The notes: generated by a model from the letters alone, not told the origin. A stretch of DNA of 32,000 bases from an uncultured Actinomycetota bacterium (GCA_963760105.1 CAVXBP010000014.1:56787-88786), one strand, 5' to 3'; positions 1 to 32,000 are shown, counted from the first letter of the stretch. Numbers and translations are program-made.

Positions 1-1
1 C

Positions 2-1687
2 CTCGACGGCACGCGTCACGCGCTCGAGCTGGCCGAGGCGGTCAACGCCGGCACGTTCCACCAGGTCTCGTCGATCGCCGCTGCCGGCGACTTTCACGGC
101 ACGTTCACCGAGGAGATGTTCGACGAGGGCCAGGGTTTTCCGTCCGACTACCACCGGACCAAGTTCGGCTCCGAAAAGCTCGTACGCGAGAGCGCGACCA
201 TGCCGTGGCGGGTCTACCGACCTGCCGTCGTGGTTGGCGATTCCGAGACGGGCGAGATCGACAAGATCGACGGACCCTACTACTTCCTGCCCATGCTGAA
301 GGGGCTACGCGATCACCTGCCTGCGTGGCTGCCACTGGCCGCTGCAGGACTCGGCCGCACCAACATCGTCCCGGTCGACTTCGTGGCCAAGGCCATGAAT
401 GAGCTGGCGCACCAACCGGGTCTCGACGGCCGCGCCTTCCACCTGGTCAATCCGACTCCACAGTCCAACCTCGACGTCATGACGACACTTGCGGGGGCGG
501 CGGGAGCACCTCAGATCCGGCTCTCGGTCGACAACGTCGTGACCGACAGGGTCACTGACACCCTGCTCAGCTCGGTCGTCGCCAGGGTGGTCAGCTCAGG
601 GCCCGGCCACGCCATCGCGCAGGCGACCGCCGGCCGTCTCGGCGTGCCCCCAGAGGTGTTGGCGCATCTCAATCTCCCGACGACGTTCGATTCCACCGCG
701 ACGATGGCCGCGCTGGCCACGTCCGGCATCGAGGTGCCTGCGCTGGCGACGTACGCGCCGGCTCTCTGGGACTACTGGGAACAGAATCTCGACCCGACGA
801 TTCGTGCGGATCGCGGGACTCGTACGGCGGTCAAGGGCACCAACATCATCATCACCGGGGCAACCTCCGGCATCGGCAAGGCCTCGGCCCTGCGGCTCGC
901 AGCCCTGGGCGCCAACGTGATTCTGGTGGCCCGCGGCGTCGAGGCGCTCGAGCTCTGCGTCGACGAGATCCGGTCCCGCGGCGGAAGTGCGACGGCCTAC
1001 CCGTGCGACCTCGCCGACCTCGATGCGATCGACAGCCTGGTGAAGCAGCTCGAGGTCGACTTCGAGGGCATCGACTACGTGATCAACAATGCGGGACGGT
1101 CAATCCGTCGCTCGCTGCGGCTGTCGTACGAGCGGTTCCACGACTTCGAGCGGACGATGCAGCTCAACTACTTCGGCGCCATCCGACTCGTCATGGGCCT
1201 GACTCCCGGCATGGCCAAGCGACGGCGCGGCCATGTCGTCAACATCTCGTCGATCGGTGTGCAGACCAACGCCCCGCGGTTCTCGGCCTACATCGCCTCG
1301 AAAGCAGCCCTGGATGCGTGGACGCGTGTCGTCAGCTCAGAGCTGCACGATCGGGGCGTCACGTTCACGACGATCCACATGCCGCTCGTGCGGACCCCGA
1401 TGATTGCGCCGACCAAGCTCTACGACCGGTTCCCGGCGATCAGTCCGGCTCAGGCGGCCGAGATGGTGTTGAAGGCCATCCGTGACAAGCCGCACGAGAT
1501 CAACACGCTCGGCGGCACCGCGGGCGAGATCGGTCACGCGCTGGCGCCGCGAGCAGCGTTCAGCGTGCTCAACCGCGCGTACAAGCTGTTTCCTGACTCG
1601 ACTGCGGCCCGTGGTGAGGAGGCGGGCAGGGAAGCAACCCGCGAGCAGCTGACCTTGGCGCGCATCCTCAAGGGCGTGCACTGGTAG
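2..1687 (+). CDS. Fused fatty acyl-CoA/thioester reductase-like domain plus C-terminal short-chain dehydrogenase (Acr/FcrA-like); 5' end lies upstream of the window
   Basis: The frame is open from the window edge (LDGTRHALELAEAVNAGTFHQVSSIAAAGDF...) and runs into ORF 116..1687. The N-terminal half resembles NAD_binding_4 reductase domains. The C-terminal half has SDR motifs TGATSGIGK, NNAG and YIASK (YxxxK). Confidence 0.75.
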   Translation, partial: LDGTRHALELAEAVNAGTFHQVSSIAAAGDFHGTFTEEMFDEGQGFPSDYHRTKFGSEKLVRESATMPWRVYRPAVVVGDSETGEIDKIDGPYYFLPMLKGLRDHLPAWLPLAAAGLGRTNIVPVDFVAKAMNELAHQPGLDGRAFHLVNPTPQSNLDVMTTLAGAAGAPQIRLSVDNVVTDRVTDTLLSSVVARVVSSGPGHAIAQATAGRLGVPPEVLAHLNLPTTFDSTATMAALATSGIEVPALATYAPALWDYWEQNLDPTIRADRGTRTAVKGTNIIITGATSGIGKASALRLAALGANVILVARGVEALELCVDEIRSRGGSATAYPCDLADLDAIDSLVKQLEVDFEGIDYVINNAGRSIRRSLRLSYERFHDFERTMQLNYFGAIRLVMGLTPGMAKRRRGHVVNISSIGVQTNAPRFSAYIASKAALDAWTRVVSSELHDRGVTFTTIHMPLVRTPMIAPTKLYDRFPAISPAQAAEMVLKAIRDKPHEINTLGGTAGEIGHALAPRAAFSVLNRAYKLFPDSTAARGEEAGREATREQLTLARILKGVHW

Positions 1688-1699
1688 GTCGGGGCTAGC

Positions 1700-2005
1700 G
1701 TGGAGCACATGACGATCACCGCAACACTCCAAATGCGATTCAAGCCTGATCTCCTGGATGAGGCCAAGACTGTGCTGGCTCGGGTGCTTGCCGAGACACG
1801 TGCCTTCGACGGCAACGTGGGCGTTGACGTGCTCGTGGACCTCGAGGACGCCGGCCACTGGGTCGCGAACGAGATCTGGGAGTCCGTCGAGCACGATGAC
1901 GCCTACCGGGCGTTTCGCGCGGGCGAAGGCAAGATCACCGATCTGGGGCCCCTGCTCGCCGCCGCGCCCGTCCTCACCCGGTGGGCTCCGATCGACGGAG
2001 TCTGA
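1700..2005 (+). CDS. ABM (antibiotic-biosynthesis-monooxygenase-like) domain protein
   Basis: About 100 aa with a ferredoxin-like ABM pattern (TLQMRFKP...WVANEIWES...AYRAF). It starts 13 nt after the upstream stop. The start is GTG 1700 or ATG 1709. Confidence 0.55.
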   Translation: MEHMTITATLQMRFKPDLLDEAKTVLARVLAETRAFDGNVGVDVLVDLEDAGHWVANEIWESVEHDDAYRAFRAGEGKITDLGPLLAAAPVLTRWAPIDGV

Positions 2006-2035
2006 CCTCGCCCTCTGGCGCGGCTCCGGCTTCAG

Positions 2036-2896
2036 TCACTCGTATCCGTAGAAGCCCTGGTGACTCTTCTTGCCGAGCAGTCCGGCGTCGACCATGCGGT
2101 CGAGCAGGGGCGGCGGCGAGTAGAGCGGCTCCTTGAACTCCTCATACATCGAGACGCCGATCGCGCGAATCGTGTCGAGGCCGATCAGATCGCTGAGAGC
2201 GAGCGGGCCCATCGGGTGACCGCAGCCGAGCACCATGCCCCGATCGATGTCTTCGGCGGAGGCATATCCGGCCTCGTACATGCGAATGGCGGACAGCAGG
2301 TAGGGCACGAGCAGGCTGTTGACGACGAAGCCCGCACGGTCAGTGGCGTCGATCGGCTTCTTGCCCAGTGAGTCGGTGACCCAGGAACGCATCCGATCGA
2401 GCGTGTCCGGCGACGTGGTCAGCGACGGGATGAGCTCAACGAGCTGCATGACCGGCGCCGGGTTGAAGAAGTGCACGCCCATCACATGGTGCGGGCGTCC
2501 TGACACGGCTCCGAGCTTCACGATCGGGATGGATGAGGTGTTGGAGGCGAGGATCGCGTCATGCTTGGTCAGGATCTGGCCGACGCGGCGAAACAGCTCC
2601 AGCTTGATCTCCTCGACCTCGGACGCGGCCTCGACGACCAGGTCGCAGTCGGCAAGTGCCTCAAGGTCTTCGCTGAAGGCGATGCGCGTGAGTACGGCGT
2701 CCACCTCGATCGAATCGATCTTGCCGCGCTGCTCGGCGCGACGCAGCGATGACTCGACGCGTTCGGCCGCGGCCTTGGCGGCGTCGGCGCTGACCTCGAC
2801 CACCACGACGTCGAGGCCTGCGCGAGCAGCGACCTCGGTGATGCCGGACCCCATCAGCCCTCCGCCGATGACGCCGACTCGTTCGATGTTGCTCAT
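2036..2896 (-). CDS. fadB2: 3-hydroxybutyryl-CoA / 3-hydroxyacyl-CoA dehydrogenase
   Basis: Rossmann motif VGVIGGGLMGSGI and a full-length HBD/HCDH-like sequence (NTSS, HFFNPAP). ATG 2896, preceded by GGGGCAAAG, is preferred over the upstream TTG at 2911. Confidence 0.85.
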   Translation of the reverse strand: MSNIERVGVIGGGLMGSGITEVAARAGLDVVVVEVSADAAKAAAERVESSLRRAEQRGKIDSIEVDAVLTRIAFSEDLEALADCDLVVEAASEVEEIKLELFRRVGQILTKHDAILASNTSSIPIVKLGAVSGRPHHVMGVHFFNPAPVMQLVELIPSLTTSPDTLDRMRSWVTDSLGKKPIDATDRAGFVVNSLLVPYLLSAIRMYEAGYASAEDIDRGMVLGCGHPMGPLALSDLIGLDTIRAIGVSMYEEFKEPLYSPPPLLDRMVDAGLLGKKSHQGFYGYE

Positions 2897-2910
2897 CTTT
2901 GCCCCCTGCA

Positions 2911-2934
2911 AGATAGTAGGACGTCATACTATCT
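2911..2934. promoter_or_regulatory. 24-bp near-perfect palindrome (operator candidate) in the fadB2 / lipoprotein divergent region
   Basis: AGATAGTAGGAC|GTCATACTATCT has 11 of 12 symmetric positions. It is AT-rich in a GC-rich genome and lies 14 nt upstream of the fadB2 ATG. It overlaps TANNNT-type -10 candidates on both strands. Confidence 0.5.
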
Positions 2935-2999
2935 GGTTGCCCCTATTCTCCATTGCGCGCCTCCGCAGGCGTGGGAGGGCCGCGTGATGGGATGTGACC

Positions 3000-3413
3000 A
3001 TGCGAGTGCTGGCGGTCGTGGTCATGCTGGTGCTGGCGGGTTGTGGCGGGAGCGAAGCGGCCAAGAAGCCCACGGCCAAGCCCACTGCGACGGTGACCAC
3101 CACCAAGGCGGCGCCCAAGCCGACGGTCGCCGCGCCGATCGGCACCCCGGCTCCCGAGTCCCTGTCGCAGTTTCTGTGCGCCAAGGACGCCAAGGGTGTG
3201 TGGAATGCGTCGGGCACGATCTCCAACTCCGGCAAGAGCAAGGCGACCTACCAGGTCACGGTCCACGTCGGTGAGGCCGCTGGCAGCGCCGAGCAGGCGA
3301 TGACCAAGCAGCTACCCAACATCGAAGGACGAGGCTCGGTGAAGTTTGCGCTCGTGAAGGTTCCCGCGCCCAAGGCCGGTGGCACGTGTCACGTGCAGGT
3401 CCTCCGCCGGTGA
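3000..3413 (+). CDS. Small secreted lipoprotein, unknown function
   Basis: Signal peptide with lipobox (MRVLAVVVMLVLAGC) followed by a Lys/Pro/Thr/Ala-rich linker. GTG 2994 is an alternative start. Confidence 0.6.
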   Translation: MRVLAVVVMLVLAGCGGSEAAKKPTAKPTATVTTTKAAPKPTVAAPIGTPAPESLSQFLCAKDAKGVWNASGTISNSGKSKATYQVTVHVGEAAGSAEQAMTKQLPNIEGRGSVKFALVKVPAPKAGGTCHVQVLRR

Positions 3414-3447
3414 TCGTTCACTGCTGACACCTCACTAAAGTGGCGTC

Positions 3448-4281
3448 ATGACCACCGCACCTGTCACCTGGACCACCGTCGGCGAGTACGACGACATCTC
3501 GTACGAGACCTCGCCCGAAGGCATCGCGAAGATCTCCATCTGCCGCCCCGAAGTCCACAACGCGTTCCGCCCACAGACCATCATCGAGATCGGGCACGCG
3601 CTGAACGTCGCCCGTGAGGACGAGAGCGTCGGTGTCATCATCCTCACCGGCCAGGGCGACAAGGCATTCTGCTCCGGCGGTGACCAGCGCGTACGCGGCG
3701 ACAGTGGCTACAAGACCGACGAGAACGCGGTCGGTCGCTTCCACGTCACCGACCTGCACGTGCAGATGCGCCGCCTGCCAAAGCCGATCATCGCGCAGGT
3801 GGCGGGGTGGGCCATCGGCGGAGGTCACGTCCTGCACCTCGTCTGCGACCTGACGATTGCCGCCGACAACGCTGTCTTCGGGCAGGTGGGTCCCAAGGTC
3901 GGTTCGTTCGACGGCGGCTACGGCGCCAGCGTGCTCTCCGACCTCGTCGGGCCCAAGAAGGCCAAGGAGATCTGGATGCTGTGCCGTCAGTACGACGCCC
4001 AGCAGGCGCTCGACATGGGCCTCATCAACACCGTGGTCCCGCTCGCCGAGCTCGAGGCCGAGACGATTCAGTGGTGCCGCGAGATGCTCGAGCTGTCGCC
4101 GTACGCGTTGCGCTTGAGCAAGGCGAGCTTCCACGCCCACGAGGACGGCTACGCCGGCATCCAGCAGCTCGCCCACGACACCAATCTGCTGTTCTACGGC
4201 AATGCCGAGGCGCAGGAAGGGCGCGAGGCCTACAAGGCCAAGCGCAAGCCCGACTTCAGCCAGTTCCCCAAGCGCGCCTGA
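3448..4281 (+). CDS. menB: 1,4-dihydroxy-2-naphthoyl-CoA synthase
   Basis: Crotonase fold with MenB-typical stretches: [47 protein letters not shown] and the C-terminal [22 protein letters not shown]. Confidence 0.9.
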
Positions 4282-4305
4282 GCCATTCCGCTCGCAAGGC
4301 CGACG

Positions 4306-4343
4306 AAGGAGGCCGTGAGGGAGCGAGGACTGGCGGCCTCCTT
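4306..4343. terminator. Candidate bidirectional hairpin between convergent menB and fprA
   Basis: AAGGAGGCCG (4306-4315) pairs perfectly with CGGCCTCCTT (4334-4343), giving a 10-bp stem. The loop is large (18 nt) and there is no clear U-tract. Confidence 0.4.
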
Positions 4344-4352
4344 GGGGGACGC

Positions 4353-5705
4353 TCAGCTGCGGGAGATCTCGACCATCTCGTCGCGGGGAACGACCTTGAT
4401 GCGCGGGCGGCCGGCCGCCTCGCCGAGGGCGATCTCGTGCTCCTCGAGCTTCTCGAAGCCGTCCCACGTCGTGTACTCGAGTCCGCGACCCTCGAGGTAG
4501 CGGTCGACCGCCTCGCGCTCGGGGTTCTCGGGTGCGGGGAGCTGGTCGACGTCGGCCAGCAACAGCGCAATCGTCTGGGCGGCGTCAGACTTGGTGTGGC
4601 CGATCAGGCCGACCGGGCCACGCTTGATCCAACCCGTGACATAGGCGCCGGCAAGTGGCTCGCCGTCGATGTCGATCACCCGGCCGCCGTCGTTGGGGAC
4701 CGTGGCGCTCGCGTTGTCGAACGGAAGCCCCGCAAGGTTGTCCGAGCGGTAGCCGACGGCGCGGTAGACCGCCTGCACGGGCCAGTCCTTGAGCTCGCCG
4801 GTGCCGCGCACGTTGCCGGTGCCGTCCAGCTCGGTGACTTCAGTTCGCAGACCCACAACCTTGCCGTCATCACCGAGGATCTCGACGGGGTTCTGGCAGA
4901 AGTGGATGTGAATGCGGTGGGCGGCGCCGGTCGGCTCCTTGGCGAGGTAGTTCTGCAGCACGTCGACGACGAGCTTGACCGACTTGGACGCCCGGATCGC
5001 ATCCATCGATCCCTCGTCGAGCTCAAATCCCTCGGGGTGAACGATGACGTCGACGTTGGGGGAGTGCGAGAGCTCGCGCAGCTCCATCGGGGTGAACTTC
5101 ACCTGCGCGGGTCCACGGCGTGCAAAGACGTGCACGTCCTTGGTCGCGTTGGCGCGCAGGCCGCGGTAGACGTTGTCAGGGATGTCGGTTGAGAGCTGCT
5201 CGTCTGCGGTCTTGGCGAGCATGCGGGCAACGTCGAGGCCCACATTGCCGACGCCGAGGACGGCAACCGACTCCGCGGCGGGGTCGAAGGGCCAGTCGCG
5301 CGGGACGTCGGGGTGACCGTCATACCAATAGACGAAGTCGGCCGCGCCGAATGAGCCCTTGAGGTCGATGCCCGGTATGTCGAGGTCGCGGTCGGCGCGC
5401 GCGCCGGTGGCGAAGATGACGGCGTCGTAGAACTGCTGCAGGTGATCGAGCTTGAGGTCGGCGCCGTAGTTGACGTTGCCGAAGAAGCGGATGCCGTCGT
5501 GGGAGAGCACACGCTTGAGCGCCTTGATGATCTCCTTGATGCGGGGGTGGTCCGGCGCGACGCCGTAGCGGATCAGCCCGAACGGCGTGGGATCGCGATC
5601 GATGAGGTCGATCGTGACATCGACCTCGGACTTGGTCAGGATGTCGGCGGCATAGATGCCCGCCGGTCCTGCTCCAATCACCGCGACGCGCAACTGCCTG
5701 GTCAT
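4353..5705 (-). CDS. fprA: Ferredoxin/adrenodoxin-type NADPH reductase
   Basis: VAVIGAGPAGIYAA dinucleotide motif, YGVAPDHP and a second VLGVGNVGLDVARML Rossmann motif. Length is about 450 aa. ATG 5705 lies 5 nt after AGGAG. Confidence 0.85.
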   Translation of the reverse strand: MTRQLRVAVIGAGPAGIYAADILTKSEVDVTIDLIDRDPTPFGLIRYGVAPDHPRIKEIIKALKRVLSHDGIRFFGNVNYGADLKLDHLQQFYDAVIFATGARADRDLDIPGIDLKGSFGAADFVYWYDGHPDVPRDWPFDPAAESVAVLGVGNVGLDVARMLAKTADEQLSTDIPDNVYRGLRANATKDVHVFARRGPAQVKFTPMELRELSHSPNVDVIVHPEGFELDEGSMDAIRASKSVKLVVDVLQNYLAKEPTGAAHRIHIHFCQNPVEILGDDGKVVGLRTEVTELDGTGNVRGTGELKDWPVQAVYRAVGYRSDNLAGLPFDNASATVPNDGGRVIDIDGEPLAGAYVTGWIKRGPVGLIGHTKSDAAQTIALLLADVDQLPAPENPEREAVDRYLEGRGLEYTTWDGFEKLEEHEIALGEAAGRPRIKVVPRDEMVEISRS

Positions 5706-5735
5706 GCACACTCCTGGGGGAAGGGAAACCGCCTC

Positions 5736-5754
5736 TTAGGTGAGCCTAAGCGCT
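5736..5754. promoter_or_regulatory. IdeR/DtxR-like iron-box candidate containing the inverted repeat CTTAGG-N4-CCTAAG
   Basis: TTAGGTGAGCCTAAGCGCT matches TWAGGTWAGSCTWACCTWA at 14 of 19 positions by hand count. It lies 31 nt upstream of the fprA start in the fprA / membrane-protein divergent region. Confidence 0.3.
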
Positions 5755-5875
5755 TGGTTCAACCCTCTCTCGACCCGTCTTGCCATGCGAACATCCAGCG
5801 TGTGGCATCGGTCACAGGCTTGGATGGGCCTAGTGTTCGGAGCCGGGGCACGTCGAAGGACTGTGAAGGAGCACC

Positions 5876-7597
5876 ATGGGTCTGATCTCGCCCACTCTGC
5901 CAACTTTCGACGTCGATGCGTGGCGGGCCATGCCTCGTGCCGATCGGACCAAGGCCCTGCAGCAGCACTGGGCGGTCTACGGATTCGGCACCCCTTACGC
6001 GATCTATCTCCTGTACGCGGTCAAGATCGGCCTCTACATCCTTGGTGGCCTGCTGTTCGCCGCCTCGACTCCCGGCATCGGTTCGCTCGGCAATGTGAGC
6101 GACTGGTGGTTCGAGCCGGTGGTGTTCCAGAAGGTCATCATCTGGACGCTGCTGTTCGAGGTGCTCGGCTTCGGCTGCGGATTTGGGCCCTTGACGATGC
6201 GGTTCCTCCCGCCGGTGGGCACGATCCTCTATTGGCTTCGCCCCGGCACGATCCGCCAGCCACCGTGGCCTGACCGGGTGCCCGGCACCCGGGGTTCGCG
6301 CCGCACGCTCGTCGACATCGGGCTGTACGTGGCAGTGATCGCCGCGGCGGTCTACGTGCTGCTCTCGCCCGCCGATCGGGCCGTGACCGGACTTGGAGCA
6401 GATGCGTTCGACCTGATCGAGCCCGCGCGGTTCCTGCCGCTGCTGATCGTGCTCCCGGTGATGGGCCTGCGTGACAAGACGATCTTCCTGGCCGCCCGGT
6501 CCGAGCACTACTGGGTCACCGCGATCGTGTTCCTGTTCCCCTTCGTCGACCTGATCGTGGCTGCCAAGCTGCTCATGGTCGCGATCTGGTGGGGAGCGGC
6601 GACGTCCAAGCTCAACCGGCACTTCCCGTACGTCGTGTCAACCATGATGAGCAACGCCCCGCTGGTGCCGAGGGCATTCAAGCGTCGGTTGTGGCGAGAC
6701 GCAGAGTTCGACGTACGACCGAGCATCGTGTCGCGCGGGTTGGCGCACGGCGGCACCGTGATCGAGTTCAGCGTGCCGCTCATCTTGCTGTTCTCGCGGG
6801 GCGGCTGGGTGACGACGATCGCCTTGGTGGTCATCCTGCTGTTCCACCTGCAGATCCTCACCGCGATCCCGATGGGAGTGCCCCTGGAGTGGAACGTCGT
6901 CATGATGTTCGGCGCGGTGTTCCTGTTCGGTCACTACCCCGACTACGGTCTCACCGACGTCACGGAGCCGTTCCTCGTCTACGGCCTTCTCGCCTTGGTC
7001 GCGGCCACGATCGTCAGCGGCAACCTGCGACCGGACAAGTTCTCATTCCTCCCGTCGATGCGCTACTACGCCGGGACGTGGGCGACCTCGGTCTGGCTGT
7101 TCGGCGAGGGAGCCGAGCAGACGTATGCCGACAAGGTCACGAAGTCGGCCCAGCTCCCACACCGTCAGCTCGCCAAGCTGTACGACGAGGACACCGTCGA
7201 CCTGATGATCGGCAAGCTCGGGGCCTGGCGGGGTCTGCACACCCACGGCAGAGCCATGGTCGGGCTCTATCCGCACGCGGCCGACGATCATGAGGAGCGG
7301 TTCATCGTCGATGGCGAGATGGTCGCGGGATCGGCGATCGGCTGGAACTTCGGCGACGGGCACCTGCACCATGAGGCGCTGCTGGCCGCGATCCAGGAAC
7401 AGTGCGACTACAAGCCCGGCGAGCTGCGGGTCATCATGATGGAGTCGCCCCCGTTCTTCCACGCGGTTCAGCGCTATCGGATCATGGACGCTGCGACCGG
7501 TGTGGTCGAGACGGGCGAGGCGAGGGTTTCCGAGATGGTGAGTCGACAGCCGTGGGACGGCTCGATGCCGTTCAACAACGTGCGTCGGACGTCATGA
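5876..7597 (+). CDS. Large polytopic membrane protein, unknown function (from memory resembles the DUF3556 family; unverified)
   Basis: 573 aa with many hydrophobic segments in the first ~370 aa and a soluble C-terminal ~200 aa. Its stop overlaps the next gene's ATG (ATGA at 7594-7597). Confidence 0.6.
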   Translation: MGLISPTLPTFDVDAWRAMPRADRTKALQQHWAVYGFGTPYAIYLLYAVKIGLYILGGLLFAASTPGIGSLGNVSDWWFEPVVFQKVIIWTLLFEVLGFGCGFGPLTMRFLPPVGTILYWLRPGTIRQPPWPDRVPGTRGSRRTLVDIGLYVAVIAAAVYVLLSPADRAVTGLGADAFDLIEPARFLPLLIVLPVMGLRDKTIFLAARSEHYWVTAIVFLFPFVDLIVAAKLLMVAIWWGAATSKLNRHFPYVVSTMMSNAPLVPRAFKRRLWRDAEFDVRPSIVSRGLAHGGTVIEFSVPLILLFSRGGWVTTIALVVILLFHLQILTAIPMGVPLEWNVVMMFGAVFLFGHYPDYGLTDVTEPFLVYGLLALVAATIVSGNLRPDKFSFLPSMRYYAGTWATSVWLFGEGAEQTYADKVTKSAQLPHRQLAKLYDEDTVDLMIGKLGAWRGLHTHGRAMVGLYPHAADDHEERFIVDGEMVAGSAIGWNFGDGHLHHEALLAAIQEQCDYKPGELRVIMMESPPFFHAVQRYRIMDAATGVVETGEARVSEMVSRQPWDGSMPFNNVRRTS

Positions 7598-8994
7598 CGT
7601 CAGCGGTCGTGGTGGGTTCTGGACCCAACGGGCTCGCCGCCGGCGTCGTGCTCGCCCGCGCCGGCATCGACGTCACCGTGCTGGAGGCCGAGGACGAGAT
7701 CGGTGGTGGCACCCGCTCGGCAGAGCTCACGATCCCCGGACTCACCCACGATGTCTGTTCGGCGACCCATCCAACTGGTGTCGCATCGCCGTTCTTCCGC
7801 TCACTGGAGCTTGAGCGCCACGGGTTGGAGTGGCTCTGGCCAGAGGTCGACGCAGCGCATCCCATCGACGGTGGGCGAGCCGGCGTCATGTTCCGCGACC
7901 TCGACCGTACGGCCGAGATGCTCGGAGAGGACGGCGCCGCATGGCGCAAGCTCTATGCGCCATTGGTCGAGCACAGTGATGCCCTGATCGACGAGCTGTT
8001 CCAGCCCATCGTCCACCTGCCGAAACATCCGATCATGCTGGCGGCGTTCGGCGCCCGCGCGATGCAGCCCGCGTCCTGGATTGCCCGACGATGGAAGACC
8101 GACGAGGCTCGCGGGCTGTTCGCCGGACTGGCGGCGCACGCGATCTATCCACTCAACAAGCCCACGACCGGTGGTCTCGGCCTGATGTTCGGCATGACCG
8201 GACATGCGTACGGGTGGCCCGTCGCCAAGGGAGGCTCGTCAGCGATTGCCCATGCGCTGGCTGCCGAGATCACCGAGCACGGCGGCACGATCGAGACCGG
8301 GCACCGGGTGACTGAGCTTCCCCAGGCCGACATCGTCATGTTCGACACGACGCCCGCCAACGTCCTCAAGATCGCGGGCGATCGGTTGCCCGGACGCGTG
8401 CGTCGCCCGTTCAAGAAGTGGCGACATGGCCCGGGGGTGTTCAAGGTCGATTTCGCGGTTGACGGTGGTGTGCCGTGGACCAACGAATGGGCTCGCAAGG
8501 CCGGCACGGTCCATGTCGGGGGCACCTTCGAACAGCTCAACGCCGCCGAGAAGGACGTGCACGCCGGGCGTATGCCCGAGCGACCGTTCGTCCTGGTGTG
8601 CCAGCAGTACCTCGCCGACCCGGGCCGATCGGTTGGCGATGTCCACCCCGTGTGGGCCTACGCGCATGTTCCGCACGGCTACACCGGCGACGCGACCGAA
8701 GCCGTGATCGCGCAGATCGAGAGGTTCGCGCCGGGCTTTCGTTCGTCGATCGTCGCGACCTCGGTGAGTGGGCCGGCTCAGCTCGAGGCGCACAACGCCA
8801 ACTATCTCGGTGGTGACATCGCCGGTGGCGCCAACGACGCGTGGCAGGTCGTGATGCGCCCTCGGTTGTCGCCCAATCCGTACTCGCTGGGGGTCAAGGG
8901 GCTCTATTTGTGTTCCGCCTCGACGCCCCCGGGTGCGGGTGTTCACGGGATGGGCGGATATCGGGCGGCTACCCACGCTTTGGCCAACCTGTGA
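7594..8994 (+). CDS. Phytoene-desaturase (CrtI)-family NAD(P)/FAD-dependent oxidoreductase
   Basis: N-terminal VVVGSGPNGLAAGVVLARAGIDVTVLEAEDEIGGG motif sits right at ATG 7594. Length is 466 aa. C-terminal flavin-binding-like motif GLYLCSASTPPGAGVHG. Confidence 0.8.
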   Translation: MTSAVVVGSGPNGLAAGVVLARAGIDVTVLEAEDEIGGGTRSAELTIPGLTHDVCSATHPTGVASPFFRSLELERHGLEWLWPEVDAAHPIDGGRAGVMFRDLDRTAEMLGEDGAAWRKLYAPLVEHSDALIDELFQPIVHLPKHPIMLAAFGARAMQPASWIARRWKTDEARGLFAGLAAHAIYPLNKPTTGGLGLMFGMTGHAYGWPVAKGGSSAIAHALAAEITEHGGTIETGHRVTELPQADIVMFDTTPANVLKIAGDRLPGRVRRPFKKWRHGPGVFKVDFAVDGGVPWTNEWARKAGTVHVGGTFEQLNAAEKDVHAGRMPERPFVLVCQQYLADPGRSVGDVHPVWAYAHVPHGYTGDATEAVIAQIERFAPGFRSSIVATSVSGPAQLEAHNANYLGGDIAGGANDAWQVVMRPRLSPNPYSLGVKGLYLCSASTPPGAGVHGMGGYRAATHALANL

Positions 8995-9027
8995 AGATGT
9001 CTCCACAGCAATTGGCTGCCCACATCT
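8995..9027 (+). terminator. Weak nested hairpin just after the oxidoreductase stop
   Basis: AGATGT (8995-9000) pairs with ACATCT (9022-9027), enclosing CAGC (9006-9009) and GCTG (9015-9018). No U-tract follows. Confidence 0.25.
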
Positions 9028-9070
9028 CTGACAACAGCGTCACTGACAGCCCAGTTCAGGAGTCCGACCG

Positions 9071-9523
9071 ATGAAGCTTCCATCCCACCACAAGGTTCTT
9101 TCCGCGACCGCCGCCTCGATCCTGTTGCTCACGGCTGCCTGCGGAGGAAGCGATCAGTCGGCAGACGCCACGCCGACGACATCCGCGACCTCCTCCGGTG
9201 CGGCGACGGACGGCACGTCGACCGGTACGTACGTGGACGGCGAATACGCAGGCAGCGGCGAATACTCCAATCCCGGAGGTCAGTCCTCGGTCAAGGTGGA
9301 GCTGACGTTGTCGGGTGGCAAGATCTCCGACATCGTGGTGACCCCGGAGGCCACGAACGGTACGTCGAAGGGCTTCCAGGCGAAGTTCGCCGGCGGCATC
9401 GCCGGCGAGGTCGTCGGCAAGAGCCTCGACGAGCTCAACGTCACCAAGGTTTCGGGGTCGTCGCTCACGTCGCAGGGATTCAATCAGGCGATCGATCAGA
9501 TCAAGGCTGATGCCCGGGCCTGA
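9071..9523 (+). CDS. FMN-binding (FMN_bind) domain lipoprotein
   Basis: Signal peptide ending LLLTAAC. The C-terminal stretch VTKVSGSSLTSQGFNQAIDQI resembles the NqrC/RnfG-type flavinylation segment (SGAT-like). Confidence 0.7.
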   Translation: MKLPSHHKVLSATAASILLLTAACGGSDQSADATPTTSATSSGAATDGTSTGTYVDGEYAGSGEYSNPGGQSSVKVELTLSGGKISDIVVTPEATNGTSKGFQAKFAGGIAGEVVGKSLDELNVTKVSGSSLTSQGFNQAIDQIKADARA

Positions 9524-10376
9524 CGCCTGGCAGTTCGAGGCGATCGGCACGGCCTGGCAGATCGACACGGCTACTCCGCTGGGCGAGCCGATCCGCGCCG
9601 CGGTGCTTGATTGCATCGATCGCTTCGACCGGGTGTGGTCGCGGTTCCGGTCCGACTCCGTCGTCAGCGAGATGGCGGCTCGCAGCGGTACGTGGGACCT
9701 GGGGGAAGCCGACCACCTTCTGGGCTTCTACGACGAGCTGTATGAGGCGACGGACGGTGCGGTCAACCCGCTCGTCGGCCAGACCTTGGCCGATCTCGGT
9801 TACGACGCCGACTACTCCCTGACCCCGACCAGGCAGATCGCCGACGTCCCGGATTGGGACACGGTGGCGCGCACGGGGTCGGTGCTGACGACGACTGAAC
9901 CGGTCGTCCTCGATGTGGGCGCAGCAGGGAAGGGTCTGCTCGTCGACCTGATCGCCGGCGTCTTGGTGAGCTCGGGGCGCAACGAGTTCACGATCGATGC
10001 GAGCGGCGACATCTACCACCACGGCACCACACCGATCCGGGTCGCGTTGGAGCATCCCTTCGACCCGAGTCGTGCCCTCGGCGTGGTCGAGCTCGATCCC
10101 GAGGATGCGCTGTGCGGATCTGCGACCAATCGCCGGGCGTGGGGCGACGGCCTTCACCATGTCCTCGACGGACGCACCGGACGGCCGACCAACGACATCG
10201 TGGCGACCTGGGTCGTCGTTCCCCAGTCCTGCATGCGGGCGGACGGTCTGGCGACGGCCCTTTTCCTTGCCGAACCGGCCCAGCTCATGCCACGTTTCAG
10301 CTACGAGTTCGTACGTATGCACGCCGACGGCCGGGTTGAGTGGTCGCCGCAGTTCCCCGGAGAGGTGTTCGCATGA
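9510..10376 (+). CDS. apbE: FAD:protein FMN transferase (ApbE family)
   Basis: ApbE-like sequence throughout (SEMAARSG, NPLVGQTLADLGYD, LDVGAAGKGLLVD, SGDIYHHG, CGSATNRR, HHVLDGRTGRP, ADGLATALF). It overlaps the upstream gene by 14 nt and the downstream gene by ATGA. Confidence 0.85.
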   Translation: MPGPDAWQFEAIGTAWQIDTATPLGEPIRAAVLDCIDRFDRVWSRFRSDSVVSEMAARSGTWDLGEADHLLGFYDELYEATDGAVNPLVGQTLADLGYDADYSLTPTRQIADVPDWDTVARTGSVLTTTEPVVLDVGAAGKGLLVDLIAGVLVSSGRNEFTIDASGDIYHHGTTPIRVALEHPFDPSRALGVVELDPEDALCGSATNRRAWGDGLHHVLDGRTGRPTNDIVATWVVVPQSCMRADGLATALFLAEPAQLMPRFSYEFVRMHADGRVEWSPQFPGEVFA

Positions 10377-11935
10377 TCGCAACCGTCAGGGATCTGCTGG
10401 ACCGCCAGCTGGGGCGAGTCACGATGTACCGGCTGGTCACGATCGTGCTGTGCGTGCTGGCAGCGATCTACATCACCTACTCGGCCATTGGCGTGATCGA
10501 AGGGGTTTCCGCTGGCCATGAGGTCCTCTCGCTCGTGGTGCTTCTCGTCGCGTCGTATGCGTCCAACCGGCTGCTCGCTCTGCTCTGGAGGATCAAGCCG
10601 CACGGCGAGTCGTCGATCATCACCGGGCTCCTCCTGTTCTTCCTGTTCGTGCCGATGTTCACCACCGCGGTTGCGGACTACGCCTGGCTTGCCTCGGCGG
10701 CTGTGCTCGCCAACGCCTCGAAGTACGTGCTCGCGTGGCGTGGACGACACGTCTTCAACCCGGCCGCTGCCGGAGCGTTCCTCGTCTACGTCGCCCAGGA
10801 GATCGTGGGCCGCGAGTTCGCGACGTTCGCGATCTGGCAGGCAGCGGCAACCGACAAGATGTTGCCCTTCGTGGCGGTCGGAGCGTTCCTCGTCCTGTGG
10901 CGGACCCGCCGCCTCGATGTGGGCTTGCTGTTCATCGCCCTCACCGCGGTGCTGGTTGTCCTCGGCCTCAACGACCGCGGCACCGATCTCGGAGACGCCC
11001 TGCGGACCACGTTCTACTCCTACCCCGCGGTGTTCCTTGCGGGGTTCATGCTCAGCGAGCCGCTGACGCTGCCCCCACGCCGCAAGCAGCAGCTGGTCGT
11101 GGCCGCCGTCATGGCGCTGGTCTTCTCCTACCCGACCTGCATCTCGTTGCTGACCGACAGCCCTCCCGATCTGGGCTGGTTCGGCCCGACGCCCGAGAGC
11201 GCGCTCCTGGTCGGCAACCTCGTCGCCTTTGCCTTTGCCCGAAGGCGCGGGGTGTCACTTGACCTCGTCTCGCGCCGCCAGATCACCCCCGAGACGCACG
11301 AGTTCACGTTCCAATCCCGGCGTCCGGTCTCGTTCCGACCCGGGCAGTTCGCCGAGCTGACCCTGCCCCACAAGGGCGTCGACGGGCGCGGCGTGCGGCG
11401 GTCATTCAGCATCAGCTCGCCCCCCGATCCCGACGGCCAGGTGACGTTCGCACTGCGGATCCCCGAGAAGTCGTCAACCTTCAAGCGGGCGATGGTCGGT
11501 CTCGAGCCCGGAGCGCGAGTGCACTCAACCGGCATCTCCGGTGACTTCCTACTTCCCGACGATCCGGCGATCCCGGTGGTGCTGGTCGCCGGAGGCATTG
11601 GCATCACACCGTTCATCAGCCAGCTCCTCGACGAACCCGAGCGTGAAGCCGTCATCGTCTACGGCGTCACGGGACCAGACGACATTGCCTACGCGGATGT
11701 CTTGGCAGGGTTCAGGGTCGTGATCGTCTGCCCGGTTGAACCCGACAACCTGCCGACCCAGTGGCGCCACGTCGAGGCGCCGTTGGTGTCGGTCGACATC
11801 ATTGCCGCAGTCGTGCCCGACCTTGACCAGCGGCTCGCCTACATCTCGGGCCCGCCGGCCATGGTCAACGCTGCCCGCGCCGGACTCGTCAAACGGTGCA
11901 AGCGCGTCAGGACGGACTACTTCACGGGCTACTGA
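10373..11935 (+). CDS. RnfD/NqrB-like polytopic membrane domain fused to a C-terminal FNR-type (FAD/NAD(P)H) reductase domain
   Basis: The membrane half contains RHVFNPAAAGAFL, an RnfD/NqrB-like motif. The C-terminal half has RRSFSISS (RxYS-type FAD motif) and LVAGGIGITPF (NAD(P)H-binding). ATG 10373 overlaps the apbE stop. Confidence 0.7.
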   Translation: MIATVRDLLDRQLGRVTMYRLVTIVLCVLAAIYITYSAIGVIEGVSAGHEVLSLVVLLVASYASNRLLALLWRIKPHGESSIITGLLLFFLFVPMFTTAVADYAWLASAAVLANASKYVLAWRGRHVFNPAAAGAFLVYVAQEIVGREFATFAIWQAAATDKMLPFVAVGAFLVLWRTRRLDVGLLFIALTAVLVVLGLNDRGTDLGDALRTTFYSYPAVFLAGFMLSEPLTLPPRRKQQLVVAAVMALVFSYPTCISLLTDSPPDLGWFGPTPESALLVGNLVAFAFARRRGVSLDLVSRRQITPETHEFTFQSRRPVSFRPGQFAELTLPHKGVDGRGVRRSFSISSPPDPDGQVTFALRIPEKSSTFKRAMVGLEPGARVHSTGISGDFLLPDDPAIPVVLVAGGIGITPFISQLLDEPEREAVIVYGVTGPDDIAYADVLAGFRVVIVCPVEPDNLPTQWRHVEAPLVSVDIIAAVVPDLDQRLAYISGPPAMVNAARAGLVKRCKRVRTDYFTGY

Positions 11936-13015
11936 GTCGGCGAGACCAGCGCTCCTCGATCTTGCCGAACCGCCAGATCGCGCTGCTCACCGCCCACGTC
12001 AGCCACGAACAGCACCACGATCGCGTAGCCGACGCGATCAAGATCGATGCCTCCGATCCACGCAATGGGACCGGAAGTGAGGCCGAGCTTGTCGCTGAGC
12101 AGCCCCACCAGCTCGACGCCGCCGATGGCCAACGCCACGACGACCGACAGGCCCGTCACGGTGATGTTGTAATAGACCTTGCGGACGGGCCGGAGAAACG
12201 CCCAGTCGTACGCGAGGCCCATGAATGCGCCGTCGATGCTGTCGAACAGGCTCATGCCTGCGGTGAACAGGATCGGCAGCACCAACAGCGCATACCAAGG
12301 CATGTGGAACGCGGCCGCGCCAGCAGCAAGGACCAGAAGTGAGACCTCGGTTGCCGTGTCGAATCCGAGCCCGAACAGCAGTCCCACGCCATACATGTGC
12401 CGTGGTCTGCTGACTGATCTGGTGAACCGTCCGAGCAGTCGGTTGAGCAGGCCACGGTTTTGGAGCTGGCGTTCGAGCTCGGCCTCGTCATAGACACCTG
12501 CGCGCATGTTGCGCGCGACCCGCAGCACGCCGACGAGAACCACGGCGTTGATCAGACCGATCGTGATGAGGAACAGTCCGGAGACGCTGGTTCCGATCAC
12601 TCCGGCCGACTGCTGCAACGTCGAGGACTCGTCGGAGACCTGGCCACCCAGGGCGCGAACGCCGAACGACAGGAGCAGACACAGACCGAAGACAACGCTG
12701 GAGTGTCCCAACGCAAACCAGAAGCCGACCGACAAGGGGACGGCCGGCGTCGGGGTTGTCAGCCAAGAGCTTGCGGGTGACGTTGTCCACTGCTGCGATG
12801 TGGTCGATGTCGAATGCGTGGCGCATGCCCAGTGTGTAGGCGGTGACACCGAGCCCGATGCCGAACAGCCCGGTCTTGCCGAGCTCAAGCTGCTGTGCGG
12901 CGACCACGAACAGCAGACCCCAGCCGATCACGTGCAGCATGACGACCGCCACGGTCATGCCACCGAGGGACCGTCTCTCGGTGTGGGTCAGGCCGCGCAT
13001 CGCTGTCGTCGACAT
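11922..13015 (-). pseudogene. HoxN/HupN/NixA-family nickel/cobalt permease (NiCoT) interrupted by two +1 frameshifts
   Basis: The frame from ATG 13015 gives the signature HAFDIDHIAAVDNVTRKLL...GRPL. The conserved continuation SVGFWFALGHSSVV... is in another frame, with the shift at plus-strand GGGG 12736-12739. The C-terminus LTWAVSSAIWRFGKIEERW is in the third frame, with the shift near 12003-12004. The span is 1094 nt, which equals 364 codons plus 2 nt. Confidence 0.85.
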
Positions 13016-13053
13016 GGATTCTCCGGTGATCTGGATATCAGCCACCGTACTCA

Positions 13054-13071
13054 GATGCGACGATGTTGCAA
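13054..13071 (-). promoter_or_regulatory. Nur-box-like motif upstream of the NiCoT gene
   Basis: The minus strand reads TTGCAA-catcg-TCGCAT, compared with the remembered Streptomyces Nur consensus tTGCaa-N5-ttGCAA. The second half-site matches only 4 of 6. It lies 39-56 nt upstream of ATG 13015. Confidence 0.2.
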
Positions 13072-13088
13072 CAGGGCCGAATGATGAT

Positions 13089-13544
13089 TCAGGCCTGCGC
13101 GGCACACTCCGCACACATTCCGAGGAAGGCCGCGTGATGGACGGCGACTCGAAAACCAATGTCATCGCGCAGCGTACGAGCCAGAGGCTCCAGCACTGAC
13201 TCGTCGATGTCGATGATCCGATTGCAGGTCGTGCACTGGACGTGCGCGTGGCCGGGCTCCGGGTGGTCTTCACCCGGCAGCGCGAGGTGATAGATCGTGG
13301 CGGATCCGGCCACATGCGTGTGCGAAACCAGGCCGAGGTCGCCCAAGGTTGTCAGGGCGCGGTAGACCGTGGTGCGGTGCACTCCGGGCGCCGAGGCGGT
13401 CGCCCGCAACGCAATGTCGTCGGCCGTCAGATGCTCTGCGGTCGAGTCGAGGACCTCGACAACGGCGCGCCGGGCGGCCGTTACGCGTTCACCCTGACGC
13501 CGCAGCATGGCGATGGCCTGGTCGGCTCGACCCGTCGTGTCCAT
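13089..13544 (-). CDS. Fur-family metalloregulator (Nur-like by context only)
   Basis: 151 aa with a winged-helix N-terminus (RTTVYRALTTL) and a His-rich metal site (HTH...HPEPGHAH). It has two CxxC pairs (CTTC, CAEC) typical of the Fur structural Zn site. Confidence 0.85.
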   Translation of the reverse strand: MDTTGRADQAIAMLRRQGERVTAARRAVVEVLDSTAEHLTADDIALRATASAPGVHRTTVYRALTTLGDLGLVSHTHVAGSATIYHLALPGEDHPEPGHAHVQCTTCNRIIDIDESVLEPLARTLRDDIGFRVAVHHAAFLGMCAECAAQA

Positions 13545-13579
13545 GCGTCCATTGTGCGCTCTGGGGTGCCCGACATTCC

Positions 13580-13608
13580 TTGCGTGTGGGTGGGGCCCGA
13601 CCTATCGT
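13580..13608 (+). promoter_or_regulatory. Candidate hypA promoter
   Basis: TTGCGT (13580-13585), a 17-nt spacer, then TATCGT (13603-13608). GGAGG (13619-13623) lies 5 nt before ATG 13629. Confidence 0.25.
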
Positions 13609-13628
13609 GGCGTTGTCCGGAGGTGTGT

Positions 13629-13958
13629 ATGCACGAACTCTCCATCGCCGAGGCGGTCGTCGAGGCAGTTCTTGATCGCACCGGCGACCAGCAGGTGACT
13701 GTCGTCCGGCTCGACGTCGGAAAGCTCTCGGGGGTGGTGCCCGAGGCGTTGTCGTTCTGCTTTGAACTCGTCACCGCCGGCACGTCGCTTGAGGGCTCTG
13801 CTCTGGAGATCATCCACACCGCAGGTCTGGCGCACTGCCGCGGTTGCGACCGCGACTTTCACAAGGACGACCTGATCTTGCTGTGCGAGTGTGGAAGTGC
13901 CGATGTCGAGGTGGTGGCCGGACAGGAGTTGTCGGTCACCTCAGTGGAGGTGGCGTAG
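13629..13958 (+). CDS. hypA: Hydrogenase nickel-insertion metallochaperone HypA
   Basis: MHELSIAEAVV N-terminus (the MHE Ni site) and zinc motifs CRGC...CECG. Length is 109 aa. Confidence 0.9.
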   Translation: MHELSIAEAVVEAVLDRTGDQQVTVVRLDVGKLSGVVPEALSFCFELVTAGTSLEGSALEIIHTAGLAHCRGCDRDFHKDDLILLCECGSADVEVVAGQELSVTSVEVA

Positions 13959-14759
13959 ATGTGCGCAACATGTGGATGCGGCGAAGCCGAGGTGCGGGTC
14001 GACGGGGCGACGGGGGATTACCTTCACGTGCACGCGGACGGCACCGCGCACAGTCACGGCCCCGATCACGAGCATCCGCACGATCACGAGCACGAGCACG
14101 AGGTGCCCGCCCCCCATACGCACTCGATCGACCTTGAAGTTGCCGTGCTTGCCAAGAACGACCAATTGGCCGGTGACAACCGCACGTGGTTGCGGGAGCG
14201 CGGCATCGCGGCACTCAACCTCATGAGCTCTCCGGGCGCCGGCAAGACCTCGCTGCTGGAGCGGACAATCCGCGAAGCCGGACCTGACCGCCAGATCTGT
14301 GTCATCGAAGGTGACCAGGAAACGGCATATGACGCCGACCGCATCAGAGCCGCAGGTGCCCGAGCCGTCCAGATCAACACCGGCTCCGGGTGCCACCTCG
14401 ACGCCTCGATGGTGCGCCGCGGGCTCGACTCTCTGGGACCAGACGATGGCGATCTGGTCGTGTTGGAGAACGTCGGAAACCTCGTCTGTCCGGCCCTGTT
14501 CGATCTGGGCGAGACCAAGAAGGTCGTGGTCATCTCGGTGACCGAGGGGGACGACAAGCCGCTGAAGTACCCCCACATGTTCGCGGCCGCCGACCTGGTC
14601 GTCGTCAACAAGACCGACCTGCTGCCCTACGTCCAGTTCGACGTCGACCGGTGCGAGAAGGACGCCCGCAGCCTCAACCCGGACGTCACCTGGATGCCCT
14701 TGAGTGTCCAGACTGGCGAGGGTCTGGACGCCTGGTACGGCTGGCTGCGCGAACTTTAA
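13959..14759 (+). CDS. hypB: Hydrogenase nickel-incorporation GTPase HypB
   Basis: N-terminal CATCGC (CxxCGC), a His-rich tract, the P-loop SSPGAGKTS, and ENVGNLVCP and NKTDL motifs. Its ATG directly abuts the hypA stop. Confidence 0.95.
   Translation: MCATCGCGEAEVRVDGATGDYLHVHADGTAHSHGPDHEHPHDHEHEHEVPAPHTHSIDLEVAVLAKNDQLAGDNRTWLRERGIAALNLMSSPGAGKTSLLERTIREAGPDRQICVIEGDQETAYDADRIRAAGARAVQINTGSGCHLDASMVRRGLDSLGPDDGDLVVLENVGNLVCPALFDLGETKKVVVISVTEGDDKPLKYPHMFAAADLVVVNKTDLLPYVQFDVDRCEKDARSLNPDVTWMPLSVQTGEGLDAWYGWLREL
14025..14123 (+). other. His-rich nickel-storage tract within HypB
   Basis: 12 His in 33 residues (HVHADGTAHSHGPDHEHPHDHEHEHEVPAPHTH), encoded by reiterated CAC-GAn codons. Confidence 0.8.
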
Positions 14760-14802
14760 ACCTCATGGACGACCCCCGCAACCGGTGACGGTGCTTGTAC
14801 CA

Positions 14803-14819
14803 GAAATCGACAAGATTTC
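14803..14819. promoter_or_regulatory. Inverted repeat in an AT-rich patch upstream of the hydrogenase structural genes (operator candidate)
   Basis: GAAATC-gacaa-GATTTC, flanked by AGAAAT (14802-14807) and ATTTCT (14823-14828) and by a direct ATTTC-gca-ATTTC repeat. It lies just upstream of a TTGACA hexamer. Confidence 0.3.
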
Positions 14820-14840
14820 GCAATTTCTTCTGTGTGATCC

Positions 14841-14870
14841 TTGACACGCCGAGGGATCGAGGATGGTAAT
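14841..14870 (+). promoter_or_regulatory. Candidate promoter for hhyS/hhyL
   Basis: Perfect -35 TTGACA (14841-14846). An imperfect -10 (TGGTAAT, 14864-14870) follows at 17-18 nt. It sits in the 191-nt hypB-hhyS gap. Confidence 0.3.
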
Positions 14871-14915
14871 GGGATGGAGGTTGCGCAGCGCATCCATCCA
14901 GTGCACTGGCAGCCA

Positions 14916-14934
14916 GGAGGCATTCTTCGCCTCC
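14916..14934 (+). promoter_or_regulatory. 5'-UTR hairpin immediately upstream of the hhyS ribosome-binding site
   Basis: GGAGGC (14916-14921) pairs with GCCTCC (14929-14934) across a 7-nt loop. GGAGAG (14935-14940) follows, then ATG 14951. Confidence 0.3.
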
Positions 14935-14950
14935 GGAGAGGCCGGCCAAG

Positions 14951-16006
14951 ATGCCAACTGCCGAGGCGATCAAAGCGGAAGAAACCCTGATTCACGTCCT
15001 GTGGATCAACGCCGGATTGAGTTGCGACGGGGACTCGGTCTCCCTGACAGCCGCAACCCAGCCCAGTATCGAAGAGATTGCGATGGGCGCCCTCCCGGGC
15101 CTCCCGCAGATCGCGGTGCATTGGCCGCTGATCGACTTCGAGTGTGGCCCAGAGGGAGGTGCAGACGACTTTCTTGAGTGGTTCCACAAGGCAGATCGTG
15201 GCGAGTTGGAGCCGTTCGTCCTTGTCGTGGAGGGATCAATCCCCAACGAGGCACTCCACGACGAGGGCTATTGGTGTGGCTTCGGCAACGACCCCGCGAC
15301 CGGCCAGCCCCGTACGACGAGTGAGTGGCTTGATCGACTCACCCCCAAGGCGACGGCCGTTGTCGCAGTCGGCACCTGTGCGACATACGGCGGCATCCAC
15401 GCGATGGCCGGCAACCCCACCGGCGCGATGGGTGTTCCTGACTATCTCGGCTGGGACTGGAAGTCCAAGGCCGGCATCCCGATCGTCTGTGTTCCCGGTT
15501 GCCCGATTCAGCCCGACAACCTGTCCGAGACCCTGACCTACCTGCTTTACATGGCCACCGGCCAGGCGCCGATGATCCCCTTGGACGAGGCCCTGCGACC
15601 CACGTGGTTGTTCGGCTCGACCGTCCACGAAGGTTGTGACCGCGCGGGCTATTACGAGCAGGGTGACTTCGCGACCGAGTACGGCTCGCCCAAGTGCATC
15701 GTCAAGCTCGGCTGCTGGGGCCCGGTCGTCAAGTGCAATGTGCCCAAGCGTGGCTGGATGAACGGCATGGGTGGTTGTCCCAACGTGGGCGGCATCTGCA
15801 TCGGCTGCACGATGCCGGGCTTCCCCGACAAATTCATGCCGTTCATGGACGAGCCGCCGGGAGGCAAGTTGTCGACCGCTGCGGTCCAGCCGTATGGCAA
15901 GACGATGCGTTTCCTGCGATCCAAGACAACGGCAACGCTCAACAAGGAACCCAAGTGGCGCAAGCCCGGCAAGACGCTGACCACCGGCGCCAAGAAGACC
16001 TGGTAG
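14951..16006 (+). CDS. hhyS: [NiFe]-hydrogenase small subunit, group 1h/5 type (no Tat signal)
   Basis: FeS-ligand motifs SCDGDS, GTCATYGG, VPGCPIQP, HEGCDR, CIVKLGCWGPVVKC and CPNVGGICIGC. The N-terminus lacks an RRxF Tat motif. No in-frame start lies upstream of 14951 (stop at 14867). Confidence 0.9.
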   Translation: MPTAEAIKAEETLIHVLWINAGLSCDGDSVSLTAATQPSIEEIAMGALPGLPQIAVHWPLIDFECGPEGGADDFLEWFHKADRGELEPFVLVVEGSIPNEALHDEGYWCGFGNDPATGQPRTTSEWLDRLTPKATAVVAVGTCATYGGIHAMAGNPTGAMGVPDYLGWDWKSKAGIPIVCVPGCPIQPDNLSETLTYLLYMATGQAPMIPLDEALRPTWLFGSTVHEGCDRAGYYEQGDFATEYGSPKCIVKLGCWGPVVKCNVPKRGWMNGMGGCPNVGGICIGCTMPGFPDKFMPFMDEPPGGKLSTAAVQPYGKTMRFLRSKTTATLNKEPKWRKPGKTLTTGAKKTW

Positions 16007-16036
16007 TCCCACTCCCACAAGCAGAAAGGCGGCGTC

Positions 16037-17833
16037 ATGACGTCGACCATCCCAAGTCCCAGCAGCAGGAGCGTCAACAAAGATGGCCTGGTCGAGATGG
16101 CGTGGGACCCCATCACCCGCATCGTCGGCAGCCTCGGCATCTACACCAAGATCGACTTCGAGAACAAGACGGTCGTGGAGTGCCACAGCACGAGCTCGAT
16201 CTTCCGTGGCTACTCGATCTTCATGAAGGGCAAGGACCCTCGCGACGCGCACTTCATCACGAGCCGCATCTGTGGCATCTGCGGTGACAACCACGCCACC
16301 TGCTCCTGTTACGCGCAGAACATGGCCTACGGCGTCAAGCCGCCGAACATCGCGGAGTGGATCGTCAACCTCGGCGAGGCCGCCGAATACATGTTCGACC
16401 ACAACATCTTCCAGGAGAACCTGGTCGGCGTTGACTACTGCGAAAAGATGGTCTCCGAGACCAACCCCGAGGTGCTTGAGCTGGCCAACAACACGCCAGC
16501 ACCGCACGGCGGTGATCACGGTTACAAGACGATCGGCGACATCATGCGCTCGCTCAACCCGTTCACGGGGGAGTTCTATCGCGAGGCGCTCGTGGTCAGC
16601 CGCTACACGCGCGAGATGTTCTGCCTGATGGAGGGCCGCCACGTTCACCCGTCGACCCTCTACCCGGGCGGAGTGGGCACGGTCGCGACGATCCAGCTGA
16701 TGACCGACTACATCACGAGGCTCATGCGCTACGTGGAGTTCATGAAGAAGGTCGTTCCGATGCACGACGACCTGTTCGACTTCTTCTACGAGGCGCTCCC
16801 GGGCTACGAGCAGGTGGGCAACCGCCGCATCCTCCTTGCGTGCTGGGGCTCCTTCCAGGATCCCGATCACTGCAACTTCGACTACAAGGACATGACCAAC
16901 TGGGGTCGCAAGATGTATGTCACGCCGGGCGTCGTGGTCGATGGCAAGCTCGTCACGACCGACCTGGTGGAGATCAACCTCGGCATCCGCATCCTGCTTG
17001 GATCGTCCTACTACGACGACTGGGAGGACCAGGAGACATTCGTCAAGAACGACCCGCTGGGCAACCCGGTCGACCGTCGCCACCCGTGGAACCAGCACAC
17101 CAACCCCAAGCCGCAGAAGCGCGACCTCGATGGGGGCAAGTACTCCTGGGTCATGTCGCCGCGCTGGTTCGACGGCAAGGACTACCTCGCGCTCGACACC
17201 GGTGGTGGACCGTTGGCGCGCCTGTGGTCCACCGCCCTCGCCGAGCTGGTGGACATCGGCTACGTGCAGTCCACCGGGCACAGCGTCAAGATCAACCTGC
17301 CCAAGACCTCGCTCAAGCCCCCGATGGAGCTGGAGTGGAAGGTCCCACGGTGGAGCAACACGATCGAGCGCAACCGCGCCCGCACCTACTTCCAGGCCTA
17401 CGCGGCGGCGTGTGCCCTGCACTTCGCGGAGAAGGCACTCGAGGAGATTCGGGCCGGTCGCACCAAGACTTGGGAAAAGTTCGAGGTGCCGGACGAGGGC
17501 ATTGGCTGTGGCTTCACGGAGGCAGTTCGCGGCGTTCTGAGCCACCACCTGGTCATCCGGGACGGCAAGATCGCCAACTACCACCCCTATCCGCCGACTC
17601 CGTGGAACGCCAACCCGCGCGACTCCTACGGCACCCCCGGTCCGTACGAGGACGCGGTCCAAGGCCAGCCGATCTTCGAGAAGAACGACCGCGAGCACTT
17701 CAAGGGCATCGACATCATGCGTACGGTGCGCAGTTTCGACCCGTGTCTGCCCTGCGGTGTGCACATGTACCTCGGAGAAGGACAGACCCTCGAGAGACTG
17801 CACTCGCCGACGCAGTCTGCCGGCACCGAATAG
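16037..17833 (+). CDS. hhyL: [NiFe]-hydrogenase large subunit, group 1h/5 (high-affinity, actinobacterial type)
   Basis: L1 TSRICGICGDNH and L2 SFDPCLPCGVH match the published group 5 signatures exactly. Length is 598 aa. A 22-aa extension follows the terminal His, which is the protease substrate. Confidence 0.95.
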   Translation: MTSTIPSPSSRSVNKDGLVEMAWDPITRIVGSLGIYTKIDFENKTVVECHSTSSIFRGYSIFMKGKDPRDAHFITSRICGICGDNHATCSCYAQNMAYGVKPPNIAEWIVNLGEAAEYMFDHNIFQENLVGVDYCEKMVSETNPEVLELANNTPAPHGGDHGYKTIGDIMRSLNPFTGEFYREALVVSRYTREMFCLMEGRHVHPSTLYPGGVGTVATIQLMTDYITRLMRYVEFMKKVVPMHDDLFDFFYEALPGYEQVGNRRILLACWGSFQDPDHCNFDYKDMTNWGRKMYVTPGVVVDGKLVTTDLVEINLGIRILLGSSYYDDWEDQETFVKNDPLGNPVDRRHPWNQHTNPKPQKRDLDGGKYSWVMSPRWFDGKDYLALDTGGGPLARLWSTALAELVDIGYVQSTGHSVKINLPKTSLKPPMELEWKVPRWSNTIERNRARTYFQAYAAACALHFAEKALEEIRAGRTKTWEKFEVPDEGIGCGFTEAVRGVLSHHLVIRDGKIANYHPYPPTPWNANPRDSYGTPGPYEDAVQGQPIFEKNDREHFKGIDIMRTVRSFDPCLPCGVHMYLGEGQTLERLHSPTQSAGTE

Positions 17834-17840
17834 GTTCGCG

Positions 17841-18764
17841 ATGACGCAGCACGAGCTGCTTGATCACGGACCGGACCTGAGCCAGACCGGCGAGCGCATC
17901 GACGCCCTTCTCACCGCCAGCGCGACCGGCGGGACCGTCGCCCGCGAACGAGCCGAAGAGCTCGTTCGGCTCGTCACCGATCTCTACGGGGCGGGGCTCG
18001 AGCGCATGATGGAGATCTTGTACGAGACCGGCCGCCTCGGTGACGACCTTTTGGCAGCCTTGGCCGGCGATGAGCTCGTCTCGGGCCTGATGCTGGTTCA
18101 CGGGCTTCACCCCTACAGCGTGATCCAACGCGTCGAGGATGCCCTCGAAGAGGTTCGCCCCTACCTCGGGACGCACGGCGGAGATGTCGAGCTGCTCGAC
18201 GTGACCGACGAGGGCGTTGTGCACCTGCGTCTGCTCGGCAGCTGTGACGGGTGTCCCTCGTCATCGGTCACGCTGAGTCTCGCCGTCGAAGGCGCCATCA
18301 TGGCTGCGGCACCCGAGGTGATCTCGATCGACGTCGAGGAGGCCACCGCATCAACGCAGGAGTCGAACGGCGTGATCTCGGTCGACTCGTTGATGTCGCG
18401 GCTCAAGGTCGACACCCCCACGGGCGCCGACTGGCATGTCCTGCCTGAGCTCTCCGCCGGCGAGGTGTCGTCGGTCGCCGTTGGCGGTCTGCAGCTGCTG
18501 GTGTGCCGCATCGCGTCTGACCTGTTCGCGTTCGTCGACCGTTGCGCCAGGTGTGAAGCAAGTCTCGCGGACGGATCGCTCGCGCGGCGCCTCGGCGGTG
18601 GCATCGGCGATGCGCTGCTCAAGTGTCCGTCGTGTCAGGTGCACTACGACGTACGCAAGGCAGGGTCGTGCGTCGACATCCCTGAGCTGCACCTCAAGCC
18701 CTTGCCCGTGCTTGCCGATGGCGGCATCATCTCGGTGGCAGTTCCGGCGACTGAGGTGGCATGA
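17841..18764 (+). CDS. Hydrogenase-associated FeS protein: NifU-like domain plus Rieske-fold-like 4-Cys C-terminal domain (HhyE-like)
   Basis: NifU C-terminal-type segment VRPYLGTHGGDVELLDV...LLGSCDGCPSS. The C-terminal domain has CARC-x23-CPSC where a Rieske protein has CxH...CxxH. It starts 7 nt after the hhyL stop. Confidence 0.7.
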   Translation: MTQHELLDHGPDLSQTGERIDALLTASATGGTVARERAEELVRLVTDLYGAGLERMMEILYETGRLGDDLLAALAGDELVSGLMLVHGLHPYSVIQRVEDALEEVRPYLGTHGGDVELLDVTDEGVVHLRLLGSCDGCPSSSVTLSLAVEGAIMAAAPEVISIDVEEATASTQESNGVISVDSLMSRLKVDTPTGADWHVLPELSAGEVSSVAVGGLQLLVCRIASDLFAFVDRCARCEASLADGSLARRLGGGIGDALLKCPSCQVHYDVRKAGSCVDIPELHLKPLPVLADGGIISVAVPATEVA

Positions 18765-19417
18765 GCACGCCGGGCCGCGGGCAGTCTCCGCTGGCGAGTT
18801 TGCGGCGCATCTCCACGACCAGACCAGCACCGACGGCCGACGAACGGTGCGAGATGTGCGCCAAGTCGATCGGCCACGACCATCAGCACGTCGTGGGGCT
18901 CGAGAGCCGAACCCTGATGTGCACCTGCAGGCCGTGCTACCTGTTGTTCACCGAGCAGGACGCCAACATCCGCTACAAGGCGGTGCCCGATCGCTACCTG
19001 AGCTTCCCCGACTTCGCGTTCGATCAGGGTGCGTGGGACGACCTGCAGATTCCGGTCGGGTTGGCCTTCATCTTCCGCAACTCGGTCGAGGATCGCGTGG
19101 TGGCGTTCTATCCGAGTCCGGCCGGCGCAACGGAGTCTGAGCTGTCGTTGGAGGCCTGGGACCGGATGGTCTCGACCAACCCGCAGTTTGATCTTTTGCT
19201 CTCGGACGTCGAGGCGCTGCTGATCTATCGCGGCGATCACGGCCGAGGCGACTTTCATTGCGCTCTCGTCCCGATCGACATCTGCTACGAGCTCGTCGGC
19301 ACGATGCGGATGACATGGCGTGGCTTCGACGGTGGGTCGGAGGCCCACGCCGCGATGGATGAGTTCTTCGCGACGGTCGAGGGCCGCAGCAAGCTGGCGC
19401 CGGCGGTGTCGGTATGA
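18761..19417 (+). CDS. Conserved hydrogenase-cluster protein of unknown function with an N-terminal Cys/His metal motif (DUF5947-like from memory)
   Basis: 218 aa with CEMC...GHDHQH...CTCRPC. ATGA overlaps at both ends. Confidence 0.6.
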   Translation: MSTPGRGQSPLASLRRISTTRPAPTADERCEMCAKSIGHDHQHVVGLESRTLMCTCRPCYLLFTEQDANIRYKAVPDRYLSFPDFAFDQGAWDDLQIPVGLAFIFRNSVEDRVVAFYPSPAGATESELSLEAWDRMVSTNPQFDLLLSDVEALLIYRGDHGRGDFHCALVPIDICYELVGTMRMTWRGFDGGSEAHAAMDEFFATVEGRSKLAPAVSV

Positions 19418-20055
19418 GTCGCTACGAGTTCAGCATCCTCGACGTGTTTGCGGAGCCGTACGCCGCGACGCCGCAGCTGACTGCGCGCCTGCGCATCCAG
19501 GAGGACACCGGCACGATCGTGCATGCCATTGCGCTGCGCTGCCAGGTGCGCATCGATCCGCAGCGACGCGGCTACGACGACGATGAGGCCACCGATCTGC
19601 GGGCCCTGTTCGGTTCGCGTGAACGGTGGTCGGACACCCTGCGTCCGTTCCTGTGGATGCAGTGCAGCACCACGGTCCAGGGATTCTCCGGCGTCACCGA
19701 GGTCGACCTGCCGATGCCGTCAACCTACGACTTCGATGTCGTCGGGTCCCGCTACATGCACGCCGTTGGCGAAGGTGCCGTGCCGCTGTCGTTCATGTTC
19801 TCGGGTGTCGTGTTCACCAAGGGAACCAACGGTTTCGCGGTCGAGCAGGTGCCGTGGGACTGCGACACGAGTTACCAGATGCCGGTGGCTGTCTGGCGAC
19901 AGATGATCGAGATGTACTACCCGGGCACCGGCTGGATGCGTCTTGATCACGACGTGATGTCGGCTGTGAGCGCCTATCGGACCGACCATGGTCTGACTTC
20001 CTGGGAAGAGACGCTCAACCACCTGCTCGAGGCGCGCAGGGAGGTCCCATCATGA
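19414..20055 (+). CDS. Conserved hydrogenase-cluster protein of unknown function (DUF6084-like from memory)
   Basis: 213 aa with coding-like composition. ATGA overlaps at both ends. Confidence 0.55.
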   Translation: MSRYEFSILDVFAEPYAATPQLTARLRIQEDTGTIVHAIALRCQVRIDPQRRGYDDDEATDLRALFGSRERWSDTLRPFLWMQCSTTVQGFSGVTEVDLPMPSTYDFDVVGSRYMHAVGEGAVPLSFMFSGVVFTKGTNGFAVEQVPWDCDTSYQMPVAVWRQMIEMYYPGTGWMRLDHDVMSAVSAYRTDHGLTSWEETLNHLLEARREVPS

Positions 20056-21476
20056 AGCTCGACCTGGCCCGATCAGTCGCCGATGCGGTGCTCTACGAGG
20101 GCTACCTCCTCTACCCCTACCGAGCGAGCTCGAGCAAGAACCAGTCGCGCTGGCAGTTCGGCGTCGTCAGCCCGGCGGACGCGGAGGCCCGCGGGCTGGG
20201 CGAGGCGTCGTCGATGTCGATGCAGTGCCTCGTCGCGGGTGAGCTCGACGCCGACGCATCATTCGTGCTGCACGTGCGTTTCCTTCAGCTGCAACGTCGT
20301 CAGGCGCTCAACACAGCCGGACAACCTGTCGCGGAGATCGTCCTGGGTGACACGACCTGGATGAGCTGGGACGAAGCCGTTGACCAAGAAGTTTCGTTCA
20401 CGATCGCGGCATCTGAGCTTGCCAACGGGGTGAGCCTGCAGGTCGAGGTGGCTGCGGGCGAAGACCTCGAACCACTGGTGGATGGGTCGGGCGTGACCGC
20501 CGGTACGATCGCGCGCCGCCGCCAGCCCATCTCGGCCGAAGTCCGCGTCGGCATGGAGCCGGTCGACGGGTTGCAGCGCCTCAGCCTCGAGCTCGAGAAC
20601 GTCAAGGCGGGCCCGACGATCGACAAGAACGATGCGATCGCACACTCACTGATCGGCACCCACGTCATCATCGAGGCCCACGGACCGACATTCGTCTCGC
20701 TCCTGGAGCCGCCCGACGACGTGAGCGCCGCTGTCGCGGCCGGCTGCGAGCAACGCAGATGCTGGCCAGTCCTCGGCGGAGCGCCCGGCGACACCGACCT
20801 CCTACTCGGCCTGCCGATCATCTTGTACGACTATCCCGAGATCGCCGAGCAGAGCACAGGTGCGTTGTTCGACTCGACCGAGATCGACGAGATCCTGACC
20901 CTGCGCGTGATGACCATGACCGACGAGGAGAAGGCGGAAGCCCGGGCCACCGACCCACGAGCTCGCGAGATCATCGATCGCTGCGACGAGATGTCGCCCG
21001 AGTCGATGCAGGCCATGCACGGCATCCTGCGCGATCCCGGTGCGCTCGACGGCGCAGCGCCGTCGCCGATTGCTGAGCCCGACTGGCCCGTGCTCAGCGA
21101 CATACGCGACCTCGATCCGCCCAGCTTCGAGACCGGGGACTCTCCGTGGTGGGACCCCGAGCAGGATGCCGCCGTCGCCCCCGAGACCGATGCTGTCGTC
21201 ATCGACGGAGTCACCGTCGCCAAGGACAGCCTGGTGCGGGTGCACCCCAACCGGCGCGCCGATGCGCACGACATGTTCTTCGACGGTCAGATTGCCAAGG
21301 TCACTGCTGTGCTGAGCGATGTGGACGGGGGCACGCACCTGGCCGTCGTGCTGGTCGACGACCCGGCCGCCGACATGCACGAGTGGTACGGCCGCTACCT
21401 CTACTTCGCGCCGGACGAGCTCGAGCCCATGCCGATCGACTACGCCCACAACGCAAGAGAGGAGATTCGCCCATGA
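20052..21476 (+). CDS. Conserved hydrogenase-cluster protein of unknown function, 474 aa, acidic
   Basis: Long ORF, ATGA-coupled at both ends. N-terminus LYEGYLLYPYRASSSKNQSRWQFGVV. No catalytic motif was recognised. Confidence 0.6.
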   Translation: MKLDLARSVADAVLYEGYLLYPYRASSSKNQSRWQFGVVSPADAEARGLGEASSMSMQCLVAGELDADASFVLHVRFLQLQRRQALNTAGQPVAEIVLGDTTWMSWDEAVDQEVSFTIAASELANGVSLQVEVAAGEDLEPLVDGSGVTAGTIARRRQPISAEVRVGMEPVDGLQRLSLELENVKAGPTIDKNDAIAHSLIGTHVIIEAHGPTFVSLLEPPDDVSAAVAAGCEQRRCWPVLGGAPGDTDLLLGLPIILYDYPEIAEQSTGALFDSTEIDEILTLRVMTMTDEEKAEARATDPRAREIIDRCDEMSPESMQAMHGILRDPGALDGAAPSPIAEPDWPVLSDIRDLDPPSFETGDSPWWDPEQDAAVAPETDAVVIDGVTVAKDSLVRVHPNRRADAHDMFFDGQIAKVTAVLSDVDGGTHLAVVLVDDPAADMHEWYGRYLYFAPDELEPMPIDYAHNAREEIRP

Positions 21477-21592
21477 GAACAGTTGGCCTCATCACCACAG
21501 GCGTCGGAGTCGTGATCCTCGCGGCCGCCGTGATCGTCCTGCTGATGTCACTTTCCGACATCTCTCGTTACCTCAAGATCCGCAAGATGTGA
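21473..21592 (+). CDS. 39-aa single-pass membrane peptide
   Basis: MRTVGLITTGVGVVILAAAVIVLLMSLSDISRYLKIRKM. ATG 21473 overlaps the upstream stop (ATGA). AGAGAGGAG lies 7-15 nt upstream. One hydrophobic helix is followed by a basic tail. Confidence 0.55.
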   Translation: MRTVGLITTGVGVVILAAAVIVLLMSLSDISRYLKIRKM

Positions 21593-21622
21593 CTTCTCCC
21601 AACAGATGAAGGTGGATGAACC

Positions 21623-22120
21623 CTGAGCATCTCGATCCTGGTTGCCGGTATCGGCAACATCTTCCTCAGCGACGACGGCTTCGGCTCCGAAGTCGCCCGG
21701 CTGCTGCTCGCGGACGCCTCGGACCTGCCCGACGGCGTCGAGGTGGTCGACTACGGCATCCGGGGCATGCACCTCGCATACGACCTGCTCGACGGTTGTG
21801 AGGCACTCGTCATCGTTGACGTGCTTCCTGGAGACGGGGCGCCGGGTGATGTCGTCGTGATGAGCGTCGGCCCCGATGACATCGGAACCGGCGAGCTCGA
21901 CGCTCATGGCATGGATCCCCTCGCGGTGCTCGGCAGTCTGCAGGCACTCGGCGGCACCCTCCCTCCCACCTATGTCGTCGGGTGCCAGCCTGCCAACCTC
22001 GACGAGGGCATGGGCCTCAGCACCGAGGTGGCCGCGGCGGTGCCGGTTGCCATCGACGCCGTCCTGCGCGTCATCCGCGAGCGCATTCACACCCCAACCA
22101 CCCAGATGAGTGAGGCCTGA
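21623..22120 (+). CDS. hupD: [NiFe]-hydrogenase maturation endopeptidase (HupD/HybD/HyaD family); start unresolved
   Basis: ILVAGIGNIFLSDDGFGSEV...VDYGIRGMHLAYDLL...DAHGMDP. The conserved N-terminus lies upstream of the first ATG/GTG in frame (21743). Candidates are CTG 21623, 6 nt after GAAGGTGGA, or ATG 21616 if one C of CCC 21621-21623 is spurious. Confidence 0.8.
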   Translation: MSISILVAGIGNIFLSDDGFGSEVARLLLADASDLPDGVEVVDYGIRGMHLAYDLLDGCEALVIVDVLPGDGAPGDVVVMSVGPDDIGTGELDAHGMDPLAVLGSLQALGGTLPPTYVVGCQPANLDEGMGLSTEVAAAVPVAIDAVLRVIRERIHTPTTQMSEA

Positions 22121-22122
22121 TC

Positions 22123-22386
22123 ATGTGTCTTGGCATACCGGGACAAATTGTCGAAATCGTGGAGGGCTTCGCCGATCAACTTGCCCTCGTCGACGTCGAG
22201 GGCGCGAAACGCAAGATCAACATCGGCATGCTCGAGGAGAAGCCGGTGGCCGGCGACTGGATCCTGATCCACATGGGGTTCGCATTGGAGCTGATCGACG
22301 AGACGAAGGCCGAAGAGGCCATCACAGGGCTGGAGATGATGGGACAAGCGCGCGAGGACGCGGAGCCGGAGGTGCGCCGTGGCTGA
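22123..22386 (+). CDS. hypC: Hydrogenase assembly chaperone HypC/HupF
   Basis: MCLGIPGQIVEI N-terminus with the essential Cys2, and GDWILIHMGFA. Length is 87 aa. Confidence 0.9.
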   Translation: MCLGIPGQIVEIVEGFADQLALVDVEGAKRKINIGMLEEKPVAGDWILIHMGFALELIDETKAEEAITGLEMMGQAREDAEPEVRRG

Positions 22387-23206
22387 CACGATGATCCGCC
22401 CTCCCCGCGTGCCCGTGTCAGGCCCCGTGCTGTTCGCGCGTTATGCCTTTCCGCCCAACTCGCACGGTTACTGCGGCCCCGCAGATCACGGGTCCTTCTT
22501 TGAACAGAGCGCCGTGGGTGCGGCAGCCGGCACGGTGAGCAGCGACGTCGACACGGGATTGAGGCACCTGTCCCAGCAGTTCGAAGGTGCCTGGCCATAC
22601 CTTCAACTCATCGCGGCGGAGCTCGGAATCGATGATCCGCTGGACCGCCGTGTCGTCGACGCCTACTGGGTCGGCAATTCGCGTCTCAACCAGGTCTCGA
22701 CCCGCGCCATCGGCGACTCGATGGAAGAACGGTTCCGTTTCCGCGCCGGGCCCGGATTCGATGCCCTCACAGACAGTGTGGTCGCCGGCGGGGTGCCGCA
22801 CCACAGTTTCGTCGTGTTCTGCATCTACCCGTGGACCGGACTGCTCAGCGACGGTCGAAAGGCTGAGCAGGCGCTGACTGTGCTTGACCAGTGCCGCATC
22901 CGCTGGGGCAAGGTGATCGCCGTCCAAGGTGACCAGGTGGTCGTCGAGTCGACCCCCCTCGTGTGGGACGGACACCTCCTCGCACTGGGTGACCGGATCA
23001 CCGAAACCGTCACCCGCGCCGTCGATGGCACCAGCCTGATAGGTGACGTCATGCCCGGTGACTGGGTCTCCCTGCACTGGGAGTGGGTCTGCGACGTGTT
23101 GAGCCAGCGTCAGGTCCGTTACCTCCGCGACTTCACGGTGCGTCACCTGCGCATCGTCAATGAAGGCAATTTGCACAAAGGACCGAGCGCCCTCCTGGGC
23201 ACCTGA
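22379..23206 (+). CDS. Unknown hydrogenase-cluster protein with a HypC-like C-terminal domain (DUF6390-like from memory)
   Basis: 275 aa with N-terminal FPPNSHGYCGP. Residues ~172-240 (CRIRWGKVIAV...GDWVSLHWEW) parallel HypC's CLGIPGQIVEI...GDWILIHMGF. The start is GTG 22379 (8-nt overlap with hypC) or ATG 22391. Confidence 0.6.
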   Translation: MADTMIRPPRVPVSGPVLFARYAFPPNSHGYCGPADHGSFFEQSAVGAAAGTVSSDVDTGLRHLSQQFEGAWPYLQLIAAELGIDDPLDRRVVDAYWVGNSRLNQVSTRAIGDSMEERFRFRAGPGFDALTDSVVAGGVPHHSFVVFCIYPWTGLLSDGRKAEQALTVLDQCRIRWGKVIAVQGDQVVVESTPLVWDGHLLALGDRITETVTRAVDGTSLIGDVMPGDWVSLHWEWVCDVLSQRQVRYLRDFTVRHLRIVNEGNLHKGPSALLGT

Positions 23207-23220
23207 CGAAAGGAAAAGCG

Positions 23221-24333
23221 ATGACCCCCCAGCCGGAGGCACTGCCCCGCAGAACCCTATTGAAGGGGGCTGTCGCACTGGGCGGCGTCGCCTTCCTGTC
23301 CGCGTGTGGTTCGTCGTCGTCGGACGCGGGCTCCGAAGCGATTGCCGTTACGGACCAACGAGGCAAGAAGTTGACACTCGACGGACCGGTCAAGCGCATC
23401 GTGACGCTGCCGATGCCTGCCGCGTCCATAATGATCGCGGTCGATCGCAGCGCAAAGCATCTCGCCGGAGTGCACGATGCCTCCTACGCCGCGGCCGAGC
23501 AGAGCATTCTGGGCACGATGTTCCCGGAGGTGCTCAAGGTTCGCCACGATGTCGGCTCACAGGACTTCGCCCCCAACGTCGAGGGCATCCTGTCGCTCAA
23601 ACCCGATCTCGTGGTCCAGTGGGCGAGTCAGGGCGACGAAATCATCCAGCCTCTCGAGAACGCCGGGTTGACTGTCCTGGGAGTCAACTACGGCAAGCTG
23701 GAGGATGTCGGAGACTGGTTCAAGATGTTCTCCGCCGCGCTCGGCAAGCCATCGCGGGGCACGGAGATGGCTGGCCGGCTGGCGTCCGACCAGGCAGTCA
23801 TCAAGACTGCCGCGGTCAAGAGGGGAGCGCGTGCGCCGCGCACCCTCTACTTCAACCGGTTCGCCGAGAGCCTGACCGTGGCGGGCGGCGGGACCTTCAA
23901 CGATGCGTACATCCAACTGATCGGTGCCGAGAACGTCGCAACTGGGGTGAAAGGGCTGATGCCGGTTGACCTTGAAAAGGTCCTGGACTGGGATCCGGAG
24001 ATCATCGTGCTGGGCAACTTCGACAAGTCCATGCCGGCCGATGTCTACGGTGACCGCCGTTGGCGCGATGTCGCGGCAGTCAAGGAGCGGAGGGTCTACC
24101 GAGCGCCGCTGGGCGGTTACCGCTGGGACCCTCCCAGCCATGAGTCACCGTTGATGTGGACCTGGCTCTCGCAGGTCGCGTTCCCGGACGGCACGGACGG
24201 CGGACTGCGCGACAAGATTGTCGACGACTACAAGTACTTCTACGACCACAGCCCAACGCAGACCGAGATTGACACCATGCTGTGGACGGAGGAGAACGGT
24301 GCCTCCGCCGACTACGACCAGTTCTCGGCCTGA
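23221..24333 (+). CDS. ABC importer substrate-binding lipoprotein, FecB/BtuF/CeuE class (metal-chelate type), Tat-like signal
   Basis: PRRTLLKGAVALGGVAFLSAC (twin-Arg motif plus lipobox). Peripla_BP_2-like body (RIVTLP..., KPDLVVQW, DPEIIVLGN). It starts 14 nt after the previous stop with a GAAAGGAAAAG RBS. Confidence 0.8.
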   Translation: MTPQPEALPRRTLLKGAVALGGVAFLSACGSSSSDAGSEAIAVTDQRGKKLTLDGPVKRIVTLPMPAASIMIAVDRSAKHLAGVHDASYAAAEQSILGTMFPEVLKVRHDVGSQDFAPNVEGILSLKPDLVVQWASQGDEIIQPLENAGLTVLGVNYGKLEDVGDWFKMFSAALGKPSRGTEMAGRLASDQAVIKTAAVKRGARAPRTLYFNRFAESLTVAGGGTFNDAYIQLIGAENVATGVKGLMPVDLEKVLDWDPEIIVLGNFDKSMPADVYGDRRWRDVAAVKERRVYRAPLGGYRWDPPSHESPLMWTWLSQVAFPDGTDGGLRDKIVDDYKYFYDHSPTQTEIDTMLWTEENGASADYDQFSA

Positions 24334-24382
24334 GGACGTAGCGCCGAGGTCAGCCCCCGTCACAGGTCGAGTAGGAGGGCCG

Positions 24383-25378
24383 TTGGCCGTCGTCGTTGCC
24401 GGGATCGTCCTGCTGGCGGCAATTGTGGTGGCTGTCTCGCTCGGTCGCTACACCGTGTCGGTTCCGCATGTGCTGCAGATCCTGGCATCAGGGGTTCTCC
24501 CCGACGGCGGGGTCACCGACACGGAGCGGACTGTTGTTGAGCTCGTACGCCTTCCCCGCGTCATGCTCGCCGTGCTGGTGGGTGGTGGCCTGGGCGTCGC
24601 CGGGGCGGCCCTGCAGGCGACCTTCCGCAACCCGTTGGTCAGCCCCGACATCATCGGGGTCTCCTCGGGCGCATCCCTCGGCGGCGCATTGGCGCTGTTG
24701 TTTGGCCTCGGCACGGCGTTTCTCGTCGCCGGCGCGTTCGTGTTCGGACTCATCGCACTTGGCCTCCTGTTCGCGCTCACGGCCGGCCGGGCCTCGTCGA
24801 TGCTCATGGTGGTGCTCGGTGGTGTCGTACTCGGTTCGTTCTTCTCCGCACTGGTCGGGCTGGTGCAATATTTCGCCGACCCTTATTCGTCGCTGCCCGC
24901 GATCGTGTTCTGGTTGCTCGGCAGCCTCGCCACAGCCACCTGGGCGAAGGTCTTCGTGGCCGCGGTGCCGATCCTGCTCGGCACGACGGTTGTCCTGCTG
25001 CTTCGCTGGCGCCTCAACGTGCTTTCGCTAGGGGACGAGGAGGCGTCATCGCTCGGGATTCGCCCCAACCGGCTGCGCTGGGTGTTCCTGCTGTCCTGCG
25101 CACTCATCGTCGCCGGAGCGGTCGCGGTGAGCGGTGCCGTCGGTTGGGTGGGTCTGGTGATCCCGCACCTGGCTCGTATGTGGGTCGGACCTGATCACCG
25201 GGTCCTCCTACCGGTCAGCTTCCTGCTCGGAGCCACCTTCCTTATCCTGATCGACACGATCGCCCGGACGGCAACGGCCGGCGAGATTCCGCTCGGTGTG
25301 CTGACGGCGCTGCTCGGTGCGCCGGTGTTCTTCGTGCTGTTGCGGCGCAACCGGGACAGGATTTGGGACCATGCTTGA
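24383..25378 (+). CDS. FecCD/BtuC-family ABC permease
   Basis: LPRVMLAVLVGGGLGVAGAALQATFRNPLVSPDIIGVSSGASLG and IPLGVLTALLGAPVFFVLLRR. TTG 24383 is the first start after the SBP stop and follows AGGAGG (24373-24378). The 24218 start in the ORF track would overlap the SBP gene by 116 nt. Confidence 0.8.
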   Translation: MAVVVAGIVLLAAIVVAVSLGRYTVSVPHVLQILASGVLPDGGVTDTERTVVELVRLPRVMLAVLVGGGLGVAGAALQATFRNPLVSPDIIGVSSGASLGGALALLFGLGTAFLVAGAFVFGLIALGLLFALTAGRASSMLMVVLGGVVLGSFFSALVGLVQYFADPYSSLPAIVFWLLGSLATATWAKVFVAAVPILLGTTVVLLLRWRLNVLSLGDEEASSLGIRPNRLRWVFLLSCALIVAGAVAVSGAVGWVGLVIPHLARMWVGPDHRVLLPVSFLLGATFLILIDTIARTATAGEIPLGVLTALLGAPVFFVLLRRNRDRIWDHA

Positions 25379-26141
25379 GTTGGACGCGGTGGGGTTCAGA
25401 TATCCCGGGTCCGACTGGGTCTTCCGCAACGTCAGCCTGACTGTCGCGGAGGGGGCCGTCACGGCTGTGCTCGGTCCCAACGGCCGCGGCAAGACGACTC
25501 TCATACGATGCGCGGCAGGCTTGGCGAAACCGCAGGAGGGTCAGGTCAAGAACGACGGATCCGTCGGGTTCGTCCCCCAGACACGAGCCGGTGCATTCGC
25601 CTATCGGGCCATCGACATGGTCGTGATGGGCAGGGTGCGGCAGGTGAGCCTGTTCGGCTCGCCGACTCGCGGTGATCACGTTGCCGCGATGGATGCGATG
25701 GAACGCATCGGCATCGGTCACCTTGCCGATCGACAGTTCCCGACGTTGAGCGGAGGCGAGCAGCAGCTCGTCCTGATCGCACGGGCGATCGCCTCGGAGT
25801 CCCCGCTGCTCATTCTGGACGAACCGACGACGGGACTTGACCTGCACAACCAGGCACAGATCCTGTCGTTGCTGCGCAAACTCGTCGCAGACGGCATGGG
25901 TGTGCTTCTCACGACCCATCACCCTGACCACGCGCTTTATCTCGCTGACGTTGTCGTGCTGATGGGTGGCGGAGGCGACGTCCGAGCGGGCCCCGCGGCA
26001 ACGATGCTTTCCGATGTCGAGCTGAGTCGCCTCTACGGCATCGACGTGCAAACGATCACGTACGGCCACCGCGGCGACTCGCGGCGCGCCATCATCACGA
26101 GGTATGACGACGTGCTGGGGTCAGGTTTCATCGACACCTGA
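25371..26141 (+). CDS. ABC transporter ATPase (FecE/BtuD-like)
   Basis: Walker A GPNGRGKTT, signature LSGGEQQ, Walker B LLILDEPT and the TTHH H-loop. It overlaps the permease stop by 8 nt. Confidence 0.9.
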   Translation: MLELDAVGFRYPGSDWVFRNVSLTVAEGAVTAVLGPNGRGKTTLIRCAAGLAKPQEGQVKNDGSVGFVPQTRAGAFAYRAIDMVVMGRVRQVSLFGSPTRGDHVAAMDAMERIGIGHLADRQFPTLSGGEQQLVLIARAIASESPLLILDEPTTGLDLHNQAQILSLLRKLVADGMGVLLTTHHPDHALYLADVVVLMGGGGDVRAGPAATMLSDVELSRLYGIDVQTITYGHRGDSRRAIITRYDDVLGSGFIDT

Positions 26142-26176
26142 CGGAGCCCTCGATACCGGTGTGGTGGGATGAACTA

Positions 26177-27119
26177 ATGAGCGTTCCGCGTCGACCACCC
26201 TCTGTGACGATGGCGAGCGTCTTCGTGGGGTTGACGGGTGTTGTCGTCTTCTTCGGCGTCACCTCGGCCCTTGCCGACTGGGGCTCGATCGAGCTGCAGG
26301 AGGCCGTGCGCGAAGCCATCGACAATCCGGCCCTGAGCAGCGCCGATCTCACGGTCAGCGAGGTCTTGCGGTGGCTCCGGTGGGCCGCGTTCGGTGTGGT
26401 GTTCCTGTCGATCGCGGGCGTCGTCCTCGCGGTCTTCACAGGCGCTGGGGCACCGTGCCTCGCGGATCTGGCTCACGGTGATGTGTGGTGTGGCGTTCGT
26501 CGGATTCGTGGTGGTCGGTGGTCTCGCGGGGCTGCTGCCAGCCGCGCTGGCGGTGGTGTGCGCGATGCAGCTGTGGTCGGCGGACTCACGCGCCTGGTTT
26601 GACGCCAAGAACGGTGTCGCGCCGAAAGCGGCTGCTGCTGGCGACCCCTTCGCACCCGACGCAGTCGCCGCGTCGCCAGCCCCCACCACGCAGACCGGTG
26701 CGTCACAACCCAAGCCGGTACGCGTCGCGGGTCTCATCACGCTCATCTCGTCGTGGCTCGTCGTAATGTTCTCCGCCTACTACGCGTTGGTGTACGCGAC
26801 GGCGCGGGACTCCTATGTCGAGTCGCTCGCCAAGGAGCCGACCAAGAGCATGCTCGACGACTACGACCTCGCTGCGGCCGACGTCGCACGATGGATGTTC
26901 ATCGGATTCGGCGTGCTGGGCGTGCTGGCCCTGTTGGCCTGCTTCGCGGCCGTCCTGATGCTGGTCGGCAAGCCATATGGTCGCGTTGCGACCATGGTGC
27001 TCGCGGCCGTGACGGTGCCCGTGTCATTCGTCGTGGTCGGGATTGGCTGGCCGTGGACCATCGCCGCGGTGATCGTCCTGATCAAGCTGAGCAGGCCCGA
27101 GGCGCGCAGTACGGCCTAG
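26177..27119 (+). pseudogene. Internally duplicated (2 x 4-TM) membrane protein, unknown function, interrupted by a +1 frameshift in a G4 run
   Basis: ORF 26159..26602 reads sensibly up to ...VLAVFTGAG and then turns into Arg/Gly-rich nonsense. ORF 26394..27119 becomes sensible from GHRASRIWLTVMCGVAF. Removing one G of GGGG 26447-26450 joins them. The span is 943 nt, which equals 314 codons plus 1 nt. Confidence 0.6.
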
Positions 27120-27137
27120 ATCACACCTCGCGGATTA

Positions 27138-27157
27138 CGGTGCAGCCCGGTGCACCG
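27138..27157. other. Inverted repeat between the membrane-protein stop and the ndh start
   Basis: CGGTGCA (27138-27144), gcccgg, TGCACCG (27151-27157). It is either a hairpin or an operator; no U-tract follows. Confidence 0.25.
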
Positions 27158-27170
27158 ATAAACTCAAGGT

Positions 27171-28667
27171 ATGGCAAAGAGTTCACCGTCCCAGCGTCCG
27201 CACGTCGTCGTCGTCGGAGGCGGATTCGGTGGCATTGCCGCTGTTCGCAAGCTCAAGCGCGCCGATGTCGACGTCACCTTGATCGACCGTCACACCTACA
27301 ACACCTTCCAGCCGCTGCTGTACCAAGTCGCCACGGCAAGCCTCAACCCCGGCGACGTGACGTGGTTCCTCCGAGCGATCCGGGCCAAGCAGAAGAATGT
27401 GCGCTTCATGAAGGGCACGGTCCTGACGATGGACCACGCCAACAAGACGTTGGGCCTCGAGAGTGGGCTCACGGTCTCGTACGACCACCTGATCGTGGCG
27501 GCCGGTGTCACGACCAACTTCTTCGGCGTTCCGGGCGCCGAAGAGTTCTCGATGCCGCTCTACAAGCGCTCGCAGGCCCTGGCCGTACGCGACCGGATGT
27601 TTGCCGCGCTCGAGAACGCCGTCATCAACCGAACTGACGAAGACCTGCGCATCGTCGTCGTCGGTGGCGGCGCGACCGGCGTCGAGACCGCTGGCGCCTT
27701 CGCCGAGCTGCGCAACAATGACATGCCGACGACCTACCCGGAGCTTGACCCCAAGCGCATCCACATCACGCTGGTCGAGATGGGGCCGCACGTGCTGGCG
27801 CCCTTCCACCCCAACCTGCGTGAATATGCCCGCAAGGCGCTGGAGAAGCGCGATGTCGACCTGCGTCTTGAGACGACGGTCAAGGAGGTCCGCAGCGACG
27901 GCGTGGTCATCGCCAAGGGCGACGAGGAAGAGTTCTTGCAGGCCGGCATCGTGGTGTGGGCCAGTGGAGTCACGGCCCACAGCACGCTCCAGGACTGGAA
28001 TGTGCCGCAAGGCCGCGGTGGCCGCATCGTGACCGGCAACCACTGGGATGTCGAGGGTCTCGAGGATGTCTACGCGATTGGCGACATCGCGATCAGCCCA
28101 GAGGCTCTGCCTCAGCTGGCGACACCGGCCATCCAGGCGGGCAAGCACGTCGCGAAGCTGATCGACCGCGCCCAGGACGGCAAGTCGATCAAGGCGTTCA
28201 AGTACCGCGACAAGGGCACGATGGCGACGATCGGCCGCGCATCGGCGATCGCCCAGATCAAGGGCCTGCCCCGACTCAAGGGATTCCCGGCATGGTTCAT
28301 CTGGGTCGCCCTCCACGTCGCAACCCTGCTCGGCAACCGCAACCGGTTCGCCACGATGATCAACCTGACCGCCAAGTACCTTTCGTGGGGTAGCCACAAT
28401 GCGATTGTCGGAGAGACCCCGCTCGTGATCGCCAACCACCCGACGACCGTCAGTGCACTCGAGCAGCGTTACGGCGAGGGCAAGTCGCGTGCCGGCGCCA
28501 AGAAGGCAGCGGCCAAGAAGGCAGCTTCGGCGAAGCCTGCCGCCAAGAAGTTGGCGGCCAAGACTTCGGCCAAGAAAGCTCCTGCCAAGGCTGCCGCCAA
28601 GAAGGCCCCGGCCAAGCCGGACACGACGCCGCCGGCTCCCAAGAAGGCCTCCGCCAAACGCTCCTAG
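27171..28667 (+). CDS. ndh: Type II NADH:quinone oxidoreductase (NDH-2) with a basic low-complexity C-terminal tail
   Basis: VVVVGGGFGGIAA and IVVVGGGATGVETAG dinucleotide motifs, plus FQPLLYQVA and YAIGDIA. The core is ~440 aa, followed by a 60-aa AKP-rich tail. Confidence 0.9.
   Translation: MAKSSPSQRPHVVVVGGGFGGIAAVRKLKRADVDVTLIDRHTYNTFQPLLYQVATASLNPGDVTWFLRAIRAKQKNVRFMKGTVLTMDHANKTLGLESGLTVSYDHLIVAAGVTTNFFGVPGAEEFSMPLYKRSQALAVRDRMFAALENAVINRTDEDLRIVVVGGGATGVETAGAFAELRNNDMPTTYPELDPKRIHITLVEMGPHVLAPFHPNLREYARKALEKRDVDLRLETTVKEVRSDGVVIAKGDEEEFLQAGIVVWASGVTAHSTLQDWNVPQGRGGRIVTGNHWDVEGLEDVYAIGDIAISPEALPQLATPAIQAGKHVAKLIDRAQDGKSIKAFKYRDKGTMATIGRASAIAQIKGLPRLKGFPAWFIWVALHVATLLGNRNRFATMINLTAKYLSWGSHNAIVGETPLVIANHPTTVSALEQRYGEGKSRAGAKKAAAKKAASAKPAAKKLAAKTSAKKAPAKAAAKKAPAKPDTTPPAPKKASAKRS
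28485..28664 (+). repeat. Imperfect tandem GCC-AAG-AAG-type codon repeats encoding a Lys/Ala/Pro-rich tail
   Basis: SRAGAKKAAAKKAASAKPAAKKLAAKTSAKKAPAKAAAKKAPAKPDTTPPAPKKASAKRS. Confidence 0.75.
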
Positions 28668-28695
28668 ATCGCTACATCCAGTGGGAGCCGGTGCG

Positions 28696-29445
28696 TCAGC
28701 CGATGGCGGCCATCAGATGCTCGCGGGCAGTGAGCATCGACGGCCCATACCAGGTGAGATCGCGCCCGGAGACCAGAGCTGTCGGCGCGTGAGTGAACGA
28801 CTCGGGCCCGTCGTCGGGCGTGAACACGTACGGCTCGTCGGGCAGCAGTACGAGGTCGATGTCGGTGCGATCGATCTCCTCGAGCTCGACGTGTGGGTAG
28901 CGCTCGGGTGACTCCGCGAACGCATTGGTCAGGCCGAGCCGCTTGATGAGATCGCCAGTGAACGTACGTGATCCGACAACCATCCACGGATCCCGCCAGA
29001 TGGGAATGGCGACTCGGCGATCCTGGTCGGGCGCCGGCATCGCCCATACGTCCCGCGCCTCACCGAGCCATGCCGGCACATCCCAGCGAAGTCCCTCGGT
29101 GAACAGCCGCGTCATCGAGGTGAATGCCTGATCGACCGTCTCGATCTCGGTGACCCACACGCTGATGCCGGCCTCGCGCAGGCGTCGCACGTCGAGCTCC
29201 CGGCTCTCCTCCTTGTTGGCGAGCACGAGATCAGGCTTGAGTGCCGCGATCGCTGCTCGATCGGGGTTCTTGGTGCCGCGAACCCGTGGCACGTCGAGAT
29301 CGGTGGGGTGGGTGCACCAATCAGTCGCACCGACCAGAGCCTCTGGCCGGGTGGCGGCGATCGCCTCGGTCAACGAGGGTACGAGCGAGACCACCCGTCG
29401 CGCGGGGGCCTGCCGCTCGACCGGGTGGCCGAGGTCGTCCTTCAT
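28696..29445 (-). CDS. BtuF/TroA-like 'helical backbone' binding protein without a signal peptide
   Basis: RVVSLVPSLTEAIAA, KPDLVLANKE, GISVWV and DIDLVLLPDEPY follow the class III SBP pattern. The N-terminus MKDDLGHPVERQ has no hydrophobic leader. ATG 29445 overlaps the upstream stop (ATGA). Confidence 0.65.
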   Translation of the reverse strand: MKDDLGHPVERQAPARRVVSLVPSLTEAIAATRPEALVGATDWCTHPTDLDVPRVRGTKNPDRAAIAALKPDLVLANKEESRELDVRRLREAGISVWVTEIETVDQAFTSMTRLFTEGLRWDVPAWLGEARDVWAMPAPDQDRRVAIPIWRDPWMVVGSRTFTGDLIKRLGLTNAFAESPERYPHVELEEIDRTDIDLVLLPDEPYVFTPDDGPESFTHAPTALVSGRDLTWYGPSMLTAREHLMAAIG

Positions 29446-29945
29446 CGCCGGCGGACGCCCATCGCGCCGCAAACCGGTGCATCCCAGCCGAGGGCGTCGC
29501 CGTCCGCGATCAGGGTGTCGAACGCAGCGGCGATCGATTCAGGGATGTCCATCGTCGAACGGGTCGCTGTGCTGACGTGGACCAACGTCGCCTCCTGCGT
29601 GCATGCGAGGGCGCGCTTCTCCTGATCGACGACGAATGTCATGCCATGGACCACGCGCGCCGAGCGTTCGATCAGCCGGGTGTGCACGGTGAATCGCTGG
29701 CCCAGACGGAGCTCGCCGTAGTAGCGCATGTGCTGCTCGACCGTGAACAGGCTCTGTTGGTGCTTCTCGATGTAGTCGTCGCCGACCCCGGCGGTGATCG
29801 TGGTCTTCCACATGGCGTGCGAGCACAGCCGGAAGTAGTCGCCGATGTTCATGTGACCGTTCTCGTCGATGAACTCGTCGGGTACGACTTGGTCGAACAG
29901 TGCCGGTAGCTGGACGATCTGCTCGTATGTGGGAATTGCGTTCAC
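29442..29945 (-). CDS. Hotdog-fold (4HBT-like) acyl-CoA thioesterase
   Basis: 167 aa with a thioesterase-like pattern (VPDEFIDENGHMNIGDYF...SLFTVEQHMRYYGELRLGQRFTVHTRL). GTG start at 29945. Confidence 0.6.
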   Translation of the reverse strand: MNAIPTYEQIVQLPALFDQVVPDEFIDENGHMNIGDYFRLCSHAMWKTTITAGVGDDYIEKHQQSLFTVEQHMRYYGELRLGQRFTVHTRLIERSARVVHGMTFVVDQEKRALACTQEATLVHVSTATRSTMDIPESIAAAFDTLIADGDALGWDAPVCGAMGVRRR

Positions 29946-29966
29946 GCTGCGACGATACTGGCTGGC

Positions 29967-30674
29967 TCAGCCGCCGAGGGACCCGACTGCGCGGGCGATG
30001 ACCAGCAGCGATGTCAGCAGGGCGGCGGTCGCCTCGATTCCCATGAGCGCCTTGGCGCGGATCGACAGCGGCATGGTGTCAGTGGGGCTGAACGCGCTGG
30101 AGTTGGTCAGGGAAAGGTAGAGGTAGTCAGGGAACGTCGGGATCCAGCCTGACGTGGTGCTCGACGTAGCGGCGACCTCCGCAACGGCGTCGTGGTTCTC
30201 GTCCTGCGAGAAGCGCCAGTCGGCAGGCTGCATGTCTGCATGAGTCTTGACCCGACGGGCCACCGGGCCGCCGCGATCGAGTTCCCAATAGAGCAGGCCG
30301 AAGCCGATCACGCCAGTCACCCACACCTGACCGGCAGCGATCAGGAGCTCACCACCGGCAGTTCCCCGGTCCGTCATGGCGTTGACCAGCATGCCGAGGG
30401 CCACAAGATTCGAGGCGATCACCAGAGACGACAGCACGATTGATGCCTGACGCGACCAGCGGGTCTGGCGCGTCATCCTGGTCGGGTTGGTGACGATCAG
30501 TGCGACCAGCAAGGCCAGCTCGATCGCCGGGATGACGTAACGCGGACCGATCAGCAGCGACTTGGGCAGTAGTGCATAGGTGGCACCGGCCAGGACGACG
30601 GCAATGGCAGGAGGCAGCCGGTGCTCACCCTTCGCATTGCGTCGACGCGCCAGCTCGTCTTCGGCCTTGGACAT
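29967..30674 (-). CDS. DUF1345-like integral membrane protein
   Basis: 235 aa with four or more hydrophobic helices. The motif FPDYLYLSLTNSSAFSPTD is typical of that family, from memory. Confidence 0.6.
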   Translation of the reverse strand: MSKAEDELARRRNAKGEHRLPPAIAVVLAGATYALLPKSLLIGPRYVIPAIELALLVALIVTNPTRMTRQTRWSRQASIVLSSLVIASNLVALGMLVNAMTDRGTAGGELLIAAGQVWVTGVIGFGLLYWELDRGGPVARRVKTHADMQPADWRFSQDENHDAVAEVAATSSTTSGWIPTFPDYLYLSLTNSSAFSPTDTMPLSIRAKALMGIEATAALLTSLLVIARAVGSLGG

Positions 30675-30710
30675 GACAAAACGCTAGACCCACTTGGCGC
30701 GCGCCGCCTG

Positions 30711-32000
30711 TCAGACGTTGCGGCGATACTGGCCGCCGACTTCGAAGAACGCCTCGGTCACCTGTTGGAGTGAGCACACGCGTGCCGCGTCCATCAGCAC
30801 GGCGAAGACGTTGTCATCATTGATCGCGGCCTGGCGGAGTCGCTCGAGTGCCTCTGCAGCCTCGGTCGTGTGCGCCGCCTGGAAACCGCGCACCCGGCTG
30901 AGCTGGGACTCCTTCTCGGCTTCGGTCGCCCGGGCGAGCTCGACAGTGGGCGGTTCTGCGCCCTCCACCTCGGGCTTGCGGAACGTGTTGACGCCGATGA
31001 TCGGCAGCGAGCCGTCGTGCTTCTTGTGTTCGTACAACATCGACTCGTCCTGGATGCGCCCGCGCTGGTAGCCCGTCTCCATCGCACCCAGCACGCCGCC
31101 GCGCTCGTTGATCGCGTCGAACTCGGCCAGGACGGCCTTCTCGACGAGGTCGGTGAGCTCGTCGGTGATGAACGCGCCCTGGGTCGGGTTCTCGTTCATC
31201 GCGAGTCCCCACTCCTTGTTGATGATCATCTGGATCGCGAGCGCGCGGCGTACGGACTCCTCCGAGGGTGTCGTGACGGCTTCGTCGTAGGCGTTGGTGT
31301 GCAGGCTGCTGGCGTTGTCGTAGATCGCGATCAGAGCCTGAAGCGTCGTACGGATGTCGTTGAAGTCCATCTCCTGTGCGTGGAGCGACCTTCCGGACGT
31401 CTGTACGTGATATTTCATCTTTTGCGAGCGCTCGTTGGCGCCGTACTTCTCCTTCAGCGCGATCGCCCAGATGCGACGGGCAACCCGGCCGAGGACGGAG
31501 TACTCGGGGTCCATGCCGTTGGAGAAGAAGAACGACAGGTTGGGGGCGAAGTCGTCAATGTCCATGCCGCGCGCGAGGTAGGACTCGATGTAGGTGAACC
31601 CGTTGGACAGGGTGAAGGCGAGCTGGCTGATGGGGTTGGCTCCGGCTTCGGCGATGTGATAGCCCGAGATGCTGACGGAGTAGAAGTTCCGTACTCCCTC
31701 GTTGATGAAGTATTGCTGGATGTCGCCCATCATCCGCAGGCTGAACTCGGTGGAGAACAGGCAGGTGTTCTGCCCCTGGTCTTCCTTGAGAATGTCGGCC
31801 TGCACGGTTCCGCGAACGTTCTTGAGCGCGTACGACCTGAGCTCGGTGTACTCCTCGGGAGTTGGTTCGCGGTCGTTCTCCGCGCGGAAACGGTCGACCT
31901 GCTGGTCGATCACGGTATTGAGGAAGAACGCCAGAACGGTCGGTGCCGGCCCGTTGATCGTCATCGAAACCGAGGTCGAGGGTGCCACGAGGTCGAATCC
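30711..32000 (-). CDS. icmF: Fused isobutyryl-CoA mutase (IcmF-type) C-terminal B12-dependent mutase domain; the N-terminal part lies beyond the window
   Basis: [30 protein letters not shown]...[29 protein letters not shown]...[11 protein letters not shown] and the C-terminal [10 protein letters not shown]. The frame is open to position 32000. Confidence 0.75.

Follow-up and report, generated by a model that had tools for sequence, protein, structure and literature searches.

A group 1h [NiFe]-hydrogenase operon in an actinobacterial genome lacking hypD, hypE and hypF, and a candidate HypDEF-independent route to its iron unit

The hydrogenase locus described here encodes the nickel-insertion arm of [NiFe]-hydrogenase maturation (NicO, HypA and HypB), a protease and HypC, but lacks the genes for making the Fe(CN)2CO unit. 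It lies in a 32,000-nucleotide stretch of DNA (the window), and its genes from hypA to DUF6390, assigned with Pfam and NCBIfam profiles, occupy positions 13629-23206, all on the plus strand. In the standard teaching, the iron-cyanide-carbonyl half of every [NiFe]-hydrogenase is built by a universal machinery of HypC, HypD, HypE and HypF; HypE and HypF synthesise cyanide from carbamoyl phosphate, and HypD is the scaffold. The locus is a genuine, selected group 1h operon in a genome without hypDEF, and on balance we think it rather likely that its iron unit is obtained by a HypDEF-free route, most plausibly one composed of HypC, a type A DUF6390 protein (DUF6390-A) and the adjacent importer.

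The original prediction assigned the enzyme to group 1h/5 (Hhy/AH-type), and this is well supported by both large-subunit motifs, by the scores against the solved structure 5AA5 and by a gene order like that of plasmid pHG1; its label of high affinity, however, goes beyond what sequence class alone can fix, and the Cupriavidus necator 1h enzyme has a micromolar Km. The L1 motif TSRICGICGDNH and the L2 motif SFDPCLPCGVH, the published signatures of this group (PMC5364354), both occur verbatim in the HhyL translation. The best solved relative is 5AA5 for both HhyL (score in Table 1) and HhyS (547 bits), whereas all other solved hydrogenases, including the group 2a enzyme Huc, reach at most 170 bits with HhyL and 140 bits with HhyS. 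HhyL extends 22 residues beyond its ...CGVH motif, a C-terminal extension for protease processing. As had also been predicted, HhyS has no twin-arginine (Tat) leader, its N-terminus MPTAEAIKAEETLIHVLWINAGLSCDGDS containing no RR motif, and its proximal-cluster motif SCDGDS aligns to GCDGDS in 5AA5 chain A; by analogy with this relative, the Asp in the motif may be a cluster ligand.

The gene placement agrees with the original prediction, including hypA, hypB, the protease and hypC on one strand (Table 1). So does its count of about seven genes without known function: the HhyE-like gene (partly known), DUF5947, DUF6084, the 474-residue protein, DUF6893, DUF6390 and a 241-residue open reading frame (26394-27119). 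The description of the locus as complete does not hold, since hypD, hypE and hypF are missing from both the window and the whole assembly. Downstream of DUF6390, consecutive genes for a class III binding protein, a FecCD permease and an ABC ATPase (PF01497, PF01032 and PF00005) encode a Type II (FecCD/BtuCD-class) ABC importer; the permease probably starts later than 24218. The 241-residue open reading frame and the adjacent type II NADH dehydrogenase (NDH-2)-like gene adjoin the locus only in Aeromicrobium-type genomes, and the NDH-2 gene comes after the importer in three of these (L020, G014 and G023); whether the two genes belong to the hydrogenase system is uncertain. A promoter and terminator scan of 11800-28800 gave no signal above shuffled expectation.

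Table 1. Genes of the hydrogenase locus and its flanks, in window coordinates.
Feature	Coordinates	Strand	Evidence
NicO/HoxN-type nickel permease	11929..13075	-	divergent from hypA; PF03824 matches two different frames
hypA, nickel metallochaperone	13629..13958	+	PF01155 98.7 bits; TIGR00100 79 bits
hypB, nickel-inserting GTPase	13959..14759	+	PF02492 89 bits
hhyS, group 1h small subunit	14951..16006	+	PF01058, PF14720
hhyL, group 1h large subunit	16037..17833	+	L1/L2 motifs; 1096 bits to 5AA5 chain C
HhyE-like NifU-type protein	17841..18764	+	PF01106 81 bits
DUF5947 protein	18761..19417	+	PF19372 242 bits; pHG1 position equivalent
DUF6084 protein	19414..20055	+	PF19562 309 bits; pHG1 position equivalent
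474-aa conserved protein	20052..21476	+	no Pfam/NCBIfam family match
39-aa single-pass membrane peptide, DUF6893	21473..21592	+	PF21833 44 bits
Hydrogenase maturation endopeptidase	about 21623..22120	+	TIGR00072 118 bits
hypC	22123..22386	+	PF01455 79.6 bits; MCLGIPG N-terminal Cys, GDWILIH motif
DUF6390 type A	22379..23206	+	PF19927 303.8 bits, profile positions 4-239 of 244
FecB/BtuF-class ABC importer substrate-binding protein	23221..24333	+	PF01497 66 bits; NCBIfam IsdE, BtuF, FecB weak
FecCD-type permease	24218..25378	+	PF01032 288 bits from residue 65
ABC importer ATPase	25317..26141	+	PF00005 92 bits
241-aa ORF and type II NADH dehydrogenase-like flavoprotein	26394..28667	+	Pfam

The assembly that contains the window is a 19-contig, 96%-complete bin of an Aeromicrobium-like actinobacterium, and hypD, hypE and hypF are absent from it genome-wide. 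No protein matches the HypD family PF01924, the best HypE match to TIGR02124 reaches 49 bits where the cut-off is 252, and the best HypF match to TIGR00143 reaches 24 bits where it is 466. Searching the assembly by tblastn with HypD, HypE and HypF from Kribbella found none of them. With lineage-specific HMMs run against the six-frame translation, HypD had no match at E values up to 10, and there were weak matches to HypE (32.5 bits) and to the C-terminal half of HypF (24.7 bits). The remaining members of the canonical system, HypA, HypB, HypC and a specific endopeptidase, are all present. HypD, HypE and HypF were likewise missing from a closed genome of the same genus (G023), a near-closed one of 6 contigs (G014), the complete genome of Arthrobacter sp. 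A5, Modestobacter marinus, Arthrobacter sp. ISL-48 and genomes with 3b-type loci, including one in a single contig (G064); in an Aeromicrobium and a Blastococcus MAG (loci L020 and L067), HypD was the sole Hyp protein searched for and was not found. Our literature search found no paper that links hhyL with a missing hypD or describes HypDEF-less maturation, and none that treats DUF6390 or DUF5947.

The accessory proteins of the locus show no likeness to the missing ones: hhalign comparisons of DUF5947, DUF6084, the 474-residue protein, DUF6390 and the HhyE-like protein with HypD, HypE and HypF all gave probabilities below 1%. Their order after hhyL (NifU/HhyE, DUF5947, DUF6084 and a protein of ~475 residues) is collinear with pHG1 and 80 related loci. 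The HhyE-like protein, with a CxxC motif in its NifU domain and two further CxxC motifs at its C-terminus, fits the description of Mycobacterium smegmatis HhyE, a protein on which Hhy activity depends (PMC6883350). The 474-residue protein is kept in 81 of 82 compared loci, and its AF2 model (pLDDT 75) comprises a beta-sandwich core, a helical region and a small C-terminal beta domain. A fold match to DrmA (E 4e-7) was set aside as uninformative given a TM score of 0.23 and an rmsd of 23 Å, as was the resemblance of the C-terminal domain to PetP or BAH folds. A homologue of the 39-residue DUF6893 peptide lies directly 3' of the 474-residue gene in 77 of 81 loci. The protease reading frame has no ATG, GTG or TTG start upstream of 21743, and the full TIGR00072 profile is covered only when translation begins near 21623-21638; its probable start is a CTG behind AAGGTGGA, in a context conserved in a second copy of the locus on contig C11 of the same assembly.

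Beside hypC, DUF6390-A combines a helical N-terminal domain with a predicted C-terminal OB fold that carries a HypC-like GDWVxLH motif. In the alignment, residues C32, H142, C172, H233 and C238 are invariant and H141 nearly so. A hhalign comparison of the C-terminal domain with HypC gave a probability of 40.6% across 26 columns surrounding GDWVxLH. An OB fold plus helix, as predicted for this domain, fits HypC/HupF; PF01455 does not match, and C172 is internal whereas the HypC cysteine is N-terminal. With the AF2 model (pLDDT 89.5), a fold search of the PDB returned generic OB-fold matches only (ribosomal S17 and exosome subunits, E >= 0.07), none with E below 0.06, and the helical N-terminal domain was unmatched. 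DUF6390 proteins from HypDEF-less genomes form one clade (support 98/91), to which we refer as type A, whereas type B sits within ordinary hypFCDE operons; because of this placement, membership of the DUF6390 family alone does not make a protein a HypD substitute. Nor is type A strictly exclusive with HypDEF, as one MAG (L027/L132) encodes HypF-HypC-HypD-HypE together with a hypC-DUF6390-A pair that has no transporter.

We surveyed 400 Actinomycetes genomes, each at least 95% complete. [NiFe]-hydrogenases occur in 138, of which 118 have HypD and 20 do not. DUF6390-A is present in 14 of the 20 HypD-less genomes, and a further genome (G064) carries a divergent copy in an identical 3b/EamA layout; none of the 14 type A genomes has HypD, compared with 16 of 17 type B genomes, although these counts overstate independence because the sampled genomes are related. 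A transporter of the Fe(III)-type ABC, FecCD-type ABC or EamA family adjoins DUF6390-A in 14 of 15 sampled genomes, the exception being G330, and in none of seven type B controls. The pairing is found beside both 1h and 3b hydrogenases. The hypC/DUF6390-A/transporter architecture is thus recurrent among HypDEF-less Actinomycetes. A single origin of the HypDEF-less loci was rejected, as they are polyphyletic on a tree of HhyS, HhyL, DUF5947, DUF6084 and the 474-residue protein (AU p 9e-57).

Within five HypDEF-less lineages (dS 0.3-2.4), dN/dS is 0.02-0.13 in HhyS and HhyL, and the accessory genes give values of 0.03-0.44. All genes of the locus are therefore under purifying selection, and for this reason we consider it probable that the enzyme works and that its maturation proceeds without HypDEF. 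By analogy with M. smegmatis Hhy, it would oxidise H2 aerobically and, via HhyE, supply the respiratory chain with electrons. No residue of HhyL, HhyS or HypC distinguishes the HypDEF-less lineages, which suggests that the active site is an ordinary NiFe(CN)2CO cofactor; an ordinary cofactor in a cell lacking HypDEF would in turn require an iron unit from a HypDEF-independent route. In the likeliest such route, HypC and DUF6390-A would take over the scaffold role of HypC-HypD for iron, while iron or a precursor of a ligand would enter through the importer next to them; where CN and CO come from lies outside this proposal. A radical-SAM (HydG) route to both ligands was discarded, as the assembly has no HydG. 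More tentatively, and with the odds slightly against it, about one in ten of the sampled hydrogenase carriers may mature their 1h and 3b enzymes in this manner, through HypC-DUF6390 and an importer, which would imply that the Fe(CN)2CO unit is made by an undescribed biosynthesis or salvaged from an imported precursor.

A different account accepts a functional, HypDEF-free enzyme but places the replacement enzymes elsewhere in the genome, with DUF6390-A and the transporters merely supplying or buffering iron or nickel. In its favour, importers of the FecCD and Fe(III) types are classically iron systems, the conserved Cys and His residues of DUF6390 are typical of a metal site, and neither DUF6390 nor the transporters show chemistry suggestive of cyanide production. 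However, the 1h and 3b HypDEF-less loci were found to have, the protease aside, no non-structural parts in common other than DUF6390-A, HypC and a transporter; three unrelated transporter families have been recruited to one position, and in the MAG with HypFCDE retained, DUF6390-A is present without a transporter. We regard this account as unlikely.

It is considerably less probable that the locus is a decaying relic, in which the hydrogenase died upon loss of hypDEF and the operon is turning into pseudogenes. A 2025 review holds all six Hyp proteins necessary for every [NiFe]-hydrogenase and mentions no exception (PMC12134894), the locus is patchy within the genus (3 of 24 relatives), and the window nickel permease has two frameshifts, as would suit a decaying operon. 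The breaks, mapped near 12734-12738 and 12002-12004 by aligning the intact C11 copy to three frames of the window, are confined to NicO, however. Moreover, dN/dS is far below 1 in every gene, hypA, hypB, hypC and the protease included, at near-saturated dS and in species pairs of which both members are HypDEF-less, while HhyL remains 85-98% identical across families, at least seven of which retain the architecture. The C11 copy does not appear to be contamination from a relative resembling G008, since the loci of G008, C11 and the window are roughly equidistant from one another (~82% nucleotide identity). Least probable by our estimate is an ordinary, complete 1h system whose hypDEF genes fall within the missing 4% of the genome or on a plasmid that was not binned: the bin is fragmented and the C11 copy stands right at the start of its contig, but in both copies hypC runs directly into DUF6390 and the importer, and the three genes are missing from the single-contig records G023 and G064, from G014 and from the Arthrobacter sp. 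A5 chromosome.

Biological removal of atmospheric H2 is due mainly to group 1h enzymes, and surveys use hhyL counts as a proxy for this activity. If the HypDEF-less carriers are active, there would be a second way to make or acquire the organometallic unit, one that works in air, and O2-insensitive hydrogenases could be simpler to produce heterologously; if they are inactive, gene-based estimates of H2 oxidisers would be inflated by about one in ten among Actinomycetes. H2-oxidation activity of Aeromicrobium isolates is undemonstrated (PMC12428524), and cultured strains exist in Arthrobacter sp. A5, Arthrobacter bambusae DS999 and Modestobacter marinus CPCC 205245.

Compared with the canonical HypABCDEF system of Escherichia coli and C. 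necator, the window shares HypA, HypB, HypC and the endopeptidase, and its HypC keeps the canonical N-terminal Cys and His motif, whereas the HypD scaffold, HypE and HypF are missing from its genome. The physiologically studied 1h enzyme is M. smegmatis Hhy (Hyd2, MSMEG_2718-2722); mycobacterial HhyL orthologues are 85-87% identical to window HhyL, and in both systems a HhyE-type NifU protein with CxxC motifs directly follows hhyL, ahead of equivalent accessory genes. Unlike the window, most of the mycobacterial loci examined carry homologues of hypD, hypE and hypF no more than 10 kb from hhyL, and they have type B DUF6390 or none and no adjacent importer. The actinobacterial-type hydrogenase (AH) of C. 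necator H16 (HofK/HofG, pHG1, 5AA5) has structural genes 74% identical at the nucleotide level, and both enzymes lack a Tat leader and have an Asp-bearing proximal-cluster motif. The pHG1 order is also alike, with a divergent HoxN/NicO gene, the small and large subunits, NifU, DUF5947, DUF6084, the ~475-residue protein and the protease; a DUF6893 gene is annotated only in the window. Beyond this point the two loci differ, as pHG1 continues with hypF-hypC-SIS-hypD-hypE-hypA-hypB and has neither DUF6390 nor an importer, whereas the window, from a genome without hypDEF, carries hypAB upstream and follows hypC with DUF6390-A and the FecCD-type importer.

Several lines of evidence place the window's hydrogenase in group 1h. 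When searched against all solved structures, HhyL, the large subunit, matched chain C of 5AA5, the structure of the Cupriavidus necator actinobacterial-type hydrogenase (AH), at 1096 bits, compared with 170 bits for the next match, while HhyS, the small subunit, scored 547 bits to 5AA5 compared with 140 bits, its SCDGDS motif aligning with GCDGDS. The L1 and L2 large-subunit motifs, which are group 1h/5 signatures (PMC5364354), and the small-subunit motif cited in the original prediction all occur verbatim in the window's translations. The AH genes on the C. necator H16 megaplasmid pHG1 share 74% DNA identity with the window's structural genes, and their annotated locus is collinear with the window, starting at the nickel permease and reaching as far as the protease. 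Moreover, the CxxC pattern described for M. smegmatis HhyE, which is required for Hhy activity (PMC6883350), matches the window's NifU-domain protein. Together these scores, motifs and likenesses uphold the predicted group 1h/5 membership and make assignment to group 1h well supported, with the reservation that affinity for H2 cannot be read from sequence. The small subunit of the pHG1 enzyme (locus L131, NC_005241.1 59962-61017) carries the RefSeq label 'hydrogenase expression protein HypE', as do several plasmid matches; such mislabelling could mask true HypE absences in annotation-based surveys.

The locus at 13629-23206 was borne out by Pfam, NCBIfam and third-position G+C, which yielded a clean series of plus-strand genes in a window of ~65% G+C; the features are listed below.

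Genes of the hydrogenase locus and the adjoining importer, in window coordinates
Feature	Position	Strand	Evidence or remark
NicO/HoxN nickel permease	11929-13075	-	divergent, upstream of hypA
hypA	13629-13958	+	Pfam/NCBIfam
hypB	13959-14759	+	Pfam/NCBIfam
gap between hypB and hhyS			191 nt
hhyS	14951-16006	+	Pfam/NCBIfam, 5AA5 match
hhyL	16037-17833	+	Pfam/NCBIfam, 5AA5 match
NifU-domain protein (HhyE-like)	17841-18764	+	Pfam, CxxC pattern
DUF5947	18761-19417	+	Pfam
DUF6084	19414-20055	+	Pfam
474-aa protein, no family	20052-21476	+	
39-aa DUF6893 peptide	21473-21592	+	Pfam
maturation protease	about 21623-22120	+	NCBIfam
hypC	22123-22386	+	Pfam
DUF6390	22379-23206	+	Pfam
FecCD-type importer, binding protein	23221-24333	+	starts 14 nt past DUF6390
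FecCD-type importer, permease	end at 25378	+	
FecCD-type importer, ATPase	25317-26141	+	

In the protease frame (start region 21609-21640), ATG, GTG and TTG are all absent ahead of residue 42 of the conserved domain; translation likely starts at the CTG at 21623, behind AAGGTGGA, a context kept in the second copy of the locus described below, and standard ORF callers would cut off the GIGNxxxxDDGxG motif. The DUF6893 peptide is a single-pass membrane peptide, and no other hydrogenase gene of the locus encodes a membrane element; of 81 1h loci, 77 have a homologue directly behind the 474-aa gene that is likewise exactly 39 aa long and ends ...PD(I/V)xRYxxxRxM. Invariant residues are numerous in the 474-aa protein (e.g. 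an N-terminal LYEGYLLYPYR and a TEIDEILTLR segment), whose predicted beta-sandwich core matches part of DrmA in fold only weakly. Just upstream of NicO, plus-strand genes (9071-11935) encode an FMN-binding protein, the flavin transferase ApbE and a 531-aa protein bearing an FAD/NAD domain of the FNR type; in the same-genus genomes used for comparison, this set is not kept beside the locus. An NDH-2-like flavoprotein (27171-28667, plus strand) follows the importer in the window, in locus L020 and in two same-genus genomes (G014 and G023), but not in a third (G008) or in other families; such a protein might act as a quinone-linked partner or be a mere neighbor.

The locus had been called complete, a description that fails for hypD, hypE and hypF, which are missing both from it and from the parent assembly (2.74 Mb, 19 contigs, 96% complete). 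Whole-genome profile searches returned zero matches for HypD, while the best matches for HypE (49 bits) and HypF (24 bits) lie far below the curated cut-offs of 252 and 466, and HypE/HypF-type paralogues of equal strength occur in hydrogenase-free control genomes. Searching the assembly by tblastn with Kribbella HypD, HypE and HypF found nothing. Lineage HMMs built from 35-56 actinobacterial sequences of the three proteins and run on the six-frame translation gave only weak matches to HypE (32.5 bits) and to the C-terminal half of HypF (24.7 bits), with nothing for HypD even at a threshold of E 10. HydG was likewise not found in the assembly.

A second entire locus (L103), from NicO to the importer ATPase, is present on another contig of the assembly (C11:315-14811, corresponding to window 11914-26122). 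The two share 80-82% DNA identity, 98% identity in the HhyL protein and an identical hypC-DUF6390-importer order, and are as distant from each other as the window is from the G008 locus. The 51.8-kb contig has a lower G+C (63.1%) and might be part of the same cell's genome, of a plasmid or of a co-binned relative; it has an additional acidic ORF of ~65 aa ahead of the protease and an intact NicO. Compared with that NicO, the window's gene has two frameshifts (near 12734-12738 and 12002-12004), reflecting either homopolymer assembly errors or true decay of one copy of two. Three further genomes of the genus, probably Aeromicrobium to judge by an Aeromicrobium MAG as best named relative, carry the locus in the same order and lack HypD; of these, the one in a single contig and the one in six contigs lack HypE and HypF as well. 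All three genes are also absent from Arthrobacter sp. A5 (a complete chromosome), Modestobacter marinus and Arthrobacter sp. ISL-48, and searches for HypD in two MAGs, one of Aeromicrobium and one of Blastococcus, found none. In soil, phylotypes of Aeromicrobium respond to H2, but H2 oxidation has not been demonstrated for any isolate (PMC12428524).

Among 400 Actinomycetes genomes, each at least 95% complete, 138 encode a [NiFe]-hydrogenase large subunit, and HypD is present in 118 of these and absent from 20; nine of the 89 1h HhyL carriers lack it. Searching this sample with the window's DUF6390 (PF19927) separated two classes: type A (47-67% identity to the query; 14 genomes, none with HypD) and type B (39-45%; HypD in 16 of 17). 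The apparent exception is a closed genome (G064) with a divergent DUF6390 and the layout of other HypD-less genomes. Five HypD-less genomes have no DUF6390, one being a fragmented assembly and four having borderline hydrogenase matches. An alignment of 24 DUF6390 sequences revealed invariant C32 (GYCGP), H142 (HHSF), C172 (CRIRWG), H233 and C238 (both LHWxWxCD) and a nearly invariant H141. In the confident AlphaFold model (pLDDT 89.5), residues 15-172 form a helical domain, and the C-terminus is an OB fold that ends in a helix; the whole protein has no fold match in the PDB, and its OB domain gave generic matches only. Profile comparison with HypC (40.6% probability around the GDWVxLH motif) weakly suggests that the C-terminus is an internalized HypC-like domain.

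A transporter adjoins type-A DUF6390 in 14 of 15 genomes of this unbiased sample (G330 being the exception): a Fe(III)-type ABC system in seven, often wedged between hypC and DUF6390, an EamA protein in six and, as in the window, a FecCD-type system in one. All seven type-B controls lack a transporter at that position and have as neighbors hypE or hypD, a UvrA-like protein, a Usp protein or an IS481 transposase. Six type-A genomes lack a 1h enzyme. In the four examined in detail, a group-3b-like operon (a Fer4_22 protein, an NAD-binding/DHODB protein, a small subunit and a 428-aa large subunit) is followed by hypC, EamA and DUF6390, with a protease detected in one locus; the EamA-DUF6390 pair was confirmed in the other two. 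Operons of this kind ending in EamA and DUF6390 (loci L109-L112, L121, L122 and L129) occur in HypD-less genomes, with hypC upstream where examined, and HypE and HypF are also absent from those tested. Because the 3b-type loci have no homologues of DUF5947, DUF6084 or the 474-aa protein, HypC, type-A DUF6390 and a transporter are, the protease aside, the only non-structural elements found to be common to all loci lacking HypD, HypE and HypF (HypDEF).

On a tree of concatenated HhyS, HhyL, DUF5947, DUF6084 and 474-aa sequences from 82 loci, HypDEF-less loci occupy at least four separate places, and constraining them to one group lowers the log-likelihood by 309 units (AU p 9e-57). In contrast, all 20 DUF6390 copies from HypDEF-less genomes, 1h-linked and 3b-linked, form one clade (support 98/91), which indicates that the type-A gene moved between hydrogenase loci, or was differentially retained, independently of the structural genes. 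HypDEF does not exclude type A, as both are found in one MAG (L027/L132; ena:ERZ25039549 contig_15807, 268201-288482). There, flanked by a 1h hydrogenase and a convergent 3b one, hypF-hypC-hypD-hypE precedes a second hypC and type-A DUF6390; next come an ECF sigma factor and a protein that weakly matches FG-GAP, and a transporter is absent. This arrangement may represent an intermediate state before HypDEF loss, which in these data coincides with transporter presence.

The best-supported reading is that the window's hydrogenase is functional and obtains its iron-ligand unit independently of HypDEF. HypC and type-A DUF6390 would likely form the scaffold for the iron unit, and the adjoining importer would likely be its supply line; this reading gives no account of where cyanide and CO come from. 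Replacement enzymes encoded elsewhere in the genome are a possible but rather unlikely alternative; within the locus, profile comparison found no family resembling HypD, HypE or HypF. We consider it improbable that the locus is a decaying relic: between species that both lack HypDEF (synonymous divergence 0.3-2.4), dN/dS is 0.02-0.13 for HhyS and HhyL and 0.03-0.44 for hypA, hypB, hypC, the protease, HhyE, the DUF genes and the importer. That hyp genes are present but unassembled is very improbable, as the second copy, the same-genus genomes and the other carriers agree that the absence is no assembly gap. In favor of the HypDEF-free reading, the alignments of HhyL, HhyS and HypC have no column that tells lineages with HypDEF from those without, which argues for the same active site in both. 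HhyL also retains the canopy arginine (EAVRGVLSHH) and the PTPWN threonine, residues that touch the diatomic ligands in standard enzymes.

The literature searched contained no description of HypDEF-less hydrogenase maturation, and a 2025 review of cofactor biosynthesis holds all six Hyp proteins to be necessary (PMC12134894). Beyond the protease, pHG1 continues with hypF-hypC-SIS-hypD-hypE, whereas the window has only hypC, followed by DUF6390 and the importer.

Follow-up and report, generated by a model that had tools for sequence, protein, structure and literature searches.

A conserved, overlapping gene set behind group 1h [NiFe]-hydrogenase genes and its possible role as a hydrogenase-specific assembly or scaffold complex

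Group 1h [NiFe]-hydrogenases are the main biological sink of atmospheric H2. In the window analyzed here, a 32,000-nt stretch of DNA (65% GC) from an uncultured Actinomycetota bacterium, a plus-strand run of genes begins with hypA and includes hypB, the structural genes hhyS and hhyL, five open reading frames that we call o1 to o5, a maturation protease gene, hypC, and a DUF6390 gene (Table 1). Maturation genes therefore lie on both flanks of o1 to o5, with hypA and hypB upstream and the protease gene and hypC downstream. The product of hhyL contains both the L1 and the L2 motif, TSRICGICGDNH and SFDPCLPCGVH, as defined for group 1h (PMC5364354), and its sole match below 1e-50 among solved structures is Cupriavidus necator HofG (5AA5_C, E=0, 1096 bits), the only solved 1h large subunit. 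By these motifs and this nearest structure, the predicted enzyme belongs to the group 1h [NiFe]-hydrogenases (Hhy/AH). No twin-arginine signal was visible on inspection of the HhyS N-terminus. The protease gene probably starts at the CTG at 21623, because the first ATG, GTG, or TTG comes only after the stretch encoding its conserved ILVAGIGN N-terminus. The DUF6390 gene, which has homologs in or near the hydrogenase cluster in many related loci, is probably an additional hydrogenase-linked gene with no assigned function. Scanning the operon for terminators, promoters, and Rfam families yielded nothing useful.

Table 1. Genes, domains, and motifs at the hydrogenase locus (nt, position in the window; aa, position in the product)
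Feature	Position	Strand	Basis
hypA, Ni metallochaperone	nt 13629-13958	+	Pfam HypA E=2.7e-28; MHE start at 13629
hypB, His-rich N-terminus, CobW/HypB GTPase	nt 13959-14759	+	Pfam cobW E=3e-25
hhyS, group 1h small subunit	nt 14951-16006	+	Pfam Oxidored_q6, NiFe_hyd_SSU_C; aligned to small subunits including HofK
hhyL, group 1h large subunit	nt 16037-17833	+	Pfam NiFeSe_Hases; L1/L2 motifs; 5AA5 HofG E=0
o1, HhyE (MSMEG_2718/PHG066)	nt 17841-18764	+	Pfam NifU E=5e-23 (5.4e-23), Rieske E=2e-5
o1 N-terminal helical domain	aa 1-95, nt 17841-18125	+	domain HMM
o1 Nfu domain, C135xxC138	aa 98-163	+	Pfam NifU; Cys positions
o1 Rieske-fold domain, C235xxC238 and C262xxC265	aa 203-299	+	Pfam Rieske; Cys positions
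o2, DUF5947 (MSMEG_2717/PHG067)	nt 18761-19417	+	Pfam E=2.8e-72
o2 Cys/His site, C30xxC33...H41xH43...C54xC56xxC59 and C175	nt 18848-18937 (N-terminal part)	+	homolog alignment
o3, DUF6084	nt 19414-20055	+	Pfam E=2.5e-92
o4, MSMEG_2715/PHG069 family, without Pfam model	nt 20052-21476	+	homologs; position after DUF6084
o4 beta-rich core, confident	about aa 40-250	+	AF2 model
o4 invariant segments, poorly modeled	aa 16-41, aa 255-302	+	invariant columns; AF2 model
o4 small SH3-like C-terminal barrel	about aa 380-460	+	AF2 model, Foldseek
o5, DUF6893, 39-aa single-pass membrane peptide	nt 21473-21592	+	Pfam E=2.2e-11
Maturation endopeptidase, HycI/HupD type (probable start)	nt 21623-22120	+	Pfam HycI E=2.8e-13 on ORF 21743-22120
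hypC	nt 22123-22386	+	Pfam HupF_HypC E=1.9e-22
DUF6390 gene	nt 22379-23206	+	Pfam E=1.1e-90; 8-nt overlap with hypC

A preliminary description of this DNA had placed five ORFs, chained by ATGA overlaps, directly behind hhyL. The coordinates proved exact, and all four junctions read ATGA, a 4-nt overlap of each new ATG with the preceding TGA. The ORFs encode products of 307, 218, 213, 474, and 39 aa, all five show the GC3 bias expected of genuine genes, and Shine-Dalgarno-like purine runs precede o2, o4, and o5. Among the ~19 same-strand junctions in the window, only those within o1 to o5 have 4-nt overlaps. Across 80 related actinobacterial loci, such an overlap is possible at most o1/o2 (63/78), o2/o3 (73/79), and o3/o4 (78/79) junctions, compared with 4/79 for hhyS/hhyL and 9/76 for protease/hypC. 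The o4/o5 overlap is less fixed, being possible in 27 of 61 cases, with alignment-guided start choice giving -4 in 23 and -13 in 12. The overlaps exceed chance, and their conservation is itself a new observation.

Essentially all 80 actinobacterial loci share the order hhyS-hhyL-o1-o2-o3-o4-(o5)-protease-hypC, and the same order without o5 occurs on pHG1 of C. necator and on a Methylocystis plasmid. In actinobacterial clusters the gene for the DUF6893 peptide separates o4 from the protease gene, whereas in the proteobacterial clusters o4 is coupled directly to the protease gene by a 4-nt overlap. In the literature, the genes after HhyE are named as conserved hypothetical proteins, hhaABC, and their conservation beside hhyLS has already been noted. 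The families and order of hhaABC/PHG067-069/MSMEG_2717-2715 are those of o2 to o4 (DUF5947, DUF6084, and a Pfam-less family), and gene order suggests that hhaA, hhaB, and hhaC correspond one-to-one to o2, o3, and o4. The genes are not new: they are the previously described HhyE/HhaABC accessory set specific to group 1h hydrogenases. The earlier view of an uncharacterized module overstated the novelty, as o1 is HhyE, for which deletion data exist, and hhaABC was known. It was right about the proteins, in that Pfam matches, Cys positions, and hydrophobicity bear out a NifU/Rieske-like protein, one Cys/His protein, two unknown proteins, and a transmembrane (TM) peptide.

The first protein, o1, resembles HhyE of the HhyE/HucE pair (MSMEG_2718/MSMEG_2268; Islam et al. 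2019, PMC6883350) in its position directly 3' of hhyL, its NifU-like domain with CxxC, and its two C-terminal CxxC motifs; there is no substantive difference between them, and o1 is an ortholog. The paralog HucE has a Rieske CxH...CxxC where HhyE has its C-terminal CxxC pair, and in the HucE-type clusters of Thermus and Bradyrhizobium plasmids its gene is flanked by the protease gene and hypF. We rejected o1 as a canonical Rieske [2Fe-2S] protein: it matches the fold at 24.7 bits (cutoff 20.3), but the ligands are CxxC and CxxC rather than CxH...CxxH. The CxxC motifs are present in 69/69 full-length actinobacterial homologs examined, yet they are absent from C. necator PHG066, Methylocystis, locus L087, and seven Micromonosporaceae-type loci, and several lineages with such losses have an HhyL that shares 85-92% identity with the one studied here. 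An HMM of the N-terminal domain, meanwhile, matches PHG066, the Methylocystis homolog, and fusion proteins at E=1e-11 to 1e-24. We add that the conserved part of the HhyE family is the N-terminal helical domain and not the Fe-S motifs.

Deletion of hhyE in Mycobacterium smegmatis, the only species with genetic evidence on this gene, showed that HhyE is needed for H2 oxidation. On native gels, HhyE reportedly ran together with HhyL and HhyS; the authors favored an electron-acceptor role, and MSMEG_2717/PHG067, the o2 protein, has also been proposed as an acceptor (PMC6883350). The authors of the Huc study cite that paper under a heading of extra assembly and maturation proteins (PMC10657181). 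The o2 product matches DUF5947 over profile positions 1-176 of 177 (242.5 bits; gathering threshold 25), and its Cys/His ligands are invariant in 61 homologs as well as in the Cupriavidus, Methylocystis, and fused forms. No Foldseek match below E=0.045 was found in the PDB for its AF2 model (pLDDT 78.6). DUF5947 is missing from the 11.4-kb L090 cluster; we considered whether this loss was tied to altered HhyS Fe-S ligands, but the HhyS Cys are all retained there.

The o5 peptide (44 bits against a DUF6893 gathering threshold of 24.6) contains the module's only TM-grade hydrophobic stretch (KD19 2.78), as a hydrophobicity scan detected no such segment in o1 to o4. Its conserved, basic C-terminal tail reads ...S[IL]PD[IA]xRY[LM][KR][IM]RxM-COOH. 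One copy per locus occurs in 75/80 actinobacterial loci and two tandem copies in L072, while neither the proteobacterial loci nor L090 has the peptide. It is a possible actinobacterial membrane tether.

These features bear on the idea that the complex docks on mature Hhy as a redox partner and tether, with electrons passing from the HhyS distal cluster via the o2 site, the o1 Fe-S centers, or both to menaquinone, o3 and o4 as scaffold, and o5 as anchor. In addition to the deletion phenotype, the co-migration, and the earlier acceptor proposal, it would fit the invariance of the o2 motif from Actinobacteria to Proteobacteria and the membrane association of Hhy, an enzyme without TM segments whose menaquinone route is unresolved in the literature. 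The basic o5 tail should face the cytoplasm, and o5 is present where Hhy is membrane-bound, in Actinobacteria, and absent in C. necator, where the enzyme is described as cytoplasmic. We nonetheless consider this role unlikely. The universal core has no cofactor ligands, o1 to o4 have no hydrophobic region resembling a quinone site, the genes sit among maturation genes and are coupled to the protease gene, and purified Huc consists of three subunits only, without the analogous HucE. An electron relay as an obligatory function is improbable because the core lacks conserved Cys, several lineages have dispensed with the o1 Fe-S motifs, and one has no o2; of the roles first suggested for the five proteins, the relay is weakened on the same grounds, while an assembly machine and a TM-peptide tether remain viable. 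Cytochrome b type electron-transfer or anchor subunits were also rejected for o1 to o4, which have no TM segment and, in o3 and o4, no conserved Cys. In Actinobacteria, o1 may still serve a redox role, because the Fe-S motifs are kept in every full-length homolog examined.

A more specific version, which we rate as quite unlikely, makes o1 to o4 and the DUF6893 peptide a coupling device of group 1h: a scaffold of novel fold that would dock mature Hhy at the cytoplasmic membrane face by way of the peptide's conserved basic tail and pass electrons to menaquinone through the invariant DUF5947 Cys/His center. If true, this would account for the solubility of the C. necator enzyme when purified free of these proteins and for its lack of a known physiological acceptor. 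HucM, the membrane-associated stalk of Huc, could be a functional analog as a tether between hydrogenase and membrane or menaquinone; the likeness considered is a functional one, and HucM co-purifies with Huc, unlike anything on record for o1 to o5.

The remaining proteins belong to large families. The o3 match to DUF6084 scores 308.6 bits (gathering threshold 25), and that family comprises 1697 clusters at 50% identity; o4 has >8000 homologs, among them P0035 ('Uncharacterized protein MSMEG_2715'; 59% identity over 100% of the query) and PHG069 (33.7% over 96%), which also follows DUF6084. Neither protein has a Cys conserved across lineages, and neither single-sequence nor profile searches found a PDB homolog of o2, o3, or o4. 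The AF2 models of o2 and o4 are of moderate confidence (pLDDT 76-79). Significant Foldseek matches of o4 were limited to DrmA of DISARM (7s9v/7s9w, E about 2e-7, TM score 0.24), which we could not interpret; its C-terminal barrel gave small SH3-like matches (PetP, BAH). Pfam also gave a weak hit (E=0.061) between o4 and a family of phage tail assembly chaperones, which was taken as noise, and paralogy of o3 and o4 was rejected (hhalign probability 0.9%). Invariant polar residues of o4 include E16, Y18, Y21, Y23, R24, K29, N30, R33, W34, and Q35, along with T276-V286. Because one would expect such strings in a binding or catalytic site more than in a passive scaffold, o4 could be imagined as the catalyst of an enzyme that makes or repairs an active-site component under air, as ligand source or repair, and hypX is reportedly not found in every high-affinity H2 oxidizer. 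This purely speculative idea is very improbable, as Pfam, NCBIfam, PDB sequence and profile searches, and Foldseek showed no similarity to an enzyme family.

Natural fusions link the soluble proteins to one another. Two independent assemblies (L086, L087) each carry both a fusion of o1 to DUF5947 (375 aa) and one of DUF6084 to o4 (765 aa), and the o1 N-domain is fused to DUF6084 in at least three (L085, L090, L091); among sequence representatives, o3 is fused to o4 in P0406 and to the o1 N-domain in P0436 and P0480. Most other apparent fusions among the 50%-identity representatives (P0425, P0476, P0411, P0496, P0490, P0415, and others) are frameshift artifacts, because they decay into Arg/Pro/Ala-rich out-of-frame sequence. 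We discarded P0392 (o2 to o3), whose contig (L092) has further split genes, and do not trust the apparently merged ORFs of L002 and L054. Together, the conserved coupling and the natural fusions (o1 to o2, o3 to o4, o1 N-domain to o3) suggest that the four soluble proteins form one physical complex, and they strengthen the proposal of translational coupling and fixed stoichiometry with which the locus was first described. The fusions are newly reported here, as are the lack of conserved Cys in the shared core (o1 N-domain, o3, and o4), the pattern of motif loss in o1, and the absence of o2 from one lineage.

Our best reading, to which we give a probability of about one half, is that o1 to o5 specify a hydrogenase-specific assembly or scaffold complex. 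The proteins would be translated as a coupled chain and then joined in a single multi-protein complex that binds immature HhyS and HhyL. Its universal core would be a cofactor-less scaffold or chaperone, acting during or just after hydrogenase biogenesis, between cofactor insertion by HypA/B/C and endopeptidase cleavage. To this, o2 would supply its strictly conserved Cys/His metal site; in most Actinobacteria, the Fe-S-binding Nfu and 4-Cys domains of o1 could shield clusters in air or transfer them; and o5 may provide a membrane link for the complex or for the enzyme. Specialists are aware of these proteins as standing candidates for the assembly of group 1h hydrogenases in air and their connection to the respiratory chain. 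An invariant core without conserved Cys or other recognizable redox ligands shifts the weight from an electron acceptor toward an assembly or scaffold complex, and it singles out the DUF5947 metal site and the DUF6893 peptide for possible redox and tethering roles.

Some observations sit uneasily with an assembly role. Near-stoichiometric production of chaperone and client is somewhat unexpected, o2 to o4 are unlike any known maturation factor, and HhyE of M. smegmatis reportedly co-migrates with HhyL and HhyS (PMC6883350). Another reading is a complex that stabilizes or regulates Hhy after assembly, protecting, storing, or oligomerizing the finished enzyme in long-term persistence or sporulation with no part in cofactor insertion or electron transfer. 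The cofactor-free core, the large invariant surface segments of o4 that AF2 cannot place alone, the stoichiometric look of the coupling, and co-expression with the structural genes in starvation, where hhaABC of T. roseum is up 5.5-fold, would agree with this. We regard it as decidedly improbable, because it leaves the invariant o2 metal site and the o1 Nfu domain unexplained, no stable complex is evident in the sole solved enzyme (5AA5), and an earlier step is indicated by the coupling with the protease gene.

For an assembly or scaffold complex, the closest parallel in design is the C. necator MBH operon on pHG1, in which enzyme-specific accessory genes, annotated as encoding a HypC-family protein, HoxO, a rubredoxin, HybE, and HoxV and known as hoxLOQRTV, likewise lie behind the structural genes and before the hyp genes. 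The MBH accessory proteins have no sequence or profile similarity to o2 to o4, and group 1h has no Tat signal for MBH-type chaperones to guard. In hmmsearch and hhalign comparisons of o2 to o4 profiles with the pHG1 MBH accessory and Hyp proteins, the best probability was 3.5%, and homology of o2 to o4 with the known [NiFe] maturation factors (HypA-F, HypX, HoxL/O/Q/R/T/V, HoxM) was rejected on this result; none of o2 to o4 has a reported maturation phenotype. If the set does act in assembly, its co-expression may be needed to obtain active O2-insensitive hydrogenases in other hosts. The MBH accessory genes, which serve an O2-tolerant hydrogenase, also include two junctions with 4-nt overlaps.

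Behind hhyL, the group 1h large-subunit gene, lie the five chained open reading frames o1 to o5, exactly where the preliminary description had placed them; all four of their junctions read ATGA, with start and stop overlapping by 4 nt. Each of the five shows the third-position GC bias typical of genuine genes in this window of 65% GC. The plus-strand operon runs hypA, hypB, hhyS, hhyL, o1-o5, a HycI-type endopeptidase gene, hypC and a DUF6390 gene, and scans of the operon found no convincing terminator breaking the run and no matching Rfam family. Both L1/L2 motifs of group 1h large subunits (PMC5364354), TSRICGICGDNH and SFDPCLPCGVH, are present in the hhyL product, and C. necator HofG (5AA5) is its only near relative of solved structure. 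The N-terminus of the small subunit has no twin-arginine signal.

Features of the window, in window coordinates
Feature	Position	Strand	Assignment or basis
Flavoprotein gene group	5876-11935	+	DUF3556 membrane protein, amine-oxidase-like flavoprotein, FMN_bind protein, ApbE flavin transferase, 531-aa protein with C-terminal FAD/NAD-binding reductase domains
Nickel transporter and regulator	11929-13544	-	NicO; Fur family
hypA	13629-13958	+	
hhyS	14951-16006	+	small subunit
hhyL	16037-17833	+	group 1h large subunit; L1/L2 motifs
o1	17841-18764	+	HhyE
o2	18761-19417	+	DUF5947, Pfam E=3e-72
o3	19414-20055	+	DUF6084, Pfam E=3e-92
o4	20052-21476	+	MSMEG_2715-type homologues
o5	21473-21592	+	DUF6893, Pfam E=2e-11
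DUF6390 gene	22379-23206	+	8-nt overlap with hypC
Siderophore-type ABC importer	23221-26141		Peripla_BP_2, FecCD, ABC ATPase
Type II NADH dehydrogenase	27171-28667		

The module had been called uncharacterised, a label that makes it seem newer than it is. The o1 product joins an Nfu domain (Pfam NifU, E=5e-23) carrying C135xxC138 to a Rieske-fold domain with two CxxC pairs, not CxH/CxxH, at the ligand positions; because these domains and Cys motifs agree with those published for HhyE (MSMEG_2718; PMC6883350), we identify o1 as HhyE, a protein already studied genetically in that work. No Pfam or NCBIfam model matched o4, which has more than 8000 homologues, one bearing the name 'Uncharacterized protein MSMEG_2715'. 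In Thermomicrobium the genes behind hhyLS were termed 'the conserved hypothetical proteins hhaABC', and a 2026 comparative paper lists the same genes as hypothetical proteins conserved in R. equi, M. smegmatis and C. necator; thus, the gene set was already known. The nearest relatives of the window proteins are from Aeromicrobium, and the window genes add one more example of this conserved accessory set, from a genome resembling Aeromicrobium. A near-identical metagenome contig (L083; ENA ERZ25039476 contig_57631) has the same locus with split DUF6084 and FecCD genes and shortened NicO and HypB genes, which look like assembly indel errors; genes overlapping by 4 nt are readily split or fused by errors of this kind.

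A scan with HhyL gave 80 actinobacterial loci from Streptomyces, Mycobacterium, Nocardia, Rhodococcus, Arthrobacter, Actinoplanes, Modestobacter and other genera, and the order hhyS-hhyL-o1-o2-o3-o4-(o5)-protease-hypC is kept in essentially every locus with enough downstream DNA. Their o1-o4 proteins are 39-76% identical to those of the window, compared with 85-92% for HhyL. The o1/o2 junction allows a 4-nt overlap in 63 of 78 loci, o2/o3 in 73 of 79 and o3/o4 in 78 of 79, as against 4/79 and 9/76 at the comparison junctions hhyS/hhyL and protease/hypC. Plasmid pHG1 of C. necator and a plasmid of Methylocystis carry the same four genes behind the structural genes. There, the large-subunit gene meets the first accessory gene with a 1-nt overlap or short gap, the accessory genes overlap one another by 4 or 8 nt, and the last directly overlaps the endopeptidase gene, with no TM peptide between. 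The proposed translational coupling is borne out as a conserved, selected feature.

Gene fusions point in the same direction. A DUF6084 profile search returned 1697 clusters at 50% identity; most apparent fusions among its longer matches were frameshift artefacts and were rejected, and three kinds of evidence were judged sound. A 765-aa protein (P0406), recovered from two independent short-read assemblies (L086, L087), cleanly joins DUF6084 to o4, and the gene preceding it encodes a 375-aa fusion of DUF5947 with an o1 part made up of the N-domain and a Cys-less Nfu-like region. P0436 and P0480 join roughly 110 residues from the N-terminal helical domain of o1 (o1N) directly to DUF6084, an arrangement present in at least three assemblies (L085, L090, L091). 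An HMM of o1 residues 1-95 matches these fusion N-termini, the C. necator o1 counterpart PHG066 and the Methylocystis protein (E=1e-11 to 1e-24), and has no match in o2-o4. Together with the conserved coupling, the fusions o1-o2, o1N-o3 and o3-o4 are what one expects if o1-o4 are subunits of a single complex in fixed proportion, so that the stoichiometry suggested at the outset accords with the gene structures.

The proteins had also been proposed to form an electron relay or tether. In the L090 lineage, whose HhyL is 74% identical with 1h motifs intact, the order is hhyS-hhyL-[o1N::o3]-o4-protease-hypA with every junction overlapping, and DUF5947 was found nowhere in its 11.4 kb; the shared core is thus o1N, o3 and o4. 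This core has no conserved Cys, since o3 C150 and o4 C311, invariant in close relatives, are lost in L090. The Fe-S motifs of o1 are kept in all 69 full-length actinobacterial homologues. In seven Micromonosporaceae-type loci of Actinoplanes, Paractinoplanes and Asanoa (L005, L014, L019, L024, L028, L060, L061; HhyL 87-92% identical to that of the window), o1 has only 138-201 aa and lacks the Rieske-like domain, and the Nfu CxxC is also missing in 4 of 4 translated. The motifs are likewise missing from L087, the Methylocystis protein and PHG066, which retains a NifU-fold score over a region without Cys. Truncated HhyE forms, and species without HhyE altogether, were reported by Islam et al. 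(PMC6883350). Given the Cys-less core and these losses, it is not tenable that electrons must run along a wire formed by o1, o3 or o4. The o2 motif C30xxC33...H41xH43...C54xC56xxC59 and C175 are invariant from Actinobacteria to alpha- and beta-Proteobacteria; if any part is a universal electron or metal carrier, it would be o2, and o2 itself is dispensable in the L090 lineage. A physiological relay or tether, with the o2 metal site and o5 as the parts still in play, is thus an unlikely account of the set.

The best-supported reading, to which we assign a probability of about 0.5, is that the genes encode several proteins that form a stoichiometric complex for assembly or scaffolding, dedicated to group 1h hydrogenases, with Fe-S-binding parts as optional extras and o2 contributing a conserved metal site. 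A role in biogenesis is suggested by context. The module is flanked by hypA/hypB upstream and protease/hypC downstream, and is translationally coupled to the protease gene in several lineages. In HucE-type clusters of Thermus and Bradyrhizobium plasmids, the HhyE paralogue HucE is encoded between the protease gene and hypF; these clusters contain an NHL-repeat gene and lack DUF5947 and DUF6084. Huc as purified has three subunits, and a 2023 review from the laboratory that purified it cites the work on HucE and HhyE under the rubric 'additional assembly and maturation proteins' (PMC10657181). Like the 1h module, the MBH operon of pHG1 carries enzyme-specific accessory genes behind its structural genes, some with 4-nt overlaps; its accessory proteins have no detectable homology to o2-o4. 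Sequence and profile searches of the PDB found no entry containing a relative of o2-o4. Schafer et al. (in 2013/2016) reportedly purified and crystallised the C. necator enzyme as HofK/HofG alone. Transcriptomes of C. necator place PHG066 and PHG067 among the most highly expressed genes, grouped with hypE2, hypF3 and PHG070. That the set acts instead as a stabiliser or regulator of the enzyme seems to us improbable.

In the predicted o4 structure (mean pLDDT 75.6, from an alignment of 61 sequences), a beta-rich core at about residues 40-250 is modelled very confidently, and a small barrel at the C-terminus gives SH3-like Foldseek matches. Residues 16-41 and 255-302 are the most conserved segments yet are poorly modelled, which is the pattern of regions that may fold on a partner. 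The only significant Foldseek fold match of o4 in the PDB is to DrmA (7s9v_A and 7s9w_A, E ~2e-7, 326-341 aligned columns, TM 0.24), a protein from the anti-phage system DISARM, and offers no interpretation, and the o2 model (pLDDT 78.6, pTM 0.75) has no significant match. We consider an enzymatic role for the set highly improbable. No paralogy between o3 and o4 was detectable.

Among o1-o5, only o5 has a membrane-grade hydrophobic segment. Peptides of this type have one TM helix and the tail ...S[IL]PD[IA]xRY[LM][KR][IM]RxM-COOH, and occur between o4 and the protease gene in 75 of the 80 actinobacterial loci, one per locus except in L072, an actinobacterial MAG with two tandem copies after o4 (15531-15775). 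None occurs in the C. necator, Methylocystis, L090 or HucE-type loci. The positive-inside rule would place the basic tail in the cytoplasm, on the same side as Hhy. In M. smegmatis, Hhy has no TM segment and is associated with the membrane; in C. necator the enzyme has been described as cytoplasmic. This correlation, from one organism each way, makes o5 the best candidate for a tether. In L086 and L092 the peptide follows the protease gene, and in L086 (4252-4873), of the fused-accessory lineage, a YceI-family gene comes next. The YceI family includes polyisoprenoid/quinone-binding proteins, and this gene is a potential clue to quinone coupling.

In the region 21606-21640, the endopeptidase gene offers no ATG, GTG or TTG ahead of the conserved ILVAGIGN N-terminus. 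Past the in-frame stop at 21617-19, CTG 21623 is its first plausible start; this codon lies 6 nt beyond a strong AGGTGGA Shine-Dalgarno-like site and is overlapped by the end of a 6-codon mini-ORF (ATG 21606 to TGA 21624-26). L001 and L002 share the arrangement of Shine-Dalgarno site, about 7 nt, then CTG, and of 77 related loci in which the protease N-terminus can be recognised, 4 lack a canonical start, as does the window.

The NicO and Fur-family genes, divergent from hypA, probably provide nickel supply and control for the hydrogenase. In many related loci, and in L092 as well, a DUF6390 homologue adjoins hypC or lies a few kb further downstream, and DUF6390 appears to be another uncharacterised hydrogenase-linked family. 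The siderophore-type importer directly downstream of the operon adjoins it in L092 also, and is followed in the window by the type II NADH dehydrogenase gene. Upstream, the flavoprotein gene group looks like a flavinylated electron-transfer system.
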